Below are positions 1-64,000 of a stretch of DNA of 64,000 bases, piece after piece. The notes beneath the pieces were generated by a model, which was not told the origin of the DNA, made no database searches, and was given only the letters and a program-made list of their open reading frames with translations. Numbering within the stretch: the first letter of the stretch is position 1; the number at the start of each line of letters is the position of its first letter. Source of the DNA: a bacterium (GTDB lineage Bacteria > Patescibacteriota > Minisyncoccia > Phycocordibacterales > Zambryskibacteraceae). Location: the NCBI GenBank assembly GCA_030649135.1, contig JAUSGI010000004.1, positions 32,001 through 96,000 on the forward strand, given 5' to 3'. Made by a program: the position numbers and the translations under genes.

Positions 1-60
1 TGGTACCAGCACTTATTATCGTTCCGAAAAGTTTTATGCCTCGGCGCTTTTACGTTAGCT

Positions 61-1380
61 ATGAGAAATCAAACGCCCATTGCTCTAAATCGCGGACAAG
101 CCCCTCGACTGGACTCGGGGCAAGCCATGATGATGGCCACCTTATTTTTCTTGGTGGTTTCTGTCACGATGATTTTCGGTTTGGTGGGTCCGGTATTAAG
201 ACAACAAAAAATCTCTTCCAATTTGGTTTTATCGCGCCAAAGTTATTTTCTCGCGGAAGCCGGTCTCGAAGACGTGGTCTATAGATTGAGCACCGGTCAA
301 CCGGTCTCCAGTACCGAGGTCCTGAACCTATCAGGTAGTACGGCCACGATAGTAACCACTGATACTCTGGAGGGCAAGCAGGTGATTGCCACGGCTGATG
401 TTCAGAGCGTAGTGCGCAAAGTGGAGACTAACCTAACCTTGGGGGACGGGGCGGCTTTCTACTATGGTGTTCAGACCGGACAGGGAGGTTTTATTATCGG
501 CAACGCGACGGTAAATGGCAGTGTTTATTCCAATGGCGCTATTACCGGCGCCAACGGGGCAAAAATTACCGGCTCGGCCGTCTCCGCGGAATCTTCCGGG
601 TTAATTGATAACATTGATGTCGGTCAAGACGGAGTGGGTGAAGCTTGGTCGCATACCGTAAAAGATTCAATAATTGCCGGGGCTCTGTATTGCCAAGTCG
701 GACAAAGTAACGACAAATCTTGCGACACGACTCGGCCCGATGCGCCGATGATTGATTTTCCAATTACTGACGCGCAAATGGCGGAGTGGAAAGCAGACGC
801 TCTCCTCGGGGGCACCATCGGTTCCTATAATCCCAGCGTAGATGCCTCTTTGGGACCCAAGAAAATCAGTGGCAACATGACTTTGGATGATGTCAATCTC
901 GATCTCACGATTAACGGAGTCGTTCACGTTACGGGTGATGTTGATTTAAGCAATAACCAAGGGTCGGTGCGTTGCGCCTCTGCTTTTACTTCTAATTCCT
1001 GCATGATTATTGCCGATGGGTCTATTCATATCAAAAATAACATCACTTTTGCCGGGTCCGGTCAGGCGGGGAGCTTCCTTCTCCTCGCTTCTACCTTGGA
1101 CTGTGACGGCACAGAGACACAGAGTCCGACTTCCGGCAAACTGTGCGGACATCACAATAGCGCGATTGATTTGCATAATAACAGCATCGGTTCCATTATC
1201 TACGCATCTCACGGTAAGTTGTATTTGCATCCGGGTGTCAATATCACCGGAGCGACGGCCTACCGGACGGAGCTTGAAAACAATGCGGTGGTAAATTACA
1301 ATCAAGGCCTAATTAACGCTGTTTTCTCCAGCGGTCCAAGTGGCGGTTATGAGATTCAGAATTGGAAAGAAATAGAGTAG
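61..1380 (+). CDS. large Gly/Ser/Thr/Asn-rich repeat protein with N-terminal hydrophobic anchor (beta-helix-like, secreted/surface); true start may be the MMM at ~127
   Basis: 439-aa ORF; hydrophobic stretch MMMATLFFLVVSVTMIFGLVG near the N-terminus; repetitive NGxxxGxNG segments; no recognised catalytic motif. Confidence 0.4.
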   Translation: MRNQTPIALNRGQAPRLDSGQAMMMATLFFLVVSVTMIFGLVGPVLRQQKISSNLVLSRQSYFLAEAGLEDVVYRLSTGQPVSSTEVLNLSGSTATIVTTDTLEGKQVIATADVQSVVRKVETNLTLGDGAAFYYGVQTGQGGFIIGNATVNGSVYSNGAITGANGAKITGSAVSAESSGLIDNIDVGQDGVGEAWSHTVKDSIIAGALYCQVGQSNDKSCDTTRPDAPMIDFPITDAQMAEWKADALLGGTIGSYNPSVDASLGPKKISGNMTLDDVNLDLTINGVVHVTGDVDLSNNQGSVRCASAFTSNSCMIIADGSIHIKNNITFAGSGQAGSFLLLASTLDCDGTETQSPTSGKLCGHHNSAIDLHNNSIGSIIYASHGKLYLHPGVNITGATAYRTELENNAVVNYNQGLINAVFSSGPSGGYEIQNWKEIE

Positions 1381-1392
1381 TATGAGAGTGTC

Positions 1393-2157
1393 ATGGCTAA
1401 GCCTATTCTAGTCGCGAATTGGAAAAATCATCCCGGCTCGCTCTCCGAAGCCGGGGTTCTACTGAAACAGCTTTCGGGAAGTGCGCGTCTCTACCAGAAG
1501 TTGTCTCTCTTTATTGCTCCGCCCTTACCGTACCTGGAGTCTGTGTCTCTTCGTACCGGAAATTTTGCCCACTTGGCCTTGCAAGACTTTCCCGCTTCAT
1601 CGGATGGGACGCACACCGGGATGGTTACGCCGGATATTTTAAAAAGTTTCGGAGTTAAACTTGCTATTATCGGCCATAGTGAACGGCGGGCGCTAGGCGA
1701 GACGAATGACTCGGTTGCCCAGAAAGTCAAAGCCGCTCTACGCTCCGGCATCTTATCTCTGGTCTGTGTTGGTGAGTTGTCTCGAGACCAGGATGGTGAA
1801 CACTTCGAATTCCTGCGTGAACAAATTAAACTCTCGCTTGCCGGTTTGAATCGGAAAACGGATATTTCTAAATTAGCGCTTGCTTACGAACCGGTTTGGG
1901 CCATAGGCAAGCGCGCGGATGATGCAATCACGCCTGCCGACCTGTCGCAGTCCGTCATTTTTATCAAAAAGGTTCTCGTCGATATGTTCGGTCGCACTAT
2001 CGCTGAGCGCATTCCTATTCTTTATGGTGGCGCCGTTGAGCCAGTCGATGCGACTGCTCTTTTTGGCGGAACAGGCATCAAAGGCTTTTTGGTCGGACAT
2101 GCCTCTCTTAACGCCAAAAGTTTCAAGACTATCGCCGAATCACTTATTCGAAAATGA
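1393..2157 (+). CDS. tpiA: triosephosphate isomerase
   Basis: VANWKNH, IGHSERR and YEPVWAIG motifs; 254 aa. Confidence 0.9.
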   Translation: MAKPILVANWKNHPGSLSEAGVLLKQLSGSARLYQKLSLFIAPPLPYLESVSLRTGNFAHLALQDFPASSDGTHTGMVTPDILKSFGVKLAIIGHSERRALGETNDSVAQKVKAALRSGILSLVCVGELSRDQDGEHFEFLREQIKLSLAGLNRKTDISKLALAYEPVWAIGKRADDAITPADLSQSVIFIKKVLVDMFGRTIAERIPILYGGAVEPVDATALFGGTGIKGFLVGHASLNAKSFKTIAESLIRK

Positions 2158-3155
2158 ACCCCAAATCAATTACTGAAGCAGGAGATTTGAAAGGCAAGAG
2201 AGTGCTCGTTAGAGTAGATTGGAATGTGCCGATAGAGGATGGCAAAGTGATTGATGATTTTCGTATCAAAAAATCTTTACCGACCCTCGAATATTTGAAA
2301 AACGCCGGGGCAAAGGTGACAATTATTACTCACTTGGAACCGAAAGGCACTTCGGTTGAATTTCTCAAGATGTATGTACCGGAAGGCATGGAGCTTCTCG
2401 AAAACTTACGAGATAATCTGGGGGAAGAAAGCAATTCGGAGGCATTCGCCAAAGAATTGGCATCTGGAGCCGATATTTATGTGAACGAAGCTTTCTCGGT
2501 AGCGCATCGCAGACATGCTTCGATAGTAGGAGTGCCCTCGCTTCTGCCGAGTTTCATTGGCCTGCAATTCGCTCTCGAAATCAAAGAACTTTCTAAAGCC
2601 TTCTACCCTAAGAAGCCGTTCCTCTTCATTCTTGGAGGCGCCAAATTTGATACCAAACTGCCACTTCTGAAAAAATTTATCCATATTGCCGACTATATTT
2701 TTGTCGGGGGCGCTTTAGCCAATAATTTTTTCAAAGAGCAGGGTATGGATGTTGACGGTTCGCTAGTGAAAGAAGGAAACTTTGGGCTTAAAGAACTTTT
2801 GAAGACCGGTAAAATTATTTTGCCGGAGGACACTATCGTAAAAGACGGCAAAATTCTTGATGCCGGTCCTAAGGCTATGGAGAACTTGAAGCCCATAATT
2901 TCTGCTTCGAAGCTGGTGTTGTGGAACGGTCCTTTGGGAGGTTACGAGCATGGTTACAATGTGGCCACACTTGCTTTGGCCCAAATGATTTCTGAGTTTG
3001 CAAGTGAGTCTATCATAGGAGGAGGGGATACGATTGCGGCCATAAGGGAATTAAATCTTTTTGACAAATTTTCTTTTGTTTCGACAGGCGGCGGCGCGAT
3101 GCTTGATTTCCTGGCCACCGGTACTTTGCCCGGCATTGAGGCTATGAAACAATAG
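2154..3155 (+). CDS. pgk: phosphoglycerate kinase (short form, 333 aa)
   Basis: N-terminal RVDWNVP motif; C-terminal GGGDTIAAI; immediately downstream of tpiA. Confidence 0.85.
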   Translation: MNPKSITEAGDLKGKRVLVRVDWNVPIEDGKVIDDFRIKKSLPTLEYLKNAGAKVTIITHLEPKGTSVEFLKMYVPEGMELLENLRDNLGEESNSEAFAKELASGADIYVNEAFSVAHRRHASIVGVPSLLPSFIGLQFALEIKELSKAFYPKKPFLFILGGAKFDTKLPLLKKFIHIADYIFVGGALANNFFKEQGMDVDGSLVKEGNFGLKELLKTGKIILPEDTIVKDGKILDAGPKAMENLKPIISASKLVLWNGPLGGYEHGYNVATLALAQMISEFASESIIGGGDTIAAIRELNLFDKFSFVSTGGGAMLDFLATGTLPGIEAMKQ

Positions 3156-3513
3156 CTTGACGGATTTTCTCGGAGTTAGCTACAAAATCTTTTGCGTTGC
3201 CTGAAACACTAGGGTCCGGAAAGACCCAAATGTGCGCGTGCTCCACTTCGTCGCCGATTATTTTGGAAAGTATAAAATCTGTGCCAAACGCCTTTTGTTG
3301 AGCTAGGGCAATCTTCTTTACAACTTCGAAATACTCGCCCGCATTAGGCACATCCCAAACCCATCTGTGGTGTTTTTTAGTAACCACTTGAGTGTGTCCG
3401 GGAGACTGCGGGTTAATGTCGAGGAATGCCAGAAAATTTTCGTCCTCGTAGACCTTATGTGAAGGAATTTCGCCACTGACAATTTTACAAAATACGCAGT
3501 TCGTGTCCGCCAT
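3142..3513 (-). CDS. HIT-family (histidine triad) nucleotide hydrolase
   Basis: CVFCKI N-terminus; HxHxH triad (EVEHAHIWVFP); 123 aa. Confidence 0.85.
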   Translation of the reverse strand: MADTNCVFCKIVSGEIPSHKVYEDENFLAFLDINPQSPGHTQVVTKKHHRWVWDVPNAGEYFEVVKKIALAQQKAFGTDFILSKIIGDEVEHAHIWVFPDPSVSGNAKDFVANSEKIRQAIVS

Positions 3514-3518
3514 TTTAT

Positions 3519-4430
3519 TTAGTAAGTATAATCATCTGCCAATCGGCCTAGTTGGTCGAACAATTCTATAGTCTCATACTTTTGGGCCCACATTTCCCAG
3601 CCCTTGCCGAGAAATATTCGCCATGTCCGGCCGAAAAAATTCGAGTCGGTGGAATGATTGGCAATACAAGCACTATAATTGAAATGGCTTTTGATAAAGG
3701 CGACACAAGAACCGGAAAATAATTTACCATCCACGCAGTTGTAGCAAATATCTCCTTCCGCGTTGCGGGTATTGAATTCTGGCGTACGGCAAGGTGATAG
3801 CCTTTCTATAAATTCTCGACACTCGTTTTCAAGCGCGTTGACTCCGGGTTCATTGGCCGGTACGGGGCAATTGCGTGTGAGCGCCGGGGTAAATGTGTAT
3901 TCGGACAAGTCTTCCAAGAAGCCCGAACAAATATTTTCTTTGAAGCTGACAATTTTGTATGGTGACTGCGGTCCGGCCGAGCCGGTAGTGACGACGGCTG
4001 TCTCACCGCTTTGGAGTACTGCGTTCTGTAAGATATTGGAACCGGTTGGTGAGACATAGAGCGCTGCCTGACCGATAACCGCGGTGTCCGCCGGGAAATA
4101 TCGAAGCACACCACCGGAATTGTAGGCGCGCTTATCTTTACCGTTTTTCAGTTGCCAGCCGGTAATGTTGACCGGCTCTCTGTCCCTGTTGTCTATGGTA
4201 ATGTACTCCTCGTATGGTTGATAAGCATAGGACGCGTTGCCGGCGCCAAGAGAAACATTTCGTACTTGGGACGAGCCCAGTGTAGTCGTATTAGCGCCGA
4301 TACTGGTATTACCGGAAGGACTGGATGGATTGGCCGTGAGGTTGGGCGCTCCCTTGGGTGTCACTAATATGATGACAATGAGTACGGCCAAAATCACGAT
4401 GCCTTCCGCGGTGCCGTTGCCGTCTTTCAT
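3519..4430 (-). CDS. prepilin-like secreted protein with lamin-tail (LTD) domain and Cys-rich C-terminus
   Basis: N-terminus MKDG|NGTAEGIVILAVLIVIIL has class-III-signal-like features (Glu at +5, hydrophobic helix); ITIDNRDREPVNITGWQLKNG resembles the LTD motif; 8 Cys in the C-terminal half. Confidence 0.5.
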   Translation of the reverse strand: MKDGNGTAEGIVILAVLIVIILVTPKGAPNLTANPSSPSGNTSIGANTTTLGSSQVRNVSLGAGNASYAYQPYEEYITIDNRDREPVNITGWQLKNGKDKRAYNSGGVLRYFPADTAVIGQAALYVSPTGSNILQNAVLQSGETAVVTTGSAGPQSPYKIVSFKENICSGFLEDLSEYTFTPALTRNCPVPANEPGVNALENECREFIERLSPCRTPEFNTRNAEGDICYNCVDGKLFSGSCVAFIKSHFNYSACIANHSTDSNFFGRTWRIFLGKGWEMWAQKYETIELFDQLGRLADDYTY

Positions 4431-4464
4431 AAGTCTATCTTAATACGCGTGCTAGAATAGTCCA

Positions 4465-6099
4465 ATGCAGCATTTCCCTGAATTATTTGAGACCCTGCTT
4501 AAACAGCGAGGCATCCTACCGGAGGAACAAGAAGATTTTTTGAGTCCTGACTATGAGAAGCTTTATGACCCCTTACTTCTGCCGGATATGCTCAAAGCTC
4601 GTGACAGAGTAATTAAAGCTATTAAGAACAATGAGCATATTGTCATCTTCTCCGACTATGACTGTGACGGCTTGCCGGGCGCGGTGGTATTCTCTGATTT
4701 TTTTGTGAGGATGAATTATGAAAACGTATCATTCTATATTCCACACAGGCATGATGAAGGCTTCGGTCTCAATCTCGGCGCGATAGAAGAAATCGCCGCC
4801 CGTGGCGCCGGACTCATGATTACTATCGATTGCGGTATCGCCAATACGGCGGAAGTGGCGTTCGCCAACGATAAGGGTATTGATGTTATCATCACCGACC
4901 ATCACAAACCGAACCCGACTCTGCCGGCGGCTTATGCTGTCGTCAATCAGAATAGGGAAGATTCAGATTATCCGTTCAAAGGACTCTGCGGCGCAGCCGT
5001 GGCGTTCAAGTTGGTGCAGGCTATAACCGCCCACGAAACTTTCGGCGTGAAGCCGGGTATGGAAAAGTGGTCTCTTGATATGGTGGCCATCGCCACACTC
5101 TCGGATATGGTACCGCTGACGGGTGAGAACAGAATTCTCGCAAGCTTTGGACTTAGTGTCTTGCGCAAATCTCCGCGACCCGGTCTGGCGGCACTTTTCA
5201 AAAGAATGAATCTCGACCAGAGAACTGTTTCGGAGGACGATGTTACATTCATGATTACCCCGCGCATTAATGCCGCCTCGCGCATGGGTATGCCGGAGGA
5301 TGCCTTCAAACTCTTGAAGACCAAAGACCACGAAGAAGCCGAGAGACTGGCTCTTCACCTAGAGAAAATCAACAATGAACGCAAAGGGGTGGTAGCAAGC
5401 GTTGTAAAAGAAGCTAAGTCACATTTAGCAAAACGCGAAGTGATTACCGATGTGATTGTGATCGGTAATCCGGATTGGCGTCCCGCGCTTCTGGGTTTGG
5501 TAGCAAATTCTTTGGTTGAGGAATATGAGAGGCCGGCATTTGTCTGGGGTCGAAGCGGTGACGGAACACTTAAAGGTTCGTGCCGTTCGTACAATGGCCA
5601 TGACCTGTTTGCTCTGATGAGTGTTACTGGTGATGCATTCGTGGAGTTTGGCGGACATGCCGGAGCTGGCGGCTTTTCTGTCACCCTCGAGAGTCTCACT
5701 ACGCTTGAAGAGAGGCTGTCCCAAGCTCTACCCGATTTGGGGGCCGGACTCACAGAGGCAGATGTGCCCGCTCTCCATATAAAATTGGACGATATCGGGG
5801 ACCACCTCTGGAGTCTCGTCTCACGATTTGCGCCGTTCGGCATGGGAAACGAGAAACCTGTTTTTAAAATTCCGCAAGCGGAAATCAAATCGGTAAAAAG
5901 ATTTGGCAAGGAGAATAATCATCTGGAACTTATGTTTAACGGCGGAGTCAAGGCTATTTCTTTTTTCTCCGACCCTGCTTCATACTCCGTCCTCCTTACT
6001 CCCGGCACTCGTATTTCTCTGCTTGCCAATCTAGAAAAATCTTTTTTCCGTAATCGTCCCGAATTGCGCTTGAGGATTGTTGATATCGTAGAATCATGA
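4465..6099 (+). CDS. recJ: single-stranded-DNA-specific exonuclease RecJ
   Basis: DHH-family motifs (DYDCDGL, ITDHH); 544 aa. Confidence 0.9.
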   Translation: MQHFPELFETLLKQRGILPEEQEDFLSPDYEKLYDPLLLPDMLKARDRVIKAIKNNEHIVIFSDYDCDGLPGAVVFSDFFVRMNYENVSFYIPHRHDEGFGLNLGAIEEIAARGAGLMITIDCGIANTAEVAFANDKGIDVIITDHHKPNPTLPAAYAVVNQNREDSDYPFKGLCGAAVAFKLVQAITAHETFGVKPGMEKWSLDMVAIATLSDMVPLTGENRILASFGLSVLRKSPRPGLAALFKRMNLDQRTVSEDDVTFMITPRINAASRMGMPEDAFKLLKTKDHEEAERLALHLEKINNERKGVVASVVKEAKSHLAKREVITDVIVIGNPDWRPALLGLVANSLVEEYERPAFVWGRSGDGTLKGSCRSYNGHDLFALMSVTGDAFVEFGGHAGAGGFSVTLESLTTLEERLSQALPDLGAGLTEADVPALHIKLDDIGDHLWSLVSRFAPFGMGNEKPVFKIPQAEIKSVKRFGKENNHLELMFNGGVKAISFFSDPASYSVLLTPGTRISLLANLEKSFFRNRPELRLRIVDIVES

Positions 6100-6554
6100 C
6101 TATTATTTACACAGATGGGGCGTCGAGGGGAAACCCTGGACCGGGGGGGTGGGGGGCAATAATTTCGAACGACAATTCCGTGGTAGAAATTGGCGGAAGG
6201 GAAGAGCATACGACAAATAACCGCATGGAACTTACGGCGGCAATCAAAGCTCTAGAATCGACACCGGATAAAGAAGTTACCGTTTACGCGGATTCGGAAT
6301 ATGTGACGAAGGGCATGACCGAATGGATCAAGAGATGGCAACAGAAAGGCTGGAGGACGGCAGGTAAGAAGCCGGTACTCAGCCAAGATTTATGGCAGAA
6401 ACTCCTCGAGCTTACGGAGGGAAGACGAGTGGAGTGGAAATATGTGGCAGGACATGCCGGTGTGCCTCTCAATGAGCGCGCGGACGAGATAGCTACCACT
6501 TTTGCCGATAATCTTCTACCCAAACTTTATAATGGACCAAGAGGTAAGTACTAA
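6096..6554 (+). CDS. rnhA: ribonuclease HI
   Basis: TDGASRGNPGPGGWG, TNNRMEL and NERADE motifs; overlaps recJ stop by 4 nt. Confidence 0.9.
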   Translation: MTIIYTDGASRGNPGPGGWGAIISNDNSVVEIGGREEHTTNNRMELTAAIKALESTPDKEVTVYADSEYVTKGMTEWIKRWQQKGWRTAGKKPVLSQDLWQKLLELTEGRRVEWKYVAGHAGVPLNERADEIATTFADNLLPKLYNGPRGKY

Positions 6555-7983
6555 AAGTATTTTCGTATTTATATTTGGTTCTATCTTCGGTATTCTGATT
6601 TCTTCTTTTGTTTTTATTGCTCCGCTGGTGGGCGTTTTGTTTATCATTATCGGTTCGGCCTTACTTAATGTGGAGAAACTTTGGAATAAAATAATAAATA
6701 AAGAAGTTTTATTTCTCTCTCTTGCGTTTCTATCGTTCGGCCTCGGTGTCCTGCGTTATTCGATTAAAGATTTTCACGAGCCGCTCGTTCCAACTTTCCA
6801 AGGCGTTGTTATAAGCGAGCCGGAACAGGGAGAAAATACTACTCGTTTTGTCTTGCGGACAGACAATGGCGAAAAAGTTTTAGTGAGTACGGATTTGTAT
6901 AGTGCTGTGCAGTATGGAGATGATGTTAAGGCCGCAGGTAAGCTGGAAAAGCCGGGTATTATTGATAATGATACCGGCCGGCCGTTTAATTATGCCGAGT
7001 ATCTTTCGAAAGACGATATTTATTACACTCTAAGTTTTGCGAAAGTCGAAATTTTGTCACACGACCACGGCAATCCCGCGAAGAGCATTCTCTTGAAGAT
7101 AAAAAGGAGTTTCGTAGCCAAAACCAAAGAAATTCTGGCCGAGCCATATGCTAGCCTGCTTTCTGGTCTCATTGTTTCAGGCAAGGAAGCGATGCCGAAA
7201 AATATTCTCGAAGAGTTTCGTCGGGCCGGCATCATACATATCGTGGTACTCTCCGGCTATAACATCACTATCATTGCGGAGTTTGTGAGAACGGTGTTTA
7301 GAAGCGCAGGGTTCTCTATCGTAGGAATTATTCTCTTTGTCATTATGACGGGAGCGCAAGCCACGGTTGTGCGCGCGGCACTTATGGTACTTGCGGTGAT
7401 TCTCGCTAAGGTTTTTCATAGAAAGTTTTCGGCTCCCAGAGCGCTTCTCGTTGCGGCCTTCTTAATGCTTCTCCAGAATCCGAAAATTCTTGTCTTTGAC
7501 CCGTCTTTTCAACTTTCGTTTCTTGCGACTCTCGGCTTAATTTATGTTGTGCCTATAGTCGACCGGTATTTAAAATGGATACCGGGGAAGTGGGGTCTGC
7601 GGGTGGCCATTGCCACTACCTTAGCTACCCAAGTGACCGTTCTGCCCTTCCTCATCTATTCTATGGGTAATGTTTCTTTAGTGTCGCTTCCTGCCAATAT
7701 TATGATTTTGCTCATCATACCCGCCACCATGCTTGCGGGCTTTGTCGCAACACTTGTTGCATACGTAAGTTCTGTCTTAGCCTTACCATTTTCTTACATA
7801 GCCCATCTTCTTTTGGCTTGGATTCTCGGTGTTTCTCACTATCTCGGTAGTTTTTCTTTCGCTTCTATTGCTGTTCCACCTGTGCCCTGGTGGTTAGTGG
7901 TTTTGATTTACCTTGCGATAGTTATTTTTATACAGCGTTGGAAACCTAACGGAGTGGCATATGATACTGTAAACAAGATATGA
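6532..7983 (+). CDS. comEC: ComEC/Rec2 competence membrane channel domain, lacking a fused MBL domain
   Basis: polytopic membrane protein; competence-domain-like IIHIVVLSGYNITII; ORF opens at 6502 but the Met at 6532 is the more likely start. Confidence 0.7.
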   Translation: MDQEVSTKSIFVFIFGSIFGILISSFVFIAPLVGVLFIIIGSALLNVEKLWNKIINKEVLFLSLAFLSFGLGVLRYSIKDFHEPLVPTFQGVVISEPEQGENTTRFVLRTDNGEKVLVSTDLYSAVQYGDDVKAAGKLEKPGIIDNDTGRPFNYAEYLSKDDIYYTLSFAKVEILSHDHGNPAKSILLKIKRSFVAKTKEILAEPYASLLSGLIVSGKEAMPKNILEEFRRAGIIHIVVLSGYNITIIAEFVRTVFRSAGFSIVGIILFVIMTGAQATVVRAALMVLAVILAKVFHRKFSAPRALLVAAFLMLLQNPKILVFDPSFQLSFLATLGLIYVVPIVDRYLKWIPGKWGLRVAIATTLATQVTVLPFLIYSMGNVSLVSLPANIMILLIIPATMLAGFVATLVAYVSSVLALPFSYIAHLLLAWILGVSHYLGSFSFASIAVPPVPWWLVVLIYLAIVIFIQRWKPNGVAYDTVNKI

Positions 7984-8639
7984 CTTACTATGATACTCGA
8001 GAACAAATCACTAGGGGGCTTCCTCTGGAGGAAATTAAGAAAATTAATATCATCGAAACTAATGAGCCATTGGTTGAAATTATTGAGAATGATAGAATCA
8101 AGCTTTTAAGTGATCATAAATATTTGTCTCCCAATTTACGTAAAAGTGCCAGAGATATTTTATATATAGCAGCTGGCAATTTGCCACCAGACAATAAATT
8201 ACTCATTGTTACGGCGTATCGGTCTATTCAGATGCAAAAAGAATTGTATAACTCTAGATTAAAGCAACTTGCGATGAAACACCCATTCAAAATGGTATTT
8301 GATTACAAAGGATGGAAGAAAACAGTTGGCCTCTATACATCTCCACCAGGGGGATCATCTCACCAGTCTGGGGGGGCTCTGGATTTAACAGTAATCGATG
8401 CGGAAGGCGATAGACTAGATATGGGAACGGAACTAACCGATTTTGGAGTGAAGGTTCATACTGAAAATAATTTGATTACAGATGAGCAGAGAAAAAATAG
8501 GAAGATATTGTATGACGCAATGACGAAAGCTGGCTTTGTAAACTATCCGCTCGAGTGGTGGCACTATTCTTATGGGGACAGAATGTGGGCTGCTTATAGC
8601 AGGAGAGAAGAATGTTTTTACGGACCCATTCCTGACTAG
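7980..8639 (+). CDS. M15-family D-Ala-D-Ala dipeptidase/carboxypeptidase (VanX/VanY-like)
   Basis: SSHQSGGALDLTV (SxHxxGxAxD zinc motif) and EWWHY near the C-terminus. Confidence 0.7.
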   Translation: MTYYDTREQITRGLPLEEIKKINIIETNEPLVEIIENDRIKLLSDHKYLSPNLRKSARDILYIAAGNLPPDNKLLIVTAYRSIQMQKELYNSRLKQLAMKHPFKMVFDYKGWKKTVGLYTSPPGGSSHQSGGALDLTVIDAEGDRLDMGTELTDFGVKVHTENNLITDEQRKNRKILYDAMTKAGFVNYPLEWWHYSYGDRMWAAYSRREECFYGPIPD

Positions 8640-8734
8640 CAGTTTTAAAATTCTTCTCCACCCCAGTAGTAGAGCAAAGCTCACTACGGGGCAGGCATTC
8701 TGCCAATTGAGATTTCCCCCAAAAGCTTTGATGC

Positions 8735-9508
8735 TCACCCTTCGATGCAAGCAAGTATTCTGCTTATATGCTCTTTAGAAATTCTAGTTTTAAAATATTC
8801 CTTAGTCAGAGTCTTAGGATAATGATCGATGGGCTCCGACGCAATATGTAACTCATGAAGATTTTTGATGAACACTTCTACTACGTGGTCAAAGTTGATC
8901 GTTGTATCCGCAAAATTGCCAATGAGAAAATGTGGTAGAAGATGAAATTTTGGCCTTTTTCTATAATTTAGTAAGGTGGCAGCAACCGAAAAGAAAGTTT
9001 TAGGGTCAATGTGTTCAATGATAATATTTACGCGTTCGGCAGGATAATCCGACTGCCTTTGGAGGTATTCATTAAACCATTTGGATTTCCAGATGTAGTC
9101 TTCCGCTCCAAGTACATGAATAAGCTTCATTAAGCCAATGATTAGGGCGTACTTCCTTTGTTTCCAGAATGGGATACTTAAACACTCGGTATTTATGAAA
9201 GGCTCCATTGCCAGTATGGCTTTACAGTTTTTGCCTAGCTTTGCCTTGTTCACTACCAGAAAGCCAAAGGAAATGCCTCCAACCACGTATTTATCGGAGT
9301 TTAAATCAGCTATTTTCTGGTCAAGGTAATTCGCAAATTTTTCTACAGTTATAGGCCACTTTAATGGGGGAATATCCCTATGAAACCCAGGCAGGTCGAC
9401 GAAATGGACAGTAAAGTAGTCAGAAAGAAATTCAGTTAGCCCATGCAGTAACACGCTGTTTGTTGGAAAAGAGTGTACAAGGAGCAAGTCCGGTTTTGGG
9501 GAATACAT
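8735..9508 (-). CDS. alpha/beta-fold hydrolase
   Basis: HG oxyanion region (VLLHGL) and GISFG nucleophile elbow (GxSxG). Confidence 0.6.
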   Translation of the reverse strand: MYSPKPDLLLVHSFPTNSVLLHGLTEFLSDYFTVHFVDLPGFHRDIPPLKWPITVEKFANYLDQKIADLNSDKYVVGGISFGFLVVNKAKLGKNCKAILAMEPFINTECLSIPFWKQRKYALIIGLMKLIHVLGAEDYIWKSKWFNEYLQRQSDYPAERVNIIIEHIDPKTFFSVAATLLNYRKRPKFHLLPHFLIGNFADTTINFDHVVEVFIKNLHELHIASEPIDHYPKTLTKEYFKTRISKEHISRILACIEG

Positions 9509-9524
9509 TGGGAATTTTCAGTTA

Positions 9525-10121
9525 TTATTTTGCATCTAAAAAATTTTGTTCGACGTTACCCCAGTTCAGGTTCTCGAAGAAGGCTTCAATGTATTTCTTT
9601 TTTTCCGCGGGAGTGTAGTCGATAAAATATGCATGTTCCCACATGTCGAGCACCAGAATCGGTGCAGGGCCAACGAGTTGACCCAGATGATGTTCGTCCA
9701 CCCAAGCGTTTAGAAGTCTTTTAGTATGAGGGTCGTAATAAAGGATGGCCCAGCCGATACCGCGGGTGAGCGCAATGGATTTGAATCTATTTAACCACTT
9801 ATCGAAGTCGCCCCATTCTTCCTCGACTGCTTTTTTGAGAGAACTTTCTACGGTAAGTGCGGTCGAACCATTCTCAAAATGCGCGAAATAGTATTCGTGA
9901 TTCCTCATGCCATCGAATTCGAAAGCGAATCGGCGTTGGATTTCCCCGAGAGCGTAAGCGTTAGCTTCGGCATTTTCCGCATACTCATCTATTTTCGTCA
10001 GGATAGTGTTGGTGTTTTTCACATAACCCGAATAGAGGCCGAGATGTATCTCAATCGCTTTCTCGCTAATGCCATTGAGTTTGGGAATATTAAACTTCTT
10101 TTCTTCAAATAATTTGGTCAT
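9525..10121 (-). CDS. sodA: Fe/Mn superoxide dismutase
   Basis: DMWEHAYFIDY metal-binding motif and HH pattern; 198 aa. Confidence 0.9.
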   Translation of the reverse strand: MTKLFEEKKFNIPKLNGISEKAIEIHLGLYSGYVKNTNTILTKIDEYAENAEANAYALGEIQRRFAFEFDGMRNHEYYFAHFENGSTALTVESSLKKAVEEEWGDFDKWLNRFKSIALTRGIGWAILYYDPHTKRLLNAWVDEHHLGQLVGPAPILVLDMWEHAYFIDYTPAEKKKYIEAFFENLNWGNVEQNFLDAK

Positions 10122-10144
10122 AGTGCCTAGATTATACTATAGGT

Positions 10145-11002
10145 ATGGATTTCCTGAAAAAGTATTCCCAAGAAGCAGTTTTGGCGGTACTTGTTCTCTC
10201 GAATATCTTTGTATGGTTTGCGGTCTACCAAAGACAGCCGAGTAATATTCTTAGCGTCTATTTCCTCGACATTGGCCAGGGTGATGCTATTTTTATCGAC
10301 TCACCCGCGCATGGTCGTCTGCTTCTTGATGGCGGTAAGAACAGGTCAGTATTGACGGAACTAGGCAAAATTTTGCCTTTTGCCGACAAGCGTATAGATG
10401 TGATGATTGAATCTCATCCCGACGCTGACCACATTGGCGGTCTGCCGGAAGTAGTTTCGAGATACGATGTCGGAATGTTTCTTGAACCCGGGGTGGAATC
10501 TGATAATAGTATTGATGACGAACTTCACAGGCGAGTAGATGAGAAAAATATTCCGAAAATACTTGCGAGAAGGGGAATGGTGGTGAACTTTGGTGACGGT
10601 GCGAAGCTCCAGATACTTTTTCCTAATCAAGGTGTTTCTAATTGGGAGACAAATAGAGCCTCTATTGTGGCAAAATTGGTGTACGGAAACAAATCTTTCT
10701 TGCTGACAGGAGATTCGCCCATAGCGATTGAAAATGTTTTAATTAATCTTGACCAAAAAATCTTAGATTCTGATGTTTTGAAAGCCGGTCATCACGGTTC
10801 ACGCACCTCTACCTCTCTAGTTTATGCTCAAGCTGTATCGCCAGAATATGCCGTCATTTCTGCCGGCAAAGATAATACTTATGGTCATCCGCACAAAGAA
10901 GTGCTCGATATTTTACAAAAAGTCGGCGCGAAGGTGGTTAGTACCGCCTCCTCCGGCACCATCAAATTTGAAACGGACGGAAAAAATTTAAAATCTAAAT
11001 GA
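10145..11002 (+). CDS. metallo-beta-lactamase-fold protein (free-standing ComEC C-terminal-domain-like)
   Basis: N-terminal TM helix, then HPDADHIGG (HxHxDH) and later GHHGS motifs typical of the ComEC MBL domain. Confidence 0.7.
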   Translation: MDFLKKYSQEAVLAVLVLSNIFVWFAVYQRQPSNILSVYFLDIGQGDAIFIDSPAHGRLLLDGGKNRSVLTELGKILPFADKRIDVMIESHPDADHIGGLPEVVSRYDVGMFLEPGVESDNSIDDELHRRVDEKNIPKILARRGMVVNFGDGAKLQILFPNQGVSNWETNRASIVAKLVYGNKSFLLTGDSPIAIENVLINLDQKILDSDVLKAGHHGSRTSTSLVYAQAVSPEYAVISAGKDNTYGHPHKEVLDILQKVGAKVVSTASSGTIKFETDGKNLKSK

Positions 11003-11043
11003 AGAGGGCGTCACCGTGTGACCGGCGACGCCCTTGTGTCGGA

Positions 11044-12420
11044 CTAGAGTCCGAGTTTCTGCTTCCATCGTTCCGCAACAGCCCTCGCTTTCTTGGGGGC
11101 GATGCCGATATAGAGTGATGGATTCGAGATGACGCTTCGCTGGCGTGGCGTCATCTTCTCGAGGTAGTCCGCCAACTCCGCATCACCCATGACCACCTCC
11201 TCGAGTGGTCGCGATTCGCGTCTAGCTTGGCGCGCCAGGATTCGCACCTTCTCGTGGGCATGAGAATGTCCCAGCGCGGAGAGAATGAGCTGTAACGGCT
11301 CGGCGGCAGTCCCTCCCTTCGTCATGTTGAGATTTCTCTGAAGGTTTTCATGGTTCACCGTGAGTTTATTCATCACTCTCGTCAGGCGTTTAGCCATGGA
11401 AAAGACGTAGGCCACAACCTCGCCATAAGTTCGGGCCGAGGCGGAGTTCGTGAGGTCGCGTTGGTGTTCGCTGATCTGATCAAGGAACACAGTAATGATG
11501 CGCGGCATGACGACCTTCCAGAGACTCTTGGCGTTCTCAAAGTTGATGGGGTTCATCTTCTGCGGCATAGTCGAGGAGCCGACCTGGTCCTCTTCGACTG
11601 GTTCTCCTACCTCAGCGATTTCTGTGCGCTGGAGATGGCGCATATCGTCGGCGAGATTGGCCAGTATGCCGGCAGTAATGGTGACTTCACAGAGAAGACG
11701 CGTCATCGCTTCGGGCGGTACAATCTGGGTTGAGTATTCGGCCGGGATGAGTCCCATCTCGGCAAGTACTTCAGCTTCGAAGACCTCTGGGTCGTCGAAG
11801 AAGAGCGAAGAAGCGTTGTATGCTCCGACTGCTCCCGAGAACTTCCCGGGGAGTTTATCAGCACGAAGCTTCAGCTCTTCGATTGAACCGCCGATGCGAC
11901 TGACGTACTCGGCGATTGCGAAGCCGAACGAGGTCGGGACCGCATGCTGACCATGGGTTCTTCCGGCTTGGGGTGTCTCGGCTTCGTTGTCGGCGAGTGT
12001 GATAAGGACTTTTTCCAACTCGATGAGCGCTGGGATGACCACAATTTCGACAACGTGCTTGTAGCGTGCAGCGTTGGCCGATTCGATGATATCGAATGAT
12101 GTTGCCGATAGATGGACAAACGGTTTCGCGCGATCGCTCAGTCTCGTCTGGATGCGATTCACGAGAGCTCGGATGTCATGCCCGATTCGACCTTCCTCAT
12201 CGTACACTTCTTCGGTCACGACTTCGCCACAGGCCGCCACGATTTCACGCAAAGTGTCTTCGGAGCAAACTCCCCGGCGCTCTAATACGGTTGCAAGTGC
12301 TCGCTCCACACGGAGCTTGTAACGGGTGAACCCGTTCTCGGAGAGATACTTCGCTACTTCGGCATCCCAGTATCGATAATCGATCGGTGAAAGGCTGTCG
12401 AACACATCACGCATTCTCAT
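11044..12420 (-). CDS. purB: adenylosuccinate lyase (G+C-rich gene)
   Basis: SPIDYRY (cf. SPLDGRY), GRTHGQHAVPTSFG and fumarate-lyase signature GSSTMPQKMNP; start taken at MRMRD (ORF opens at 12504). Confidence 0.85.
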   Translation of the reverse strand: MRMRDVFDSLSPIDYRYWDAEVAKYLSENGFTRYKLRVERALATVLERRGVCSEDTLREIVAACGEVVTEEVYDEEGRIGHDIRALVNRIQTRLSDRAKPFVHLSATSFDIIESANAARYKHVVEIVVIPALIELEKVLITLADNEAETPQAGRTHGQHAVPTSFGFAIAEYVSRIGGSIEELKLRADKLPGKFSGAVGAYNASSLFFDDPEVFEAEVLAEMGLIPAEYSTQIVPPEAMTRLLCEVTITAGILANLADDMRHLQRTEIAEVGEPVEEDQVGSSTMPQKMNPINFENAKSLWKVVMPRIITVFLDQISEHQRDLTNSASARTYGEVVAYVFSMAKRLTRVMNKLTVNHENLQRNLNMTKGGTAAEPLQLILSALGHSHAHEKVRILARQARRESRPLEEVVMGDAELADYLEKMTPRQRSVISNPSLYIGIAPKKARAVAERWKQKLGL

Positions 12421-12481
12421 ATCATCCTCCTGTAAAGGTGCGATTCTCGAAACAAAAACTTCGTGTTCCTCGCTAAACCTA

Positions 12482-12688
12482 TCAGTTTCCACCCATCTTT
12501 TCAATCAGCAGTCCGAGTTGCTCATGTATGACTTTTGCTTCGGCAAGGGTCACATTATTTTCCGTATTGGACGTGGGTCCTGATATAAAAATTGAGACTC
12601 CTTTGATACCTTCTATGTCTTTCGCACTTACTTGGACATCAATTGCGTTCCCAAGTTCGTTTATAAATTTTTTCTCGTATTTCTGCAT
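12482..12688 (-). CDS. hypothetical small protein (68 aa)
   Basis: A+T-rich ORF with plausible coding composition; no recognised motif. Confidence 0.3.
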   Translation of the reverse strand: MQKYEKKFINELGNAIDVQVSAKDIEGIKGVSIFISGPTSNTENNVTLAEAKVIHEQLGLLIEKMGGN

Positions 12689-12760
12689 ATTTTTTAATTG
12701 AATATTTATTTGTTATCCATCTGGCCTGCCTGCGCAGGTAGGGGTGATGTTTGAGTCAGT

Positions 12761-13558
12761 CTAAGTAGTTATAGGAAAGATTGCGGAGGGTCCTTCTGTA
12801 AAATCCTGAACTAAACTTCGACTACCAGCTATGAGGTCTGTGTTTCTATAATCATAGGAAGTGCTTCCTATATTAATTACCGTTCCCCCTGCTTCAGAAA
12901 CCAATAGAGAACCTGGAGCAAAGTCATAATCTTTGCCGAATGGGTCAAAACATATCCTTCCTTCTATCTTGCCAGTGGCAACCAGAACAAACTCGTAACC
13001 AGCGCTTATAGTTTGAAGCAAAAGAGATTTCGCCCGTATCTTATTTCGAATCTCCACATTTGCTGGCTTGGCTTGGTTGGTTTCGAGCGCCACAATCGAC
13101 TGATTGGTTGGGCGATCACTGACACTAATCCTTTTTCCATCCTCAAATGCCCCTTTGCCTTTTTCTGCGTGATACATAATATCATTTCTGAAATCATAGA
13201 TTGCAGAAAAGATAACCTGACCATCTTCAACCAAGGCAACCATAGTTGTACAAAACGGTATACCTCGTACAAAGTGCATAGTTCCATCTATCGGATCTAC
13301 AAGCCATAATTTCTTACCATCCCGACTACCTCCAAATTCTTCGCCCACAAATTCTATTGTCGGATCAATTTTCTTGAATTCAGCTCTAAGATACTGCTCT
13401 ACTTCATGATCCAGTTTCGTGACCACATTATGGGGAGACTCATCTTTTTGGCTTACGATTTCTACTTTGCCGTAAAAGGGTAAAGTGATGCTTCTCGTGG
13501 AGCGAATAATTGATAAAGCTTCTTCGGTAACGGTTTTCATATCTTGAGAATACCACAA
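12761..13558 (-). CDS. suhB: inositol monophosphatase-family phosphatase
   Basis: WLVDPIDGT metal-binding motif; 265 aa. Confidence 0.85.
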   Translation of the reverse strand: MWYSQDMKTVTEEALSIIRSTRSITLPFYGKVEIVSQKDESPHNVVTKLDHEVEQYLRAEFKKIDPTIEFVGEEFGGSRDGKKLWLVDPIDGTMHFVRGIPFCTTMVALVEDGQVIFSAIYDFRNDIMYHAEKGKGAFEDGKRISVSDRPTNQSIVALETNQAKPANVEIRNKIRAKSLLLQTISAGYEFVLVATGKIEGRICFDPFGKDYDFAPGSLLVSEAGGTVINIGSTSYDYRNTDLIAGSRSLVQDFTEGPSAIFPITT

Positions 13559-13583
13559 GCTGGCTGTCTGGCACGATACAGAC

Positions 13584-13856
13584 CTATTTTAAGGAAATAA
13601 TTTGGAGGCCTTTTTCGTCAATATCTTTGCGAGGATAGAATACAGTTAAGTCATCAATCTTCTTTCTGTCGACATAACTAACCTGTTTCTCCAACTCTCG
13701 ACCGGTATAATTCTTAGCCACTGGGTCCCATTCTTTAAGAACCAAAGTGTCTCCTTCAGCAATGTCAAAATCATTTAAGCGTAATTCAAATGTCTTCTTG
13801 CCATCAAGAATGGCTTGGAAAGATTCCGGCCAAATTTTCTTTTCTACTTTTCTCAT
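13584..13856 (-). CDS. ASCH-like / DUF3850-type small protein
   Basis: WPESFQAILDGKKTFELRLNDFD closely resembles the DUF3850 N-terminus. Confidence 0.5.
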   Translation of the reverse strand: MRKVEKKIWPESFQAILDGKKTFELRLNDFDIAEGDTLVLKEWDPVAKNYTGRELEKQVSYVDRKKIDDLTVFYPRKDIDEKGLQIISLK

Positions 13857-13897
13857 AATCTAATTTTATACTACCTGCACAACGTGTTTCATGGATT

Positions 13898-14848
13898 CTA
13901 CTTTTTTGTTCTGGCACGAGCCCCAGCAGAGCTTTTTGGCTGGACAACTGTTTTTTTGGGACCGGCGTCTTCCTTGGTAGAACCAAGTTTTTTGGGAGCA
14001 ATTACATCTATGTAATGTGAGCTGGCATCATCATCTTTTTTATTAACAATATGTATAAGTTTTTTTAGTTCCGTTAAATATTCATCAGAATTTTTAGAAT
14101 CTTCAATTTTAAGTCCCATATCTTTGCAGGCATCTCTGTCGTAACAGTGTCCATGAGAGAAAGTGTTTCTCGCAAGGTCTCTGGATATGTCTCTTGCCAC
14201 ATTCTTGTCATAGCCAGCCAATTCTAATAGCTCATCAGCATAGAATTGTGCCTCCCACACTATTGTTTCCATCTCTCTGTAATGTACTATGTCTATTTTT
14301 TCTACCATTTGTTTCCATGGTATAGGCATTTCGTCAGGTGTCATTTTCTTAAACTTGCGTTCGATGTCATTGACCTTTTCTATAATTCCATAGCTAGAAA
14401 CCCATTCTCCTCTGTATCGTATCTGAGGGTCAATGGGGGTTAGGTATCCAAGATCGCCAAGAGTGATATTGTTACCCGCAAGTGACATTAATGTGGCTCC
14501 GCTCGCTGCCTCATAAGGAACAAAAACATGCAAAAAATCAAATCTCTTCCTAAGAAATCTGGCTATATTATAGGCGGAAGAAAGACTACCACCAGGGGAA
14601 TGAAGAAGTAAAAATGCTTTTTTTACGTTCTGGCAGTTTTTATCCACTTCCTCCTCGAGTTTATATACATCATTGGTGGATATTGAGACTGAACTGTAAC
14701 TTGCAGGATTGATTCTTATTAATTTATCTGAGGCAATAAAAGTAATAACGGCAACTGCGTTTCTGTCTGCTATCTTTTGCAACGGCTCCAGTTCTTCTTC
14801 AGTAAACATAATCGAGTACATCCTTTCATAAAGGCAACTAATATTCAA
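13898..14848 (-). CDS. ClpP/crotonase-fold serine protease (S49/SDH family)
   Basis: LLLHSPGGSLSSAYNIARFL with catalytic-Ser SPGG motif; Lys-rich C-terminal tail. Confidence 0.6.
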   Translation of the reverse strand: MNISCLYERMYSIMFTEEELEPLQKIADRNAVAVITFIASDKLIRINPASYSSVSISTNDVYKLEEEVDKNCQNVKKAFLLLHSPGGSLSSAYNIARFLRKRFDFLHVFVPYEAASGATLMSLAGNNITLGDLGYLTPIDPQIRYRGEWVSSYGIIEKVNDIERKFKKMTPDEMPIPWKQMVEKIDIVHYREMETIVWEAQFYADELLELAGYDKNVARDISRDLARNTFSHGHCYDRDACKDMGLKIEDSKNSDEYLTELKKLIHIVNKKDDDASSHYIDVIAPKKLGSTKEDAGPKKTVVQPKSSAGARARTKK

Positions 14849-14920
14849 CTCTCTCTAATTCTAAGTGCACCTAATTGACGCGTTATTGGCAGGGAGGCTC
14901 TAAAACAAGACTCTCAAAAC

Positions 14921-15163
14921 TTAAATCACCCCGGCTTTTTTGAGGACGGAGTGGGCGCCGCGTTTGTTAATGGTCTTGATGGCTCTGGTGGAGAGAATGA
15001 GAGTAATAGTCTTCTTCAGTTCCGGCACGTAAATGCGCTTTTTCTGGAGATTGGGGTACTTACGAACAGACCCGGTGGGGTTAAATTGGGTGGCACGGGT
15101 GCGGTTGGAATATCCGCCTCCCATCCTCGAACCCTTGCTGTTTATTGGACAAATTCTCGGCAT
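14921..15163 (-). CDS. rpmB: ribosomal protein L28
   Basis: MPRICPINSKGSRMGGGYSNRTRATQF...NLQKKRIYV; 80 aa. Confidence 0.85.
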   Translation of the reverse strand: MPRICPINSKGSRMGGGYSNRTRATQFNPTGSVRKYPNLQKKRIYVPELKKTITLILSTRAIKTINKRGAHSVLKKAGVI

Positions 15164-15195
15164 AATCGAGTTAATTTACATGATATAATCGGCAA

Positions 15196-15804
15196 ATGCA
15201 AGTCGATTTTATCTTCCAAATCGCCATTCTCATCATGTCGGTGGTCATTCACGAAGTCTCTCACGGTTATGTCGCAAGCTATCTGGGGGACCAGACTGCC
15301 CGATATCAAGGTCGTCTGACCCTCAACCCCATCAAGCACCTCGATATGACTGGTTCAATATTGGTGCCAGCCCTTTCCTACTTTCTGGGTGGTTTCATTT
15401 TCGGTTGGGCCAAGCCCGTGCCATATAATCCCTACAACCTAAGGCCGGGACGCTGGTCGGAGGCGGCCGTGGCGGCCGCCGGTCCGGTCTCCAATCTTCT
15501 CCTGGCACTTATTTTCGGCCTGCTTCTACGCGTTGGTATTTCCGACGACCCTGCTTTTGTCAAAATCACGGCGATGATTGTCTTTATCAATATTCTGCTC
15601 GCCATCTTTAATCTGGTGCCCATCCCACCTCTTGATGGCTCTAAACTGCTTTTTGCCGTTTTTCCTAATAAACTCTTCCAAATCAGAGGATTCTTTGAGA
15701 GATACGGTCTCGTCCTTATCCTTTTCTTCATCTTCTTCCTCTGGCAGTTTATTTCCCCGGTCATTGTCCTACTCTTTCGCCTGATTACCGGTATTGCAAT
15801 TTAG
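15196..15804 (+). CDS. M50-family (site-2-protease-like) membrane zinc metalloprotease
   Basis: HEVSHGY (HExxH) in the first TM helix; multi-TM; 202 aa. Confidence 0.7.
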
Positions 15805-15851
15805 GCTACTGTTTAGTAGAGTTACGGTCTCCCGCTGGGAGCATTTTTGTA

Positions 15852-16265
15852 ATGAGCACCATCAATCAACTCATCAAGCGCAAAAGGAAAAAGATTGCCC
15901 GCAAAACCAAGGCAATTGCTTTGACGCGTGGCTTTAATACCATCAAGAACCGCCCTGTTTTCTACAAATCTCCCTTCAAGCGGGGAGTGGCTACTAAAGT
16001 AACAACCAAGACTCCCAAGAAACCAAACTCCGCCATCAGAAAGATTGCCAGAGTCCGTCTGACCAATGGTATGGAGGTCACCGCCTATATCCCCGGCATC
16101 GGGCACAATTTACAGGAGCACTCGGTGGTTGTGATTCGCGGCGGGCGCGTTAAGGATGTGGGTCTGCGTTACACTATTGTGCGCGGGGTGCTTGACGCCA
16201 CTGGAGTTGAGAACAGGAAGCAGACCCGAAGTCAGTACGGAGTCAAAAAACCTAAAAATAAATGA
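15852..16265 (+). CDS. rpsL: ribosomal protein S12
   Basis: [19 protein letters not shown]...[10 protein letters not shown] motifs. Confidence 0.95.
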
Positions 16266-16732
16266 GACGCAAACTTAAAGCCAAGCCCAAGATAAATCCC
16301 GATTTCGTTTATGATTCGGAGAAAGTCACGAAGTTTATTAACTACTGCATGGAACGCGGCAAGAAGACTACCGCCCGCAAAATTGTCTACCAATCTTTTG
16401 ATGTAATAAAAGAGAAGACCAAGAACCCGAACCCCTTGGAAGTCTTTGAGTCAGCGCTCAAAAATACCGGTCCGACCATGGAAGTACGCTCAAGACGTGT
16501 CGGCGGAGCCAACTATCAGATTCCCCGCGAAGTACGTCCGGAACGCCGCCAATTTCTCTCGATGATGTGGATTATCGATGCCGCTCGCCACAAGAAAGGT
16601 AAACCCATGCATGAAAAATTAGCCGAAGAAATTATTGCCGCTTCCAATAATGAAGGTGACGCAGTCCGCAAGCGCGAGAATACTCACAAAATGGCGGAAG
16701 CCAACAAGGCCTTCGCCCACTTCGCGTGGTGA
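16262..16732 (+). CDS. rpsG: ribosomal protein S7
   Basis: S7 N- and C-terminal signatures; str-operon position. Confidence 0.95.
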
Positions 16733-16737
16733 GGGTC

Positions 16738-16775
16738 TGAAAGACCCCACCCCGCCATGGCGGGGTCTAAGATTT
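16738..16775 (+). terminator. tandem GC hairpins between rpsG and fusA
   Basis: ggggtctgaaagacccc followed by ccccgccatggcgggg. Confidence 0.5.
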
Positions 16776-16807
16776 TATAATTCATTTCATTCATAATAAA
16801 ATCTAAG

Positions 16808-18976
16808 ATGGAACGAGACTATCCTTTAGAACGCGTCAGAAATTTTGGAATAATTGCGCATATTGACGCTGGTAAGACCACCACTTCCGAACGAGTACTT
16901 TTTTATACCGGTTCACAGCACGATATTGGCGAAGTGCATGAGGGAGATACCACTACCGACTGGATGGAACAAGAACGCGAACGCGGTATCACTATCACTG
17001 CCGCTGCCATTACCTGTTTCTGGGCGCCGACTTATCTAACCGAAGCTGAAAGACTGAAAAAAGAAAATAAGTTTCGTTTCAATATTATCGATACCCCCGG
17101 CCACATCGACTTTACCGTGGAAGTGAAGCGCTCGCTTAGGGTGCTTGACGGCGCGGTGGTCGTTTTCGACGGGGTGGCCGGTGTGGAACCGCAGTCCGAG
17201 ACCAACTGGCGTTATGCCGAAGAAGCTCTGGTACCTCGTATTTGCTTCGTCAATAAACTGGACCGCACCGGCGCATCCTTCGAGCGCTCATACAAATCAA
17301 TTCTTGACCGGCTTTCCAAAAAAGCGGTGCGCATGCAGATTCCGATAGGGGAAGAAGCCAAACACGAGGGTGTAATAGATTTGCTCAAAATGAAAGCTTA
17401 TTATTTCGAAGGTAATATGGGCAACTTGGTGATTGAGAAAGAAATTCCGGAAAATCTGCGTGCCGATGCGGAAAAGTATCGTGCCGAATTGGTGGAAAAG
17501 GTGGCGGAGAGTGATGAAGTGCTTATGAACATGTATCTCGAAGGCAAAGAGAAAGAGATTAGTCTTGATGCTCTTAAAGCGACCCTTCGTAAAGCGGTTA
17601 TCGCCAATAAAATTTTCCCGGTCTTTGCCGGCTCGGCTCTCAAGAATAAAGGCGTCCAGCTTGTACTTGATTCGGTGGTAGATTTCCTGCCTTCTCCTCT
17701 CGACATTCCTAGCATTCGCGGTATTGACCCTCGCACCGGAGAGGAAGTAGAGCGCCATGCATCGGATAGTGAACCATTCTCGGCCTTGGCATTCAAACTC
17801 CAGTCCGACCCGTTCGTTGGTCAACTGACTTTCTTCCGCGTCTATTCCGGCACGATTGAATCCGGCACTTATTTGCATAATTCAACCACTGGCGAGAACG
17901 AGCGACTCGGCCGCATCGTACGTCTGCAGGCTAATCAGCGGGAGGAGGTTAAAAAAGTTTTTGCCGGAGAAATTGCCGCCGCTGTTGGTCTAAAGAATGC
18001 CAAGACTTCGCATACTTTCTCAGACGAAGCTCACCCCATTATTCTCGGAGAGATTTCATTCCCGGAACCGGTCATCTCTCTGCGCATCGAACCGAAGACT
18101 AAGGCTGACCAAGAGAAAATGGGTATGGCTCTCAAGCGATTATCCGATGAGGACCCGACTTTCAAAATTAAATCGGACCAGGAGACCGGCGAGACGGTCA
18201 TCATGGGTATGGGCGAACTTCATCTCGAAATTATTGTGGACCGTATGAAGCGGGAATTTTCCGTTGAAGCTAATGTTGGCAAACCACAAGTGGCGTACAA
18301 AGAGACCATTACAGGCGAAGCGGAGGTGGAAAATAAATATATCAAGCAAACCGGAGGTAAGGGTCAGTACGGACACGTCAAAATTAAGATTAAGCCTCTG
18401 CCTAAATATGACCCTGAAGAAAAAGTGCCGAAGAATGCTTCTCGCGAGCCCGGATTCGAATTTATTAATGCTATTAAAGGAGGTGTCATCCCGCAGGAAT
18501 TTATTCCAGCTGTGGAGAAAGGTATTAGAGAAGCTATGGACAGAGGTATCGTGGCTGGCTATAAGATGACGGATATTTCGGCCGAACTTAATTACGGTTC
18601 TTACCACGACGTTGACTCTTCAGAAATTGCCTACAAAATTGCGGCCTCGCAGGCTTTCCAAGAAGCGGCAAGGAAAGCCAAACCGGTGCTCCTCGAACCT
18701 ATTATGAAAGTAGAAGTAGTAATGCCGGAGAAGTTTATGGGCGATATCACCGGTAATCTCTCTGGCAAGCGGGCCCAAATCGAAGCTATGGAAGATAGGG
18801 GAGAACTCAAAGTAGTCCGGGCCAAAGTGCCTCTCTCCGAAATGTTCGGTTATGTCACCTCGCTTCGCTCTATGACCGAAGGCCGCGGTTCCTCGACTAT
18901 GGAATTCGACCACTATGCCATCGTGCCGACAAACGTTGCTCTAACTATCATCGAAGCGAGAACAGGCGGGAAATAG
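16808..18976 (+). CDS. fusA: elongation factor G
   Basis: AHIDAGKTT G-domain and NIIDTPGHIDF; 722 aa. Confidence 0.95.
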   Translation: MERDYPLERVRNFGIIAHIDAGKTTTSERVLFYTGSQHDIGEVHEGDTTTDWMEQERERGITITAAAITCFWAPTYLTEAERLKKENKFRFNIIDTPGHIDFTVEVKRSLRVLDGAVVVFDGVAGVEPQSETNWRYAEEALVPRICFVNKLDRTGASFERSYKSILDRLSKKAVRMQIPIGEEAKHEGVIDLLKMKAYYFEGNMGNLVIEKEIPENLRADAEKYRAELVEKVAESDEVLMNMYLEGKEKEISLDALKATLRKAVIANKIFPVFAGSALKNKGVQLVLDSVVDFLPSPLDIPSIRGIDPRTGEEVERHASDSEPFSALAFKLQSDPFVGQLTFFRVYSGTIESGTYLHNSTTGENERLGRIVRLQANQREEVKKVFAGEIAAAVGLKNAKTSHTFSDEAHPIILGEISFPEPVISLRIEPKTKADQEKMGMALKRLSDEDPTFKIKSDQETGETVIMGMGELHLEIIVDRMKREFSVEANVGKPQVAYKETITGEAEVENKYIKQTGGKGQYGHVKIKIKPLPKYDPEEKVPKNASREPGFEFINAIKGGVIPQEFIPAVEKGIREAMDRGIVAGYKMTDISAELNYGSYHDVDSSEIAYKIAASQAFQEAARKAKPVLLEPIMKVEVVMPEKFMGDITGNLSGKRAQIEAMEDRGELKVVRAKVPLSEMFGYVTSLRSMTEGRGSSTMEFDHYAIVPTNVALTIIEARTGGK

Positions 18977-19070
18977 CTTTTAATACGGAAAATTTGACAT
19001 TGTGATTAGTTTGTGACAGAGTGAAAGTAGACGTACGGCCCTGCGGGCCAAATTCAAGGAGGACACTATC

Positions 19071-19337
19071 ATGTTGCGTTGGGGTGCTATGCTCTTCATC
19101 GGCGTGCTGATCTTTCTGTGCGGGGTGTTTGTGTCAGACAGGTGGGTGGTCGTCGGTAAGGCAGAGGCCATATCATCCGGCCGTCCACACTGTCAGGCGT
19201 ACATGGACCACGCCGTTCGGGCGGTCCAGGAAAGTGAGCATCAGTATGGAGCGCCGAACTACGCGAAAGCAGTAGCATCGACGGCCTGGAGTGCCATCTA
19301 CCGTAACTGCATGGGGGGGGCCCTACTAGTCCGGTAA
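19071..19337 (+). CDS. hypothetical small membrane protein (G+C-rich cassette, first gene)
   Basis: AAGGAGG SD 8 nt upstream; one TM helix; a G8 tract lies in its 3' end. Confidence 0.35.
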   Translation: MLRWGAMLFIGVLIFLCGVFVSDRWVVVGKAEAISSGRPHCQAYMDHAVRAVQESEHQYGAPNYAKAVASTAWSAIYRNCMGGALLVR

Positions 19338-19442
19338 GGGACTTCCAATGCGCTAATCTTTTTTCATGTTCGCCGCCGGTCTGCTTACCCAGACCGGCTT
19401 TATTATTTCTTACTTTGAAGATTGCACATTCAGAATTTTCGG

Positions 19443-19471
19443 TTGACGAATTTTATATTAAGTCTTATAAT
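19443..19471 (+). promoter_or_regulatory. sigma70-like promoter TTGACG-N17-TATAAT for the 19522 ORF
   Basis: ttgacgaattttatattaagtcttataat gives exact -35/-10 spacing. Confidence 0.5.
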
Positions 19472-19521
19472 ATAGGAAGGAACGAACACGAGTTAACCCT
19501 CTATCCATAAAGGGGGAAGAG

Positions 19522-19803
19522 ATGAAAAAGGTTATCGTCCTCTTACTGCTTCTCGGCACCGATTACTGGATTGACCAAGACAACCGAATCATCTTCGGCA
19601 GGACGCCGAAGATCGTGAACGAGATTTGCTTCATGAGGGGAGGGGCGTTTTTCGGAAAAAACGGCAGAAGGCTCGTCTGGGCCGACGGCTGTCATGACCC
19701 GTGGGACGATGTAATGATTCTCCCGCTCGAGGCCCGGAGCCCCGAGCACTACATTCACAGGCACGAACTCAAGCACCGTCTCGACGGTGCTTGGCATGAC
19801 TGA
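19522..19803 (+). CDS. hypothetical secreted small protein (G+C-rich cassette, second gene)
   Basis: signal-peptide-like MKKVIVLLLLLG; GGGGAAGAG SD. Confidence 0.4.
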   Translation: MKKVIVLLLLLGTDYWIDQDNRIIFGRTPKIVNEICFMRGGAFFGKNGRRLVWADGCHDPWDDVMILPLEARSPEHYIHRHELKHRLDGAWHD

Positions 19804-19814
19804 CAATGAGGGAG

Positions 19815-19850
19815 CTGGACCCCCGGCACGCACGCGTGCCGGGGTTTTCG
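19815..19850 (+). terminator. hairpin terminator ending the fusA|tuf cassette
   Basis: ccccggcacgcacgcgtgccgggg followed by a T-run. Confidence 0.55.
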
Positions 19851-19991
19851 CTGGATTGACTATTTCTGCCCTTTTGTATACCATAGCCCTTACGCGTTAA
19901 CGTTTGTTGGTACTTTGATATTTTCTTCATAGACCATATAGCGGTTTAGTGCGTTAAAACATTAATATCTATTCAATAATAATTTACTAAT

Positions 19992-21185
19992 ATGGCAGCA
20001 GAATTTGATCGCTCCAAACCGCACATCAACGTAGGCACCATCGGCCACGTTGACCACGGCAAGACCACTCTTACCGCGGCTATTCTTAATGTGCTTCACC
20101 GCGCAGGCAAGAATGCCACGATTAAGAGCGTTGACCAAATCGATAACTCTCCGGAAGAAAAAGCTCGGGGCATTACCATCGCCCTTTCCCACTCGGAATA
20201 CGAGACCGACTTGCGCCACTACGCACACGTTGATGCTCCCGGCCACGCGGACTACATAAAGAACATGATTACCGGTGCCGCCCAAATGGACGGAGCTATT
20301 CTCGTGGTTGCCGCTACCGATGGTGTGATGCCTCAGACTCGCGAACACATTCTGCTTGCCAAACAGGTTGGAGTGCCGAAGATTGTAGTTTTCCTCAACA
20401 AGTGCGACATGGTTCCCGACAAGGAACTCATTGCTCTAGTCGAAGAAGAAGTTCGCGACCTCTTGAAGAAATATGACTATGACGGTGCCAATGCGCCGAT
20501 TATCCAAGGTTCGGCCCTTAAAGCTCTGGAAGCCACCGGTATTGACGACGAATGGTCAAAGAAAATCTTGGAACTTACAGATGCTCTCGACACCTATTTC
20601 CCAATTCCGGTGCGCGAAACCGACAAGCCATTCCTCATGCCTATTGAAGACATCTTCTCCATTGAAGGCCGCGGCACGGTTGTGACCGGTCGTATCGAGC
20701 GAGGCAAGGTGAAAGTGGGTGAAGAAGTCGAAATTGTGGGTATCAAGGATACTGCCAAAACTACGGTGACGGGTATCGAGATGTTTAACAAGTCTCTCCA
20801 AGAGGGTCTGGCTGGAGATAATGCCGGCGTTCTCTTGCGAGGTGTGAAGAAGGAAGATTTGCACCGAGGACAAGTCTTGTCCAAACCTGGTTCCGTTACC
20901 CCTCATACCAACTTTACTGCCGAGGTCTACATTCTGAAAAAGGAAGAAGGTGGTCGACACACGCCATTCTTTACCGGCTACAAACCGCAGTTCTACATTC
21001 GTACTACTGACGTAACCGGAGAAGTTACTTTGGCTGAAGGTGTAGAGATGGTTATGCCCGGAGATACCGCCACCTTTACGGTTAAGCTGGTTGCGCCTGT
21101 CGCTCTCGAAAATGAACAGCGCTTTGCCATCCGCGAAGGTGGTAAGACTGTCGGAGCCGGCGTGGTTACCAAAGTCATCGCGTAA
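19992..21185 (+). CDS. tuf: elongation factor Tu
   Basis: [14 protein letters not shown] and DAPGHADY; 397 aa. Confidence 0.95.
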
Positions 21186-21190
21186 ATTAC

Positions 21191-21583
21191 GTGCCCAAAA
21201 AAGTACCTCTAAAACCAAAAAGGGTTCTTAAACCTAAAGTTCCTAAGGCTCCCAAAGTTCCCAAAGCGGAAGAAGTAACCTCGCGTCTGCGTATCCGAGT
21301 GATGGCTTATGAGTCCAAGCTTTTGGACCTCTCGGTCAAACAAATCATAGACACAGCACTCCGTTATGACGCCAAGGTGCAAGGTCCGATTCCTCTGCCA
21401 ACGGGAATCAAGAAATACACGGTTAATCGTGCCGCATTTATCTACAAAAATGCGCGTGAGCAGTTCGAGATGCGGATTCACAAGCGGTTAATCGATATTC
21501 TGAATCCCACTCCCAAGATTATCGAGTCGCTCACCAACTTGAGTTTGCCGAGTGGGGTCAACATTGATGTCAAGCTCATATGA
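21191..21583 (+). CDS. rpsJ: ribosomal protein S10 with Lys/Pro-rich N-terminal extension
   Basis: RLRIRVMAYESKLLD...GPIPLPT core, preceded by a ~27-aa KPK-repeat extension. Confidence 0.9.
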   Translation: MPKKVPLKPKRVLKPKVPKAPKVPKAEEVTSRLRIRVMAYESKLLDLSVKQIIDTALRYDAKVQGPIPLPTGIKKYTVNRAAFIYKNAREQFEMRIHKRLIDILNPTPKIIESLTNLSLPSGVNIDVKLI

Positions 21584-22053
21584 AAAAGCTTATTGCCAAG
21601 AAGGTAAATATGACCCAAATTTTCGGCGAAACCGGGGAGGTTTACCCTGTGACTGTGGTCATGCCAGTAGAAAAAGGTCAGACCTTAAGTACTGATTCCC
21701 AAGGTCTGACCTTGGATACTGGCGACGATTTCCAGGAGGGTGAAATGGTCAATGTCTCCGGTACATCGAAAGGCAAGGGTTTCCAGGGAGTAGTTAAGAG
21801 GCACAAGTTTGAAGGCGGCCGCCGCTCGCACGGACAGAAACATTCCGAGCGTGAAGCGGGTTCCATCGGCGGCGGCGGCCGCGCGGGAGGCCGGGTCATC
21901 AAGGGTATGCGCATGGCTGGTCGGATGGGCAACGAGCGAGTGACGGTCAAGAACCTGAAAATTATCAAGATTCTTCCCGAAACACGAGAAATCTTCATTC
22001 AGGGAGCCATTCCCGGCCGACGAGGCAGTACGGTTGAGATTAAAGCCAGATAA
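21580..22053 (+). CDS. rplC: ribosomal protein L3 (short, 157 aa)
   Basis: KKVNMTQIFGETGE...GTSKGKGFQGVVKRHKF...GMRMAGRMGNERVTV; lacks an internal ~50-aa segment relative to E. coli L3. Confidence 0.85.
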   Translation: MKKLIAKKVNMTQIFGETGEVYPVTVVMPVEKGQTLSTDSQGLTLDTGDDFQEGEMVNVSGTSKGKGFQGVVKRHKFEGGRRSHGQKHSEREAGSIGGGGRAGGRVIKGMRMAGRMGNERVTVKNLKIIKILPETREIFIQGAIPGRRGSTVEIKAR

Positions 22054-22057
22054 AATT

Positions 22058-22705
22058 ATGGACGCAACAGTCTATAGCATCGATGGCAAGAAGTCCGGTA
22101 CGGTATCCCTGCCGGAGAACGTCTTCGGTATTCATTGGAACGCTGACTTGGTCAAACAAGTGGCAGATTCACTGCTTTCAGCAAAGCGTAAAAATGTTGC
22201 CCACACCAAGGACCGAAGCGAGGTGCGGGGTGGAGGCAAGAAGCCGTGGAAACAGAAAGGTACCGGTCGCGCGCGGCACGGTTCCATCCGTTCTCCCATC
22301 TGGGTGGGTGGCGGTGTGACCGGTGGCCCGAGAAATGAAAAAAATTTCGAGCGTAAGGTTTCAAAGAAAATGAGGACCAAGGCACTCTACACCATTCTCT
22401 CCCGCAAATGGCATGATGGCGAAATACTTTTTGTTGATTCGGTGGCGCTTGCCGAGCCCAAGACGAGAGTGGCCGTGAAGGCCCTCCAGTCTCTCTCTGG
22501 CATCAAGGGGTTTGAAAGTATTTTTTCGAAGAGAAACAACGCAACAGTTATCGCTCTGTCGGGTAAAAATAAGGAAACCGAACGCGCCTTCGATAATCTC
22601 GGTAATATTGAAGTGGTCGAAGCAAGAAACTTAAACCCTCTCTTGCTGCTTGAGCACAAATATTTAATAATCGAGAATCCCAAATTGATTTATGGCAAAT
22701 CTTAA
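22058..22705 (+). CDS. rplD: ribosomal protein L4
   Basis: L4-like; S10-operon position; start taken at MDATVYS. Confidence 0.85.
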   Translation: MDATVYSIDGKKSGTVSLPENVFGIHWNADLVKQVADSLLSAKRKNVAHTKDRSEVRGGGKKPWKQKGTGRARHGSIRSPIWVGGGVTGGPRNEKNFERKVSKKMRTKALYTILSRKWHDGEILFVDSVALAEPKTRVAVKALQSLSGIKGFESIFSKRNNATVIALSGKNKETERAFDNLGNIEVVEARNLNPLLLLEHKYLIIENPKLIYGKS

Positions 22706-22985
22706 TTTAAAGCCGAATAATGTTCTCTTGCGCCCTCGTATTACCGAGAAGGCCGCTTTGGGAGCCGACAAGTCCAATGTCTATGTTTTTGAGGTGACAA
22801 CGGACGCCACCAAAAAGTCCATCAGCGCTTCCGTTCGCGATGCTTACGGAGTGACGCCCAAACAGGTGCATGTTGCCGCCATTCCTTCCAAACGAGTTTT
22901 TGTCCGGGGCAAAAGAGGGGTAAAGGGTGGAGGCAAGAAAGCGTATGTCTATCTGAAGAAGGGGGATAAAATCGAACTAATATAA
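22692..22985 (+). CDS. rplW: ribosomal protein L23
   Basis: LLRPRITEKA N-terminus; 97 aa. Confidence 0.9.
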   Translation: MANLNLKPNNVLLRPRITEKAALGADKSNVYVFEVTTDATKKSISASVRDAYGVTPKQVHVAAIPSKRVFVRGKRGVKGGGKKAYVYLKKGDKIELI

Positions 22986-23824
22986 TGAAAAAGTACCGAC
23001 CAACAACAGATTCCCGTCGCCATATGTCTGGCATAGACTTCCGCAAGATTCTTACTTCAGATAAACCTGAAAAGTCTCTGACTAGTGGCTTCAGGCGTGG
23101 TACCGGTCGGAATAATCGTGGTCGTATTACCACTCGGCATAAAGGCGGGGGTCATAAACGTCTTTTTCGGGAGGTTGATTTTTCCTACGATAAGTATGAC
23201 GTACCCTTTACCATAAAGACCATCGAATATGATCCCAATCGTTCCGGTTTTATCGGGCTCGCGGTCTACCGAGACGGGGAGAAGAGATATGTGCTTTTGC
23301 ACAATAGCGCGCGAGTCGGGCAAACTTTTGTGGTTTCCGAGAATGCTCCACAAGTGCCTGGTAATCGTTTGCCTCTCGGCAATATCTCTGTCGGCACTTT
23401 TGTTTATAACGTTGAACTTAAACACAAGGGTGGCGCGAAAATTGCCCGCTCTGGAGGTGATTATGTAGAAATATTGGCTAAGGAGGGGGGCTTTGTTGAT
23501 TTGAAAATGCCTTCAAGCGAGGTGCGTAAAGTGCCTATTAACGCCTGGGCCTCTATCGGGGAAGTTTCTAATAATGAAAATCGTTTGGTAACCATCGGCA
23601 AGGCCGGTCGTTCACGTTGGCTTGGTATCCGCCCACACGTCCGCGGTACCGCTATGAATCCGGTAGACCATCCGCACGGAGGTGGAGAAGGCCGTTCCGG
23701 CCGAGGTCGCAGGCGTGCTATTTCTTACTACGGTAAACCGACTGGCAAGGGTCAGAAATCTCGCCGAACCAAAAAATATTCAAACAAGTTTATGGTCAGT
23801 CGCCGAAAAGTAGGGAAGAGGTAG
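22985..23824 (+). CDS. rplB: ribosomal protein L2
   Basis: GRNNRGRITTRHKGGGHKR and HGGGEGR motifs. Confidence 0.95.
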   Translation: MKKYRPTTDSRRHMSGIDFRKILTSDKPEKSLTSGFRRGTGRNNRGRITTRHKGGGHKRLFREVDFSYDKYDVPFTIKTIEYDPNRSGFIGLAVYRDGEKRYVLLHNSARVGQTFVVSENAPQVPGNRLPLGNISVGTFVYNVELKHKGGAKIARSGGDYVEILAKEGGFVDLKMPSSEVRKVPINAWASIGEVSNNENRLVTIGKAGRSRWLGIRPHVRGTAMNPVDHPHGGGEGRSGRGRRRAISYYGKPTGKGQKSRRTKKYSNKFMVSRRKVGKR

Positions 23825-23896
23825 GTAATGTTGACGCCAGCTTCTCGTTAGTGTATAATGTAGGTAGGAGTACCAAGAATTACCAGGAGGGGGGAC

Positions 23897-24322
23897 ATGA
23901 CAGTTGCGGGAACGTTGTTTAACAAGTTGTTGAGGGTGTGCGGCAAGCGGGTGGTCGACTCCGCTAGCAACAGGAAGGAGTTCGTCGACAACGGCACCTT
24001 GTTTCCGGTGCCCAACATCGGCCAGGAGATGTACCTATTCCCGGTCACTCGCCGTCTCACCGGTGATGAGGCAGAGGACGCCTATGCATCTTTTGGCCTC
24101 GAAGCTGCCGGGTGGGAGGAGCTCGCTCTGGCCAATGACGCCAACCCTGCCATGGCGTCAGAGAGACCCAACGCCACTCAATGGCGGGATCGGGGGCGGT
24201 GGTGCTACATCACCTTCTCCGAGCCTGGGGAGAACTATCTCCTTCGGGCGGGGAAGGTCGATAGGTGGGACCCCGGGTGGTGGCTCGCAGGTCGTCCCAT
24301 CAAGTGGGACGAGTACCGGTAA
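23897..24322 (+). CDS. hypothetical protein (G+C-rich cassette at the rplB|rplJ junction)
   Basis: extended -10 TGTATAAT and CAGGAGGGGGG SD upstream; W-rich 141-aa product; hairpin terminator follows. Confidence 0.4.
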   Translation: MTVAGTLFNKLLRVCGKRVVDSASNRKEFVDNGTLFPVPNIGQEMYLFPVTRRLTGDEAEDAYASFGLEAAGWEELALANDANPAMASERPNATQWRDRGRWCYITFSEPGENYLLRAGKVDRWDPGWWLAGRPIKWDEYR

Positions 24323-24362
24323 TTCGGGGTCTGGGCGTTCGGACAGTCGTCCGAACGCCCTT
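24322..24362 (+). terminator. perfect hairpin terminator
   Basis: gggcgttcggacagtcgtccgaacgccc followed by ttttcgttt. Confidence 0.6.
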
Positions 24363-24479
24363 TTCGTTTGTATACTTGCATTAAATTTTTATTCCTGTAA
24401 GGTATTTCTCCATAAGGTCAAAGACAGTAGGCATCCATAAGCCCTACCGAGACTAAACCACTCTGGCCTTATTAAATTA

Positions 24480-24968
24480 ATGGCCATTTCGAAAGCCAAA
24501 AAGGGAGAAGTGCTCACGAAGCTTAAGGCGGCCTTCAAAAGTGCCAAGTCTTTGGTGTTCATTAACTTTAAGGGCTTGAATGTGGCCAATGCCACTCAAA
24601 TGCGCCGTGCTCTCAAAAGTGAAGGTATTTCTTACACGGTTGCCAAAAAGACTCTAACCAACTTAGCGCTTGAGGGAGAGAAGTTTCAGGGCACAGCACC
24701 AGTGCTCGAAGGTGAGTTAGCTCTTGCGTGGGGAGAAGACTTGGTGGCTCCGGCTCGCGGAGTTTATGGTTTCCAGAAAAAGTTTCCGGAGAGTCTCAAG
24801 ATTATGGGTGGAGTCTTCGAAGGTCGTTTTATGACGGCAGTCGAAATGGAGGAGATTGCCCAGATTCCTACGCTCGAGGTGCTTCGCGGCAAGTTCGTCA
24901 ATATTATTAATTCCCCGATACAGCGCTTTGTGATTGGGCTTAATGAAATTAGTAAGATTAAGAGTTAA
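24480..24968 (+). CDS. rplJ: ribosomal protein L10
   Basis: L10-like N-terminus MAISKAKKGEVLTKLKAAFKSAKSLVF; directly upstream of L7/L12. Confidence 0.85.
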   Translation: MAISKAKKGEVLTKLKAAFKSAKSLVFINFKGLNVANATQMRRALKSEGISYTVAKKTLTNLALEGEKFQGTAPVLEGELALAWGEDLVAPARGVYGFQKKFPESLKIMGGVFEGRFMTAVEMEEIAQIPTLEVLRGKFVNIINSPIQRFVIGLNEISKIKS

Positions 24969-24972
24969 AAAC

Positions 24973-25386
24973 ATGGAAGATACACAAAATACAAATACCG
25001 AAATAGTTAAGGAAGTTCCTACAAAGTTCAAAAAGATTGTTGAAGAAGTTGAGACCATGTCGGTACTTGAACTCAATGAACTGGTGAAAGTTTTCGAAAA
25101 CAAGTTCGGAGTTTCTGCTACAGCTGTAGCCGCGCCCGCCTCCGCGCAAGGCTCCGGCGAGGCAATAGAAGAGAAATTGACAGCAAGCGTGGAGCTCACT
25201 AATAGCGGTGCCAACAAAATCGCCATCATCAAGGTGGTCAAAGAAGTGCTCGGCCTCGGTCTCAAAGAAGCTAAGGACCTCGTCGATGCTGCTCCCTCGA
25301 TGCTTAAAGCAGACATGAAGAAAGAAGAGGCAGAAGCGCTCAAAAAGCAGATAGAAGACGCTGGTGGTAAAGTGACGCTCAAGTAG
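24973..25386 (+). CDS. rplL: ribosomal protein L7/L12
   Basis: C-terminal KVVKEVLGLGLKEAKDLVDAAP...EEAEALKKQIEDAGGKVTLK. Confidence 0.9.
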   Translation: MEDTQNTNTEIVKEVPTKFKKIVEEVETMSVLELNELVKVFENKFGVSATAVAAPASAQGSGEAIEEKLTASVELTNSGANKIAIIKVVKEVLGLGLKEAKDLVDAAPSMLKADMKKEEAEALKKQIEDAGGKVTLK

Positions 25387-25398
25387 TAGAATGGGCGC

Positions 25399-25956
25399 AT
25401 GAAATCCGTTTCCCACATCTTCGGCGGAGAGGCCAAAGTAAAGATTATGCGCCTGTTTATCTTTAACCCAGGTCTCACTTTTACTTCCGCTGAAGTGGCC
25501 CACCGTGCCAAAGAGAGACCTCATACGGCCCGCAAGGAACTTAGAATTCTCGCCAAGGCGGGTCTCATCAAGCGACGCACGAAGGGCTTTGCTCTCAACT
25601 CTTCCTACCTGTATCTTCCCGCGATTGAAAATTTTCTGATAGATGCCACGCCCATCACGGAGAAAGAGATAATCCAGAAAGTTTCTCGCGCCGGCAACAT
25701 CAGACTTGTCTTAATTTCCGGTGTCTTTCTACATGACCGTGATTCTCGTGTGGACATCCTCGTCGTGGGGGACCATCTCAAAGGAGCCAAACTCTTGTCG
25801 GCTATATCATCGATTGAAGCTCTCTTGGGCAAGGAGTTGCGTTATGCCGCTTTCGAGACCGCCGATTTCCGATATCGTCTGGGTATCTACGACAAGCTTA
25901 TTAGAGATATTCTGGACTACCAGCACGAGAAGATTCTTAATAAATTGGGTATTTAA
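25399..25956 (+). CDS. winged-helix regulator-like protein
   Basis: N-terminal HTH-like segment (TSAEVAHRAKERPHTARKELRILAKAGLIKR); C-terminal domain of unknown function; CCCCGCC-TTGG-CGGGG hairpin follows. Confidence 0.4.
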   Translation: MKSVSHIFGGEAKVKIMRLFIFNPGLTFTSAEVAHRAKERPHTARKELRILAKAGLIKRRTKGFALNSSYLYLPAIENFLIDATPITEKEIIQKVSRAGNIRLVLISGVFLHDRDSRVDILVVGDHLKGAKLLSAISSIEALLGKELRYAAFETADFRYRLGIYDKLIRDILDYQHEKILNKLGI

Positions 25957-26116
25957 CCCCGCTTCACCCCGCCTTGGCGGGGCAAGCGGCGGGGCAGGAT
26001 TATCCACACCCCAATAAACCTCGTATTTTATAGGTGTATAATGAATCGCGTACCCCTTTTAGAGTGGTCACAATTAGAAGCTAAGTGCATTTGCACAGAC
26101 ATCGAGCTAAGAATAT

Positions 26117-26815
26117 ATGTTATTAAACACATGGGGAGAAGTGCTAACCCTTTCCTTCCAGAATCTTTGGGTAGGAGTGGTTAACTTTGTCCCGAACCTT
26201 GTTATTGCTATCGTCATCCTTATCCTAGGATGGTTAGTTGGCGCGCTTATCGGCCGAGCAATTTGGCAAGTGTTCAAGTCTCTGAAAGTTGATGACGCTC
26301 TTCGCCAGGCGGGATTCGACTCTTTTGTGCGTCGTGGAGGTATTGACCTTGATTCCGGCGCGTTTGTTGGTGGTTTGGTGAAGTGGTTTGTGATAGTGAT
26401 GTTTTTAGTGGCAGCTCTGGATGTTTTAGGCCTTTCACAAGTCAACTTCTTCCTCCAAGACGTAGTACTTGGCTATTTGCCTCGTGTACTCGCTGCGGCT
26501 TTGGTTCTCTTGGTGGCTGGCGTTATCGGTGATGTCACCGGACGTGTGGTTGTCACAGCAGCTCGGACGGCAGGTATTGATTCAGCACATTTTGTGGGTG
26601 CTGTGGCCAAGTGGGCCATCTGGATTTTCGCCATTCTCGTAGCTCTTTCCCAACTGGGTATTGCTGCGGCGTTTAGTCAGACTCTCTTCACAGGCATTGT
26701 CATCGCGGTCTCTCTCGCCCTCGGTCTCTCCTTCGGTCTCGGCGGACAGGAAGCGGCATCTCGCTTCCTCGAAAAGCTTCGCGGAGAAATGAGTGGTAAA
26801 AACCACAACGGTTAA
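26117..26815 (+). CDS. integral membrane protein with repeated conserved-TM-helix units (mechanosensitive-channel-associated type)
   Basis: repeated ~30-aa hydrophobic helix units; terminator hairpin at 26860-26890. Confidence 0.5.
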   Translation: MLLNTWGEVLTLSFQNLWVGVVNFVPNLVIAIVILILGWLVGALIGRAIWQVFKSLKVDDALRQAGFDSFVRRGGIDLDSGAFVGGLVKWFVIVMFLVAALDVLGLSQVNFFLQDVVLGYLPRVLAAALVLLVAGVIGDVTGRVVVTAARTAGIDSAHFVGAVAKWAIWIFAILVALSQLGIAAAFSQTLFTGIVIAVSLALGLSFGLGGQEAASRFLEKLRGEMSGKNHNG

Positions 26816-26996
26816 CCTCGAGGTATTACTTAGCTAGATAATACCCGGATAATCTGTAGGGAAGAGCCCGTTTTCGGGCTCTTTTCTGTTCTATTGACTT
26901 TTAAACCTCATTGTGATATGATTAGGGCAGGATGGGCATTGGCCCATAAGACGATCTTCGTTTACTACCTTCAAGGCTACACCTTAGGAGAGTGTC

Positions 26997-27506
26997 ATGA
27001 GCGTAGTGGAGAAAGCCGAACTCTCGCCAATCCTGGGTAGCGTACCGGTCGTGATGTTTTTCTTCAACGTCACCGACAAGAGGCTCGTGCCTTGGTGGGC
27101 GAAGACCGTGTCGGGCCTCGAGCAGAAGCCGGCCACCGAAGGTCAGCCCTCCGGTGTCGAGTTGATCAGGGGCAAGCACGTGAATCTCTATTCCGTTCTC
27201 GACGAGATCGGAGAGCAGGGATTCATTCCGGTCCGGCTCCTCGTCATCGAGAGGGGTCAAGGTAGGGTTCGTATGGCCCTGGTGTGCGTTCACTCGGATC
27301 ACCTGAAAGAGGGCGATCGACGGATGCCCCGGAGAGAGGAAGCTGATGTACGGGGGCTTCTCAAGAAGCTCTGGGACGTTCGGGTTCATCGTAACCCGGG
27401 CGAGCACGGAGGGAACTTCATCATCGGGTGTGCCTACCCGGCGATGGGGAATTCCAGGGGCAAGCTGCTCGTCGCCGACGGGCAGTTCCGGTTGGAGACG
27501 AAGTAG
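26997..27506 (+). CDS. hypothetical protein (G+C-rich cassette upstream of rpsS)
   Basis: AGGAGA SD; 169 aa; GC hairpin at 27513-27552. Confidence 0.4.
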   Translation: MSVVEKAELSPILGSVPVVMFFFNVTDKRLVPWWAKTVSGLEQKPATEGQPSGVELIRGKHVNLYSVLDEIGEQGFIPVRLLVIERGQGRVRMALVCVHSDHLKEGDRRMPRREEADVRGLLKKLWDVRVHRNPGEHGGNFIIGCAYPAMGNSRGKLLVADGQFRLETK

Positions 27507-27613
27507 CTGTGAGGTCTGGACCGGGGGCGCAACGCGCGCTCCCGGTCCTTTACTTTTTACGTTGATTTATATACTATATCCCGCATAGCTCGCTCGAGCT
27601 TTTTCATTTAATA

Positions 27614-27955
27614 ATGACCAGGTCATCTAAAAAAGGTCCATACGTCGACCCTCGAGTACTCAAGAAGTTAGAGGGCAAAAGCCCCACGACCGCTGGGGTT
27701 ATAAAGACGTGGTCGAGGGCCTGCCAAATTGCTCCGGAGATGGTTGGTTTTACCTTCGGGGTTCATAATGGTAAGGACCACGTAGCGGTGTTTGTCAGCG
27801 AAGACATGGTCGGACATCGCCTTGGCGAGTTTTCGCTAACGCGCAAATTTACAAGACACGGCGGTAGAATGCAGAAGGACCTTGAACAGAAGCAAAAGGA
27901 GTCCGAAATTGCTGCCGCTAAGGCAGTCAAGGGTGCGGCGGAATCAAAGAAGTAG
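27614..27955 (+). CDS. rpsS: ribosomal protein S19 with C-terminal extension
   Basis: SSKKGPYVD...GHRLGEF core. Confidence 0.9.
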
Positions 27956-27980
27956 ATTCAAGATTTAGAATTTAAGATTT

Positions 27981-28316
27981 ATGAATGAAGCAACAGCACA
28001 ACTTAATAACTACCGACAATCTCCACGCAAGGTGCGTTTAGTGGTGGATACTCTGCGTGGCAAAAAAATAGAGGAAGCAATTACTCTACTCTCGTTTATC
28101 CCAAGGCGTTCCGCCCTGCCACTTCAGAAACTTTTGACCTCGGCTTTGGCAAATGCCAAAGACCTTGCTTTGCCTACGGAAGATTTAATTGTCAAAGAGA
28201 TTAGAGTTGATGCCGGTGGCACCCTTTACCGCCGCCGCCCGCGTTCGAAAGGTATGGCCAACCCGATTCGTAAAAGGACGTCGCGTATTCGCGTAACGCT
28301 TGCTCCCAAGAAATAA
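27981..28316 (+). CDS. rplV: ribosomal protein L22
   Basis: L22-like; operon position. Confidence 0.9.
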   Translation: MNEATAQLNNYRQSPRKVRLVVDTLRGKKIEEAITLLSFIPRRSALPLQKLLTSALANAKDLALPTEDLIVKEIRVDAGGTLYRRRPRSKGMANPIRKRTSRIRVTLAPKK

Positions 28317-28317
28317 T

Positions 28318-28974
28318 ATGACACACACAGTACATCCATATTCACATCGTCTTGGTATCCTGCGGGATTGGAAATCGCGTTGGTTTGCGCCGAAGGGTAA
28401 ATACAAATACATTTTGCGTGGTGATATTTTGATTAGGCAATATTTGGAGAAGAAACTTAAAGGATTTTTCGTGGCCGATGTTGAAATAGAGAGAAGTGAG
28501 AAGTCCTTGCGCATTATTGTCAGCTCCTCTCGTCCGGGCATGATTATCGGCCGTCAAGGTGACGGCGCGGAATTGCTTCGTAAAGAAATTAAGTCATTCC
28601 TTTTGAAACATAAATTACTTGAGGAAAAAGTGGACGTCAGGCTCGACATCAAAGAAATTAAATCGGCCGAGACCAATGCCGCCATCGTGTCGCAGATGAT
28701 AGTCGAGGGATTGGAGAAACGTTTGCCGTTCAGAAGGGTGATGAAGCAGATGCTTGAGAAGGTCATGGCTAATCGCGACGTGCTCGGGGTGCGAATCTTT
28801 CTGGCTGGCCGCTTGGGTGGTGCCACTATGAGCCGCACGGAAGACCGCAAGCTCGGCCGTATTCCTTTGCAGACTCTGCGCGCTGATGTTGACTACGCTC
28901 TTACCAAAGCAGTAATGCCCTACGGCACTATTGGGGTCAAGGTTTGGATATATAAAGGCGATATATTTAAATAA
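28318..28974 (+). CDS. rpsC: ribosomal protein S3
   Basis: KH-domain GMIIGRQG; start at MTHTVHPY. Confidence 0.9.
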   Translation: MTHTVHPYSHRLGILRDWKSRWFAPKGKYKYILRGDILIRQYLEKKLKGFFVADVEIERSEKSLRIIVSSSRPGMIIGRQGDGAELLRKEIKSFLLKHKLLEEKVDVRLDIKEIKSAETNAAIVSQMIVEGLEKRLPFRRVMKQMLEKVMANRDVLGVRIFLAGRLGGATMSRTEDRKLGRIPLQTLRADVDYALTKAVMPYGTIGVKVWIYKGDIFK

Positions 28975-28975
28975 C

Positions 28976-29392
28976 ATGCTCTTTCCCAAAAAAGTTAAAC
29001 ATCGAAAGTGGCACACCATGCGAAGGAATCCATCGAGGGTCTCCGTGGCCACTCGTGGACTCTCGGTAGCGTTCGGCTCGTATGGATTGAAGGCACTCGG
29101 CTCCGCTCGTATCCGCTCCAATCAAATTGAATCTTCGAGGAAAGTCTTATCTCGCTCTGTAGGTAAGACCGGTCGCTTCTGGATTCGAATTTTCCCGGAC
29201 ATGCCTTATACCACCAAGCCTGCGGAAGTGAAGCTCGGTAAGGGCAAGGGAGATTTGGCAGGTTATGCGGCGCCGGTTCTCCCCGGTAGAATCATTTTTG
29301 AGGTAGACGGTATCAGCGAGGTAGATGCCCGGGAAGCGCTTCGTAAAGCGGGTACTAAACTACCGGTCAAGACTAAAGTAGTAGCCAGATAG
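28976..29392 (+). CDS. rplP: ribosomal protein L16
   Basis: MLFPKKVKHRKWH N-terminus. Confidence 0.9.
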   Translation: MLFPKKVKHRKWHTMRRNPSRVSVATRGLSVAFGSYGLKALGSARIRSNQIESSRKVLSRSVGKTGRFWIRIFPDMPYTTKPAEVKLGKGKGDLAGYAAPVLPGRIIFEVDGISEVDAREALRKAGTKLPVKTKVVAR

Positions 29393-29416
29393 TTCGACAA
29401 GCTCACCATAAATAAT

Positions 29417-29599
29417 ATGAAGAAAACTATCTACATCGGCAAATCAAAACAGGATTTGGTAAAAGCCCTCGGAGAGAGGCGAGAAATTTTGCGTAAACTA
29501 AGATTCGGAGCTTCCGGTTCCAAGACCCGCAATGTGAAAGAAGGTATGGTTATCAGAAAAGATATTGCCCGTATCATGACTGAACTTAATAAAGCGTAA
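29417..29599 (+). CDS. rpmC: ribosomal protein L29
   Basis: 60-aa helical protein in canonical position. Confidence 0.85.
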   Translation: MKKTIYIGKSKQDLVKALGERREILRKLRFGASGSKTRNVKEGMVIRKDIARIMTELNKA

Positions 29600-29600
29600 T

Positions 29601-29849
29601 ATGGAAACTGACAAAACAAAAAAGCCCCAAATTTTTTCCGGCACGGTAGTCTCGGATAAAATGAAAGACACTATCGTGGTCTCGGTCGAGCGCTATGAAA
29701 AACATCCCCGATATTCCAAATTCATCAGGCGACGTAAGAAATTCAAGGTGCATGACGCTGGTAATACCGCCAAGGTGGGTGATAAAGTACAAATCATCGC
29801 TACTAGGCCGATATCGAAGGATAAAAGTTTCAAATTGTTAACTTCCTAA
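29601..29849 (+). CDS. rpsQ: ribosomal protein S17
   Basis: GTVVSDKMKDTIVVSVER...; canonical position. Confidence 0.9.
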   Translation: METDKTKKPQIFSGTVVSDKMKDTIVVSVERYEKHPRYSKFIRRRKKFKVHDAGNTAKVGDKVQIIATRPISKDKSFKLLTS

Positions 29850-29852
29850 GCC

Positions 29853-30224
29853 ATGATTCAACCACAATCCATTGTGCAAATAGCAGACAATTCCGGGGCA
29901 AAACTCGGTCGCGTTTTCAAGGTGCTTGGAAGCTCAAAAAAACGCTACGCTTCCATCGGAGAGCTGGTGGTGCTCTCGGTTCAAAAGGCCGAACCCAGGA
30001 AGCTGGTAAAGAAAAAGGATATTCTTTACGGGATAGTGGTGAGACAAAGGGCGCCTTTCCGACGCAAGGATGGTACGTATGTACGTTTTGACGAAAATGC
30101 CGTGGTTATCCTGGATAGTACCAAAAAGGAGCCAATGGCGGGCCGAGTTTTCGGCCCGGTACCCAGAGAAATTGGCGAAATGGGATTCCAGAAAATTATT
30201 TCTTTAGCGCCGGAAGTAGTTTAA
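29853..30224 (+). CDS. rplN: ribosomal protein L14
   Basis: [17 protein letters not shown]. Confidence 0.95.
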
Positions 30225-30229
30225 ATATC

Positions 30230-30454
30230 ATGCATGTAAAAAAGGGAGACAACGTAATAGTTTTAACGGGAAAAGATAAAGGTAAGATTGGTAAAATCTT
30301 GCGCGCCTTTCCAAAACAAGACCAAGTGCTGGTGGAAGGGGTGAATACCAAAAAGGTTCACGAACGGCCGAAAAAGAGTGGCGCCAAAGGTACCATTATC
30401 GAAAAGAATTTTCCCATTCACGTCTCTAATGTAAAAATCCATGGAAAATCTTAG
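30230..30454 (+). CDS. rplX: ribosomal protein L24
   Basis: [23 protein letters not shown] motif. Confidence 0.9.
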
Positions 30455-30953
30455 AGAAAAATCAAAAACGATTCCGGGTTATAAAAACCCCATGCAGGCG
30501 CCACGAGTTTTGAAGGTGGTGGTCTCTTCCGGAGTCGGTTCATTTAAAGACAAGAACAAATTTAAAGTAGTGGAAGACCGTCTGGCGCGTATTACCGGAC
30601 AGAAAGCAGCCCCACGAGGAGCTAAAATTTCGATCGCTACTTTCAAATCTCGACAAGGAGACATTGTGGGCTACCAAGTAACTTTGCGTGGCAAGCGTAT
30701 GTACGATTTTTTGGACAGATTAGTACATCTTGCCCTTCCGCGCACCAAAGACTTCCGTGGTATTTCCCCGAACGCTGTTGATGAGATGGGCAATTATACT
30801 TTGGGTATCAAAGAACACAACATTTTTCCCGAAACTTCCGACGAAGAGCTTAAAGACGTCTTCGGTCTCGCTGTGACCATCGTCACTACCGCCAAGTCCA
30901 AAGAAGAAGTGCTCGCTTTCCTTGCCCATCTCGGTTTCCCGTTCAAGAAGTAG
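30441..30953 (+). CDS. rplE: ribosomal protein L5
   Basis: L5-like; canonical position. Confidence 0.95.
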
Positions 30954-30984
30954 AAGTTATCTACATTATATAAAATAGAAAAAT

Positions 30985-31015
30985 CCCCGCGCACAGTGCT
31001 CTGTGCGCGGGGGTC
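30985..31015. terminator. bidirectional hairpin between rplE (+) and the HNH gene (-)
   Basis: ccccgcgcacagtgctctgtgcgcgggg. Confidence 0.55.
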
Positions 31016-31033
31016 TGAAATTGTGACGGATAG

Positions 31034-31630
31034 CTATGAGTCCGACAGGATGCGAACATCCGCTTCTGCCGTCGGGCCCTTTTGTGTCAGGAAAGCGATG
31101 GCGCGGGCGAGTAACGCCGGGCTGTCCCGGAACATGGATAGTCCCATGTTGCAGAGCTTGCAGAGCAATGCCATTCTTCTCGCGCCGTAGTGCGCCGCCC
31201 CATAGAGCGAAAGTGGCAATGCCTGCCCAATCTCATCGCATGAGGTTTCGGGCTGGCTGCAGATCGCGCACCGACCACCCTGCTTCTTGAAGAGTTCATT
31301 GTAGTGACCGTTCATTTTCACGGCAGGGTGCGGATGGGTCTGCGCAAGTGGCGGAGCTGCTGATATGACAGCAGGCAATCCCGTGCTCACACCATCGTGG
31401 AGCTTGCAGTTTTGTCTGGTCCTGATGCTACCCCCATATGGGTATGTCCCAAACTCCTCGATTGGCCTGTTTTCTCCGCACTCCTTGCAAGGTCTTGTTT
31501 CCATACCAACCTGCTTTCCTTCCTGAACGTGAAGGTTGCAATCTCGCTGTGCACGACCTCCCGCACCAAGCTTGAAACTGTCCAATGGCCTCATTTTCTC
31601 GCACTTAATGCAGTATCTTTTCCCTCCCAT
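31034..31630 (-). CDS. Endonuclease-VII/HNH-type zinc-finger nuclease (free-standing, G+C-rich) inserted between rplE and rpsN
   Basis: multiple CxxC pairs; C-terminal GHYNELFKKQGGRCAICSQPE...AHYGARRMALLCKLCNMGLSMF matches the Endo VII pattern (W/Y..Q.G.CaiC...H.G..RGLLC..CN.GLG.F). Confidence 0.6.
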   Translation of the reverse strand: MGGKRYCIKCEKMRPLDSFKLGAGGRAQRDCNLHVQEGKQVGMETRPCKECGENRPIEEFGTYPYGGSIRTRQNCKLHDGVSTGLPAVISAAPPLAQTHPHPAVKMNGHYNELFKKQGGRCAICSQPETSCDEIGQALPLSLYGAAHYGARRMALLCKLCNMGLSMFRDSPALLARAIAFLTQKGPTAEADVRILSDS

Positions 31631-31729
31631 GCCATGCTCCCTTCTTTAGGGACGGCAACCAATATGGTCGTCTGAACTTGAGTCTGGCGCGAATCCTACA
31701 TTGTGTCCACGGGTATGGCAAGTCTAAGG

Positions 31730-31758
31730 TTTGACAATACCCCTTTCAGTTGATAAGC
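31730..31758 (+). promoter_or_regulatory. re-start promoter TTGACA-N17-TAAGCT for rpsN and downstream spc genes
   Basis: ttgacaatacccctttcagttgataagct lies downstream of the convergent HNH insertion. Confidence 0.45.
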
Positions 31759-31795
31759 TGAAACGCGAGCTTTTCGAAGCTTTTTTAGTTTAATT

Positions 31796-31981
31796 ATGGC
31801 CAAAACGTCAGTTATTGCTCGGTCGAAAAAGAAGCCCAAGTTCTCCACTAGGGCGACTTCACGCTGTTTCCGTTGCGGCAGGGGCCGCGGTTACATGCGC
31901 GACTTCGACCTTTGTCGTATCTGCTTTCGGGAGCTTGCCAATGAAGGTAAGATTCCGGGTGTAAAAAAGTCTTCTTGGTAA
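31796..31981 (+). CDS. rpsN: ribosomal protein S14 (Zn-binding short Z-type)
   Basis: CxxC...CxxC with RGYMRDF; 61 aa. Confidence 0.9.
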
Positions 31982-31987
31982 TTTCAT

Positions 31988-32374
31988 ATGGATACGATTT
32001 CAAACATGATTATCCAAATCAAGAATGCCGGTCTCACCGGGCATGACCGTGTATTGGTGCCTTACTCCAAACTGAGACACTCCATAGCGGAGGCGTTGAA
32101 GAAAGAGCACTTCATCAAAGATGTCGAAACCGAATCAGAGAAAGGTAGGAAAATGTTGGCCGTAGGTTTGTTCATGGAAAATCGCGTGCCGAAAATTAAG
32201 GGAGTGAAGCGTATTTCCAAACCTTCCAGACGAATTTACAAGAAAGCTTCCGAGATTCGCGGGGTGAAAAGTGGTTACGGCGCCCTGATACTTTCCACCT
32301 CTAAAGGCATTATGTCCGGTCGCGAGGCCAAGCGGGCCAGTCTTGGCGGCGAAGCTCTGTTTCAAATCTGGTAA
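31988..32374 (+). CDS. rpsH: ribosomal protein S8
   Basis: MDTISNMIIQIKNA N-terminus. Confidence 0.9.
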   Translation: MDTISNMIIQIKNAGLTGHDRVLVPYSKLRHSIAEALKKEHFIKDVETESEKGRKMLAVGLFMENRVPKIKGVKRISKPSRRIYKKASEIRGVKSGYGALILSTSKGIMSGREAKRASLGGEALFQIW

Positions 32375-32381
32375 AAAATTT

Positions 32382-32915
32382 ATGTCACGCATAGGAAAAA
32401 AAATTATTATTTTGCCGGCAAACACCGAGCTTAAAGTTGCCGGTGATAGGGTGCTGGTCAAAGGTCCTTTGGGCGAACTATCACGCGCGCTTCATCCGGT
32501 TATTGAGGTCAGGGTTAGTGGCAATGAAGTGACTGTCCATCCGAAAAAGACTTCTATCGAGTCGAGGGCTCTGTGGGGTACTTATGCTTCGCACATTACC
32601 AACATGATTTCCGGCGTCAATAAGTTGTTTGAAAAGGGGTTGATTCTCGAAGGCGTTGGTTTTAAATCCGAAGTGCAAGGTAATAAAATTAATCTGGCCC
32701 TCGGATTCTCTCATCCGGTCATTGTCCCGATTCCAGAGGGTTTGAAAGTGACTGCCGAAAAAAATGTTATCACCGTATCAGGCAAAGATAAGGAGGAAGT
32801 TGGCCAGTTTACTTCGAGACTTCGCTCGCTCAAGAAACCGGAACCGTACAAAGGCAAGGGTATGCGTTATAGAGATGAGATTATTAGGCGTAAGCAGGGT
32901 AAAAAATTAGTATAA
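32382..32915 (+). CDS. rplF: ribosomal protein L6
   Basis: MSRIGKKIIILP start; two-domain L6 pattern. Confidence 0.9.
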   Translation: MSRIGKKIIILPANTELKVAGDRVLVKGPLGELSRALHPVIEVRVSGNEVTVHPKKTSIESRALWGTYASHITNMISGVNKLFEKGLILEGVGFKSEVQGNKINLALGFSHPVIVPIPEGLKVTAEKNVITVSGKDKEEVGQFTSRLRSLKKPEPYKGKGMRYRDEIIRRKQGKKLV

Positions 32916-33220
32916 TGGAATCCCGACGCGATAGAATTCATAAAAAGATTAGGGCCAAAGTTTCCGGCACTTCCGCTTGCCCACGTCTGGCCGTTTATAA
33001 ATCCAATACTGCCATCTACGCCCAGCTTATCGACGACGATAAGGCTGTAACCTTGGCTTCCGCCAAAGGAACCGATGCTTCCAAGGTAGGTGCGGAAATC
33101 GCCAAAAAAGCGATAGCAAAAAAAATTGAAAAGGTGGCTTTCGACCGGGGTGGCTATATTTATACCGGTAAGGTTCGAGCCTTGGCTGAGAGTGCGCGCA
33201 AGCTTGGATTAAAATTCTAA
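32915..33220 (+). CDS. rplR: ribosomal protein L18
   Basis: canonical position; RLAVYKSNTAIYAQLIDD. Confidence 0.85.
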   Translation: MESRRDRIHKKIRAKVSGTSACPRLAVYKSNTAIYAQLIDDDKAVTLASAKGTDASKVGAEIAKKAIAKKIEKVAFDRGGYIYTGKVRALAESARKLGLKF

Positions 33221-33221
33221 T

Positions 33222-33854
33222 ATGGATGAAATAACAAATACAATTATTCCCGTTGACCCGGCTCCGACTATTCCCGTTCCTGCTAAAAGCCATGATAGCC
33301 GAGACAATAGGCCTGCCCGCCCTCACGATAGTTCGGGAGCAGGCGGGGGGGATAAAGGGAAGAGACCGGGACGTCGTTCGTCACGACGCGATACGCGCAC
33401 CAAGCCGGAATTTGACCAAAAAATTGTCAGTCTTCGCCGTGTGACTCGCGTGATGGCCGGTGGCAGACGTTTCAGTTTTTCGGTTTGCTTAGTGGCAGGC
33501 AACAGAAAAGGGTCTGTGGGTGTCGGTCAGGGCAAGGCCTCGGATACGCCGCTTGCGATAGAGAAAGCTTTTCGTGATGCCAAGAAACATATGATTACGG
33601 TCAATACCACCAAGGAGATGTCCATTCCGCACGAGGTGGAAGCGAAATATGCTTCTTCGCGCGTTAAAATTATGCCGGCACGGGGTAAGGGGATTCTGGC
33701 CGGTAGTTCCGTGCGCACAGTACTCGAGCTTGCCGGTCTTCGGGAGATAGGCGCCAAGCTTTTCTCCAGAAGCAAAAATAGCGCCAACAATGCCTACGTG
33801 GCCATCAAAGCGCTTAAACAACTCGAGGCTACTAAAATAAGAGACTATAAATAG
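33222..33854 (+). CDS. rpsE: ribosomal protein S5 with ~60-aa N-terminal extension
   Basis: S5 dsRBD-like VTRVMAGGRRFSF and C-terminal domain. Confidence 0.9.
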   Translation: MDEITNTIIPVDPAPTIPVPAKSHDSRDNRPARPHDSSGAGGGDKGKRPGRRSSRRDTRTKPEFDQKIVSLRRVTRVMAGGRRFSFSVCLVAGNRKGSVGVGQGKASDTPLAIEKAFRDAKKHMITVNTTKEMSIPHEVEAKYASSRVKIMPARGKGILAGSSVRTVLELAGLREIGAKLFSRSKNSANNAYVAIKALKQLEATKIRDYK

Positions 33855-33855
33855 T

Positions 33856-34128
33856 ATGCAATTTCATAATCTTCAAGCTCGGACGAAGAGGAAATATTCA
33901 CGACAAGTGGGGCGTGGCGGTACTCGTGGCAAAACATCCGGCCGCGGCACTAAGGGTCAGAATGCCCGCGCCGGTCGGAAAAAGCGACCGGAGTTACGCG
34001 ATATTATTAAACGCATACCGAAACTACGCGGTCGTGGCAAGTCATCTCTAAAGTCCTTCCAACCAAGGCTTGATGGACGAGCCCTTAAGGAATTTTTGGC
34101 CAAAAAGAAACTTAATGTTAAAACTTAG
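33856..34128 (+). CDS. rplO: ribosomal protein L15 (short, 90 aa); L30 gene absent upstream
   Basis: GRGGTRGKTSGRGTKGQNARAG matches the L15 N-terminal core; its stop overlaps the secY start. Confidence 0.6.
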   Translation: MQFHNLQARTKRKYSRQVGRGGTRGKTSGRGTKGQNARAGRKKRPELRDIIKRIPKLRGRGKSSLKSFQPRLDGRALKEFLAKKKLNVKT

Positions 34129-35386
34129 TGAGAAATTAAGACTGATTGTCCGGGATGAGTCGCTGCGAAAGCGGTTGCTTTTTGTGCTCGGCATTCTGGC
34201 CGTGACGCGCTTGTTTGCCATTGTTCCCATTCCGGGGATTGATACTTCGCGCCTCCAGAGTCTCTTCGCCGGGTCTGAATTTCTCAACCTGTTGAATGTC
34301 TTCTCCGGTGGCGGCCTGTCGAATCTATCCATCGTTATGCTCGGAGTTGGTCCATACATCACGGCCTCGATTATCATGCAATTGCTAACTGTCATGGTGC
34401 CGAAGTTCAAGGCGCTTAGTCAAGAAGAAGGAGAGGCGGGTCGACGTCGGTTCGCTCAATATTCTCGGCTTCTGACGGTGCCTTTGGCGGTCATCCAAGG
34501 CTATACCTTTATCAAATTACTCCAGGGGCAGAACATATTGCCGCCACTTCCTATCAATATTTTCTTGGTGGATATCCTGGTGATTGTAGCCGGGTCGATG
34601 CTCTTGATGTGGCTTGGCGAGCTTATTACGGAATTCGGGGTAGGTAATGGTGTTTCCCTCATCATTTTTGCCGGTATTATTTCACGACTGCCTACGGTGG
34701 CTGGCCAACTGATTTTTACCTTTGATCTGGCGCAACTGCCGATTTATCTCGTGGGTCTCGCCGTAACACTTCTTGTCATCTGGGGCGTGGTTGTGGTAAC
34801 GGAGGCAGAGCGGCCGATACCAATTACTTACGCCAAACAAGTCAGAGGAGGGCGCAGTTATAGCGGTCTTTCCACCTATTTGCCCTTACGCGTCAATCAG
34901 GCCGGCGTTATCCCTATTATTTTTGCCCTCTCGATTCTGCTTTTTCCTCAAATGATTTTCCAATTTTTAACCCAATCGACTGTGGCTGTCATAGCGGATG
35001 CCGCCAGTTTTGCGCTGGTACTGCTCTCTAATAATTGGTTTTACACTTCCGCCTACTTCGTGCTGGTCTTCCTTTTCACTTACTTCTACACCGCCGTTAC
35101 TTTCGACCCTGACTCCATCGCCACCAATCTCCAGAAATCCGGCGCCTTTGTTCCCGGGGTGCGACCGGGCACGGCTACCTCCGAATATATCTCACGCGTG
35201 CTTATCCGACTGACATTGGTCGGGGCGCTCTTCTTGGGCGTAATCGCTATCTTGCCCCTCATTTTACGCTCCCTGACAGGCATTCAAGCCTTGGCTATCG
35301 GAGGTACCGCCCTTCTTATCGTGGTCTCGGTAGTGATTGATTTAATAAAAAAGGTGGACGCCCAGGTTTCGGCACGCGAGTACTAA
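34115..35386 (+). CDS. secY: preprotein translocase SecY
   Basis: 10-TM protein in canonical position; start at MLKLSEK. Confidence 0.9.
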   Translation: MLKLSEKLRLIVRDESLRKRLLFVLGILAVTRLFAIVPIPGIDTSRLQSLFAGSEFLNLLNVFSGGGLSNLSIVMLGVGPYITASIIMQLLTVMVPKFKALSQEEGEAGRRRFAQYSRLLTVPLAVIQGYTFIKLLQGQNILPPLPINIFLVDILVIVAGSMLLMWLGELITEFGVGNGVSLIIFAGIISRLPTVAGQLIFTFDLAQLPIYLVGLAVTLLVIWGVVVVTEAERPIPITYAKQVRGGRSYSGLSTYLPLRVNQAGVIPIIFALSILLFPQMIFQFLTQSTVAVIADAASFALVLLSNNWFYTSAYFVLVFLFTYFYTAVTFDPDSIATNLQKSGAFVPGVRPGTATSEYISRVLIRLTLVGALFLGVIAILPLILRSLTGIQALAIGGTALLIVVSVVIDLIKKVDAQVSAREY

Positions 35387-35405
35387 TTTGGACTATAATA
35401 GATAG

Positions 35406-36005
35406 ATGCTTCATACGATTGTTTTCATCGGTCGTTCCGGTTGCGGCAAGGGTACGCAAGCAGACCTGCTTAAAAATCATATCGCGCGCCTTGATTCCGA
35501 CAAACACCAGATTCTCTATGTGGAAACCGGCGAACGCTTTCGTAGATTCATCGGTGGCGAAAGTTTTTCCTCCAAGCTTTCCAAAGAAATCTATGAAAAG
35601 GATGAACGTCAGCCGGATTTTCTCGCTTGTTTGATGTGGGCGAGTATGCTCTCGGAAGAACTGGAGCCCGGGATGCATCTGGTTTTCGACGGCGCCCCGC
35701 GGTCTCACACCGAAGCGGCTTTGCTTACCACCGCGCTCAAGTTTTATCAAAGAACACGTCCCACGATAATTTATCTCAATGTCAGCCGGAAGTGGTCCGA
35801 GGACCGTCTACTTAGCCGTGGCAGACAAGATGACCGGACCCTTCAGAAAATTAATAAACGTCTGGACTGGTTTGAGGCCGATACTTGGCCGGCTGTCGAA
35901 TATTTTAAAACCAATAATTTTTACCGCTTTCTTGAAATTGACGGTGAACAGCCGATTAAGAAAGTGCATGCCGATATCATTGCTGCTTATGACCAGTCGT
36001 CTTAA
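35406..36005 (+). CDS. adk: adenylate kinase
   Basis: GRSGCGKGTQ P-loop; DGAPRSHTEA; canonical position. Confidence 0.8.
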   Translation: MLHTIVFIGRSGCGKGTQADLLKNHIARLDSDKHQILYVETGERFRRFIGGESFSSKLSKEIYEKDERQPDFLACLMWASMLSEELEPGMHLVFDGAPRSHTEAALLTTALKFYQRTRPTIIYLNVSRKWSEDRLLSRGRQDDRTLQKINKRLDWFEADTWPAVEYFKTNNFYRFLEIDGEQPIKKVHADIIAAYDQSS

Positions 36006-36765
36006 AACTCCCGAAGAAATAAAAATTCTCAAAGAAGGAGGCCAGAGGCTCGCGGAAATTCTTGCACTTCTTGCTTCCAAGGTTAAACCCGGCATCTCGA
36101 CCCTTCTTCTCGAAGAAGAAGCCATGCGACTGATAAAAGAGGGCGGTGATAAGCCAGCCTTCTTGGGATATCGGCCACAAGGCGCCAAGCGTCCGTTTCC
36201 CGCGTCACTTTGCGTGTCCATCAACGAAGAGATTGTCCATGGTATACCAAACGAAATTGAGAAAATTATCAAAGAGGGAGATATTGTCTCTCTGGATTTC
36301 GGCATCGTGCATCGCGGTCTCATTACCGATGCCGCCGTCACCGTGCCGGCCGGTACTATTGACGAAGAATCACGAAAGCTCATTGAGGTTACGAGAGAGG
36401 CTTTGGCAAGCGGTATTAAGGCCGCCTTGCCCGGTTCCACTATTGGCGATATTGGCGCCGCTATAAGCAGAGTTGTCCGGGCGAGCGGTTTTACTCTGGC
36501 GGATGACTTGGTTGGTCATGGTGTCGGTTATGCCGTCCACGAGGACCCGTTTGTGCCGAATGTTGGTATCGAAGGTAAAGGAGAGAGACTGGTTCCCGGG
36601 CTAGTGATTGCTCTTGAGCCGATGGTCAATGTCGGGAAATCCGGCATTAAAGTATTACCGGATGGTTATACTATCGTTACTCGCGACGGCTCCAGGAGCG
36701 CCCACTTTGAGCACTCGATTGCAATTACAGAGAAAGGCAATATAATTCTCACATCCAATGAATAA
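35989..36765 (+). CDS. map: methionine aminopeptidase type I
   Basis: pita-bread fold metal ligands (D..D..H..E..E pattern); start at MTSRLKTPEE. Confidence 0.9.
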   Translation: MTSRLKTPEEIKILKEGGQRLAEILALLASKVKPGISTLLLEEEAMRLIKEGGDKPAFLGYRPQGAKRPFPASLCVSINEEIVHGIPNEIEKIIKEGDIVSLDFGIVHRGLITDAAVTVPAGTIDEESRKLIEVTREALASGIKAALPGSTIGDIGAAISRVVRASGFTLADDLVGHGVGYAVHEDPFVPNVGIEGKGERLVPGLVIALEPMVNVGKSGIKVLPDGYTIVTRDGSRSAHFEHSIAITEKGNIILTSNE

Positions 36766-37366
36766 GCATCCCAAAAAAGAACAAACATTTGTGGCGATAA
36801 AGCCGGATGGTATCGAGAGGGGTCTTGTCGGCGAAATCATCTCCAGATTTGAAAGAGTGGGCTTGAAACTGGTGGCCATGAAAATGATTGTAGTGGATGA
36901 GCATCAAGTCGAAAAACACTATACTCTAGACCCGGAGTGGCGCCGCATTACGGGGGAAAAGACTATTGCGGGTTATCTCTCCAAAGGTCTGAAACCGCCG
37001 CTGGAGGACCCTCTAGCCATTACCGCCATCATCCTGGAGAACCTGAAGAAATATATGACCAGTGGCCCTGTCTTGGCGATGGTGTGGGAAGGAGCCCACG
37101 CGGTAGCTATTGTACGTAAGCTTGTCGGCGGCACCGAGCCCTTAGTATCGGATGTTGGCTCTATCAGGGGGGATTTTGTACTCGATTCGTACACTATGTC
37201 CGATGCCGACGGCAGGTCTGTACGTAACCTGGTGCACGCCTCCGGTTCGGTAGCGGAAGCGGAGAAGGAAATCAATCTGTGGTTTAAGGCGGAGGAGATC
37301 ATCAATTACCGTCTGGTAGCCGAAGAGATACTTTATGACGTTAATCTGGACGGTATTTTGGAATAG
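36758..37366 (+). CDS. ndk: nucleoside diphosphate kinase (long form, 202 aa)
   Basis: TFVAIKPDGIERGLVGEIISRFE and NLVHASGS (active-site His). Confidence 0.85.
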   Translation: MNKHPKKEQTFVAIKPDGIERGLVGEIISRFERVGLKLVAMKMIVVDEHQVEKHYTLDPEWRRITGEKTIAGYLSKGLKPPLEDPLAITAIILENLKKYMTSGPVLAMVWEGAHAVAIVRKLVGGTEPLVSDVGSIRGDFVLDSYTMSDADGRSVRNLVHASGSVAEAEKEINLWFKAEEIINYRLVAEEILYDVNLDGILE

Positions 37367-37662
37367 CACGATTTCAACAATAGGAATAAGGAGAAATACG
37401 AAATATTTTTAGCGGTAAGTCTATACAATATCAACAGGCAGGTTTATTTTTACGAGTTATAATGTATGCAGGGTTATTTGAGGTATTATCTAGCTAAAAT
37501 ATTTTTAGGGAGTCCTAATTGTTTCGTCCCTTGGGATGAATCTGCGGACACCCACCTAGTTTTGAAACTAGGGTATACCAAAATAACCCTCCAAAAGTCC
37601 TCCGCCTTGCCCCGCCTAGATCAGGTCGGGGTGAAGCGGAGAATTTTTGTTAAAATGAATCA

Positions 37663-38055
37663 ATGAGAAAATCTTCCCTCCTCTATACCGCTTTCGGCCT
37701 AATGGTCGCGCTTGGAACGCTGCATTTTGTCGCGGAGGCGTTTTATTTCTATTGGATTTTTTGGTGGTATGACATCATGATGCATCTCTTGGCGGGATTA
37801 GTTGGAGGACTCTTGATTGTATGGTTCGCCCGACCAGACAGCTTTTTAAAATCGATTTTCTTTGCCATCGTTTGCATGCTTGCCATAGGTATAGTCTGGG
37901 AAGTATTCGAATATGTTTACCACATAGCGCAAACCTCGGATTATTGGCAGGACACGACGCTCGACCTAATCGCGGACGTGGTAGGGGCGGCGCTGGCCTG
38001 CTTTTATGCTAGCGAACAGCGTCCAAAATCTTCTTTAGAGTCTCCGGATATTTGA
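37663..38055 (+). CDS. hypothetical 4-TM membrane protein
   Basis: four hydrophobic helices; W/Y-rich. Confidence 0.4.
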   Translation: MRKSSLLYTAFGLMVALGTLHFVAEAFYFYWIFWWYDIMMHLLAGLVGGLLIVWFARPDSFLKSIFFAIVCMLAIGIVWEVFEYVYHIAQTSDYWQDTTLDLIADVVGAALACFYASEQRPKSSLESPDI

Positions 38056-38353
38056 GGGCGGTTTCGGCAAGAATTTTTCTATCCAGAGCGATGCCTTTCT
38101 TCTTTAACAGATAAATAAATTTTGAGTATGAAGTGCCGTTTTGTTTGAGTAGGGCAGAGAGGCGCACATTCCAGAGACGGCGGAAGTCGCCCTTCTTGTC
38201 CCTTCGGTGCTCAAAGGAATAAGTCCCGGCATGCATAATAGCTTCGTTGGCCTGTCTCTCTTTGGTCGAGCGGCCGTGTCGGTAGCCTTTCACCTTGCGG
38301 AGAATATTTTTTCTGCTCTTGAGTGCGTTTACGCCTTTCTTGACTCTTGTCAT
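38009..38353 (-). CDS. rplT: ribosomal protein L20
   Basis: MTRVKKGVNALKSRKNILRKVKGYRHGRS. Confidence 0.9.
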   Translation of the reverse strand: MTRVKKGVNALKSRKNILRKVKGYRHGRSTKERQANEAIMHAGTYSFEHRRDKKGDFRRLWNVRLSALLKQNGTSYSKFIYLLKKKGIALDRKILAETALKYPETLKKILDAVR

Positions 38354-38357
38354 TGGA

Positions 38358-38549
38358 CTAAAAATTAACTAAATAACGGCTTCTGGATTTGTTGCTCATA
38401 TGGAATTCGGTATCACGATTTTTGACCGACTTGACCGCGTGGCGCTCCTTGGCGTTGAAATGGTTTTGTCCGGACTTGCGCGCCAAAAGCTTGCCCGATT
38501 TGGTGAGCTTGAGGCGCTTGGTATAAGACTTATTGGTTTTCATGCTCAT
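38358..38549 (-). CDS. rpmI: ribosomal protein L35
   Basis: MSMKTNKSYTKRLKLTKSGKLLARKSG. Confidence 0.85.
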   Translation of the reverse strand: MSMKTNKSYTKRLKLTKSGKLLARKSGQNHFNAKERHAVKSVKNRDTEFHMSNKSRSRYLVNF

Positions 38550-38611
38550 ATTGAGCCCTACATACTACTGATTTCTGTCTGGATGTCCAGCTCGCCTGCC
38601 GATAGAGAGGT

Positions 38612-39115
38612 TTAGGCTCTCTCGATAATGGCCGTCATGCCCTTGGGGCTCTTTTTGGCAGGGTCGGCAACTTTGTAGTCGACACTCACGAATTTGAGCA
38701 TACGCTCGATGCGTTCCTTGAGGAATTTCTCATCTAGGTACTTGGCCCGCCCTGGTAAGAAGAGATCCACCTTGACGCGATTACCTTCTGTGAGCCATTC
38801 GCTGGTCTTTTTAGCTTTAAGAATTAAGTCGTGGTCACCGGTGCCGAGTTTGACCTGCACGGTCTTTACTTCTGCAGAGTGAGCTTTCTTGACCTGTTTA
38901 GACTTCTTGTTTTCTTCGTAGAGATAGCGGCCGAAGTCGGCAATCTTAGCCACCGGCGGGACGGCGTTGGGGGAAATCTCAATAAGGTCAAGTCCGAGCT
39001 CCTCGGTTTTTTTCAGAGCTTCCTCAAGAGTGAGGACACCCAGGTTTTCTCCTTTTGACCCGATAATACGCAGTTCGCGCGCTCTTATCTGTTGATTAAT
39101 ACGAGGTTGTTGCAA
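38612..39115 (-). CDS. infC: translation initiation factor IF-3
   Basis: RINQQIRARELRIIG...LDLIEISPNAVPPVAKI. Confidence 0.9.
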   Translation of the reverse strand: MQQPRINQQIRARELRIIGSKGENLGVLTLEEALKKTEELGLDLIEISPNAVPPVAKIADFGRYLYEENKKSKQVKKAHSAEVKTVQVKLGTGDHDLILKAKKTSEWLTEGNRVKVDLFLPGRAKYLDEKFLKERIERMLKFVSVDYKVADPAKKSPKGMTAIIERA

Positions 39116-39158
39116 CGTCTATGTATGACTTAGTATTAATACTATTGTACACTATTAT

Positions 39159-39617
39159 ATGATGGAATACAAACACAACCCGCCCACTCTAGCCGAATTG
39201 AGGCAATACCGAAAGCCCGTAAGGCATCCTTACAGAGAAGCCAAAATTTCTTTCTCTCCCTTGGAGCGTTTTGCAGTTGGTATTACTCGTGGCGTTGGTA
39301 CTATGGGTTTCTTTTTTCTGCTTGTTCTCTGGACAGTGGTCTGGCTTCTCTGGAATCTCTACGGGCCTACAGAACTACGCTTCGACCCGGCGCCGGCCTT
39401 TGTCATTTGGCTCTTTGCCTCCAATATTATTCAATTGGTGCTCCTGCCACTTATCATGGTGGGGCAGAATTTGGAAGGCAAGTTTGCCGAGCATCGCGCC
39501 GAGGCGGACTTCGAGATCAATCAGAAAGCGGAACATGAAATTGAGGTCATCATTGCTCACCTCGAGAATCAAAACGAGCTTTTATTGGAATTAATCCGTA
39601 AAATAGATAGGAAATAA
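39159..39617 (+). CDS. DUF1003-family membrane protein
   Basis: two TM helices then LLPLIMVGQNLEG (cf. DUF1003 IMMSQNRQ region) and a coiled-coil tail. Confidence 0.55.
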   Translation: MMEYKHNPPTLAELRQYRKPVRHPYREAKISFSPLERFAVGITRGVGTMGFFFLLVLWTVVWLLWNLYGPTELRFDPAPAFVIWLFASNIIQLVLLPLIMVGQNLEGKFAEHRAEADFEINQKAEHEIEVIIAHLENQNELLLELIRKIDRK

Positions 39618-39632
39618 TTATAAAACAATACT

Positions 39633-39905
39633 ATGAAAACAATAATCCTCATTGTCTTGTTGGGTAGCCTAGTGGCTATTGGCCTAATATTCTACATTTC
39701 CCCTGACTTGACCATTCGTTCATTTCGCGAAGTGATTCTGCCGCAAGACACCCAGCAAGAAGGTGTGGTAGCGTGTCGAAGTATTGCCGACTGCCCATCG
39801 GGTCTTGATTGCTTTAAGCAGGCTGAAGAAACGACTGGTCTCTGTTACAAAAATGGACAAATGAGCCTTCCTACTCCTGTAGACCGAGAACCTAGCATAT
39901 GGTAG
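39633..39905 (+). CDS. small secreted Cys-containing protein
   Basis: signal/TM segment and 4 Cys (CRSIADCPSGLDCF...LCY). Confidence 0.35.
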   Translation: MKTIILIVLLGSLVAIGLIFYISPDLTIRSFREVILPQDTQQEGVVACRSIADCPSGLDCFKQAEETTGLCYKNGQMSLPTPVDREPSIW

Positions 39906-39939
39906 AAAATTTTCTCCGAAGATGATAAGAAGTAATTAA

Positions 39940-39985
39940 GTAGAAAAAACGAAAAGGCCTCTCGCGGTGATGCTATCACTGCGAG
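39940..39985 (-). terminator. rho-independent terminator for the tandem small-peptide genes
   Basis: minus-strand RNA reads ggucucucgcagugauagcaucaccgcgagaggcc then uuuucguuuuuu. Confidence 0.5.
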
Positions 39986-40005
39986 AGACCCTGAACTGCC
40001 GGCTG

Positions 40006-40161
40006 CTACGGTTCGTCGACCTTGAGTACCCGGTGGTCGCCGCTCTTGACCAGGGACTCGTTGTGCGGCCGTGGTCCGAGCGGGAAAGAGATGATGAGGT
40101 AGACGAGGGTGGAGGCGATGATGAAACCAACGAGAACACTTACCAGATTATTCCAATTCAT
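40006..40161 (-). CDS. small single-TM peptide (51 aa), tandem copy 1
   Basis: MNWNNLVSVLVGFIIASTLVYLIISFPLG...; the leader AACAGAAAGGAACAAGAACATG is shared with copy 2. Confidence 0.4.
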   Translation of the reverse strand: MNWNNLVSVLVGFIIASTLVYLIISFPLGPRPHNESLVKSGDHRVLKVDEP

Positions 40162-40278
40162 GTTCTTGTTCCTTTCTGTTGATTGGGTTGTCTCACATCC
40201 GGTTAGGCCACCGTGGACCAGAACTTCTGCCACACAGTGTATCTTATTTCTATCAGTTTGTCAAGTAATCAAACCGTG

Positions 40279-40434
40279 CTCAAAGTTGGATTGGAGTGGG
40301 CTGGTCACCTACGGTCTGGTTACCAAGAAGGTGATTCCTACGGCCATCCCGACTGCAACAACGGCGAACGCAAGAAAAATAGCGATAACTACGATGACTG
40401 AACTTCTAAGCGATCTCTGGCACCTCGTATCCAT
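40279..40434 (-). CDS. small single-TM peptide (51 aa), tandem copy 2
   Basis: hand translation: MDTRCQRSLRSSVIVVIAIFLAFAVVAVGMAVGITFLVNQTVGDQPTPIQL; same ~35-nt leader and RBS as copy 1. Confidence 0.35.
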
Positions 40435-40571
40435 GTTTGTTCCTTTCTGTTGAGTTGGCGTTGTCACTGACTACAATGTTCTGCTTTGAACACTATACTT
40501 TTCTTCTAAAAATACAACAAACCGCCCGCTATTATTGTGCAAGAACCGTTCTTGCATAATTACTAAATTGA

Positions 40572-41003
40572 TTATCCTAATCTATCTTTATATAGAGCTA
40601 GAAAGTTTGGAAATTGGGAGTGGAGAGGGTGGGGTAGGGAATCTAATTTAAACCATTGCACGTCGTCAAACTTATGAGGTTCGCCGTTCTTAACCTTGTC
40701 CTTATCCACCAAAACTTTGAAGTCCAAAGCAATCCAATGAGTTTTCTTGCCATTGTGAGTTCTATGGGCGTCCCTGTAGCCGAGGAATTCGTATCCTAAA
40801 ACATCTGTGCAATATTCTTCGAAAATCTCTTTTTTGAGTGTTTCCTCTACCGTATCTCCGAATTCCAGGCTGCCACCGCCCGGATCCCAAGCGCCATGTT
40901 CGTCACGACAGTTCACACTCCTTTTGTTAAGAAGGATATTGCCGTTACCGTCATGGCAACAGTAAACGATTGTTACTCCTGTATAGTCCTCTCCTTTTTT
41001 CAT
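40572..41003 (-). CDS. NUDIX hydrolase
   Basis: NUDIX box GGGSLEFGDTVEETLKKEIFEE. Confidence 0.8.
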   Translation of the reverse strand: MKKGEDYTGVTIVYCCHDGNGNILLNKRSVNCRDEHGAWDPGGGSLEFGDTVEETLKKEIFEEYCTDVLGYEFLGYRDAHRTHNGKKTHWIALDFKVLVDKDKVKNGEPHKFDDVQWFKLDSLPHPLHSQFPNFLALYKDRLG

Positions 41004-41060
41004 ATGGCTATTGTATCAAAAACAAAAAACACCCGATTAGGTGTTTTTTGTTTTCTACCG

Positions 41061-41469
41061 TGGTGGAGATGGCGCGAATCGAACGCGCGTGCAAGAAGAA
41101 ATCGGAGTGAAGTCTACGCGAAGTAGTTTGCTTCATTTGATTCAAGAAATGAGGTACAAAACAAACAAAAGCCCTCAAATCTCTATCCTCTAAGTTTTGA
41201 AATAAGGCGAGGAGATCTTATTCCGTAAGTCCCGTCTGAATTACACAGCTTCCCGGGCATGAGACACTCCCAGAGGCTACGTCGCAAGGCTCGAGTTAAA
41301 CTCGAACGTAAGCGAAAGCGAAGTCGTTTCTCGTAAAATACGGAGAAACAATTGACTTCACTCGTGAGACAATTGAGTCTGCACTTAAATTTTGAAGCAG
41401 ATTAAAGAGTTACTTCAGCTCTTTCGCGCATCAATCCGATGAATCTCCCTGTCTAGGCCGATCATCCCC
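41061..41469 (-). ncRNA. ssrA: tmRNA (SsrA), adjacent to smpB
   Basis: minus-strand 5' GGGGATG pairs with 3' CATCTCC-A-CCA, giving a G3·U70 Ala identity pair; T-arm GCGCG-TTCGATT-CGCGC precedes the acceptor; candidate tag ORF AAC GAC TTC GCT TTC GCT TAC GTT CGA GTT TAA parallels the E. coli AAC GAC ... TAA frame; ends approximate. Confidence 0.6.
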
Positions 41470-41514
41470 ATATTCAAATCATCGCCGAAGGCGAGATCCC
41501 GCCATAGGCGGTGA

Positions 41515-41973
41515 TTACAATGTTCTCTTCAGGTCTCTCTCGACGTCCCGCTTTTTAATCGCTTGGCGCTTATCGAATTTCTTTTTACCACGGGCGATAG
41601 CGATGTCGAGCTTCAGAAACCTACCCTTATTATACACCGAAAGAGGGACAATTGTCAATCCTTTGGTTCCTTCCGCTATTCTTAACTCTTCCAGTTCGTC
41701 TCTGGAGAGCAGAAGTTTGCGAGTTCGCATGGGGTCATAATCTTTTGGCGCATTTTTGGGTTGATAGGCGGGAATACTGGCACCAATCAAAAAGGCTTCA
41801 CCACCGCCAAGGCGGGGCAAGTTGCCTCGTATCGCCACGAATGTCCCCCTCAAACTGCATTTCCCGTCTCGCACGGACTTCACTTCCATACCTAAAAGTT
41901 CCATGCCAGCCGTGAAGTGCTTGAGAATCTCGTAATCAAATAATGCCTTGGAATTATCCGCCAATCTTGCCAT
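41515..41973 (-). CDS. smpB: SsrA-binding protein
   Basis: ADNSKALFDYEILKHFTAGMELLGMEVKSVRDGK (SmpB N-terminal signature). Confidence 0.9.
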   Translation of the reverse strand: MARLADNSKALFDYEILKHFTAGMELLGMEVKSVRDGKCSLRGTFVAIRGNLPRLGGGEAFLIGASIPAYQPKNAPKDYDPMRTRKLLLSRDELEELRIAEGTKGLTIVPLSVYNKGRFLKLDIAIARGKKKFDKRQAIKKRDVERDLKRTL

Positions 41974-42027
41974 GACAGAATAATAGCAAAAAATAGTCAA
42001 ATCTCATTTTTTCAGTATAATGCCACT

Positions 42028-43959
42028 ATGAAGATGCCGCTCAATAAACCCAAGAAATTTATCATCACCAAGTCGCCCAAGGGCAGCGGCACTCCGCCCG
42101 GCCGAGCTCTTTTAAAACAGGTATTTCTTGTCCTCGTTATTTTCTTATCTTTGGTTAGTATCTATTCGTTAATTTCCGATGTTTCCAAGTCGGTCGAAGA
42201 AATTCCTCTCTCCACTCTGGCTCAAGAAATAGCTCTCGGTAAAGTTTCGTCCATCACCATTGTTGGTGATAAGCTCGAGATTGTCTTTATTGAAGGCGAA
42301 GATAAAGTTTCTAAGAAGGAAGCCGGTACCGCTCTCTCCACCACGCTTAAAAATTATAATGTTTCTCCGGAGGCGCTCTCTAAGGTGGATATTGAAGTCA
42401 AAAATGACCAAGGGCTTTTGTATTGGTTCGTTTCGCTTGCTCCCATTATTTTGCCCATCGCTTTTATAGTTTTCTTCCTGTGGTTTCTTTCAAGACAAGT
42501 GAAAGGTGCCGGTATGCAGGCCTTTACCTTCGGTCAATCGAAGGCGCGCATGACCCATCCGGATGATAAGAGCCAGAAGGTTACTTTCAAGGATGTGGCC
42601 GGGTGCAAAGAAGCCAAGGAAGAACTTCGCGAGATAGTGGATTTCCTCAAGAATCCTAAAAAGTTTCTCGACATCGGGGCGCGTATTCCCAAAGGCATAC
42701 TTCTTATGGGGGCGCCGGGTACGGGCAAGACCCTGCTTGCCCGCGCGGTCGCGGGCGAGGCGGGGGTATCATTCTTTTCCATCTCCGGTTCGGAGTTTGT
42801 AGAAATGTTTGTGGGAGTGGGCGCTTCACGTGTGCGCGACCTCTTTGACTTGGCCAAGAAGGCGGCCCCGGCTATTATTTTTGTTGACGAAATAGATGCG
42901 GTTGGTCGAGTGCGAGGCACTGGAGTCGGGGGCGGCAACGACGAGCGCGAGCAGACTCTCAATCAGATTCTGGTCGAGCTTGACGGTTTCGAGCCCAATG
43001 AAAAAGTTATTGTCATGGCGGCCACCAATCGTCCCGACGTGCTCGACCCGGCGCTTCTACGTCCGGGGCGATTTGATAGGCGGGTAACGCTTGATTTGCC
43101 TGACCGTAAAGACAGGGAAGAAATTCTTTTGATACACGCGCGACAAAAACCGTTTGCCGAAGATGTCAATCTGGTTTTAATCGCCGAGCGGACGCCCGGC
43201 TTTTCCGGCGCCGACCTCTATTCGCTGATGAATGAGGCGGCGATTCTTGCGGCGCGCGAAGAGCGTAGCAAAGTCTCGCAATTTGACCTCATCCGTTCAA
43301 TTGAGAAGGTGATGCTCGGTCCGGAAAGGAAGAGTCACATCCTTTCCCGGAAAGAAAAAGAGTTGACCGCTTTCCACGAAGCCGGCCACGCGGTGACTGC
43401 TTCCGTGCTTCCATATGCCGACCCGGTTCATAAAATTTCTATCATTTCCCGTGGCCGCGTGGCCGGCTATGTTTTGAAGTTGCCGTTCGAAGACCGCAAA
43501 CTCCAGTCCAAAAAAGAATTTCTGGATGATATCGCGGTAGGACTCGGCGGTTACGTGGTGGAGAAAACTATTTTCAACGATTTAACCACCGGTCCGTCAA
43601 ATGACCTCCAAGTTGCTACGGCTCTGGCGCGCGATATGGTGACCAAGTACGGTATGAGCGAGAAGATGGGGCCAATCGCGCTTGAGGGTGCCGGCGGCAA
43701 ACCGCTCTTTGGTCTTGGTGTCGGGGACAAAGAATATTCGGAGAAAGTGGGAGCCGAAATTGATGCCGAAGTCTACAAGATTATGAACGAGGCGATGAAG
43801 AAGGTGGAGAAGATTATTAAAGAGCATCGAAAAGTGCTTGATACCATCGCTCGGCGACTGATTGAAGTCGAAACTATTGAACGAAAAGAGTTTGAAGAAA
43901 TACTGGTGGCACACGGTATTGTGCCGAAGAAGAAGAAAGATATCGAGCACCAATCATAA
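42028..43959 (+). CDS. ftsH: ATP-dependent zinc metalloprotease FtsH
   Basis: Walker A GAPGTGKT; SRH; HEAGHA zinc site; N-terminal TMs. Confidence 0.95.
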
Positions 43960-43975
43960 TTCGGGTTAGAATAAG

Positions 43976-44905
43976 GTGATGTATAAGAGGCCCGCTCTCC
44001 TGGTTCTTCTCGCTCTGGTAGCTTTTTTGGCTGTGGCTAAGCCTCACTTGTCCCTATACGAAGATACTCGTAATTTTCTGGCCGCTACTTTTTTCGTGCC
44101 AAGTATTACTATGAGCGATTTGAAGCATAAGTATCTTGAGGCAGAACGGACAGGCGAGAAGATTAGGATAGTTTTGGTGCCGGGCCATGAGCCCCACTTT
44201 GGCGGAGCTGAGTTCGGCAAACTCAAGGAGCGTGACATGAACGTGGACCTGGCTCAAGAGCTTAAAGATAAGCTCGAGAGTGATAAGCGTTTCGAAATTA
44301 TCATGACTCGTGACAAGGATAACTGGAATCCGAAGTTGGAAAAATATTTTGATGCTAACTGGGAAGCTATCAAGGATTTCACCAAGGTTAAAAAGACGGA
44401 GATGAACCTGCTCGTCGCCGAAGGCAAGGTTAAGAAAGTGTTGAGCGGCATAGAACACAATACCGCGCCCGGTGACGTGGCTTACAGACTCTTCGGTATT
44501 AACCGCTGGTCAAGGGATATTGGCGCAGACGTTCTCATACACATACACTTCAACGATTATCCTCGCTCACGCGCTTATTTGCCTGGAAGACATAAGGGCT
44601 TTGCCATCTATATACCCGATAAACAGTATTCAAATTCCGTGGCTACCAAGGAAATTGCAACCAATATATTTGAAAGACTGGAGAACTTTTTCGTGATAAG
44701 TGATTTGCCGGAGGAGGACATTGGCATTATTGAAAGTCAAGACTTGATTGCAGTAGGGCAGAGTAATAGTCTCGATGCCGCGAGTATCCTCATCGAATAC
44801 GGGTATATCTACAGGCCGCAGTTTACCCGCCAAGTTTCCCGCGCGAGTCTCATTGAACAGATGGCGGAACAGACCTATCTGGGACTGGAAGATTCTTTTA
44901 AATGA
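43976..44905 (+). CDS. cell-wall amidase-like protein (Amidase_3/SpoIIP-like)
   Basis: signal peptide; IRIVLVPGHEPHFGGAE resembles the Amidase_3 N-terminal metal site; later HIHFND. Confidence 0.45.
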   Translation: MMYKRPALLVLLALVAFLAVAKPHLSLYEDTRNFLAATFFVPSITMSDLKHKYLEAERTGEKIRIVLVPGHEPHFGGAEFGKLKERDMNVDLAQELKDKLESDKRFEIIMTRDKDNWNPKLEKYFDANWEAIKDFTKVKKTEMNLLVAEGKVKKVLSGIEHNTAPGDVAYRLFGINRWSRDIGADVLIHIHFNDYPRSRAYLPGRHKGFAIYIPDKQYSNSVATKEIATNIFERLENFFVISDLPEEDIGIIESQDLIAVGQSNSLDAASILIEYGYIYRPQFTRQVSRASLIEQMAEQTYLGLEDSFK

Positions 44906-44911
44906 CGAATC

Positions 44912-45115
44912 TCACATTCCTCCTTGAGGGGAGCAATTGCGACAGAGTCCTTTGTGGCTGAAGATTTCGTAAAGGGCCGAAAGGGCGACTAGGACGTAGA
45001 TGGCTGTGGCTACTCCGCTCGGCACGTAGTTGCCGATGCCGTAATTAGCAGCCTCGAGACCCCAGTTAAGACCACCGATGATAAGCAGAACAAATGTAAT
45101 CTTGTGAATTTTCAT
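44912..45115 (-). CDS. DUF378-family small membrane protein
   Basis: LIIGGLNWGLEAANYG matches the DUF378 core. Confidence 0.6.
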   Translation of the reverse strand: MKIHKITFVLLIIGGLNWGLEAANYGIGNYVPSGVATAIYVLVALSALYEIFSHKGLCRNCSPQGGM

Positions 45116-45175
45116 ACAATTAATTAGCTGCTAAGTTAATCGCTCACCGATATTCATTATATCAGAATATGCACG

Positions 45176-45772
45176 CTAGATATCCCAATGGTTCTCCCCG
45201 TCCTGTTTCGTCTGAAGGTTTGCCTTGACTCCGGTATGACTTGAGGCGGTAATCTGCATAATGATATCTTTCACTTTATCGGGTCTGGGAATCTGGTGAA
45301 AGACGAAATGTTTTTCCGACGCGGCGGTTTGAACCGTTACATCTCCGAATCGAAGCATGGTTTCCACAAACCCGTTGGTATGCGTGGAGACATCCTGTAT
45401 GCGGTGGCTGTGTAGTTCGGAAATCTTCTGGTTGAAAAGGCCGCGCTGGTCGCTGTCAATGATACGGCTGTCGGTAATGATGACGATGTTAAGCGTATAG
45501 ATAGTCAGGACGTGGAAGATAGCCAGCCACAAGCCTAGATACCAGATGCTTGATACGAAAAGGAAAAAGTCGAGCCAGCCGTACGCCGAAATGTATGACA
45601 AAAACATGGAACCGGCAACGACCGGTACAAGACCAGCTACGGTGAAAAATCCAACTCGCACCGAGACATTGAAGAGGTGCTGTCGCAGAAGTAACAAGAC
45701 TTTTTCACCCTCTTTTTGTCCCTCGAAGGAATTTGCGGATTCTTGAAAGATTGAGAAAAGCGATTTTATCAT
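45176..45772 (-). CDS. hypothetical membrane protein
   Basis: two central TM helices; no motif recognised. Confidence 0.4.
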   Translation of the reverse strand: MIKSLFSIFQESANSFEGQKEGEKVLLLLRQHLFNVSVRVGFFTVAGLVPVVAGSMFLSYISAYGWLDFFLFVSSIWYLGLWLAIFHVLTIYTLNIVIITDSRIIDSDQRGLFNQKISELHSHRIQDVSTHTNGFVETMLRFGDVTVQTAASEKHFVFHQIPRPDKVKDIIMQITASSHTGVKANLQTKQDGENHWDI

Positions 45773-45987
45773 TGTGGTAAGAGAGCGTTGATATCGATAC
45801 TCACAAACAGGACTATCGCCGCGCCGGAAAGGACGACCGAACCGAAAAGGAAGACGGCGGCAAACCTTTTCGGCTGAACACCGATGCCGAAGCGGGTGAG
45901 ATGGTAGAGGATGATGAAAGTCGCACCCCAGTAGACGAGGAATACGAACGCGGCTAGAAAGTTAAAAATGATTTCTAAAGAGAGCAT
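45769..45987 (-). CDS. small 2-TM membrane protein
   Basis: 72 aa, hydrophobic; translationally coupled to the downstream gene. Confidence 0.3.
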   Translation of the reverse strand: MLSLEIIFNFLAAFVFLVYWGATFIILYHLTRFGIGVQPKRFAAVFLFGSVVLSGAAIVLFVSIDINALLPQ

Positions 45988-46020
45988 GAATGTTGGGCTT
46001 ATATTTATTTTAACATCATT

Positions 46021-47346
46021 TCAGCTGTTCTTGTGCCACCCAACAAGCCTGTCAGAAATATTTGTAATACTCCCGGCTCCCATAAAAAGTAAGACATCCC
46101 CATTAGCAACCTCATTTTTAATTGTATGGAGTACATCTTTGAAATTTCTCACAAATCTAGTGGGTTGAGAAAGGGCAATTTTTTGGGCCAGACTTTTCGC
46201 GCCTCGATTTTTTTTAGAATCCGATTCGCGGCCCAGAACCGTATAAGTTTCGAGGATTATCACTTGGTCAGCTTCGTGGAAGGCCTTAGCAAAATCCGAA
46301 AAAAGTAAGGATAGACGTTCCGCTAGATGTGGCTGGAATATAACCCAAATTTTAGCTTTAGGAAATTTTTCTCTGGCACCGGATAATGTTGCTTTAATTT
46401 CCGTCGGGTGATGTGCATAATCATCGTAAATCTTCGCTTTTCTATATATACCGCGGTACTCGAATCTGCGCCACGTTCCCATAAATCTAGAAAATACCTT
46501 GTCTCGAACCAAAACTGGAATACCTAGAAAACTTCCCAATGTATCACAAGCCATTGCGTTTGAATGATTATGTGCTCCCGGAATTTTCAAGAGGGATTTT
46601 ACTTTTGCTGCTCGTGCTCCTTGCCGATCATAATATGCTATCTTTGTCTTGGTCTTTAATTGTAACGATGCAAGATTTTTGTCTTCGTGGTTCAATACCA
46701 GATACCCATTCTCCTTCACCCTGCTGATAAAAGTACGGAAGGCTTTTTTAATATTTTCGAACGTCTTATAAAACTCAAGATGCTCCCGGTCAATATTGGT
46801 AATAATAGCTGCAAATGGAGTGTAATGAAGAAACGAGCCGTGGAACTCATCTGCCTCCAAAACAAGCCATTCTGACTTTCCCTTCCGAAAATTAGAATCA
46901 CCAAACGCCTTTAGTCTCGTTCCCACTATGATAGTGGGGTCAAAGCCGGCTTTCAGAAGCATCAATCCTACTAACGCTGTCGTTGTGGACTTTCCATGAG
47001 CGCCGGCGACTGCGATTGTCTTATAATTTTTCGTCAGCTCGCCAAGCGCTTCGGCGTAGGAAAATTGTGGAATTTTGAGTGACGTTGCCTTTTTACGTTC
47101 GGAATTTTCTTTTTTAACAGCGACACTATAAATCACACGCGAAACATCAGGACTAAGCCAGTTAGCGTTATGGAGGCCAGTATGTATTACCGCACCATGA
47201 CGAATTAAATTATTGGTGATAGGTGAACGAATAGCATCGGAGCCGGTAACATGCCAACCTTCCGAAAGATACCACTGTGCCAAAGCAGAGACACCAATAC
47301 CACCAATCCCGACAAAATGTACTCTCCGGTTTTTTGCTTGGCTCAT
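46021..47346 (-). CDS. murC: UDP-N-acetylmuramate--L-alanine ligase
   Basis: VHFVGIGGIGVSALAQWYL...VTGSD Rossmann N-terminus and GKSTTT P-loop; start at MSQAKN (the longer ORF reads through the adjacent tRNA). Confidence 0.85.
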   Translation of the reverse strand: MSQAKNRRVHFVGIGGIGVSALAQWYLSEGWHVTGSDAIRSPITNNLIRHGAVIHTGLHNANWLSPDVSRVIYSVAVKKENSERKKATSLKIPQFSYAEALGELTKNYKTIAVAGAHGKSTTTALVGLMLLKAGFDPTIIVGTRLKAFGDSNFRKGKSEWLVLEADEFHGSFLHYTPFAAIITNIDREHLEFYKTFENIKKAFRTFISRVKENGYLVLNHEDKNLASLQLKTKTKIAYYDRQGARAAKVKSLLKIPGAHNHSNAMACDTLGSFLGIPVLVRDKVFSRFMGTWRRFEYRGIYRKAKIYDDYAHHPTEIKATLSGAREKFPKAKIWVIFQPHLAERLSLLFSDFAKAFHEADQVIILETYTVLGRESDSKKNRGAKSLAQKIALSQPTRFVRNFKDVLHTIKNEVANGDVLLFMGAGSITNISDRLVGWHKNS

Positions 47347-47356
47347 AGATAACGTG

Positions 47357-47430
47357 TCCACCCTCTTGGATTCGAACCAAGGACCCCAGAGGTATAAGCT
47401 CTGTGCTCTAACCAGCTGAGCTAAGGGTGG
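47357..47430 (-). tRNA. tRNA-Ile with anticodon UAU
   Basis: minus-strand cloverleaf CCACCCT-TA-GCTCAGCTGGTTAGAGC-A-CAGAG-CTTATAC-CTCTG-GGGTC-CTTGG-TTCGAAT-CCAAG-AGGGTGG-A; perfect 7-bp acceptor; anticodon loop CUUAUAC; CCA not encoded. Confidence 0.75.
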
Positions 47431-47458
47431 TATCAACACAATATCTCAAAATAGCGGT

Positions 47459-49594
47459 TTATTCAAAATGAATTTTGGTGGCGGAAGATTCGAGGCGTTC
47501 TTTCAGTAGCGGAAATTTTGAAAGTTCTGAATCATTTGCGATAAGTTTAATTGCCTCCGCGCGTGCCGCTTCAACCATCTTGATATTTTTAATCGCTTCC
47601 ATGCCGAGGTCAGAGATACCCCATTGTTTTCTCCCTGCCAGTTCGCCCGCGCCTCTTTGGACCAAATCAAATTCCGCCAATTCAAAACCATTTTTCGCCG
47701 TTACCAAAGCTTTGAGCCTTTCTCTTGATTTCTCGCCTTGGCTTTCCGTAAACACATAACAATATGCCTGGTGATTGGAGCGGATGACTCTGCCTCGGAG
47801 TTGATGGAGTTGCGCCAAGCCGAATCGTTCCGCGCCCTCTATCACGATAAGTGAAGCATTTTCGACATTGACGCCCACCTCTACCACTGATGTCGCTACT
47901 AAGATATCAATCTTTTTATCTTCGAAATCGCGCATCACCTTTTCTTTTTCCACCGGTCGCATTTTGCTGTGGAGAATTCCAATCTCGTATTCCGGAAAAA
48001 TTTCTTTTTTAAGTCGCTTAGCTTCTTCTTTAACCGACTTGGCCTGGACGGCTAATTCTTTGGTCGGGTCGGGTTCATCTATTCTCGGGCAAATGACGTA
48101 GAGTTGCCGGCCGGCCTCCAGCTCCAATCTAATTTTTTCATACGCACCACCTCTTCTTTCTGGAGTGACGACTTCAGTAATAATTTTCTTCCGGCCGATA
48201 GGCATCTCGTCGATAAGTGACAAGTCTAGGTCGCCGTAAAGTGTCAGTGCAAGTGTGCGGGGGATGGGAGTGGCGGTCATTGATAATAAATGCGGAGTAA
48301 TCTCATGTTTATTGACGAGTTTTTGCCTTTGAGCGGTGCCGAAGCGGTGTTGCTCATCCACAATCACTAGCGCGAGGTGTTTGAATTTGACACTCTTTTG
48401 AATCAGGGCATGAGTACCGATGAGAACGGCAATCTCACCGGAGGCAACCCATTTTAATAATTGCGTTCTAGAAATATCCGTCCATCCATCCGGGTTTAAC
48501 TTAGATGGAAATTTGCGACAGCCGGAACCAGTAATGAGAGCAATGTTTACAGGCAGATGCTTAAAATATTTTATGAAAGATTCGAAGTGTTGCTGGGCAA
48601 GGATTTCGGTCGGTGCCATGTAAGCCGACTGGAGGGTGCCGAAGTCCTGACCTTTCGGCTTGGAAGTGGTTATGGCATAAACTGCCGTGGCGGCGATGGC
48701 CGTTTTGCCGGAGCCCACGTCCCCCTCGAGTAGTCGGCTCATGGGATGTCCGCGGTGAAAGTCGTCAAGAATGTGCTGGATAGACCTCTTTTGTGTCGCT
48801 GTAGCCTCGAACGGAAATCTTTTTACAAATTTTTCCAGTTCCTCTTCACTTTTTTCTATGATAAAAGCGTTGCGCTCCTTGAATTCATGACGTACTTTCT
48901 GTCTTTCTAGCTGGATGAAGAATATTTCTTCGAACGCGAAGCGTTTGCGCGCCATTTGCGCGTGCTCCTCTTTTTTCGGTGTATGGATATAAATGAGAGA
49001 AGTGCGGAGGTCTGGTAGACTATATTTTTTCAAAATCTCTGCCGGTATAGGGTCTACAATCTCATCAAGAATCTTGGAAACAAAGAGATTTTGGATTTTG
49101 TGGTAAATCCAGTTGGAAGTGAGTCCTCGCGTTTCCGGATAAATAGGATAGAGAGAATGCGTTCGGCTAGTTTGAGTAAACAAATCTGGTGCGCTTTCAA
49201 CTTTTGGGTTCGAGAAATATAACTGACCATTTCTCTCCGAAACTTTTCCTTCCACTCGGACATTTGAACCTTCGGCTATCATTTTGGCCAGGTAGGCTTG
49301 ATGGAACCAAATAATTTTTATTTTACCCGTATCGTCTTCTACCACTCCTTCGGCCATGGGAATTTTCTTCCGGAAAGCTTTAGAAGTTTTCAGTCCGGAG
49401 ATGTTGCCAAAGATGACAGCGACACTTCCTTTTGTAAGCGTCTCAATTTTTTGCACTTGTGCCGTATCGCCGTAGCGCGCGGGGACGTGATAGAGCAAGT
49501 CTTTAATACTCGTAATCCCGAGCTTCTTTAACGCTTTCTGTTGTACCGGCAAAATGCGAAACGAGCTCAAGAGAGAATCATCCAATTTCATCAT
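47459..49594 (-). CDS. recG: ATP-dependent DNA helicase RecG
   Basis: helicase motifs GDVGSGKTAIA and DEQHRFG; 711 aa. Confidence 0.9.
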   Translation of the reverse strand: MMKLDDSLLSSFRILPVQQKALKKLGITSIKDLLYHVPARYGDTAQVQKIETLTKGSVAVIFGNISGLKTSKAFRKKIPMAEGVVEDDTGKIKIIWFHQAYLAKMIAEGSNVRVEGKVSERNGQLYFSNPKVESAPDLFTQTSRTHSLYPIYPETRGLTSNWIYHKIQNLFVSKILDEIVDPIPAEILKKYSLPDLRTSLIYIHTPKKEEHAQMARKRFAFEEIFFIQLERQKVRHEFKERNAFIIEKSEEELEKFVKRFPFEATATQKRSIQHILDDFHRGHPMSRLLEGDVGSGKTAIAATAVYAITTSKPKGQDFGTLQSAYMAPTEILAQQHFESFIKYFKHLPVNIALITGSGCRKFPSKLNPDGWTDISRTQLLKWVASGEIAVLIGTHALIQKSVKFKHLALVIVDEQHRFGTAQRQKLVNKHEITPHLLSMTATPIPRTLALTLYGDLDLSLIDEMPIGRKKIITEVVTPERRGGAYEKIRLELEAGRQLYVICPRIDEPDPTKELAVQAKSVKEEAKRLKKEIFPEYEIGILHSKMRPVEKEKVMRDFEDKKIDILVATSVVEVGVNVENASLIVIEGAERFGLAQLHQLRGRVIRSNHQAYCYVFTESQGEKSRERLKALVTAKNGFELAEFDLVQRGAGELAGRKQWGISDLGMEAIKNIKMVEAARAEAIKLIANDSELSKFPLLKERLESSATKIHFE

Positions 49595-49672
49595 GCCATT
49601 GTACTCTAGAGCCGGAATCCGCCCAAAGAAAATGCCCCACCCTCCGGGAGGGTGGGGCGCGCTTGCGGGTGG

Positions 49673-50356
49673 TCAGTACGGGAAGTATCCCCGTGTATAG
49701 AACAAAATCCTGTCCGGCATGGCCTTGTCCGCATTCGCTAAGAGGTACTTCTCGAGGGCTCCCGCCGTATTGCAGACGGAAGAGTCTTTGATGCAGAACT
49801 CATGGACCCAGGTCATGCCACCGTCGCTGAAGGCGACATGCGTTGCCGTGCCGGGTATGTCATGCTCGAGGGCGCCACGCGCGTCGAGACGTCCGCCAGC
49901 GGACATCTCGTCCATGTCTTTCTTGCTCATCCGCAGAGACATGTTCACCTGAAGCCAGCCATCAGGGCTGGTATAGGCGAACCAGTGGAACTTCTCGCCA
50001 TTGTACCAACCGACGCCCCAGCCGACCGACCTGTCGAGAGCTCGACCTTTGTCATCGTGGGTCTCGAAGGCAAGGAACTGATACCTTACCCAGGGGTGCA
50101 GTTGGGGTGCCAATGCCCGGAGCCGTTGGTCTTGCAGGTCCATGATAATGGTGTCGTTGCGCGCCTTCTCGGTAGGGGTGAGCTCCGGTGCCGTCTCGAG
50201 TTGAGCGGCATTTGCCGAGGCAGCATTCGCCCGGGGGGCGGCTGCCCGTATGACCGGTTCGGGCTGTGGCGACGGCGGTGTTGAGCTGATACTTTGGTGC
50301 ACTACGACTGTGAGTAGGCCTAAGCTAACAAGCAGTGCGCCACGCGACAGTGTCAT
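49673..50356 (-). CDS. hypothetical secreted protein (G+C-rich)
   Basis: signal peptide; GAGGAGG SD; Pro/Ala-rich linker; W-rich domain. Confidence 0.45.
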   Translation of the reverse strand: MTLSRGALLVSLGLLTVVVHQSISSTPPSPQPEPVIRAAAPRANAASANAAQLETAPELTPTEKARNDTIIMDLQDQRLRALAPQLHPWVRYQFLAFETHDDKGRALDRSVGWGVGWYNGEKFHWFAYTSPDGWLQVNMSLRMSKKDMDEMSAGGRLDARGALEHDIPGTATHVAFSDGGMTWVHEFCIKDSSVCNTAGALEKYLLANADKAMPDRILFYTRGYFPY

Positions 50357-50484
50357 CTGAGTCCTCCTCGGTAAGTGATATATGAGCTACGGGTTTGTCT
50401 TGTAACTTAATACCATTAAATATCGCCGTCTGTCAATGATACGAATGTTCCAAACAGGATTGAGGATTAGTGTATAATAATTTC

Positions 50485-50619
50485 ATGATGCGATATGGAT
50501 TCGGCTACGGAGGTGAGATGGCCGGAGGAGCGGGAATCTTCATGAGCCTTGTCTGGCTTATGCTTGTGATTGATCTCATCCTCGTCGGTGTCTGGCTCTG
50601 GAAGCAGATAAACAAATAA
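50485..50619 (+). CDS. small Gly-rich membrane peptide (44 aa), possibly leaderless
   Basis: TGTATAAT sits 7 nt before the ATG with no SD; MMRYGFGYGGEMAGGAGIFMSLVWLMLVIDLILVGVWLW. Confidence 0.3.
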   Translation: MMRYGFGYGGEMAGGAGIFMSLVWLMLVIDLILVGVWLWKQINK

Positions 50620-50635
50620 GAATTTCCGATTCAGT

Positions 50636-50881
50636 TTAGTTTTTAATCTCAAAGACTTTTCTTTTCGACGTGGCGCCAGAGATAAGTCGTACTTGAGAGT
50701 GTGGAACCTTGAAGTGCTCTGCGATAAGTTTCGTAATGGCTTGGTTCGCCTTGCCTTCCGCCGGCCTTTCTTTAACCGAGACGGTATACCAATCTTCCGC
50801 GTCCGGCATGAGTTTCAATGGCGGAGGAATAACTTTATTTTCTTTTGCGTTTGGCTTGGCTTTTACAAAAATTCTGGTCAT
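50636..50881 (-). CDS. DUF167 (YggU/UPF0235) family protein
   Basis: KAKPNAKENKV...ERPAEGKANQAITKLIAEHFKVPHSQVRLISGATSKRKVFEI. Confidence 0.7.
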   Translation of the reverse strand: MTRIFVKAKPNAKENKVIPPPLKLMPDAEDWYTVSVKERPAEGKANQAITKLIAEHFKVPHSQVRLISGATSKRKVFEIKN

Positions 50882-50888
50882 TCAATTT

Positions 50889-50918
50889 CCTTATTCTCCT
50901 ATTCGAGCGAATTAGAGA
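50889..50918 (+). repeat. ArsR-associated imperfect palindromic repeat, copy 1
   Basis: CTTATTCTCCTATTCGAGCGAATTAGAGAT; arms ATTCTCCTATTCG / CGAATTAGAGAAT. Confidence 0.8.
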
Positions 50919-51162
50919 TATATTTTGAGATGTGGTGGGGTTGCGAGGGGAGTCGGTACCACATTTGAAGGCCCCTTTGTTCTTTCTCCACAATATCCAC
51001 TGCGGCCAGCACATGGAGATGTTTGGAAGTAGCCTTGAATGAGAGTTTGATATGCTCGGCGATGTCCCCGACGGTAGCTTCCTTGCTCTTTTTCAAATAT
51101 TTAATAATAGTCAGGCGTCTCTGATTGGCTAAAGCTTTAAGTAGTCTTTCGAGATTTTTCAT
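50899..51162 (-). CDS. ArsR/SmtB-family transcriptional regulator
   Basis: LKALANQRRLTIIKYL...TVGDIAEHIKLSFKATSKHLHVL wHTH; the last three codons lie inside repeat copy 1. Confidence 0.8.
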   Translation of the reverse strand: MKNLERLLKALANQRRLTIIKYLKKSKEATVGDIAEHIKLSFKATSKHLHVLAAVDIVEKEQRGLQMWYRLPSQPHHISKYISNSLE

Positions 51163-51185
51163 ACCTATATTGTAAACTGCTTTGG

Positions 51186-51223
51186 CTTATTCTCCTATTC
51201 GCGCGAATTAGAGAATAGATTTG
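51186..51223 (+). repeat. palindromic repeat copy 2, in the divergent arsR / 51260 promoter region
   Basis: CTTATTCTCCTATTCGCGCGAATTAGAGAATAGATTTG. Confidence 0.8.
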
Positions 51224-51259
51224 GATGATTTGATGATAAAATAAGGGAGGAGGTGTCAT

Positions 51260-51535
51260 ATGGATGAAGGTGAGCAGGCAACCGAGTTCTGGTTGGACAA
51301 GAATCTCAGTTGTACCGAGTTCATCAAGGCGTTTGAGTCTCACTTTCAGGGAGGTCGGGTCGAAAGCCTATCCTTGGTGCGGGTTGCCAAGCCGGGGTAC
51401 ATGCTTTTCCATCTGAGTGTGCCGCTCGAGAGAAAAGGGGAGCTCCTCGTGTTTCTCCATGAGTACGCCGAGACACGCGACGCCGACAGCGATTGGAAGA
51501 CGGCGGGCGTCCATCCATTCAATCTATTTTCATAA
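51260..51535 (+). CDS. small acidic protein, paralog A
   Basis: EFWLDKNLSCTEFIKAFESHFQGG; leader TGATAAAATAAGGGAGGAGGTGTCATATG is shared with paralog B. Confidence 0.45.
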   Translation: MDEGEQATEFWLDKNLSCTEFIKAFESHFQGGRVESLSLVRVAKPGYMLFHLSVPLERKGELLVFLHEYAETRDADSDWKTAGVHPFNLFS

Positions 51536-51589
51536 CCACGCGTCGGACGGAGCATCGCGCTCCGTCCGACGCGGTTTTGTTTTTAGTAA

Positions 51590-52438
51590 TTATAGATTGC
51601 TGGGATTTGCAGGGTTTGGAGAGTGCGGAGATTTTCTTCCCACGATATAACCAAGTACTCCACCCACGAGAAGGAGAGCTGCCATCAATATTATTTTAGT
51701 ATCGAGATTTTTTTGTGGAGTAGATGAAGTAGGTGACGCGGTGGCATAAACTACCATGTTGCCTGTGTTTGGTTCAGTCGCACCATTTCCCTTAACACTC
51801 CTGATGATATTTGTATCGTAATATTTTATCCCCTTAACGACAGAAAGATTCTCTTTGACATACCCACCTTCGAAACAATCTCCCTTGTTGGAAATGAGAA
51901 TGGCCATAGCATCTGTATTGGGAATTCCATATCCCTCAAAGATATGAGGTTGATCTTCGGCACAGCCACGGAAGTCCAGTTTGGCTACTTCTTTATTGTC
52001 TTGAGTAAGAGTGGCGCGGAATTCAGTCCAATATTTCTCACCATTCTCAATGCGTTCGGAAAGGACTTCGACACGAACAGCAATATTATTATTTTTTAGA
52101 CTGACACTACCGAGATATGGAAGACTTTGGTAAGTATCTGTAATAAATTGACTGTACTTTTGTTCCCCACTTTCACCAGAGAAGAATTGTTGGAATACCT
52201 CGTCACAAGTTTTCACCTCAACGTCTTTGTTTGTGGCGAGGGAAATCGAATGAATAATAGACGGGCATCCTTTCCCACCCATATCACTTTCAAGATAATA
52301 GACTGAATTGTCCGAAGCTTTATAGGCAATTTGAGAAAGGTATGTTGGCCCACCTACAGTGGCCAAGACCTGCTCGCTTGAAATTAAGAGTAATAATGTG
52401 GCCAAGGAAAAAGATAACAATATATAATTTTTATTCAT
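51590..52438 (-). CDS. hypothetical secreted / C-terminally anchored protein
   Basis: signal peptide; C-terminal TM plus a PNPANPSNL tail. Confidence 0.45.
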   Translation of the reverse strand: MNKNYILLSFSLATLLLLISSEQVLATVGGPTYLSQIAYKASDNSVYYLESDMGGKGCPSIIHSISLATNKDVEVKTCDEVFQQFFSGESGEQKYSQFITDTYQSLPYLGSVSLKNNNIAVRVEVLSERIENGEKYWTEFRATLTQDNKEVAKLDFRGCAEDQPHIFEGYGIPNTDAMAILISNKGDCFEGGYVKENLSVVKGIKYYDTNIIRSVKGNGATEPNTGNMVVYATASPTSSTPQKNLDTKIILMAALLLVGGVLGYIVGRKSPHSPNPANPSNL

Positions 52439-52486
52439 ACCATAATGATAACATCTGGGGCTTTGTTTTATATAGGATTGGTTCGG

Positions 52487-52524
52487 CTTATTCTCCTATT
52501 CGAGCGAATTAGAGAATAGATTTG
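52487..52524 (+). repeat. palindromic repeat copy 3, upstream of the 51590..52438(-) gene
   Basis: differs from copy 2 at one position (A vs C). Confidence 0.8.
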
Positions 52525-52534
52525 TATAAATAGA

Positions 52535-52568
52535 AAATCGGGTTCCGCGAGGCGCGGAACCCGATTCG
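52535..52568. terminator. perfect GC hairpin
   Basis: cgggttccgcgaggcgcggaacccg. Confidence 0.5.
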
Positions 52569-52590
52569 AATCGTCGGCCAGTCTTCTATG

Positions 52591-52947
52591 CTACAGGACG
52601 GTCCACTCGTCTGGGTCGGGCTGCTTGAAGCGCCCAGCGAAAGGGCCATCTGGCCGCCGCATGGCGTGCTGTTTGTGGGGAATGACGTGTTCCCCAAGCG
52701 CGCGAAGAAGCTCGTGCGGGGAACTCGCATACCCGGCGCTGACTTTCCGCTCGAAGCGTCGCCCAAGGTGCAGGACGAATGCTTCGGAGTTGCCCATCTT
52801 GATATCATCGTCCTCTTCCCAGATGAACACTCTTCGCTTTACCGTGGGGTTGCCCGGCACTGGGTCGACACCTACATAGGCATCGACGATATACCCCAGT
52901 ACCTCACCTTTTCCCAACCAATCGTAGAAGCCGATCTCGTTGGCCAT
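52591..52947 (-). CDS. hypothetical protein (G+C-rich)
   Basis: GGGAGG SD and TATAAT upstream; a plus-strand ORF 52588..52968 overlaps it and is the alternative. Confidence 0.35.
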   Translation of the reverse strand: MANEIGFYDWLGKGEVLGYIVDAYVGVDPVPGNPTVKRRVFIWEEDDDIKMGNSEAFVLHLGRRFERKVSAGYASSPHELLRALGEHVIPHKQHAMRRPDGPFAGRFKQPDPDEWTVL

Positions 52948-53063
52948 GTGGCCTCCCGGCGCGCCTGAATTTCATTCCTCTCATATTATACCATATATCA
53001 ATATATTATACAAGTAGATAAGGTGCTCATTTTTTAGTGATAAGGTATGAGAGGAGGTGTGAT

Positions 53064-53330
53064 ATGAGAGATGATATGCGGGTGAGCGAGTTCAGATTAG
53101 ATGAAGATTTCGACCGTGACGAGTTCGTAAAGGCGTTCAAGACCTACTTCGAGGGAGGTGATGCCAAAGATCTGGAAGTTGTTCCCGACGCGATTTTGTT
53201 TTATAAAGGACGAGTGTCGCTTATTCTACTATTCGCACGAATTAGAGATGTAGAGGGGGGGGATTGGGTTGACAATTCAAATAATATATCATACACTTTT
53301 GAAAGAGCCACATGCGTGGCTATGCTCTAA
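53064..53330 (+). CDS. small acidic protein, paralog B
   Basis: EFRLDEDFDRDEFVKAFKTYFEGG aligns to paralog A; leader GAGGAGGTGTGATATG is conserved; repeat copy 4 and a G8 tract lie in its 3' end. Confidence 0.45.
   Translation: MRDDMRVSEFRLDEDFDRDEFVKAFKTYFEGGDAKDLEVVPDAILFYKGRVSLILLFARIRDVEGGDWVDNSNNISYTFERATCVAML
53220..53250 (+). repeat. palindromic repeat copy 4, degenerate, inside the 3' end of the 53064 ORF
   Basis: CTTATTCTACTATTCGCACGAATTAGAGATG. Confidence 0.7.
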
Positions 53331-53358
53331 ACCCGAAACCACTTAATGAGGGAGGCAG

Positions 53359-54039
53359 ATGATGGTAATCAGGGGAGGCATCCCCGCGATCGTGCGAAAC
53401 GATGCTGGTTGCTACGAAGGCAACCTAGTGTCGTACTTCCAGATCCTCTGGAACCACGCACAGAACCTCAACAACCCGTACCACAACTTCCGGCACATCT
53501 GCCACGTCCTGTGGTTGTGCCACGAGGCGTGCCTGTACTACACGAAGTACTACCCGAGCGAGCTGACATTGCGGCAGAAGAGGAATCTACTCATCGCAGC
53601 GCTTTTCCACGACTTCGATCACACCGGCAAGTCGGGACCCGACTGGATGAACATCGCGATAGCGATGAGGGCCATCGATCGGTTCCTTCTGCCGGAGGAC
53701 CGTCCGTACCGCATGGACATCTCCCGTCTGGTTTCCTTCACGGAGTATCCGTACGCCGTGGGTCCAGAGGATCTCGACCTCTCGGCACTCATCCTCCGCG
53801 ATGCGGACATGGGCCAGGCGTTCAGCGTGGCCTGGATCCAGCAGGTCATCTTCGGTCTTGCTGCCGAGTGGGGCAAGACTCCGCTCGAGGTGGTCAAGAT
53901 GCAAGGGCCGTTCCACGAGAAGGTTCGTTTCCACACCAAGTGGGGGCAGAAGATGTTCCCCGCTTCGGATGTGAGAACGAAGATCAATGAGGCCACTGAG
54001 CTTCTCGAACTGCTCACCACCGAACCCGTTCTGGCCTGA
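53359..54039 (+). CDS. HD-domain phosphohydrolase with class-I cyclic-nucleotide-PDE-like motifs (G+C-rich)
   Basis: PYHNFRHICHV and LFHDFDHTG (cf. PDE YHNxxHAADV / HDxDHPG); 226 aa. Confidence 0.5.
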   Translation: MMVIRGGIPAIVRNDAGCYEGNLVSYFQILWNHAQNLNNPYHNFRHICHVLWLCHEACLYYTKYYPSELTLRQKRNLLIAALFHDFDHTGKSGPDWMNIAIAMRAIDRFLLPEDRPYRMDISRLVSFTEYPYAVGPEDLDLSALILRDADMGQAFSVAWIQQVIFGLAAEWGKTPLEVVKMQGPFHEKVRFHTKWGQKMFPASDVRTKINEATELLELLTTEPVLA

Positions 54040-54042
54040 GAC

Positions 54043-54098
54043 ATCGCCCCGCCTGATGAATCGCCCCGCGGCTCATCAGGCGGGGCGATTTTATTTTA
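54043..54098 (+). terminator. strong hairpin terminator after the PDE-like gene
   Basis: ATCGCCCCGCCTGATGA ... TCATCAGGCGGGGCGAT (17-bp stem) then TTTTATTTTA. Confidence 0.65.
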
Positions 54099-54109
54099 TA
54101 GAGAGTAGG

Positions 54110-54138
54110 GTTTGTAAGTGCCCCAAATTTGTGGGATA
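54110..54138 (+). promoter_or_regulatory. conserved promoter/operator motif, copy 1 (dinB)
   Basis: GTTTGTAAGTGCCCCAAATTTGTGGGATA; a -10 TGTATAAT follows. Confidence 0.55.
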
Positions 54139-54177
54139 GGGTCGGAACAGGAATATAGTCCGCTGTATAATGCTCGG

Positions 54178-55410
54178 ATGGCGCGAGAAAAGACCATTTT
54201 ACATATGGATGGAGATGCCTTCTTCGTCGCCTGTGAGGTCTCGAAGAATCCCAAGCTCAAGGGTAAAGCAGTGGTGACAGGCGAGGAGCGCGGGATAGTC
54301 TCGGCCCTCTCATACGAAGCGAAGGCGCTTGGGGTAGTTAGAGGCATGCCGATATTTTCCTTGCGCAAATCGTTTCCAAGTGTCTTAGTGCTGCCGGGAG
54401 ATTATGCTTGTTACGCGCGACTCTCGGGAGAAATGTTTGACATCGTGAGGAGGTATGCCGACGAGGTCGAGGAGTACAGTATCGATGAGTGTTTCGCCGA
54501 TCTCTCCGGCCTAGATAAGCCGCTTAAAATGAGTTATAGAGAAATTGCGGAGCGGATAAAGAAAGAAATCGAAAGCGAACTTAGACTCTCTGTCTCTATC
54601 GGGCTCGGGCCCTCAAAGGGGCTCGCCAAGGTGGCGTCGAAGTGGCAGAAGCCCAATGGTCTTACAGTGATAGAAGCAAAGACGGCCCCAGATTTTCTCA
54701 AAAAGACTCCGATTGAGAAAATCTGGGGCATCGGCCCGCGCACAGCAGAGTTTCTAAAGAAGAAAGGAATAGGAACTGCCGGCGAGTTCGCCTCGCGTGA
54801 ACTCGCCTGGGTCAGAAAGGAACTTTCCAAACCTTACGAAGTTATTTGGAGAGAGCTCAACGGTGAATACATCATGGAGTTAGACCCCTTGCCGAAGACT
54901 GTCTATTCCTCTGTCCAGAAGACAAGGACATTTCACCCGGCGACAGGGGACAAAGTCTTTCTCCTCTCCGAACTTTCTAAGCATGTGGAAGAAGCGTGCC
55001 GCAAGGCGAGGTACTACCACCTCGTACCGAAGAAGTTTTCTTTTTTCCTCAAGAGCCAGAGCTTCAAATATTTCTCTTACAATATAAATCTTCCCTCGCC
55101 CACTAATGCTCCGGAGACGCTGGTCGCTCTAGTCCGTAAACATTTCAAAGAAGTTTGGAGAGAGGGAATACTCTTCCGTACCACTGGAGTGGTGTTGCAA
55201 GAGCTTGCTCCGAGAGCGGCAATGCAGGGAGATTTGTTCGGAGGCTCCGATAGAGCCGGTAAGTTTGAAAAGATTCATGGTCAGATCGACGCTCTGGAAG
55301 AGAAGTTCGGCAAGTCGGTAGTCTATCTCGCCTCCACTCACCAGTCCCTGAAGCGTAAAAAGGTCGGCACCGACTCCGACGACCTCGACCGCAACCTGCT
55401 GTTTTTGTGA
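54178..55410 (+). CDS. dinB: Y-family DNA polymerase IV
   Basis: ILHMDGDAFFVACE...; little-finger domain; ~410 aa. Confidence 0.9.
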   Translation: MAREKTILHMDGDAFFVACEVSKNPKLKGKAVVTGEERGIVSALSYEAKALGVVRGMPIFSLRKSFPSVLVLPGDYACYARLSGEMFDIVRRYADEVEEYSIDECFADLSGLDKPLKMSYREIAERIKKEIESELRLSVSIGLGPSKGLAKVASKWQKPNGLTVIEAKTAPDFLKKTPIEKIWGIGPRTAEFLKKKGIGTAGEFASRELAWVRKELSKPYEVIWRELNGEYIMELDPLPKTVYSSVQKTRTFHPATGDKVFLLSELSKHVEEACRKARYYHLVPKKFSFFLKSQSFKYFSYNINLPSPTNAPETLVALVRKHFKEVWREGILFRTTGVVLQELAPRAAMQGDLFGGSDRAGKFEKIHGQIDALEEKFGKSVVYLASTHQSLKRKKVGTDSDDLDRNLLFL

Positions 55411-55412
55411 GG

Positions 55413-55442
55413 GTTTGTTTTAAGCCAAAATTTGTGGGATTA
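55413..55442 (+). promoter_or_regulatory. conserved promoter/operator motif, copy 2 (ATPase gene)
   Basis: GTTTGTTTTAAGCCAAAATTTGTGGGATTA. Confidence 0.55.
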
Positions 55443-55460
55443 TTTTGTGCAAGTATATTT

Positions 55461-56606
55461 ATGGATGTAGAAATAAAGAAACAACCAAAAACCAGCATTA
55501 CTGAGGATATTGATTGTGTAATTAAGCTTGAGCCACTTACAATTTTTGCTGGGAATAATAATTCAGGTAAGACTCATTTGATTAACGCTATAGGGAAAAA
55601 ACTGTCTGAGAATGACATAAATGTTGTGCATATCCCAAGTGAGAGGATACTTGTAGAGAATGAATTGAAGACAGGAGCAGAAAAGGATCCATTAAGAGCG
55701 GCTCTCGGTGATTTGATTGAGTTTGCTTTTGATGCCGACAGTTCAATCTCTAGTGATGTTTCTGATATCTCAGTAATACTTCCTGCTGAATTTATACAAT
55801 ATGGTATTGAGAATATAGATATTTCGGTAAAGACAAACACTCTCACTAACGATGAATATAAAAAAGCTTTAAAAGATGCTCACATAAAAAAGCTTATCGA
55901 TTCCATAGTTATATCTGACAAATACTGTGGAGTTGAGGACATAAGTCCATCAAATGTGGGTCAAGGAACACAAAGAATGATTGTCGTTTCTCTAATTAGA
56001 TATCTACAGCGTAAAAAATTTGAGAAGGATGGTCGAACAAGTAAACCAACATATATTATTTTTGAAGAACCAGAGATATACCTTCACCCAAAAATGAAGG
56101 CAACCTTGTATGCACTAATTCAAGCCATAGCTAATGATGGAAGATTGAATACTAAAGTTATCTTAACTACCCACGACCCATACTTTATTGATATGGGTAG
56201 AAATGCAAAAATTTATCGGGTCTTTAGGGATCCTTTGAAGAATTTTTCTACACAATTAATGGATGTACAAAAAGACGTATTACTGTACCCATCTTCTGCA
56301 GAAATAAACTATATTGTATTTGAGCAGGTTAGCCCTACTTATTTACTTGAATTGTATGAAAGTAAAAAACAAGAAACTGAATTAAAGCTTGGAAAGAAGT
56401 TGGGAGGTCTTAAGTATTATGAATTCGATCTAGCTTTATTTAATAAAATTGGAGAACCTCAATCTTCTACTGATGATGATGGACATCCCGTTACGTTTAT
56501 AACTCGGATAAGGCATGATATGGCACACCCCTCTACCTCCATATTAGATTCTTTTGAGTCTAGAGGAAAGGAAGCTATTGAAAAATTAAGAAATTACAAA
56601 GCTTAA
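55461..56606 (+). CDS. AAA15/AAA21-type ABC-like ATPase (PtuA/OLD-N-terminal-like)
   Basis: Walker A GNNNSGKT; Q-loop/signature-like NVGQGTQR; Walker B TYIIFEEPEIYLHP; H-loop LTTHDP. Confidence 0.7.
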   Translation: MDVEIKKQPKTSITEDIDCVIKLEPLTIFAGNNNSGKTHLINAIGKKLSENDINVVHIPSERILVENELKTGAEKDPLRAALGDLIEFAFDADSSISSDVSDISVILPAEFIQYGIENIDISVKTNTLTNDEYKKALKDAHIKKLIDSIVISDKYCGVEDISPSNVGQGTQRMIVVSLIRYLQRKKFEKDGRTSKPTYIIFEEPEIYLHPKMKATLYALIQAIANDGRLNTKVILTTHDPYFIDMGRNAKIYRVFRDPLKNFSTQLMDVQKDVLLYPSSAEINYIVFEQVSPTYLLELYESKKQETELKLGKKLGGLKYYEFDLALFNKIGEPQSSTDDDGHPVTFITRIRHDMAHPSTSILDSFESRGKEAIEKLRNYKA

Positions 56607-56610
56607 ATCT

Positions 56611-56640
56611 GTTTGTAAAACTCTAAAATTTGTGGGATAT
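56611..56640 (+). promoter_or_regulatory. conserved promoter/operator motif, copy 3 (HNH gene)
   Basis: GTTTGTAAAACTCTAAAATTTGTGGGATAT followed by a GGAGG SD. Confidence 0.55.
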
Positions 56641-56653
56641 TTGGAGGACAAAC

Positions 56654-57841
56654 ATGGAAGATGAAATAAAGCGATATTTTGAGGGCATAGATCTTGATAT
56701 TCGGAAGCAATCTCGGGGCTATTCACGCTTCATGGATCAGAAAGTTGCTCCAGATGTCCTGTCTTTTATTGCTGATTCTGTAGTCAATTCTATGGATGGA
56801 AAGGAGCCTGGTACCACCTTTACCATTGGTGATGTATGGGAGTTTCCTTACTTTGTAAAAAATACAGAAGCTGTATTCGGGAAACCCTCTCCAGAAAATG
56901 AAACCACGGAATCTGAGTATGATAAATTTATCGCCCAGCCCTTAAAAACCCTTGCTTTTGCTAAGATTCTGGAAGAAGAAAAAGTTGGAGGGAAAAATAC
57001 ATATAAGGTTCTAAGGCCCGATATTTTGGAGTATATTTCTCAAAGCGAGAAAAACGCCTTTATATTTTTAGTCCTCTATATTGAAAAGGTTTTATCTGAC
57101 AGTGGATTCATAAAAAACTTCGAGGAATATAGGGAAAAGGCGCAGTCAAATAAACTAAAACCAGAAGATCTTGAAATATTAAAAAAAAGATTCCAAAAAT
57201 TCATTTTGGGCAATACCAATATAAATGGCGTAATAGAAATAAATAGAGTATTTCCGAAAGTTCTAAATCCTTATGCAGCTTCACATCAAATTCCAGGAAT
57301 AGAAAGGGGGCACATAACTTCTGGTAGATTTATTTACCCAGATCTCATGTATAACCGAGAAAATTTTAGGGACATTGGAAAAGACAAGACTGTAAGTAGA
57401 CAAGAAGCGTTAAGAGAAATTACTCAGCAGCCAGAAGTTGTTGAATATCGAGTTCAAAAAGCAAAAAGTATTATACGGCGCCATCATTCAAGTAGTGAGG
57501 TTAAGGATAGCTTGGCAGTAGGCGAAGCGACTCAGGTTCATCATATTTTTTCAGACCATGAATTTCCTGAAATATCTGATTATATTGAAAACCTTATTTT
57601 ACTAACACCTCAGCAGCACAACACAAGAGCTCATCCAAAAAATAAAACAAATACCGTTGACGCAGAGTATCAAAGGGAATGCTTGTTATCTAAAATTGAT
57701 TCGATTGAGATGTCCGTAAGTAAGCGAGACAGCCTGTATTCTAAGGAAAGATTTATACACGTTGTGAATATTGGCTATGAACTTGATCTCTCGACAAATA
57801 CTAGTTTTGAAGAATTGAGAGATATTATTCGAAAGAGATAG
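56654..57841 (+). CDS. HNH-motif protein (PtuB-like partner) with a large N-terminal domain of unknown function
   Basis: C-terminal region QVHHIFSDHEFPEISDYIENLILLTPQQHNTRAH (HH...N...H); start at MEDEIKRYF (the listed ORF uses an upstream TTG). Confidence 0.55.
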   Translation: MEDEIKRYFEGIDLDIRKQSRGYSRFMDQKVAPDVLSFIADSVVNSMDGKEPGTTFTIGDVWEFPYFVKNTEAVFGKPSPENETTESEYDKFIAQPLKTLAFAKILEEEKVGGKNTYKVLRPDILEYISQSEKNAFIFLVLYIEKVLSDSGFIKNFEEYREKAQSNKLKPEDLEILKKRFQKFILGNTNINGVIEINRVFPKVLNPYAASHQIPGIERGHITSGRFIYPDLMYNRENFRDIGKDKTVSRQEALREITQQPEVVEYRVQKAKSIIRRHHSSSEVKDSLAVGEATQVHHIFSDHEFPEISDYIENLILLTPQQHNTRAHPKNKTNTVDAEYQRECLLSKIDSIEMSVSKRDSLYSKERFIHVVNIGYELDLSTNTSFEELRDIIRKR

Positions 57842-57845
57842 TTTT

Positions 57846-60365
57846 CTAGCGATTTATGCCAAAAAAGAATACTGAATTATTGTCGATGTTTAAAGATCTG
57901 GTACCGTGATTCCTTGCTACTCGATAAAATTGGGTGAATTCGTCTGTTCCAAAATAATCAAGGTCTTTTAGAGTTATCTTAGCTCCGGGTTCTTTTAGGG
58001 TGAGGATTGCCACAGACCCATCAACAAGCGTGTTCTCTGGTAAAAATGAAGCTCTGGGAGCATAGGTCAGGTTTGGCACCAAGACGCTATTTTCTTTATT
58101 CCAAAACTTAGAGATTGATAACCCGTCTAACGAATCAACATAAGAGTCATAATTTGGAATGTTCAGGATCTCATTTCGTCCGATATTTCTTGATTTCAAT
58201 ATTCTTATTTTCCCCTTGTTTTTTGTTATCTTTTTTGTAATTTGTCGATCTCTGTAAGATGTAAATATATTGAATCGAAGTTTTTTTGCAACGAAGTCAA
58301 AGAATTCATTTCTGTACACCAACCAGTAAGGAAAATCTTTCGAACAAATATAAGATTGATCTTTATAACCAATTTCGTTTTTTACATAAGACTCAACGAG
58401 AGTCCGGGCCCCTTTATTACGAGTATTGATAATCAAACTGATTGTCTCAATCTTCACACCCCTGAACCCTTTTTCTCCATAGTCTGTGATTTTTTCAATG
58501 GCAAATGACGAAGCAAGTTCTCTTGTTTTGTTAAATTCGGGTGCTGATAGAAAACTTTTGGGAATAATAAGACCTACGGTATCTCCTTGTTGCATTGCTT
58601 TCTCGAGAAAAAAAGAAAATAGATTATTTGTTTCGGCATTATATTTATTCTTCTTATAAGTGTTTAGGAGAACTTTATTTTCAGATATATCTCCGAATGG
58701 TGGATTGCCAATAACGATATCGTATCTTTTAGATTGGCCAAATAAATTAGTCTCTCCATGCAATAGAAAATCTGCGTTAATTAAATTGATCTTGATATTT
58801 TTTGGAACATCAAGTTTTTTTAGTAAAAGTTTAAGAATCTCAATTGCATTTTTGTCGATATCAACTACATCAATAGTTACCTCCTTAACTGTTTTATATT
58901 TTTGAACAAGAAGCGGGAGAAAATTACCAGCACCGACTGATGGTTCTAATATAGAAAGTTTTTCAAACTTTGATACATCAGGAAGATCTTTTACTATAGT
59001 GAAGCAAATGTCCTGTCTGGTGTAATACGCGGCGTGCTGAAGACGTTGGGCATTTGAAAGCTCGACGATTTTAGCTAATTCGGGGTAGCTAAAATTTTGC
59101 ATATTCTCTTCGAGAAAAGTCTTAATATTTTCTTCTATATTAAGCCTTTCATCTTGGATTAATTTTTTTATTTGGATTTCATTATTTTCAACATTTCTAA
59201 GCTTTGACTTGATATTTTTAGCTATACCGTTGAATATAATTGTGGGGACTGCCTCACCTAGTGATTGTCTTATATTTATCTCTTCTTTCTTGAGAATTTT
59301 CCTCTTTTCTTCATTTGACAACTTATTTAATTCATCAAGCGGAGTAGATACCCAATTAAAAGAATCTGGTACGGACATCATTCTCATTAACTCTCTAATA
59401 CTAAATACCCTGTTATCTTTTGGATGAATGGTTGCTTGGCTCGCAAATATATCGTTTCGGGTATGTATACAAGGAGCAACTTTATCCCAATAACATCGTG
59501 AGTATTTATCTCCGTTCTTGTTTTCATTGTGTACAATCTTTCCGTTTATGATTTGGTGAGGTCGCTTTTTGGCATCAGTATTATCAAACGCAGATTGTCC
59601 CTCCTTGGTATTCTCAATCCAAGAAAGCATATGCTCAGCGTACGGACGAAAATTGTGATAGATGTCCTTTTTATCAATCTCACCCATATTTTTAAGAGAT
59701 GAAAGGTTGCCTATCGTATCACGCAAGGTACCACCATCTTTCAATACTGGCATTAGATCAAGAGGTGTAACTTCTTGAATATCTTTTCGTACTCCTATAA
59801 CGAGTGTTCGGGTTCTACTCGATGGATTACCATAATCTTTGAAATTGATTACTTGATAGTGGATGTTATATTTACCTCCAAGATTTACTTCAATTGCTTC
59901 ACGAATTTGTTTTTGTTTCTTATCGATGTCAGTGCAGAGTGTAGATAGAAAAGCCCTCACATTCTCAAATATAAAAACTTTCGGTCTAATTTCATCTACA
60001 ATTTTTATTGATTCAACGACAAGAGAATTTCGTTCAAGCTCATCCCTTTTTTTGTGATTGGCTACAGACATACCCTGACATGGGGGTGTTGCCAATAAAA
60101 CTTCAACTTCTTTTAAACCTTGCTTTGATTTCCAGAGATCAATTTCTGAAAATATTTTTTCTTGAGTGGCTTTTTTTGTGATGTCATCAGCAATATAACC
60201 ACTTGGATATAAACACTTATTATTATGTCTTTGCACATCCAAACGTCTGTTCATAAGTTCAACAGTTGCAACACAATCAAATCCTTCTTTAGAAAAACCA
60301 TAGCAACCAACGCCGGCGCTACTGAATAAACTTATATATGTTAATTTTTTATTTTGGTTTTTCAT
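57846..60365 (-). CDS. fused DNA methyltransferase: N-terminal C5-cytosine MTase plus C-terminal N6-adenine (gamma-class) MTase
   Basis: C5 motifs: I (FSSAGVG), IV (PPCQGMS), VI (FENVRAF), X-like (GEAVP). N6A motifs: I (LEPSVGAGNF), IV (NPPFG). 839 aa. Confidence 0.75.
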   Translation of the reverse strand: MKNQNKKLTYISLFSSAGVGCYGFSKEGFDCVATVELMNRRLDVQRHNNKCLYPSGYIADDITKKATQEKIFSEIDLWKSKQGLKEVEVLLATPPCQGMSVANHKKRDELERNSLVVESIKIVDEIRPKVFIFENVRAFLSTLCTDIDKKQKQIREAIEVNLGGKYNIHYQVINFKDYGNPSSRTRTLVIGVRKDIQEVTPLDLMPVLKDGGTLRDTIGNLSSLKNMGEIDKKDIYHNFRPYAEHMLSWIENTKEGQSAFDNTDAKKRPHQIINGKIVHNENKNGDKYSRCYWDKVAPCIHTRNDIFASQATIHPKDNRVFSIRELMRMMSVPDSFNWVSTPLDELNKLSNEEKRKILKKEEINIRQSLGEAVPTIIFNGIAKNIKSKLRNVENNEIQIKKLIQDERLNIEENIKTFLEENMQNFSYPELAKIVELSNAQRLQHAAYYTRQDICFTIVKDLPDVSKFEKLSILEPSVGAGNFLPLLVQKYKTVKEVTIDVVDIDKNAIEILKLLLKKLDVPKNIKINLINADFLLHGETNLFGQSKRYDIVIGNPPFGDISENKVLLNTYKKNKYNAETNNLFSFFLEKAMQQGDTVGLIIPKSFLSAPEFNKTRELASSFAIEKITDYGEKGFRGVKIETISLIINTRNKGARTLVESYVKNEIGYKDQSYICSKDFPYWLVYRNEFFDFVAKKLRFNIFTSYRDRQITKKITKNKGKIRILKSRNIGRNEILNIPNYDSYVDSLDGLSISKFWNKENSVLVPNLTYAPRASFLPENTLVDGSVAILTLKEPGAKITLKDLDYFGTDEFTQFYRVARNHGTRSLNIDNNSVFFFGINR

Positions 60366-60369
60366 GAAT

Positions 60370-60984
60370 TTATAGTGTTCTAATTATTTTTTCTACTATA
60401 CCCCTAATCTCAACTTGTTTTCGGTAAAAAGGTTTGAGGTTTTTATTTGCAGGCTGTAATCTGATTTTCCCTTTTTCCTTATATATTTTTTTAAGTGTTA
60501 CTTGATTGTCGTCAATGATGGCCACGGCAGTTTGTCCATTATCAGCTACGTTTTGAGATCGAATGACAACAATATCTCCATCAAAGATTCCATCCTCAAT
60601 CATACTGTCTCCTTTAACCTGTAGCGCATAGTGTTGAAAAGGTAGTTTGATATCACTTCTCGGGACGGTAATTGTTTTTTCGTTTATTTCCATTGCTTCA
60701 ATAGGCTCTCCAGCTGCAATACTACCAAGCAGTGGAATTTCTACGGTCGATTTTTCTTTCATCGTAGAAATAGTTCTTGGTTGATTTTCTTCTTTTGTGA
60801 GTAAACCCTTTTTTTGTAAGTGTTTAATGTGGAAATGGGCTGTTGAGACGGAAGCAAGTTTAAAATTTTGCTGTATTTCTACTAAAGAGGGAGCATACCC
60901 ATTCTTTTTTTGTGATTGCTTCACAAAATCTAGAACCATTTTTTGTTTTTTAGTAAGCATAGATATTGACATACTATTTATCAC
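60370..60984 (-). CDS. lexA: LexA repressor (S24 peptidase)
   Basis: LexA DNA-binding domain (LTKKQKMVLDFV...GYAPSLVEI); AAGEP Ala-Gly cleavage site; GDSM Ser and TLKK Lys. Confidence 0.85.
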   Translation of the reverse strand: MINSMSISMLTKKQKMVLDFVKQSQKKNGYAPSLVEIQQNFKLASVSTAHFHIKHLQKKGLLTKEENQPRTISTMKEKSTVEIPLLGSIAAGEPIEAMEINEKTITVPRSDIKLPFQHYALQVKGDSMIEDGIFDGDIVVIRSQNVADNGQTAVAIIDDNQVTLKKIYKEKGKIRLQPANKNLKPFYRKQVEIRGIVEKIIRTL

Positions 60985-61085
60985 GGAGGTATACTTCCAT
61001 TATAGAAGGAAAATAGAAGGTCTACAAGACCTACTTATCCACACCTCCTATATAAAGATCGAATTAGTAATAGTTCTAAAAAAAT

Positions 61086-61292
61086 ATGGCAAAACCTAAA
61101 TACATAGCAAAGTCTGGTCAGCCTTGGGCTCCAGCTGAAGTAAAACAGTTGAAAAGCATGGGAGGCAGGGTGCCTACTGGCGTTATTGGTTTGAAACTTC
61201 AGAGACCAGTTGCAGGAGTACGGGCAAAAGCTCAAGAAATCGGCATGAGTTTGAAGCCGGTAAATAAATCGCCACGATCAAAGCTTAAATAG
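61086..61292 (+). CDS. hypothetical small basic protein
   Basis: 68 aa; no motif recognised. Confidence 0.3.
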   Translation: MAKPKYIAKSGQPWAPAEVKQLKSMGGRVPTGVIGLKLQRPVAGVRAKAQEIGMSLKPVNKSPRSKLK

Positions 61293-61410
61293 GTAAACCT
61301 GAGCAAAAGGAATGGTAGTAAGTCGCAAGAGCGGTTATCGCGGTATAATTTATTTATGTCTGAATATTACAACCAAAACAGAATAGAATCTTGGAATTAC
61401 ATATCCTTGT

Positions 61411-61650
61411 ATGAACCAAGTTGAACGAGATTTAACATATAGATTGGATGCACTGAAAGCTACTTGTAATCAATACGGTCTACAGAGTTATGAGTGCAAG
61501 ACTTCTATGGAGATATGGCAAGATCAACATGACTGGAATGTAATGTATGAAAAATATGGTGATTACTTTGGTATAGGCTCTTTGACTGCCTTATTAATTG
61601 TTTTCTTCTATTATTTGTGGTTAAGTTCACTAAATTTAAGTAATAAATAG
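61411..61650 (+). CDS. hypothetical small protein with C-terminal TM
   Basis: 79 aa; hydrophobic tail. Confidence 0.3.
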   Translation: MNQVERDLTYRLDALKATCNQYGLQSYECKTSMEIWQDQHDWNVMYEKYGDYFGIGSLTALLIVFFYYLWLSSLNLSNK

Positions 61651-61651
61651 T

Positions 61652-62131
61652 ATGGATAAAAATAATACAAATGAATTGAGTGCTGTTTTATCTGGAGTAG
61701 CCGGGGAGTATTTTGTTGCCGGTGAGTTATCGAGAAGAGGATTTCTTGCTTCGATCACCCTTAGAAATACTAAAGGGGTTGATATCCAATGTTCAAATGG
61801 AGACGCTAGTAAATCAGTCAGCATACAAGTAAAAACAAATAAGGGTTCATCTAGAAAATGGGTTATGAACCGCAAGGCCGAGGATTATTATGCTGATAAT
61901 CTTTTCTATATTTTTGTGAATCTAAATGACAATAAAAAATCTCCAGATTATTTTGTGGTACCGAGTAAAGTCGCTGCGGAATATACAAAAAAGAATCATA
62001 TTGAATGGCTAGGAAGGCCAAGACGTGATGGTAATCCTCACAAAGATAACGACATGAGAAAATTTGTTGACTTAGAAGAAAGGTACTTAAATCGCTGGGA
62101 ATTGCTTGGGCTGGATATTCAAATTATATAG
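61652..62131 (+). CDS. hypothetical protein, possible PD-(D/E)xK-fold nuclease
   Basis: GVDIQCSN...SVSIQVKTN resembles a D...(E/Q)xK core; weak. Confidence 0.3.
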   Translation: MDKNNTNELSAVLSGVAGEYFVAGELSRRGFLASITLRNTKGVDIQCSNGDASKSVSIQVKTNKGSSRKWVMNRKAEDYYADNLFYIFVNLNDNKKSPDYFVVPSKVAAEYTKKNHIEWLGRPRRDGNPHKDNDMRKFVDLEERYLNRWELLGLDIQII

Positions 62132-62198
62132 GGGTAAATTTGAATCTGACGGAATTGGAAAAGATTAGAAATAAAATGGCAAAATTTAAAATAAATCC

Positions 62199-62603
62199 AT
62201 GAACACCTACAACTGGTACTCACAATTAATTAAACCACTGTGGGCACCGCCGGCAGAAGTTTTCGGCCCAGTATGGACCGTGCTATACGTCATTATCGCC
62301 ATCTCTTTCGGCCTCGTATTCTACAGAGTGTGGAAAGGGGAGTTGCCCAAGATGGTTGCATTGCCATTTGCGCTGAACCTCGTCTTCAACTTCGCCTTTA
62401 CCCCCATTCAATTTGGACTCAAGAATAATCTGTTCGCCGCGCTTGATATCCTGCTTGTGCTTGCGACTCTCGTCTGGGCGCTTTACCTCCTCTGGCGCAC
62501 TTCGAGCAAACTCCGCTCTGTTGTCTATGCCAATATCCCGTATCTGTTGTGGGTGACATTTGCGACCTATTTGCAATTAACCATCACTTATCTAAACAGA
62601 TAA
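62199..62603 (+). CDS. tspO: TspO/MBR-family tryptophan-rich membrane protein
   Basis: WYSQLIKPLWAPPAEVFGPVWTVLYVIIAIS; 5 TM helices. Confidence 0.8.
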   Translation: MNTYNWYSQLIKPLWAPPAEVFGPVWTVLYVIIAISFGLVFYRVWKGELPKMVALPFALNLVFNFAFTPIQFGLKNNLFAALDILLVLATLVWALYLLWRTSSKLRSVVYANIPYLLWVTFATYLQLTITYLNR

Positions 62604-62656
62604 TGTAACTCGGCGGGTTCAGCTTAATGGGAAATGGCTTAAAAATATGCTAAATT

Positions 62657-62746
62657 GACGCTTACTGGAGCCGTCGCATAGTGGTCTAGTGCGCCTCACT
62701 GCTAACGAGGTAGGGTCTAAAAGCCCTCGAGGGTTCAAATCCCTCC
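62657..62746 (+). tRNA. tRNA-Ser (anticodon GCU), type II with long variable arm, CCA encoded
   Basis: GGAGCCG acceptor pairs with CGGCTCC; anticodon loop CTGCTAA; variable arm AGGG...CCCT; T-arm GAGGG-TTCAAAT-CCCTC; G-CCA 3' end. Confidence 0.8.
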
Positions 62747-62804
62747 GGCTCCGCCAGATGACCAAGTTTGAACCGAAGCAAAATAAGGATATATTACCCA
62801 AATT

Positions 62805-63506
62805 ATGACCCTACTAGAACTCAAACGAAAATTGAGAGCCATTCAAGCTCTCGGATTTGTAAAGACACATCGTACAGGTGATACAGGCATTGGGAAAACG
62901 CTCGAGGATCTTCTTGGTATTAAAGAAAACAATATCCCACTTCCTGATATCGGCGAAATAGCAGAACTCAAAGCATATCGAAAAAATGCAACATCAATGC
63001 TGACGCTTTTTACGCTTGAACCTCGACCTAAAGGTGGAGATCGCGATCGAGTACTTCTGGATAGTTTTGGCTATTCAAAAAGAGATAATGGTCGCTCAAA
63101 AGAATTGCATAGCACTCTTTCGTGTAAGCGTTACAACAATCAAGGTCTGAAGCTCAAGGTTGAGAAAGATAAAGTGCGAGTCGTTGGCAAAGGCAGGAGA
63201 TTAAATATTTACTGGGACATGGAGGATCTCCAAAAGAAATTCGAGGCAAAATTGCCAGCCTTAGTATATGCACTAGCAGACTGTAAAGAAGTAAGAGGTG
63301 TCGAGCATTTCCATTTTAACCAAGCTTTCTTTTTAGAGGGCTTCGATTTTGAACACTTCAAAAGTCTGGTAAAGAAAGACGCCATTGTTGTAGATTTTAG
63401 AATGTTTTATCGTCCAAGTGGCTCCGTCCGTAATCACGGCACTGGTTTTAGGGTAAAAATAAAACAACTCTATAACTGCTTCGACACAAAGGTTGAGCTG
63501 ATTTAA
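62805..63506 (+). CDS. Type II restriction endonuclease, MvaI/BcnI-like
   Basis: TGDTGIGKTLEDLLGIKENNIPLPDIGEIAELK...SMLTLFT matches my recollection of the MvaI/BcnI family N-terminal region; convergent with an MTase. Confidence 0.6.
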   Translation: MTLLELKRKLRAIQALGFVKTHRTGDTGIGKTLEDLLGIKENNIPLPDIGEIAELKAYRKNATSMLTLFTLEPRPKGGDRDRVLLDSFGYSKRDNGRSKELHSTLSCKRYNNQGLKLKVEKDKVRVVGKGRRLNIYWDMEDLQKKFEAKLPALVYALADCKEVRGVEHFHFNQAFFLEGFDFEHFKSLVKKDAIVVDFRMFYRPSGSVRNHGTGFRVKIKQLYNCFDTKVELI

Positions 63507-64000
63507 TTTTTTCTCAAAACAACAATACTTTCTTTGTTCATCGTTTCCTCTAATGCACCCACGATATTTGTCGGAGAGTTTTTGATCGGCATTCTTTTGC
63601 CGGGAATATTTCGAACTATTATATCTTCGCAAGTAAATCCTATTTTTTCTGCTAATTCAGCAATAATAAAATCGGTGGGAATTCGCACTTGTTTAACTAA
63701 TCTATTTCCAACAACGAGACAGAAGTACTTTTTTGGTTTGAGTACCCTATGTGCTTGTTTCAAGCATTCATTTAAGCCTATATTAAAACTCAATACATCT
63801 CTTGCTCTTGCCTCATCTTGCTTGGCGATTTTTTCTAATGATTCTTTGAGATAATCGGATGAAAGTATATGAGTTAGATTCTTGCTGGCTCTACCCCCAA
63901 GAAGATTATTGTCTACAGCAGAAGCATCGTTTGGATCATCAAAAACATCAATCCACTGCGCCGAAAGGCGAGAAAACTGTCCATAAGCAACTGTAGTGCG
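63503..64000 (-). CDS. N4/N6 DNA methyltransferase (C-terminal part; gene continues beyond the window end)
   Basis: ECLKQAHRVLKPKKYFCLVVGN is typical of the N6_N4_Mtase family; the reading frame stays open to position 64000. Confidence 0.65.
   Translation of the reverse strand, partial: RTTVAYGQFSRLSAQWIDVFDDPNDASAVDNNLLGGRASKNLTHILSSDYLKESLEKIAKQDEARARDVLSFNIGLNECLKQAHRVLKPKKYFCLVVGNRLVKQVRIPTDFIIAELAEKIGFTCEDIIVRNIPGKRMPIKNSPTNIVGALEETMNKESIVVLRKN

Follow-up and report, generated by a model that had tools for sequence, protein, structure and literature searches.

Gene blocks in the ribosomal protein cluster

The window, by which we mean the whole 64-kb stretch of DNA that was analysed, comes from a MAG and contains fusA, tuf and the ribosomal protein genes of the str-S10-spc cluster. 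Between these genes lie five G+C-rich ORFs, found at the positions at which the original prediction had placed them and arranged in the blocks A to D (Table 1). The flanks consist of fusA, tuf and ribosomal protein genes, and no phage structural or integrase genes were found in the region. Block D lies on the minus strand and runs against the operon, a correction to the original prediction. The junctions had been described as normally contiguous. This does not hold for rplB-rplJ: a block of rplJ, rplL, an HTH gene and an MscS-like gene separates rplB from rpsS as an insertion in its own right, shared by the members of the clade (L002, L004, L005, L082, L083, L092, L094 and L099).

Table 1. Positions of the blocks, their ORFs and their predicted expression signals in the window
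Feature	Position	Strand	Description	Promoter	SD	Terminator
Block A	18977-19855	+	fusA stop to tuf promoter; two units, A1 and A2			
A1	19071-19337	+	88-aa orphan ORF, N-terminal hydrophobic helix		AAGGAGG	hairpin 19375-19398
A2	19522-19803	+	93-aa small secreted-type protein	19443-19471 (11/12)		19821-19844
Block B	23824-24373	+	rplB stop to rplJ promoter/leader	23831-23859	CAGGAGGGGGG	24333-24360
B	23897-24322	+	141-aa protein, N-terminally short; CPR-wide family, C-type-lectin-like fold			
rplJ-rplL-HTH-MscS-like block	24480-26815	+	ordinary GC; context, not cassette (Pfam)			
Block C	26846-27561	+	MscS-like gene to rpsS promoter	26894-26922	AGGAGAG	27518-27548
C	26997-27506	+	169-aa protein; fast-evolving family, no recognisable fold			
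Block D	30953-31772	-	rplE stop to rpsN promoter region; against operon			31012-30985
D	31034-31630	-	198-aa protein; two N-terminal Cys-rich (zinc-ribbon-like) modules and endonuclease VII (HNH-type) domain			

Composition and expression signals

In the 31 genes between 15.2 and 36 kb of the window that served as the backbone reference, GC is 0.480±0.031 and GC3 is 0.513±0.050 with a maximum of 0.594. The cassette ORFs reach GC3 values of 0.685 (A1), 0.723 (A2), 0.761 (B), 0.765 (C) and 0.618 (D), equivalent to z = 2.1 to 5.0, and all five lie above the backbone maximum, which bears out the prediction of visibly G+C-rich ORFs in an A+T-richer backbone. The excess falls mostly on third codon positions. 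Codon choice also departs from that of the backbone in kind, beyond GC alone: AGG/CGG, GGG, AAG, AAC and ATC are preferred and CGC is rarer than in the backbone, so that the GC and codon statistics are not uniform and set the cassettes apart.

One process that could act on third codon positions is GC-biased gene conversion, by which frequent recombination at hotspots together with biased mismatch repair would raise the GC3 of highly polymorphic cassettes; recombination-associated elevation of GC3 in bacteria is reportedly an established proposal. The hotspot behaviour and the allele replacement at fixed sites described below would suit this process as well, but the flanking recombination arms (the 3' ends of rplB, rpsS, rplE and fusA) show no elevation of GC3, the avoidance of CGC is unexpected under a simple GC drive, and the hotspot genes of relatives are mostly not GC-rich. 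We therefore regard gene conversion as a very improbable cause.

The abrupt switches in composition, in a window that derives from a MAG, could also suggest foreign GC-rich fragments that were joined to a Parcubacteria scaffold during assembly or binning. Such a chimera is scarcely credible: each block fits precisely into the space from a gene end to the next promoter, many independently assembled genomes have this architecture with related cassettes, and an independent Logan assembly (L001) of SRR13727527 matches the window at 100% identity along the 1722 bp from rplW through rplB and B to the terminator. This effectively refutes a chimera at the B junction, to which the independent match is confined; at the other junctions the architecture common to relatives makes one unlikely.

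Promoters and terminators were predicted from their match to a consensus, with promoters scanned over 15-34.9 kb (~20 kb). The three best sigma-70 matches in this interval (11/12, 11/12 and 10/12 with a TG extension) lie directly upstream of A2, B and C, while A1 has a weak match at best, none of it convincing, and D one of 9/12 only; the claim that the cassettes often carry their own -35/-10 elements thus applies to A2, B and C. The hairpins that close C, D, B, A2 and A1 occupy ranks 1-4 and 6 among the terminators predicted in 20 kb, at coordinates within a few bases of those predicted originally, and they are mutually unrelated, ordinary terminators. A strong SD precedes each of the five ORFs, as had been claimed, with duplex energies of -7.3 to -11.7 kcal/mol (A1: -11.4 kcal/mol) against a window median of -3.1. 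Backbone genes are SD-poor: a strong SD was found for 60% of the GC3-rich ORFs and for 9% of the others (Mann-Whitney p = 0.002). The same arrangement of promoter, SD and terminator is present in C-family cassettes and in those of L002. Since each cassette has signals of its own, separate expression is probable.

Further genes that are both GC-rich and SD-led occur outside the ribosomal cluster (11044-12504, 49673-50356, 51260-51535 and 53359-54039), along with another GC-rich ORF, at 52588-52968, that has no strong SD.

Cassette genes and their relatives

Block D encodes what is, from its domain content, a predicted phage-type endonuclease VII and a homing-endonuclease-like gene. It scores above the gathering cut-off of Pfam PF02945 (E = 5e-8) and matches the PHROG endonuclease VII family phrog_2633 (1.4e-15), with relatives in 111 phage records at 25-30% identity and on two IMG/VR contigs. 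No second copy was found at the same site in the 80 loci compared.

For A1, a search of 1.84 billion representatives returned no homologue but itself. It could be an orphan small membrane protein or, given this lack of homologues, a non-functional ORF. A2, which has a conserved Cys pair and an HE-x-KH-R motif, belongs to a family of about eight representatives, most of them with a lipobox. One of these, P0131, is encoded among SNF2, PDDEXK, AAA_24 and Acb2/Tad1-like genes on a 43-kb contig that is phage-like.

The C-type-lectin fold is known from DGR variable proteins such as Mtd of a Bordetella phage and TvpA of Treponema, and DGRs are said to be abundant in CPR. Members of the B family are DGR targets in other genomes, and the DGR-type fold of B has its variable region at the C-terminus. 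In the family member P0256 (L088) a VR/TR pair differs at 13 positions, 12 of which are TR adenines, and an RT with a GxxxSQ motif adjoins the member P0187 in L086. Among B, P0007 and P0012, variation is highest in the segment that corresponds to the VR, a further trait in common with DGR proteins. B departs from them in several respects: it lacks the N-terminal ~80 residues of the family, divergence between alleles is spread over the whole protein, and blastn and an adenine-tolerant scan found no template repeat in the window. The 64 kb of the window, out of a contig of 98 kb, contain no RT. Variable proteins of this type and DGRs in CPR are also treated elsewhere (PMC11661182; PMC8144416).

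Junctions as hotspots of gene turnover

For comparison we used 80 related Parcubacteria loci anchored on rplB, whose named matches are overwhelmingly MAGs of Parcubacteria or other Patescibacteria, the closest with an L2 identity of 89%. The junctions fusA-tuf, rplB-rpsS and rplE-rpsN are recurrent, lineage-wide hotspots of very diverse content: gaps of at least 300 bp were found in 25 of 35, 45 of 61 and 29 of 50 loci, respectively. Such gaps also occur at rpsJ-rplC (23/61) and rpsG-fusA (13/30) and are rare or absent at the remaining junctions. The 315 gap ORFs, for which the minimum length was 50 aa and some of which are probably spurious, fall into 276 clusters, and some families reside at two different hotspots. 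Their contents include DAGK, pyrF, pyrD, MazF, IS200, RT, DUF559, YkuD, M15 peptidase and CHAP. Most of these gap contents are not GC-rich (mean GC3 difference -0.045), so hotspot residence alone cannot explain the composition of the cassettes. GC-rich cassettes with other genes are present in L002, L005 and L007.

Comparison with near relatives supports the view of the blocks as separate accessory insertions, since the junctions concerned are empty or differently filled there. The fusA-tuf junction holds 20 bp in L099, a clean indel, and a different 429 bp in L002. At the B site, the closest relative (L082) retains 5 bp and L002 carries a YkuD cassette with the same breakpoints. L002 has 66 bp in place of block C, which L082 possesses, and 60 bp at the conserved intergenic site at which the window has the 820 bp of block D. 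Breakpoints are identical in comparisons with L082, L099, L002, L004 and L005. Together, these empty and alternative sites with identical breakpoints show that cassettes are gained, lost and replaced by other alleles. Where the ribosomal proteins of two genomes are 92-95% identical, the cassette proteins share 46% (B) or less than 25% (C-like) identity; in L099, GC3 is 0.88 in the B gene and 0.77 in the C-like gene, compared with about 0.55.

In the flanks of the blocks we found neither repeats nor target-site duplications, and no integrase or transposase either; the insertion mechanism can therefore only be inferred. A transposon or IS element was discarded because terminal inverted repeats, a target-site duplication and a transposase were looked for and none was found. 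An integron cassette was likewise rejected: the block ends share no repeats, the cassettes have their own promoters, and 15-36 kb contains no integrase ORF.

The family upstream of rpsS

The family of C lies directly upstream of rpsS, the gene of S19, in all nine contexts examined, with its promoter, UTR, SD and terminator architecture conserved and with a recurrent TTCCAC motif in a 5' UTR that measures roughly 70-75 nt in block C. In eight of eight comparisons controlled by neighbouring genes it is GC-rich at this site (GC 0.53-0.61 in hosts of 0.41-0.48), although synonymous divergence between the genomes is largely saturated, and its GC3 stays at about 0.75 across deep divergence. A dN/dS of 0.22-0.30 marks C as a selected coding gene. 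Its confident predicted model matches no solved or viral fold. The original prediction had counted conservation of the same ORFs across the lineage against itself, and C shows such conservation in part.

These features would agree with a native, vertically inherited origin of B and especially of C, whose absences would then be losses and whose GC3-rich, SD-led make-up would be kept by selection, for example if a monocistronic mRNA has to be stable or suitably folded, or if such genes form a specially regulated class of SD-dependent translation in an SD-poor organism. The SDs of the GC-rich genes, missing from backbone genes, fit this explanation, as does the comparison of the window with L082, in which C has a dS of 0.65 and its neighbours have 0.65-1.8; equality with the neighbours in this closest pair is consistent with vertical co-inheritance over that interval, not with frequent exchange. 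Against it stand the identities of C, which at 74% between L083 and L085 (S3 81%) and 70% between the window and L082 (S3 98%) do not track host divergence, and the absence of C from L002 and L004, which rank among the carriers by ribosomal protein identity. Moreover, the codon dialect of the cassettes is not shared by the highly expressed ribosomal genes, so that ordinary translational selection offers no explanation, and A1, A2 and D are not covered at all. We consider native inheritance possible, though on balance doubtful.

Origin of the cassettes

The original prediction saw in the cassettes a repeated lateral acquisition, with a phage or a high-GC host or partner as possible sources. A recent transfer of this kind would leave a GC excess that has not yet drifted to the level of the host. 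The composition, codon dialect and SD usage that are unlike the backbone would be expected from it, and close relatives lack A, B and D. A phage source in particular would match the endonuclease VII of D and the A2 relative on a phage-like contig, but that contig is not GC-rich (0.48), and neither B, C nor A2 has a match in 50,697 phage records, nor B, A2 or the C-family profile in IMG/VR. A high-GC host or partner is not supported as the source of B and C, because the members of both families that are named by source or checked in context are all CPR. For C, the excess persists at one site in eight genomes whose flanks differ by a dS of ~1 to saturation, over which drift to host composition would have been expected long ago; as far as sequence comparison can tell, C is not a recent import. 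The original interpretation is thus supported in part, by the discrete insertions, the lineage-wide hotspots and the phage-like traits of D and of the A2 relative's contig, while recency is not supported for C; a recent transfer as the general explanation appears unlikely to us.

We favour as the probable account a turnover of self-contained, GC-rich accessory genes at the boundaries of transcription units. The host is an uncultured member of the Parcubacteria/Paceibacterota (CPR) whose str-S10-spc cluster is split into several such units, and the boundaries (fusA-tuf, rplB and its next gene, upstream of rpsS, rplE-rpsN) would act as permissive hotspots where, throughout the lineage, small accessory genes collect and are exchanged for others. 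In the window these sites hold five unrelated genes, each with a strong SD and an intrinsic terminator of its own. Expression of the cassettes would probably leave the essential genes undisturbed, since these could restart from their own downstream promoters. As a route we propose that DNA is taken up and recombines through the flanking ribosomal genes, which are highly conserved; nucleases like D may assist in this. The GC-rich, SD-led make-up would belong to the class of accessory genes itself and last for long periods, and would not be the fading trace of a single high-GC import.

A more far-reaching thought, which we rate as rather unlikely, is that C, and with it perhaps the short B subfamily found at rplB-rplJ, are something other than ordinary accessory genes. 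They would be modules of the ribosomal cluster of Parcubacteria that diversify rapidly while locked to their sites, and whose GC-rich dialect and SD-led translation are actively maintained in an AT-leaning, SD-poor genome. If so, they would form a translation class under separate regulation, or else a system for sensing or conflict that is linked to the ribosome, in which the new protein fold of C stands beside the DGR-type, ligand-binding fold of B.

Likeness to known systems

Phage morons are extra transcription units of the type described by Hendrix in lambdoid prophages. Like them, the cassettes are single genes of deviant G+C with their own promoter and terminator, set between genes that are adjacent in relatives; unlike them, they reside in the ribosomal protein cluster of a CPR chromosome and not in a prophage, and the deviant composition of the C family lasts over deep divergence. 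Integron gene cassettes are also small single-gene units of foreign-looking composition with an inverted repeat at the end, whereas the present cassettes have promoters of their own, ordinary terminators, and no attC consensus, integrase or array. D resembles free-standing homing endonuclease genes of phages in combining a nuclease domain with putative DNA-binding modules of the zinc-ribbon-like type and in standing alone between two conserved genes, at a site that is empty in a relative; it differs from them in its location in a bacterial ribosomal operon and in having no second copy at the same site in the 80 loci.

Chromosomal integration hotspots flanked by core genes are reportedly an existing concept. 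The junctions conform to it in that few intervals concentrate highly diverse accessory genes across genomes, and they depart from it in lying inside the normally contiguous str/S10/spc cluster without integrases or hallmarks of mobile elements, and in that the family of C, locked to its site, dominates one of the intervals.

GC-rich blocks in the ribosomal super-cluster

Few gene orders in bacteria are as conserved as that of the str, S10 and spc operons. ORF translations place them on the plus strand as rpsL-rpsG-fusA-tuf-rpsJ-rplCDWB ... rpsS-rplV-rpsC-rplP-rpmC-rpsQ-rplNXE-rpsN-rpsH-rplFR-rpsE-rplO-secY-adk-map, in a window of 46.2% GC. Four GC-rich blocks interrupt this order (see table), and the five ORFs originally predicted in them are all present, with D lying on the minus strand. 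Their GC3 (A1 0.685, A2 0.723, B 0.761, C 0.765, D 0.618) exceeds in every case the backbone maximum of 0.594 (0.513±0.050; 31 genes, 15.2-36 kb). Codon usage also differs qualitatively from that of the backbone, with AGG/CGG, GGG, AAG, AAC and ATC more frequent and CGC less so.

Expression signals set the same genes apart. Within the 20 kb scanned, A2, B and C have the three best sigma-70 matches just upstream of them. The hairpins closing C, D, B, A2 and A1 are the terminators ranked 1-4 and 6 in that stretch, and their coordinates agree with the closing hairpins first proposed. The strong SDs claimed for these genes are likewise borne out, with duplex energies of -7.3 to -11.7 kcal/mol against a window median of -3.1 kcal/mol. 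Strong SDs are almost wholly restricted to GC-rich accessory genes in the window; backbone genes, those for ribosomal proteins, fusA and tuf included, are nearly devoid of Shine-Dalgarno sequences, have A/T-rich start regions and appear to rely on unstructured A/U-rich start sites. The SD of the cassette genes may be a consequence of their GC-richness, since a GC-rich structured leader would be unable to use such starts. Altogether, the contrast in composition and signals is confirmed far beyond chance. No Rfam family falls inside the blocks.

Coordinates of the blocks and of other features (window positions unless a related locus is named)
Feature	Position	Strand	Size	Remarks
Block A (A1 19071-19337, A2 19522-19803)	18977-19855		879 bp	20 bp in L099, where fusA leads directly to the conserved tuf promoter
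Block B (gene B 23897-24322)	23824-24373		550 bp	5 bp in L082; 695 bp in L002
Block C (gene C 26997-27506)	26846-27561		716 bp	66 bp in L002
Block D (gene D 31034-31630)	30953-31772		820 bp	60 bp in L002
rplJ-rplL-HTH-MscS-like block	24480-26815			Ordinary GC; between rplB and rpsS
tmRNA and two tRNAs	41061-41469, 47357-47430, 62667-62753	-, -, +		Sole Rfam matches in the window
GC-rich genes outside the ribosomal cluster	11044-12504, 49673-50356, 51260-51535, 52588-52968, 53359-54039	-, -,,, 		GC3 0.62-0.80
Low-GC island (0.32-0.37)	55407-62131			AAA_15/AbiEii-like ATPase, 839-aa fused C5-cytosine and N6-adenine methyltransferase, LexA-like repressor
DGR VR/TR pair, locus L088 (a CPR genome)	5576-5667 and 6054-6145			Downstream of polA; template Asn (AAC) codons

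Block borders were defined by blastn against relatives, and the breakpoints were identical each time. The relative closest over the block B stretch, L082 (S19 95%, S3 96-98% identical), is among those with a short allele. The alternative allele of L002 at the same site holds a YkuD L,D-transpeptidase gene with its own promoter and terminator, and this cassette is also GC-rich (GC3 0.70 vs 0.40). An assembly chimera is excluded for the B junction, because an independent Logan assembly (L001, SRR13727527) is 100% identical across rplW-rplB-B-terminator, and it is unlikely for the others. The blocks carry no common flanking repeats, TSDs, attC-like sites, integrase, transposase or duplications, and they belong neither to integron cassettes nor to transposons.

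One element of the original prediction has to be revised. It treated rplB and rplJ as normally adjacent; a clade-conserved rplJ-rplL-HTH-MscS-like block instead separates rplB from rpsS, and the arrangement is kept in L002, L004, L005, L082, L083, L092, L094 and L099. The usual place of rplJ and rplL is the rplKAJL-rpoBC cluster. In L083 (3599-4270, minus strand) and also in L084, an IS200-type Y1 transposase and a 129-aa unknown gene split rplL from the HTH gene. The ribosomal proteins of the window show further oddities (21191-22053, 33856-34128): S10 is extended at its N-terminus by a Lys/Pro-rich stretch, L3 (157 aa) is short, and L15 has a length of only 90 aa, its gene overlapping the longest ORF for secY, whose true start probably lies further downstream. 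The window has no L30 gene between rpsE and rplO.

Recurrent insertion junctions across the lineage

A scan with L2 recovered 80 loci, the closest at 89% L2 identity, and the great majority of the named matches are MAGs of Parcubacteria, Paceibacterota or other Patescibacteria. Across these loci, gaps of at least 300 bp cluster at a few junctions and are rare or absent elsewhere. They occur at rplB/rpsS in 45 of 61 loci (median gap 791 bp), at rplE/rpsN in 29 of 50, at fusA/tuf in 25 of 35, at rpsJ/rplC in 23 of 61 and at rpsG/fusA in 13 of 30. The 315 gap ORFs of at least 50 aa, some of the shorter ones probably spurious, form 276 clusters, 250 of them singletons, and a small number of families are present at two different hotspots. 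Their Pfam content is mixed (DAGK, pyrF, pyrD, MazF, IS200 transposase, RT, DUF559, M15 peptidase, CHAP). After rplE, for instance, L083 carries M15 peptidase and NUDIX genes and L085 a CHAP-domain gene.

The junctions are evidently lineage-wide permissive sites and transcription-unit boundaries, because the downstream ribosomal units retain their own promoter in empty and filled sites alike. Searches of the literature returned no earlier account of either the C family or the hotspots at these junctions. In general, the genes that occupy hotspots are not GC-rich (mean GC3 difference -0.045). Biased gene conversion, which would raise the GC3 of the cassettes, is weakened as an explanation both by most hotspot genes not being GC-rich and by flanks whose GC3 is not elevated.

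The C family upstream of rpsS

The most intriguing element is the rpsS-linked, GC-rich C family. C itself corresponds to NCBI 'MAG: hypothetical protein Q7R69_00805 [bacterium]' on a 98-kb contig, and its family comprises roughly 25-30 representatives; a metagenome scan added one short locus only. In 9 of 9 readable genome contexts (window, L082, L083/84, L085, L006, L092/93, L094/95, L096) the gene lies directly upstream of rpsS, and the partial locus L091 agrees with this placement. In each of these contexts the gene has its own predicted promoter, a UTR of roughly 70-80 nt, an SD and a GC-rich terminator. Comparison of these 5' UTRs (window 26923-26996; L082, L083, L092, L094, L096) suggests that they may be regulatory leaders. 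A small GC hairpin whose changes look compensatory (GGGCATTGGCCC, AGGCAAATTGCCT, AGGCAGTGCCT) is common to them, as is a TTCCAC(C/T)TT motif just 5' of the SD.

C homologues are GC-richer than their host in every neighbour-controlled case (GC 0.53-0.61 vs 0.41-0.48). In seven genomes their GC3 is 0.72-0.81 vs neighbour means of ~0.35-0.50, and in L006 it is 0.53 vs 0.31. The proteins are ~30% identical across subtypes, and flanking genes in the same genomes show a dS from ~1 to saturation. A neutral import would be expected to drift to host GC, and therefore the GC-richness of C is either maintained or C is re-supplied from an unobserved pool. C is a real gene under selection, with a dN/dS of 0.22-0.30, ~10x that of neighbour genes. 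That it is a native gene whose composition is held by selection is a serious alternative, and in the closest pair the dS of C equals that of its flanks, which fits co-inheritance. Overall, its divergence is untied to that of the host, C being 74% identical where S3 is 81% but 70% where S3 is 98%. It is also missing in L002 and L004, which sit among carriers.

The fixed site upstream of rpsS appears to undergo allele replacement and loss. In L099, with ribosomal proteins 92-95% identical to those of the window, it holds a 176-aa GC-rich protein for which homology to C is not demonstrable (hhalign 4%) and which is at best a very remote relative. The protein of L005 at this site is suggestive of a remote C-family homologue (hhalign 58%).

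Gene B and a possible link to diversity-generating retroelements

The B family has more than 290 proteins of ~200 aa, and all source-named members come from CPR (Kaiserbacteria, Pacebacteria, Patescibacteria). No Pfam domain was found in its members, and neither B nor C matches phage or viral collections. The high-GC host or phage first suggested as a cassette source is contradicted by the evidence for B and C; for A2 and D a non-CPR high-GC donor or a phage is possible.

DGRs have already been described in CPR (PMC11661182, PMC8144416). The 3' end of the L088 family member is repeated over 92 nt, 478 nt downstream. The copies mismatch at 13 positions, and at 12 of these the downstream copy has an adenine; this is the VR/TR signature of a DGR. 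No RT lies within 5 kb of this pair; another member, in L086, adjoins an RT with a GxxxSQ motif. B in the window resembles DGR targets, yet the 64-kb window contains neither a TR nor an RT for it, and the family's N-terminal ~80 residues are missing from it. At rplB/rplJ, L099 carries a short B homologue (46% identical, GC3 0.88). Over its last 14 codons and its terminator (24281-24373), B can still be aligned as DNA with L099 6280-6372, and the rest of the gene shows 46% protein identity; the alignable end may mark a recombination breakpoint within the cassette. A gap protein of L007 was rejected as a B relative.

Genes A1, A2 and D

The five cassette genes are related neither to each other nor to other GC-rich ORFs. 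Families were separated by searching 1.84 billion representatives exhaustively with HMMER, a search in which A1, A2, B and C were all recovered; these four have no Pfam, PHROG or PADLOC match. A1, which has an N-terminal hydrophobic helix, is an orphan. The family of A2 consists of ~8 small proteins, and most of them bear a lipoprotein-type signal, a pair of conserved Cys and the motif HE-x-KH-R; one member (P0131) lies on a phage-looking 43-kb contig that also encodes a SNF2 helicase, a PDDEXK nuclease, AAA_24 and an Acb2/Tad1-like protein, besides numerous small ORFs. D combines two Cys-rich modules with an endonuclease VII domain (Pfam 5e-8, PHROG 1e-15) and has matches in 111 phage records that carry an endonuclease VII or HNH annotation.

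Cassette exchange and its meaning

Our analysis documents discrete blocks with consensus promoter, SD and terminator signals, recurrent hotspots, sites that are empty or hold another allele in relatives, and a compositional class that persists. We infer that cassettes could be exchanged by DNA uptake and subsequent homologous recombination via the conserved ribosomal flanks; D, as a homing-type nuclease, could favour conversion at the site it occupies. In their behaviour the blocks resemble phage 'morons' and core-gene-flanked integration hotspots, but they are sited in the CPR ribosomal super-cluster and keep their composition without decay.

In a major uncultured lineage, str/S10/spc here tolerates recurrent self-contained insertions at a few fixed junctions, and this set of junctions provides a simple map of CPR genome plasticity. 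Two families merit experiments, C (unknown fold, upstream of rpsS) and B (DGR-type lectin fold, beside rplB). The stable GC3 and SD contrast over flanks as short as ~100 bp offers a clean natural test case for the question of what determines the composition of individual genes in reduced genomes: selection, biased gene conversion or a circulating gene pool.

Other features of the window

The GC-rich genes outside the ribosomal cluster all have a strong SD except 52588-52968, and encode an adenylosuccinate-lyase-like protein (phage family phrog_1703), an HD/PDEase-like phosphohydrolase (phrog_16069) and three proteins without family. The ORFs at 51260-51535 and 53037-53330 are paralogues (32% identical), and L002 carries other DNA in place of window 11000-14920. 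The low-GC island probably serves restriction-modification or defence, and it directly follows a DinB/ImpB polymerase gene (54118-55410).

Follow-up and report, generated by a model that had tools for sequence, protein, structure and literature searches.

An endonuclease VII-like gene lacking the catalytic Asp-His dyad in the rplE–rpsN spacer of a Patescibacteria chromosome

Introduction

In the chromosome considered here, a solitary gene of the endonuclease VII (Endo VII) family, read in the opposite direction, lies between the ribosomal-protein genes rplE and rpsN. How did such a gene come to this place, and what does its product do: is it a homing endonuclease, passing cargo of the site, a decaying remnant, or a nuclease scaffold kept for some other purpose? 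The hosts have tiny genomes, where every retained gene calls for explanation. The known homing endonucleases of CPR bacteria reside in rRNA and tRNA introns, and our literature searches returned no description of Endo VII-like genes in the ribosomal-protein clusters of these bacteria.

Results

The locus and its host

The window, that is, the whole stretch of 64,000 nucleotides that was analysed, is a segment of the chromosome of an uncultured Patescibacteria bacterium; its L5 protein has its top matches (84–90% identity) in MAGs that bear the labels Zambryskibacteria, Parcubacteria or Patescibacteria. The tuf-S10-spc ribosomal gene cluster lies on it in the order tuf, rpsJ, rplC, rplD, rplB ... 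rpsS, rplV, rpsC ... rplN, rplX, rplE, followed after the gap by rpsN, rpsH, rplF ... secY, adk, map, ndk. The gap between rplE and rpsN is 842 bp long and contains a single ORF, convergent with rplE and divergent from rpsN (Table 1), so that the Cys-rich minus-strand gene of 198 aa reported by the first-pass annotation is indeed there. Two other ORFs in the window also encode 198 aa; they are unrelated to this gene, and the equal length is a coincidence.

The immediate neighbours of the gene are rplE and rpsN only; no methyltransferase gene adjoins it and no integrase was seen at the locus. A search for terminal repeats and target-site duplications around the gene yielded nothing beyond short matches such as chance would produce, and nothing points to a transposon. 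No paralogues of the protein were found in the window by tblastn, and no known RNA family matched positions 30800–32100 at E up to 1.

Table 1. Features of the rplE–rpsN region. Positions are counted from the first letter of the window.
Feature	Position	Strand	Evidence and remarks
rplE (uL5), left flank, last gene of the upstream transcription unit	30441..30953	+	Pfam Ribosomal_L5 and L5_C; 92% amino acid identity to L001
Terminator hairpin, perfect GC-rich stem of 12 bp, loop of 4 nt, T-run on the minus strand	30985..31012	-	Between the two convergent genes; compensatory change in L001
Endo VII-like gene, CDS, 198 aa, two zinc ribbons and Endo VII-like (His-Me finger) domain	31034..31630	-	ORF call, Pfam, PHROG, homologue alignment; dN/dS 0.08 versus L001
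Endo VII-like domain, predicted beta-beta-alpha, residues 107–184; Zn ligands C121, C124, C157, C160; N161 equivalent to T4 N62	31079..31312	-	
Codons of Gly144-Ala145 at the canonical catalytic Asp-His positions	31196..31201	-	Register versus 129 canonical relatives; HMMER alignment to Hpy99I and published numbering
Linker, residues 80–106, variable	31313..31393	-	Length varies in alignment A1; pLDDT <50 for residues 81–106
Zinc ribbon 2, residues 46–79; C48, C51, C75, H78	31394..31495	-	C48, C51, C75 invariant; fourth ligand His or Cys
Zinc ribbon 1, residues 5–35; C7, C10, C31, H34	31526..31618	-	CxxC...CxxH kept in homologues having the segment; AF2 beta-strands, pLDDT 75–80
Shine-Dalgarno sequence AAGGGAG, 6 nt 5' of the ATG at 31630	31637..31643	-	Direct sequence reading
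Candidate promoter TTGCCA-17-TAGGAT for the Endo VII-like gene, placed back to back with that of rpsN	31693..31721	-	Consensus scan, 9/12 matches
rpsN promoter TTGACA-N17-TAAGCT, TG two bases 5' of the -10 box	31731..31759	+	Sequence match; homologous promoters in gene-less relatives
rpsN leader with hairpin GAGCTT-TTCG-AAGCTT and then a T-run, 9 nt 5' of the ATG	31767..31786	+	Hairpin and T-run in relatives
rpsN (uS14, zinc-binding short form, 61 aa), right flank, first gene of the downstream unit	31796..31981	+	Pfam Ribosomal_S14

The NCBI annotation of the gene (MDO8589807.1, 'endonuclease domain-containing protein') has 156 aa and starts at Met43. The long form of 198 aa is to be preferred, since the homologues conserve that frame, the first zinc ribbon included. 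The gene is moderately GC-rich, with GC of 0.55 and GC3 of 0.62, compared to GC3 of 0.43–0.57 in its neighbours. It forms a self-contained unit with a putative promoter of its own, a Shine-Dalgarno sequence and a terminator. The latter had been described at first as a bidirectional hairpin flanking the gene. The stem itself is real, and its pairing is kept in a metagenomic relative, L001, by a compensatory change, but the T-run follows the stem on the minus strand only; hence the Endo VII-like gene ends in a canonical terminator, whereas seen from the rplE side the structure is only a hairpin after an A-run.

Architecture of the protein

The Pfam Endonuclease_7 profile (PF02945) matches residues 109–182 with 33.1 bits against the cut-off of 23.6 (E = 5e-8), all 12 homologues bear a precomputed match to the same profile, and the PHROG 'endonuclease VII' families match with E-values down to 1.4e-15. 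The initial assignment to free-standing genes of the Endo VII family, made from a motif (...GRCAICSQPETSCDEIGQALPLSLYGAAHYGARRMALLCKLCNMGLSMF) that is present in the ORF, thus holds. Neither the PADLOC defence models nor NCBIfam match the protein.

The N-terminal half consists of two zinc ribbons of the CxxC...Cxx(H/C) form, three in one homologue; the second ribbon has weak profile matches to the first repeat of Hpy99I and to the SBP zinc fingers of plants. In the C-terminal domain, the structural zinc site is formed by two CxxC motifs flanking a beta-hairpin, and all four cysteines are invariant in alignment A1. Among the relatives with solved structures, Hpy99I, a restriction enzyme, is the closest (profile E = 1.9e-6) and T4 endonuclease VII comes next, with a weak match (E = 0.08) that spans only T4 residues 11–63. 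The AF2 model is of moderate confidence (pLDDT 65.6), and a structure search with this model of moderate quality produced weak matches only.

The catalytic dyad is replaced

In Hpy99I, the catalytic metal is bound by Asp148 and Asn165, with His149 acting as the general base; each of the mutants D148A, H149A and N165A is inactive, and the equivalent residues of T4 endonuclease VII are Asp40, His41 and Asn62 (PMC2699513). In the protein considered here, the canonical VDHDH reads LYGAAH, and this replacement is invariant across its tight family. The catalytic Asp-His is thus absent from the Endo VII pattern noted initially, its place being taken by Gly-Ala.

The register is anchored on the second CxxC. 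The domain stretch of the tight family, LSLYGAAHYG.R..GLLCKLCN, aligns with the canonical L.VDHDH.TG.VRGLLC..CN; over the longer segment, the canonical ...L.VDHDH.TG.VRGLLC..CN.GLG.F.D.P.LL pairs with ...LSLYGAAHYG.R..GLLCKLCNMGLSMFRDSPALL. As the stretch from beta-strand 1 to the second CxxC is free of indels, Asp-His falls on Gly144-Ala145. HMMER places His147 opposite His151 of Hpy99I (chain index 161; the published HDHNH is 147–151), which again puts Gly-Ala on Asp148-His149. Among the 159 superfamily proteins retrieved, DH is present in 129 and GA in 14, the latter being the tight family, while roughly a dozen more are without DH but differ from the GA type. With Gly-Ala exactly on the Asp-His positions, and with each equivalent mutant of Hpy99I inactive, canonical catalysis by this protein is, judging from the alignment, very unlikely.

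Other elements of the active site are kept. N161, in the helix after the second CxxC, is kept by all sequences of alignment A1 (11 of 12) except P0012, which has Ser. The tight family retains H147, the equivalent of T4 H43, with which beta-strand 1 ends in the AF2 prediction, at the usual seat of the general base, and D132, E133 and Y143 are invariants specific for the family. In PacI, Tyr stands in for His and the nuclease is still active (PMC5714182). The position of H147 and the PacI precedent leave room for a rewired active site, and so for an alternative in which the gene encodes a free-standing homing endonuclease or nickase that is active, with H147 or Y143 as the base or nucleophile and N161 together with D132/E133 binding the metal. 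Such an enzyme would cut a conserved sequence in or near rplE or rpsN of genomes lacking the gene and spread by repair-mediated copying, while family members located elsewhere would have acquired different targets. We hold this to be unlikely, though a possibility of some weight: the kept and family-specific residues speak for it, and the replacement of exactly those residues whose single mutation kills Hpy99I (PMC2699513), with the register free of indels, speaks against it.

The rplE–rpsN spacer in related genomes

We considered the rplE neighbourhood in 80 species-representative relatives, of which 65 loci hold both rplE and rpsN. None of the 80 loci contains a homologue of the Endo VII-like gene, and the site lacks it in all 65 scorable cases. 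Thus the gene, present in the window and in L001, shows presence/absence polymorphism at this site, and the comparison of junctions confirms that it is not universally conserved there. Neither blastn-short nor relaxed tblastn found remnants of the gene or of its junctions in the 80 relatives, the rpsN leader being the sole match.

In the 65 loci, 20 to 3233 nt (median 239) separate the stop of rplE from the start of rpsN: the spacer is up to 30 nt in 13 loci, 31–150 nt in 14, 151–500 nt in 13, 501–1500 nt in 16 and over 1500 nt in nine. In 13 of 65 relatives the site is essentially empty, with a spacer of 20–23 nt; an example is the junction of L016, ...TTTAAGAAATAA-TGTGTTAAAATCGCACCCTA-ATGGCC.... 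The minimal spacers of the nine closest relatives having them start with TGTGTTA(A/G/C)(A/T)AT, which reads as an extended -10 box, and the other four (L035, L037, L041, L058) have TATTCTAATCCC.... The cargo of the larger gaps is unrelated to the Endo VII-like gene and includes a HigB-like toxin with its partner gene, a PaaX/Cas2-like protein, a reverse transcriptase, an IS200-like transposase gene, prephenate dehydratase, membrane proteins and many ORFs belonging to no family.

The first-pass annotation had listed a TTGACA-N17-TAAGCT promoter of rpsN, assuming that rpsN needs it due to the inserted gene. The promoter is present, and 0.1 matches to it are expected by chance; the consensus scan did not list it, since its -10 box agrees with TATAAT in only three of six positions, but it is supported by being conserved in relatives. 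The need for it was not created by the insertion, though, as relatives lacking the gene have a counterpart rpsN promoter with the TG extension and TAAGCT, TAGTAT or TAGGAT as the -10 box. They also have a short hairpin and a T-run about 7–17 nt upstream of the rpsN ATG. Such a leader hairpin with a T-run is seen in 31 of 40 relatives with spacers longer than 60 nt, compared to 6.4 ± 2.2 in mononucleotide shuffles. There are 25 distinct stems among the relatives, hence it is the structure and not the sequence of the leader that is conserved. Since both the promoter and the leader occur in relatives without the gene, they predate its insertion.

Hence the cluster is divided into two transcription units at the rplE–rpsN junction throughout the clade, and this accounts for the tolerance of insertions there. 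The comparison shows the junction to be a promoter-bearing, highly permissive insertion slot across the Paceibacteria-type Patescibacteria. This bears on the active-enzyme alternative in two ways. The single-gene insertion with presence/absence polymorphism at one site speaks for it. On the other hand, the slot is filled by many unrelated genes that need no nuclease, so that its occupancy by itself is no sign of homing, and the search of the relatives turned up no degraded copy at the site.

The variability of the slot, with its toxin-antitoxin pair, reverse transcriptase and IS200-like gene, also suggests another alternative, namely, that the gene is passive cargo of a recombination hotspot. 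It would then have been brought by homologous recombination via near-identical ribosomal flanks, for instance after natural transformation, its product playing no part in the spread and having a cellular role unrelated to the ribosomal genes. We consider this improbable, although natural competence has been reported for Saccharibacteria (PMC10187176).

The orthologue in L001 and selection

L001 and the window are collinear over the stretch rpsS–secY, and in L001 the orthologue of the Endo VII-like gene occupies the same place in the same orientation. The two proteins are 78% identical over 196 aligned codons (75% by BLASTP), with dN/dS of 0.08 and dS of about 1.6, which is saturated; for the flanking ribosomal genes, protein identity is 92–99%, dN/dS is 0.01–0.05 and dS is 0.6–1.6. 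The reading frame is intact in both genomes. Beside the Endo VII-like gene, L001 has 1.47 kb with a prephenate dehydratase gene where the window has 116 bp. Upstream of the gene, the window and L001 align over just 25 bp 5' of the ATG, and no conserved operator-like sequence was found there.

It follows from the low dN/dS, the synonymous distance and the collinear flanks that the gene is neither a recent invader, as the initial homing reading implied, nor a decaying remnant. It was present already in the common ancestor of the window and L001 and has since then been kept by purifying selection. Long vertical inheritance together with the flanks, under strong constraint, is unlike the cycle of invasion and decay expected of an active homing enzyme. 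The second difference within the slot, that in the prephenate dehydratase segment, and the high identity of the flanking proteins agree with passive recombination.

The same data bear on the simplest explanation of the missing dyad, a dead homing endonuclease heading for deletion and having no function. Homing endonuclease genes commonly degrade after fixation (PMC13619312). However, the strong constraint over a saturated synonymous distance, with both frames intact, is difficult to reconcile with decay; moreover, homologues of 44–78% identity agree without exception in the replaced residues and in about 40 further positions, and the expression signals (the putative promoter, the Shine-Dalgarno sequence and the terminator) are intact. 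A dead remnant is strongly disfavoured, being the least probable of the explanations considered.

Homologues and their genomic positions

Homologues were sought among 1.84 billion representative proteins. The tight family is small: only six representatives have E <1e-30, followed by a steep drop, whereas the canonical superfamily, at E up to 0.001, counts 48,376 representatives and shares the layout of a zinc ribbon and an Endo VII domain. The tight family has been seen in cellular contigs only, and those contigs that can be identified are Patescibacteria; the known range of the GA clade is Patescibacteria MAGs and unassigned metagenome contigs.

The homologues occupy at least seven different sites beside housekeeping genes. 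Apart from the rplE–rpsN spacer (the window, taken as 100%, and L001, 75% identity, both convergent with rplE), these are the spacer from infA to rpmJ-rpsM in the Parcubacteria (L002–L008, L094, L096 and L097, the P0004/P0005 group, about 55%), where the gene is co-directional and followed by its own terminator and then a TTAAGCT promoter-like site; the region 5' of dcd-dut-rplY (L009, 52–54%); the spacer between groEL and LemA-rpoB (L092, 45%); the region 5' of an EPSP-synthase-fold gene and def (L093, 51%); the vicinity of murI (L095); and a position convergent with ftsH (L098, 41%). Directly beside the homologue of L008, and likewise that of L097, an IS200-like Y1 transposase gene has inserted.

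All members share GA(A/N/D)H and still occupy at least seven sites, therefore the gene relocated several times after the loss of the dyad. Such relocation is easier to explain by a still-active mobile element, and it is the strongest argument that the element may still be mobile in some way. The homologues with 41–55% identity, in spacers by infA and rpmJ, groEL, ftsH, rplY and murA/def, all of them already with GA and hence moved in that form, thus add to the case for a rewired enzyme. They also leave the passive-cargo alternative incomplete, as recombination through the ribosomal flanks does not explain homologues in quite different spacers.

The distant relatives are free-standing Endo VII genes of phages, about 30% identical, which retain VDH(D/C/S)H, and this ancestry, too, agrees with an active mobile element. 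Viral relatives have at most 44% identity to the Endo VII-like protein over the C-terminal domain, and the canonical DH is present in 60 of the 63 recognisable ones. No members of the tight family were found in viral contigs, which counts against the active-enzyme alternative; on all these grounds, a phage origin of the GA clade is rejected for now. The more distant relatives lacking DH are solitary chromosomal genes in assorted contexts; one related DH-less protein, P0016, carries an HTH where this family has its zinc ribbons.

The notion of a homing-endonuclease-like selfish gene invading a conserved locus, from which the analysis started, can be retained in part. The patchy occurrence at the site, the multiplicity of sites and the phage relatives conform to it, but the GA dyad, the age of the gene, its constraint and the general character of the hotspot do not.

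Discussion

The explanation that we favour, and regard as somewhat probable, is that the protein is a retired, or domesticated, nuclease scaffold that binds DNA and is encoded in a permissive boundary between transcription units. The gene descends from the free-standing Endo VII/HNH genes abundant in phages. Its lineage has swapped the catalytic Asp-His for Gly-Ala, keeping the four zinc ligands, the helix Asn and the scaffold, and has most likely lost the ability to cut DNA by the canonical one-metal mechanism. We infer that the present role is most likely sequence-specific DNA binding, held by purifying selection. Its location is explained by the pre-existing unit boundary with the conserved rpsN promoter and leader, at which varied genes accumulate; the gene may have arrived by homing of an active ancestor or by recombination through the highly conserved flanks. 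The points against this explanation are those that favour a rewired enzyme: the kept H147 and N161, the invariant D132, E133 and Y143, and the relocation after dyad loss. The moderate confidence of the AF2 model and the failure to find an operator-like sequence shared by the window and L001 also count against it. The passive-cargo alternative is silent on the function of the protein and is compatible with a retired nuclease rather than exclusive of it.

A more specific version, which we think rather doubtful, is that the GA clade has been recruited as a zinc-finger DNA-binding factor of the ribosomal-protein units in ultra-small bacteria, acting either as a regulator or as a protector against homing nucleases; the Endonuclease_7 group would then have its first case of this kind of domestication. 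As for the context of a possible regulator, the gene in the window is divergent from the rpsN-rpsH-... unit and lies back to back with its atypical TAAGCT promoter; in the other lineage it is directly 5' of the TTAAGCT promoter-like site of rpmJ-rpsM, and in L002 the homologue is situated between a terminator and that site 5' of rpmJ. The products of rpsN and rpmJ are both zinc-ribbon ribosomal proteins.

If the protein is a retired Endo VII under selection, it provides a bacterial example of a selfish nuclease scaffold turned DNA-binding protein; should its site instead be rewired and active, the His-Me finger would gain a new catalytic form, one to be set beside PacI. Under either reading, a profile match alone gives no ground for the label 'active endonuclease' in annotation. 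The data on the rplE–rpsN slot are useful for the interpretation of 'insertions' in ribosomal-protein marker clusters, and the slot itself might serve as a neutral landing site for genetic tools in Patescibacteria.

Comparison with known systems

The protein shares with group 13 of the Endonuclease_7/His-Me nucleases (T4 endonuclease VII, Hpy99I) the two-CxxC zinc site, a predicted beta-hairpin followed by a helix, and an Asn directly behind the second CxxC; thousands of relatives also have its PET motif and its C-terminal helix ...F.D.P.LL..AI.YL. Instead of D40/H41 of T4 endonuclease VII and D148/H149 of Hpy99I it has Gly-Ala. Hpy99I likewise has extra zinc-ribbon modules before the domain, and its first repeat, which is non-catalytic, reads bases at equivalent positions (PMC2699513). 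Unlike Hpy99I, the gene has no methyltransferase gene nearby, hence it is not part of a restriction-modification system, and a restriction enzyme was rejected as a candidate. A Holliday junction resolvase of the T4 type was rejected too, the equivalents of D40 and H41 being absent; in addition, the C-terminal dimerisation helices of T4 endonuclease VII were not detected, and there is no phage context.

The free-standing HNH/Endo VII genes of phages (the mobE type in T4, 'endonuclease VII' in T7-like phages) are similar small solitary spacer genes of patchy occurrence at varied sites, and the phage Endo VII genes have the same layout of zinc ribbon and Endo VII domain. However, they keep the catalytic motif, whereas the gene in the window is chromosomal, with long vertical inheritance and strong constraint.

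As regards a catalytic variant, PacI is an active His-Me finger without the general-base His, and the family described here has the invariant Tyr143 two residues ahead of the missing His; but the Tyr of PacI is situated in the omega-loop and not in beta-strand 1, and there is no sequence relation beyond the fold.

Our literature searches returned neither a DH-less clade nor a DNA-binding derivative of the Endonuclease_7 group. Domestication of other nuclease scaffolds has precedents. WhiA is a DNA-binding protein derived from a LAGLIDADG scaffold. Smad MH1 is a His-Me finger that has lost its His and become a DNA-binding transcription factor (PMC5714182). Smad MH1 is eukaryotic and belongs to another His-Me subgroup, and DNA binding, established for it, is only presumed for the family in the window; still, in both cases a nuclease scaffold without the catalytic His has been conserved and could still bind DNA.

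The rpsN leader

The rpsN gene is preceded by a conserved leader, formed by a promoter and, downstream of it, a short hairpin with a T-run. In the window and its relatives the promoter has the form TTGACA or TTGAAT, a spacer of 17 nt, and TG.TAAGCT or TAGTAT. The hairpin with its T-run lies at roughly the transcription start and ends about 7–17 nt before the ATG. Besides the window, the leader is seen in L001 (the closest relative, which has an orthologue of the Endo VII-like gene at the same place), L010, L012–L015, L017, L020, L022, L025, L029, L030, L032, L033, L036, L038–L040, L042, L043, L050, L054, L056, L057, L059, L077, L082 and L087. The hairpin is present in 31 of the 40 relatives whose rplE–rpsN spacer exceeds 60 nt, compared with 6.4 ± 2.2 in shuffles, and the hairpins comprise 25 distinct stems. 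The leader has no obvious Shine-Dalgarno sequence, and an Rfam search with it gave no match. The hairpin could be a terminator insulating rpsN from read-through out of rplE or the inserted cargo genes, a 5'-terminal stabiliser, or an attenuator controlled by a ribosomal protein.

The −10 hexamer TAAGCT is atypical for this genome. Among the TTGAC-N17–19-TAnnnT sites of the window it occurs only at rpsN, the remaining sites being mostly TATAAT-like (TATAAT, TATGAT, TACACT, TATACT). The closest relatives nevertheless keep the form (G/T)TAAGCT in front of rpsN, and it is seen again in the Parcubacteria locus L002 upstream of rpmJ, just past the homologous Endo VII-like gene. Both downstream genes, rpsN (S14) and rpmJ (L36), encode zinc-ribbon ribosomal proteins.

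Inserted genes in the relatives

The Endo VII-like gene itself (window 31034–31630) is publicly annotated as MDO8589807.1, a protein of 156 aa starting at Met43, so that the first zinc ribbon is lost. The 198-aa form is kept in the homologues and is likewise given by a gene call on a Logan assembly (P0160).

In L001, a 1.47-kb segment carrying a prephenate dehydratase gene replaces 116 bp (window 31656–31771), placing this gene inside the ribosomal cluster. In two Parcubacteria loci, L008 and L097, a transposase gene precedes the Endo VII-like homologue; this insertion is seen in one lineage, and the closely related contigs L002–L007 are without it. The rplE|rpsN slot of L087 holds a related IS200-like ORF.

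Interruptions of the ribosomal cluster in the window

Elsewhere in the window, base composition is anomalous in two places: GC content is 0.33–0.36 in a block of about 7 kb (55000–62000), the window mean being 0.46, and reaches 0.57 in the 1-kb bin 11000–12000, where a 486-aa ORF is located.

A second variable slot (window 26950–27558) is situated between the gene matching PF05552 and rpsS. This stretch does not align to L001, which has a different ORF there, of 188 aa. ORF169, located in the slot, yielded no hit in Pfam, PADLOC or NCBIfam; its GC3 is very high, 0.765 versus about 0.5 in the neighbours. The ORF169 segment looks like a recent foreign acquisition.

Between rplB and rpsS, the S10 cluster is broken by about 3.8 kb (window 23825–27613), containing the 141-aa ORF, rplJ, the 185-aa ORF, the channel-related gene and ORF169 of the table. 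Several junctions of the ribosomal cluster of this genome are broken, and rplE|rpsN is not the sole one.

Features of the window and of related loci
Feature	Locus	Position	Strand	Remark
486-aa ORF	window	11044–12504		
141-aa ORF	window	within 23825–27613		no family
rplJ (L10)	window	24480–24968		
185-aa ORF	window	25399–25956		PADLOC, candidate defence family PDC-M05A, E = 1e-13
Channel-related gene	window	within rplB–rpsS interruption		mechanosensitive-channel TM-helix family PF05552
Promoter-like site of ORF169	window	26894–26922		
ORF169	window	26997–27506	+	169 aa
rpsN leader	window	31731–31795		
rpsN −10 hexamer TAAGCT	window	31754–31759		
TAAGCT counterpart	L002	about 5715–5722		upstream of rpmJ
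Prephenate dehydratase	L001	3610–4485		between Endo VII-like gene and rpsN
Y1 transposase, IS200/IS605-type	L008	1608–2321		between infA and Endo VII-like homologue
Y1 transposase, IS200/IS605-type	L097	1581–2294		between infA and Endo VII-like homologue

What the first reader, a model, noticed from the sequence alone, without database searches (positions are those of the whole stretch)
50889..53330. Four copies of a 30-38-bp imperfect palindrome around an ArsR regulator and two paralogous small acidic proteins
CTTATTCTCCTATTCG(A/C)GCGAATTAGAGAATAGATTTG occurs at 50889, 51186, 52487 and 53220. The arms ATTCTCCTATTCG / CGAATTAGAGAAT form an imperfect palindrome of operator size.

- Copy 2 sits exactly in the divergent promoter region between arsR (-) and the small protein at 51260 (+).
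- Copy 3 precedes the surface-protein gene at 51590-52438 (-).
- Copy 1 contributes the last codons and stop of arsR.
- Copy 4 lies inside the 3' end of the 53064 paralog.

The two small proteins share the EFxLDxxxxxxEFxKAFxxxFxGG block and a near-identical 5' leader (GAGGAGGTGT[C/G]ATATG). The layout looks like a duplicated, ArsR-controlled module array. It could also be a family of recombination or insertion boundaries that spread cargo genes such as the G+C-rich PDE-like gene.
Basis: seen in the sequence. Interest (0 to 1): 0.7.

Follow-up and report, generated by a model that had tools for sequence, protein, structure and literature searches.

The report
CPR-wide ArsR operator-promoter palindrome array
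The four repeats are copies of a ~28-bp DNA signal that is almost identical across the ultrasmall Patescibacteria (CPR bacteria), nearly always brackets the gene of one small ArsR-type DNA-binding protein, and is most likely that protein's docking site on very compact promoters, a control circuit I found no description of.

Summary
There are four direct copies at 50891-50918, 51187-51214, 52488-52515 and 53221-53248, and none elsewhere in 64 kb.

The element is not local. The core T-CTCTAATTCG-NN-CGAAT-NNNN-GAATAG (minus strand) gave at least 119 exact hits in public genomes, 104 of them named as Patescibacteria lineages, each with unrelated flanks.

It is tied to one gene, an 87-aa ArsR/SmtB-type winged-helix protein with no Cys and a near-invariant recognition helix. 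In 80 loci collected through the protein alone:
- the motif lies within 150 nt upstream of arsR in 61 of 74 loci
- it lies at or just past the stop codon in 54 of 78 loci

arsR looks leaderless: a -10 box ends exactly 6 nt before the ATG in 26 of 58 loci.

Other copies sit mostly just upstream of co-oriented genes, often accessory ones. Some lie in frame inside genes such as mnmA.

Best reading (0.6): an autoregulatory operator fused to compact promoters, spread by duplication of the promoter-operator module. No hairpin covariation, Rfam family, viral copy or recurrent neighbouring recombinase was found.

Still open: bracketing copies share their variable centre, and 15% of copies lie between convergent genes. 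A recombination or cassette role is therefore not excluded (about 0.12). Binding is untested.

The parts
50891..50918 (-). Motif copy m1 (minus strand: aTCTCTAATTCG CT CGAAT AGGA GAATAAg). It encodes the last codons and the stop of arsR. It ends 12 nt before the ATG of the DUF167 gene.
   Evidence: The arsR C-terminus ...ISNSLE*, encoded by the motif, is conserved in at least 80% of 120 orthologues.
51187..51214 (-). Motif copy m2 (centre CG), in the divergent region between arsR and the 91-aa ORF. The palindrome centre (51202.5) lies 40.5 nt upstream of the arsR ATG.
   Evidence: The motif lies within 150 nt upstream of arsR in 61 of 74 protein-ascertained loci.
51169..51174 (-). TACAAT, a -10-like box ending 6 nt before the arsR ATG (51162). 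It implies a leaderless arsR mRNA.
   Evidence: Sequence. The same geometry holds in 26 of 58 distinct arsR loci, against about 5 per position as background. An SD-like sequence occurs in only 5 of 58. This is inferred, not mapped.
50899..51162 (-). arsR: an 87-aa ArsR/SmtB-family winged-helix protein with no Cys and no canonical metal-site ligand set.
   Evidence: Pfam HTH_5 1.1e-9. PDB sequence hits include Lmo1102, HlyU, SmtB, CzrA, NolR and AspA. The AF2 model has pLDDT 84.7; Foldseek finds HlyU, NolR, AspA and CadC at E about 1e-4. There are 292 homologue clusters.
52488..52515 (-). Motif copy m3 (centre CT). Its core is identical to m1 over 29 nt, and together with its flanks it is an 88%-identical 56-nt duplicate of the m2 region. 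It lies upstream of the 282-aa ORF. A TATATA box at 52469-52474 (-) sits about 30 nt downstream of the palindrome centre.
53221..53248 (-). Motif copy m4 (centre TG, AGTA variant, which gives TAGAAT at 53223-53228 on the minus strand). It lies 270 nt upstream of the G+C-rich 118-aa gene and overlaps the read-through tail of the decayed small-protein copy.
   Evidence: L122 has the equivalent copy 120 nt upstream of the homologous gene.
50636..50881 (-). DUF167/YggU gene directly downstream of m1. The pair arsR-[motif]-DUF167 is conserved in L111, L122 and L127.
51260..51535 (+). 91-aa acidic ORFan transcribed divergently from arsR. It has its own extended -10 (TGATAAAAT, 51234-51242), a strong SD and a terminator at 51539-51573.
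51590..52438 (-). It has no Pfam hit. It is preceded by m3 and, together with the 91-aa ORF, forms the 1.3-kb segment absent from the syntenic locus L122.
52591..52947 (-). G+C-rich (0.59) 118-aa gene of unknown function, with its terminator at 52535-52567 (-). It lies between m4 and m3. Its homologue in L122 is likewise flanked by two motif copies.
53064..53202 (+). Truncated remnant of a second copy of the 91-aa gene: leader, about 40 codons and 18 nt of terminator tail.

Best explanation
**What it is.** The repeat is the DNA target (operator) of the adjacent 87-aa ArsR/SmtB-type winged-helix protein. It is built into, or placed directly upstream of, very compact promoters. The minus strand reads T-CTCTAATTCG-NN-CGAAT-NNNN-GAATAG.

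**The circuit** is conserved across Patescibacteria:
- one copy sits on the arsR promoter, giving autoregulation
- a second copy sits at the arsR stop codon, in front of the next gene
- further copies stand in front of a small, lineage-variable set of other genes

**How it most likely works** (inferred from the family and from the overlap with the promoter). A dimer occupies the invariant ATTCG-N2-CGAAT core plus its flanks and blocks RNA polymerase. arsR and many target genes are transcribed as leaderless mRNAs. The -10 box is either inside the right arm of the motif (TAGAAT/GAGAAT, with the ATG 7-10 nt further on) or about 20 nt downstream, as at window m2 and m3.

**In the window:**
- m2 controls arsR and possibly the divergent 91-aa ORF
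- m1 controls the DUF167 gene
- m3 controls the 282-aa gene
- m4 controls the 118-aa gene

New sites arise mainly by duplication of the whole promoter-operator module; m3 is a copy of m2 with its flanks.

**Shown:** conservation, linkage to arsR, promoter geometry and orientation bias.

**Inferred:** binding, repression, and the signal, which is unknown because the protein has no recognisable sensor site.
For: **Linkage to arsR**
- 34 of 119 motif-ascertained loci carry an orthologue (53-79% identical) next to the motif, usually bracketed by two direct copies 280-370 bp apart.
- In 80 loci collected through the protein alone, a copy lies within 150 nt upstream in 61 of 74 and at or after the stop in 54 of 78. 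Other copies are about 5-fold enriched within 1 kb.
- arsR is the only recurrent neighbour: no Pfam family is seen more than twice among 112 neighbours.

**Protein**
- Bona fide ArsR/SmtB fold.
- The recognition helix LSFKATSKHL is at least 95% conserved over 120 orthologues, which matches the invariant core ATTCG..CGAAT (100% in 147 sites).
- Lineages with wing sequence RSSQ tend to have CCCT(T/C) instead of CTCTA in both copies.

**Promoter geometry**
- A -10-like hexamer ends exactly 6 nt before the arsR ATG in 26 of 58 loci, against about 5 per position as background. 15 are TGn-extended. SD-like sequences occur in 5 of 58.
- The palindrome centre lies 20-45 nt upstream of that ATG.
- At other sites ATG is enriched 7-10 nt after the motif (8-10 sites per offset, against a background of mostly 1-5). 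This also holds in the SD-less T19 variants.
- Strong -10-like hexamers occur inside the motif in 46 of 275 sites, with a second peak 20 nt downstream.

**Orientation**
- The motif is co-oriented with flanking tandem genes 84:7, as expected of a directional promoter module.

**Not RNA or hairpin**
- No covariation.
- Weak DNA fold, z about -1.5.
- No Rfam family.

**Module duplication**
- m2 and m3 are 88% identical over 56 nt.
- The flank TAAGCCAAA is also found upstream of arsR in L120.
Against: - No binding or expression data exist; the protein-site link rests on genomic association alone.
- About 15% of copies lie between convergent genes. These include arsR 3' copies in L090 and L106. About 15% lie inside genes in frame (MnmA, IscS, Dus, TrmD, GT4), where a promoter-operator role is not obvious.
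- The distance from the palindrome to the arsR start is not phased: it ranges from 20 to 75 nt.
- The site is asymmetric. The left arm is 88-100% conserved, the four inner positions of the right arm are free, and an extra GAATAG unit follows 8 nt later. A simple symmetric dimer does not explain this.
- The two copies bracketing one arsR share the variable central dinucleotide far more often than chance: 32 of 56 against 10.6 expected. Plain operator function does not predict this.
- The target gene set is heterogeneous.
- In five loci the motif forms the tip of a long hairpin within a strongly structured RNA-like region.
Confidence: 0.6

Rival explanations
1. The motif is a site-specific recombination or cassette boundary, comparable to an integron or a dif module. 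Genes or small operons are captured or excised by recombination between direct copies. The ArsR-like protein would serve as an architectural or directionality factor, or be a resident cassette itself. A host recombinase would act in trans.
For: - Arrays of direct copies bound single genes or small operons, often accessory ones: window m4 to m1; L122 with 4 copies; L161 with MBL-[m]-hicBA-[m]-SET-[m]-DinB; L166 with arsR-[m]-relBE-like-[m][m]; L176.
- The window carries a 1.3-kb motif-bounded segment that is absent at the same place in the syntenic locus L122.
- Bracketing copies share the variable centre in 32 of 56 loci against 10.6 expected, and also share rare core variants. Partner sites that need an identical overlap region would behave this way.
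- An 11-6-11 layout can be drawn: ATTCTCCTATT-CGNNCG-AATTAGAGAAT.
- m1 and m3 are identical over 29 nt.
Against: - No integrase, resolvase or transposase recurs among 112 genes within 3 kb of arsR, and none lies in the window region.
- There are 0 copies in 2.9 million viral contigs.
- Gene content next to arsR also differs where there is no motif, for example between DUF167 and RecG in the window, L122 and L127.
- The m2/m3 similarity extends into both flanks (56 nt), which fits duplication of a promoter region rather than exchange inside a core.
- The mnmA copy is ancient and decays by point mutation.
- The site shows fixed geometry with -10 boxes and start codons.
Confidence: 0.12
2. The motif is a selfish, REP/MITE-like palindromic repeat. 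It spreads through CPR genomes by an unknown copy-paste mechanism and has no regulatory role of its own. The ArsR-like gene would be its associated binder, analogous to a RAYT within a REPtron.
For: - Boundaries are sharp and flanks unrelated at more than 119 loci, with near-identical sequence.
- The distribution over tandem, convergent and divergent intergenic regions is 91/21/11, with no evident depletion of convergent spacers. I did not compute a background.
- In-frame copies occur inside housekeeping genes, in both orientations in mnmA (L039 against L108).
- The protein gene is flanked by the repeats.
- The copies bracketing a single arsR show concerted evolution.
Against: - An 87-aa wHTH protein has no catalytic domain, and no HUH or DDE gene is associated.
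- Copy number is low: 4 in 64 kb, all at arsR, and about 1 per 20-40 kb away from arsR.
- The sequence is conserved across classes rather than being species-specific.
- There is a strong orientation bias (84:7) and a fixed spacing to start codons and -10 boxes.
- The mnmA copy is inherited and decays slowly rather than being recently inserted.
Confidence: 0.1
3. The element acts as RNA. When transcribed in the minus-strand sense it folds into a hairpin that hides the AGGAG Shine-Dalgarno sequence. It would then work as a translational operator, thermometer or processing site, perhaps bound by the ArsR-like protein.
For: - The sense-strand RNA hairpin has a folding energy of -11 kcal/mol with z about -3 for m2 and m3. 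A G·U pair makes the sense strand better than the antisense strand.
- The motif is co-oriented with genes 84:7.
- AGGAG lies 9-12 nt before many start codons.
- In five loci the motif caps a long hairpin in a highly structured region with z -5.6.
Against: - There is no compensatory covariation: 45 of 500 shuffles reach the observed score. One stem position is a mismatch in 108 of 147 sites.
- 35% of unbiased sites have T19, which destroys both the SD and a stem pair with no change on the other arm.
- arsR and many targets appear leaderless, so the motif would not be transcribed with them.
- Sequence rather than pairing is conserved.
- No Rfam match.
Confidence: 0.07
4. The sites are centromere-like or nucleoid-organising loading sites for a small winged-helix protein, in the manner of AspA or ParB-parS, rather than gene-specific operators.
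For: - AspA, the ArsR-like centromere-binding protein of pNOB8, is among the best sequence and fold matches.
- Like parS, the sites are invariant, few per genome, clustered around the gene of the binding protein, and tolerated in frame inside genes.
- The extra direct GAATAG unit could nucleate spreading.
Against: - No ParA-type or other partner gene recurs nearby.
- Orientation bias and fixed spacing to -10 boxes and start codons point to promoters.
- Copies are dispersed on several contigs of one MAG, for example five contigs of JBGPES01.
Confidence: 0.04

Closest known systems
Autoregulated ArsR/SmtB-family repressors with 12-2-12-type imperfect inverted-repeat operators, especially members without a metal-binding site (NolR, HlyU, PagR)
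   Same: - Same fold and Pfam family.
- Small presumed dimeric wHTH protein.
- Operator-sized imperfect palindrome on its own promoter.
- The NolR operator, as I recall it, contains ATTAG, as this motif does. That is from memory and untested.
   Different: - No Cys and no canonical metal or thiol sensor site.
- The operator is near-invariant across a whole superphylum and is asymmetric, with an extra GAATAG unit.
- A second copy sits at the gene's own stop codon in about 70% of orthologues.
- Promoters are leaderless.
- Copies also lie in frame inside genes.
CIRCE/HrcA (and comparable ancient operator-repressor pairs such as the LexA boxes)
   Same: An inverted repeat is conserved almost to the letter across very distant lineages together with its cognate repressor gene, and a copy sits at the repressor's own operon.
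   Different: - CIRCE controls a fixed, orthologous regulon (groE, dnaK). Here the target set is heterogeneous and lineage-variable.
- The CIRCE spacer is free, whereas here almost all 28 positions are constrained.
REP elements and REPtrons (a RAYT transposase gene flanked by REPs)
   Same: Short imperfect palindromes lie dispersed in intergenic spacers of operons, and the gene of the presumed binding protein is flanked by the repeats.
   Different: - No HUH/Y1 transposase.
- The flanking copies are direct, not inverted.
- A handful of copies rather than hundreds.
- Sequence is shared across classes rather than being species-specific.
Integron attC arrays and Acinetobacter pdif (XerC/D) modules
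   Same: - Direct, imperfectly palindromic sites bound single genes or small operons, including TA modules.
- Genes are co-oriented.
- A motif-bounded indel separates related genomes.
   Different: - No IntI or other recurrent recombinase.
- The site is 28 nt and sequence-invariant, whereas attC is 57-141 bp and structure-defined.
- No resemblance to dif arms (judged from memory).
- pdif sites alternate in orientation.
- The motif carries promoter features.
Putative mobile promoters (identical upstream regions reused in front of unrelated genes)
   Same: The same promoter-operator block stands in front of non-homologous genes. m3 is a 56-nt duplicate of the arsR upstream region.
   Different: Described mobile promoters are genome-specific and longer. 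This unit is 28-56 nt, is tied to one regulator, and is conserved over a superphylum.

Membership tests
ArsR/SmtB family transcription regulators | Winged helix-turn-helix of the HTH_5 type with alpha-alpha-alpha-alpha-beta-beta-alpha topology | tested here: met
   - HTH_5 at 38.4 bits against a cut-off of 22.
- phmmer hits to SmtB, CzrA, HlyU and NolR at 1e-6 to 1e-4.
- AF2 model with pLDDT 84.7 and topology H-E-H-H-E-E-H.
- Foldseek probability 1.00 to HlyU, NolR and CadC.
ArsR/SmtB family transcription regulators | Inducer-sensing site: alpha3/alpha3N Cys motif, alpha5 His/Asp/Glu set, or a redox Cys pair | tested here: not met
   The window protein has no Cys. No DxHx10Hx2E-type set is present in the C-terminal helix (sequence; conservation). 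This was judged by eye against motifs recalled from memory.
ArsR/SmtB family transcription regulators | Imperfect inverted-repeat operator overlapping or adjoining the regulator's own promoter | tested here: met
   - 14-2-14 imperfect palindrome within 150 nt upstream in 61 of 74 loci.
- It sits immediately upstream of, or overlaps, the -10 box that ends 6 nt before the ATG.
ArsR/SmtB family transcription regulators | The protein binds that operator and represses transcription | not testable with these tools
   This needs EMSA or footprinting and expression data. Here there is only genomic association, plus a hint of covariation between the protein wing and the operator.
Integron (attC cassette array) | IntI tyrosine recombinase with attI next to the array | tested here: not met
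   No recombinase family appears among 112 neighbours of arsR or among the window genes between 45 and 61 kb.
Integron (attC cassette array) | attC: 57-141 bp, conserved in structure but not sequence, with R''-L''/L'-R' boxes and extrahelical bases | tested here: not met
   The site is 28-30 nt and sequence-invariant. It shows no covariation and a weak ssDNA fold.
REP/RAYT (REPtron) | Y1 HUH transposase gene flanked by inverted REPs; tens to hundreds of copies per genome | tested here: not met
   The flanked gene is an 87-aa wHTH and the copies are direct. There are 4 copies in 64 kb.
dif / Xer-exploiting modules | 28-bp 11-6-11 site with conserved XerC/XerD arms; one chromosomal copy at the terminus; module sites alternate in orientation | tested here: inconclusive
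   An 11-6-11 layout can be drawn, and the centres of bracketing copies match. However, there are many copies per genome, all direct, and I see no similarity to dif arms (judged from memory). Xer binding was not tested.
ParB-parS / AspA-type centromere | Partner NTPase (ParA-like) gene in the same operon; spreading from a palindromic site | tested here: not met
   No ParA-like or other recurrent partner gene is present. Spreading is not testable here.
Structured RNA family (Rfam) or regulatory hairpin | Match to a curated model, or base-pair covariation | tested here: not met
   No Rfam hit covers the motif. The covariation score is reached by 45 of 500 shuffles.

The most novel reading that the evidence does not exclude
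The motif would be the recombination site of a previously unrecognised cassette-capture system in Patescibacteria, functionally like an integron. Accessory genes would be inserted at and excised between direct 28-nt sites: TA modules, a SET-domain protein, the G+C-rich small genes, the 282-aa-protein segment. The sites' variable 2-6-nt centres must match. The small ArsR-like protein would mark or organise the sites and a host recombinase would act in trans. The sites would also double as portable promoters.
Probability: 0.1. Interest if true: 0.9.

Novelty: new variant of a known kind. Interest (0 to 1): 0.66.

Why it matters
Almost nothing is known about gene regulation in Patescibacteria. 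These bacteria make up a large share of bacterial diversity, have tiny genomes and have very few cultured members.

**What this offers.** A near-invariant 28-nt cis-element with a cognate minimal regulator, present across many of their lineages. It would be:
- a rare, directly testable regulatory circuit for the group
- evidence that leaderless, extended -10 promoters are in routine use there
- a ready-made regulated promoter part for the emerging genetic systems

**Hints at physiology.** The motif recurs at mnmA, iscS/iscU, a Cys-rich 600-aa protein, RNA-modification genes and TA or accessory genes. This may point to what these organisms choose to regulate.

**The open issues could reveal more.** Three features remain unexplained: the bracketing architecture, the matching centres of bracketing copies, and the in-frame and convergent copies. 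They could uncover a second role in genome plasticity.

Tried and rejected
- **Chance or local duplication only:** rejected. There are 0 matches in shuffles and at least 119 exact hits elsewhere.
- **Sequencing or assembly artefact:** rejected. Hits are lineage-restricted, come from many laboratories, and sit in coherent gene contexts.
- **Phage or MGE signature:** 0 hits in viral contigs.
- **Known RNA family:** none found.
- **Hairpin, cruciform or RNA thermometer:** no covariation, and the DNA fold is weak.
- **The AGGAG as the reason for conservation:** rejected. 35% of unbiased sites carry T19 and still keep start codons at +7.
- **The trailing TAG/TAA as a selected stop codon:** better explained as part of a conserved GAATAG unit.
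- **DNA-uptake sequence:** copy number is far too low.
- **dif:** many copies per genome on different contigs.
- **Replication-polar site:** in the window the motif follows local gene direction, on the strand opposite to the one favoured by positive GC skew.
- **Coherent functional regulon:** only partial. mnmA, iscS/U, RluB-type, CYTH, NUDIX and Mur ligases recur, but no family dominates.
- **Clean 30-bp insertion in mnmA:** not supported. The loop is only 3-9 aa longer than in motif-free MnmA, and decayed versions are widespread.
- **Look-up of the window's ArsR by exact sequence:** failed.
- **Simple sigma-70 scan:** does not flag the motif promoters because they lack a -35 match.
- **The Logan contig that spans exactly m2 to m3:** I treat this as an assembly break, not a circle. 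Its ends differ at the motif centre.
- **Literature:** four full-text searches and one review found no description of the motif or of this regulator in CPR.

Full report
**1. The observation**

The 28-nt core TTATTCTCCTATTCGNGCGAATTAGAGA occurs at 50891, 51187 and 52488 with no mismatch and at 53221 with two. All four copies are on the same strand, and none is expected by chance (family D1). A profile HMM built later from 182 sites finds nothing else in the 64-kb window, and each copy scores best on the minus strand.

- DUF167 gene at 50636-50881 (-)
- arsR at 50899-51162 (-), HTH_5 at 38.4 bits
- a 91-aa acidic ORF at 51260-51535 (+)
- a 282-aa ORF at 51590-52438 (-)
- a G+C-rich 118-aa ORF at 52591-52947 (-)
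- a PDE/HD-like gene at 53359-54039 (+)

The 'second paralog' at 53064 is a remnant. Homology covers the leader and about 40 codons. It resumes only in 18 nt of the terminator tail, where 53185-53202 matches 51566-51583 at 17 of 18 positions. The ORF therefore reads through junk into copy 4. The intact 91-aa protein has no relative among 5.8 billion proteins.

**2. The motif is a Patescibacteria-wide element**

Of these, 104 come from MAGs named as CPR lineages: Paceibacteria/Parcubacteria groups, Doudna-, Kerfeld-, Uhr-, Moran-, Nomura- and Zambryskibacteria, and records labelled Saccharibacteria. The remainder carry generic labels or, in 7 cases, labels from other phyla that I did not verify.

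The flanks are unrelated and the boundaries sharp. The 2.9 million viral contigs gave no hit. Rfam has no family covering the motif. Four full-text searches and one recent review turned up no description.

**3. It belongs to the small ArsR gene**

tblastn with the window's ArsR found orthologues (53-79% identical) next to the motif in 34 of the 119 loci. Usually two direct copies flank the gene, 280-370 bp apart.

To remove ascertainment through the motif, I collected 80 metagenomic loci through the protein alone. In these loci:
- a copy lies within 150 nt upstream of arsR in 61 of 74
- a copy lies at or just past the stop in 54 of 78, with about 7 more at 60-130 nt
- further copies are about 5-fold enriched within 1 kb
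- further copies are mostly co-oriented with arsR (33 against 7)

Nothing else recurs near arsR. Among 112 neighbouring proteins no Pfam family appears more than twice, and no recombinase or transposase is seen.

The protein is a genuine ArsR/SmtB winged helix. It has no Cys and no canonical metal-ligand set. Its recognition helix LSFKATSKHL is at least 95% conserved in 120 orthologues, and in this subfamily the C-terminus ...ISNSLE* is itself encoded by the 3' motif copy.

**4. Anatomy of the site**

From sites not ascertained by the exact pattern the minus-strand consensus is T-CTCTAATTCG-NN-CGAAT-NNNN-GAATAG.
- The core ATTCG..CGAAT is invariant in 147 distinct sites.
- The left arm is 88-100% conserved.
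- The four inner positions of the right arm vary freely (AGGA, AGTA, GGTA, AAGC and others).
- The distal GAATAG is conserved even when it cannot act as a -10 box.

The site is therefore asymmetric: an inverted pair followed by a third, direct GAAT(AG) unit 8 nt later.

A formal pair count finds no hairpin covariation. 45 of 500 shuffles reach the observed score, and one 'stem' position is a mismatch in 108 of 147 sites. Single-strand DNA folding is unremarkable. The sense-strand RNA hairpin is moderately stable, at -11 kcal/mol with z about -3, but it is not maintained by compensation.

**5. Promoter geometry**

Upstream of arsR, a -10-like hexamer (A2, T6, at least 4 of 6 matches) ends exactly 6 nt before the ATG in 26 of 58 distinct loci, against about 5 at any other offset. 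Fifteen carry a TGn extension. An SD-like sequence is present in only 5 of 58. arsR is therefore very probably transcribed as a leaderless mRNA.

The window fits this pattern. TACAAT at 51169-51174 (-) ends 6 nt before the ATG at 51162, and the palindrome centre lies at -40.5.

In other loci the -10 box is the motif's own right arm (TAGAAT or TACAAT), which places the centre at -20.5.

Across all sites:
- ATG is enriched 7-10 nt after the motif, with 8-10 sites per offset against a background of mostly 1-5.
- This holds in the T19 variants that have no Shine-Dalgarno sequence.
- Strong -10-like hexamers occur inside the motif in 46 of 275 sites, with a second peak 20 nt downstream.

In tandem gene pairs the motif is co-oriented with the genes 84:7. 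This is what a directional promoter module predicts and what a purely symmetric operator would not.

**6. What the copies stand in front of**

The gene set is heterogeneous. Recurrent members are:
- arsR itself
- mnmA
- cysteine desulfurase and IscU/NifU
- a Cys-rich protein of about 600 aa with no Pfam hit
- RluB-type pseudouridine synthases
- CYTH, NUDIX, DUF167/YggU, Mur ligases and GT4 glycosyltransferases

Some arrays precede accessory genes:
- L161: MBL-[m]-hicBA-[m]-SET-[m]-DinB
- L166: arsR-[m]-relBE-like-[m][m]
- L158: two arsR paralogues, each bracketed by copies

About 15% of copies are intragenic and in frame. In mnmA the motif encodes SLIRANRRI in a loop. Among 120 CPR MnmA homologues the loop ranges from intact to decayed versions (SLIRANGGI, ELGIRNKELRI, NSQILENIGI and others). 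This points to an old site eroding by point mutation. One genome has the site inverted (L108).

**7. The window in comparison**

L122 (ArsR 82% identical) is syntenic. Its order is motif, gc118 homologue, the same terminator, motif, arsR, motif, DUF167, and further on RecG. The window differs by an extra 1.3-kb segment between the terminator and arsR. That segment holds the 282-aa ORF and the 91-aa ORF and is bounded by m3 and m2.

m2 and m3 are 88% identical over 56 nt, including both flanks. The flank TAAGCCAAA is the native arsR upstream sequence in a relative, L120. I therefore read m3 as a duplicate of the arsR promoter-operator region.

L127 keeps arsR-DUF167...RecG but has a different gene set on both sides. 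Content between DUF167 and RecG also differs where there is no motif. The neighbourhood is thus generally fluid, and not only at motif boundaries.

**8. Interpretation**

The simplest account of sections 3 to 5 is a conserved autoregulatory circuit. The ArsR-type dimer binds the palindrome, which overlaps or abuts compact, largely leaderless promoters. One copy controls arsR. The copy at its stop codon controls the next gene, which is co-directional in 62 of 74 loci. Duplicated modules recruit further genes.

I infer repression rather than activation for two reasons: the family's usual behaviour, and the unphased position of the site from -20 to -45. The signal is unknown.

A tendency for lineages with wing sequence RSSQ to carry CCCT(T/C) arms in both copies hints at protein-site coevolution. 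I did not test this on a phylogeny.

**9. What this does not explain**

- The two copies bracketing one arsR share the variable central dinucleotide in 32 of 56 loci, against 10.6 ± 2.5 expected, and they share rare core variants. Possible causes are gene conversion, recent duplication, lineage-specific preference, or the identical-overlap rule of a recombination site.
- 21 of about 138 intergenic copies lie between convergent genes. These include arsR 3' copies in L090 and L106.
- The in-frame copies have no obvious promoter role.
- The third GAATAG unit is unexplained.
- In five loci the motif caps a long hairpin in a strongly structured region of about 150 nt, with z -5.6.

These points keep three alternatives alive: a recombination or cassette role, a REP-like selfish-repeat history, and an RNA-level role in some contexts.

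**10. Verdict**

The 'cargo-spreading boundary' idea remains a minority possibility.

I file the protein as an ArsR/SmtB-family member without a known sensor site. I file the system as a new variant of the regulator-operator kind, for four reasons:
- the near-invariance of the site across the superphylum
- the bracketing architecture around arsR
- the fusion to leaderless promoters
- the in-frame copies inside genes

All functional statements are inferences from sequence. The decisive experiments are listed under next steps.

Noticed in passing
window 54107-54137, 55410-55440, 56608-56638; LexA at 60370-60984 (-): A second repeat family, GTTTGT-N10-12-AAAATTTGTGGGAT, sits at the starts of three consecutive genes: DinB, an AAA_15 ATPase and a 403-aa protein with no Pfam hit. 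A LexA gene lies 4 kb away, next to a fused C5/N6 DNA methylase. The repeat is a candidate SOS-type operator.
   Followed up: partly
window 49673-50356, 52591-52947, 53359-54039 compared with 55407-62000: G+C content is mosaic. Three genes are at 0.58-0.60 (a 227-aa ORF, the 118-aa ORF and the PDE/HD-like gene) against a window mean of 0.46. A block at 0.33-0.36 holds the AAA_15 gene, the methylase and LexA. The region downstream of RecG looks like a variable island.
   Followed up: partly
L011:1322-1470(-), L085:3492-3640(+), also L062, L070, L114: In five genomes the motif forms the tip of a hairpin of about 70 nt. The hairpin lies inside a conserved, three-hairpin region of about 150 nt (MFE -56 to -61 kcal/mol, z -5.6) upstream of a 90-aa ORF. 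No Rfam family matches. This may be an undescribed leader or ncRNA.
   Followed up: partly
L026, L039, L041, L042, L083, L086, L108; proteins P0121-P0240: CPR MnmA proteins carry the motif in frame in the loop before ARVRYRQ, where it encodes SLIRANRRI. Homologues show a continuum from intact to decayed versions. Several loops look like tandem GAATTAG units (ELGIRNKELRI), inferred from the protein sequence only. L108 has the motif inverted, encoding FSYSRELEM.
   Followed up: partly
L161:3431-4925; L166:545-1206; L158:9922-13523: Toxin-antitoxin modules (hicBA and a relBE-like pair) and a SET-domain gene are each bracketed by motif copies. One contig carries two arsR paralogues, each with its own pair of copies.
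   Followed up: partly
L052:4043-5824(-), L165:10295-12097(+), and 10 further loci: A Cys-rich protein of about 590-600 aa (N-terminus ...CQNCxQNFVIEPEDFDFY...) with no Pfam hit is one of the most frequent genes directly downstream of the motif or next to arsR.
   Followed up: no
L205 (Logan contig, 1326 bp) = window 51191-52516: An independent assembly of what appears to be the same organism breaks exactly within copies m2 and m3, although the two copies share no 31-mer. This is probably an assembly effect of the palindrome. Its ends differ at the motif centre, so it is not evidence for a circle.
   Followed up: yes
window 53269-53297 (+): A near-consensus sigma-70 promoter (TTGACA-17-TACACT) lies between copy m4 and the PDE/HD-like gene. 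That gene therefore has its own promoter, independent of the motif.
   Followed up: no
L004:793-863, L016:6162-6232: In two Paceibacterota MAGs the arsR 3' motif copy is followed within about 55 nt by a tRNA gene rather than by a protein-coding gene.
   Followed up: no
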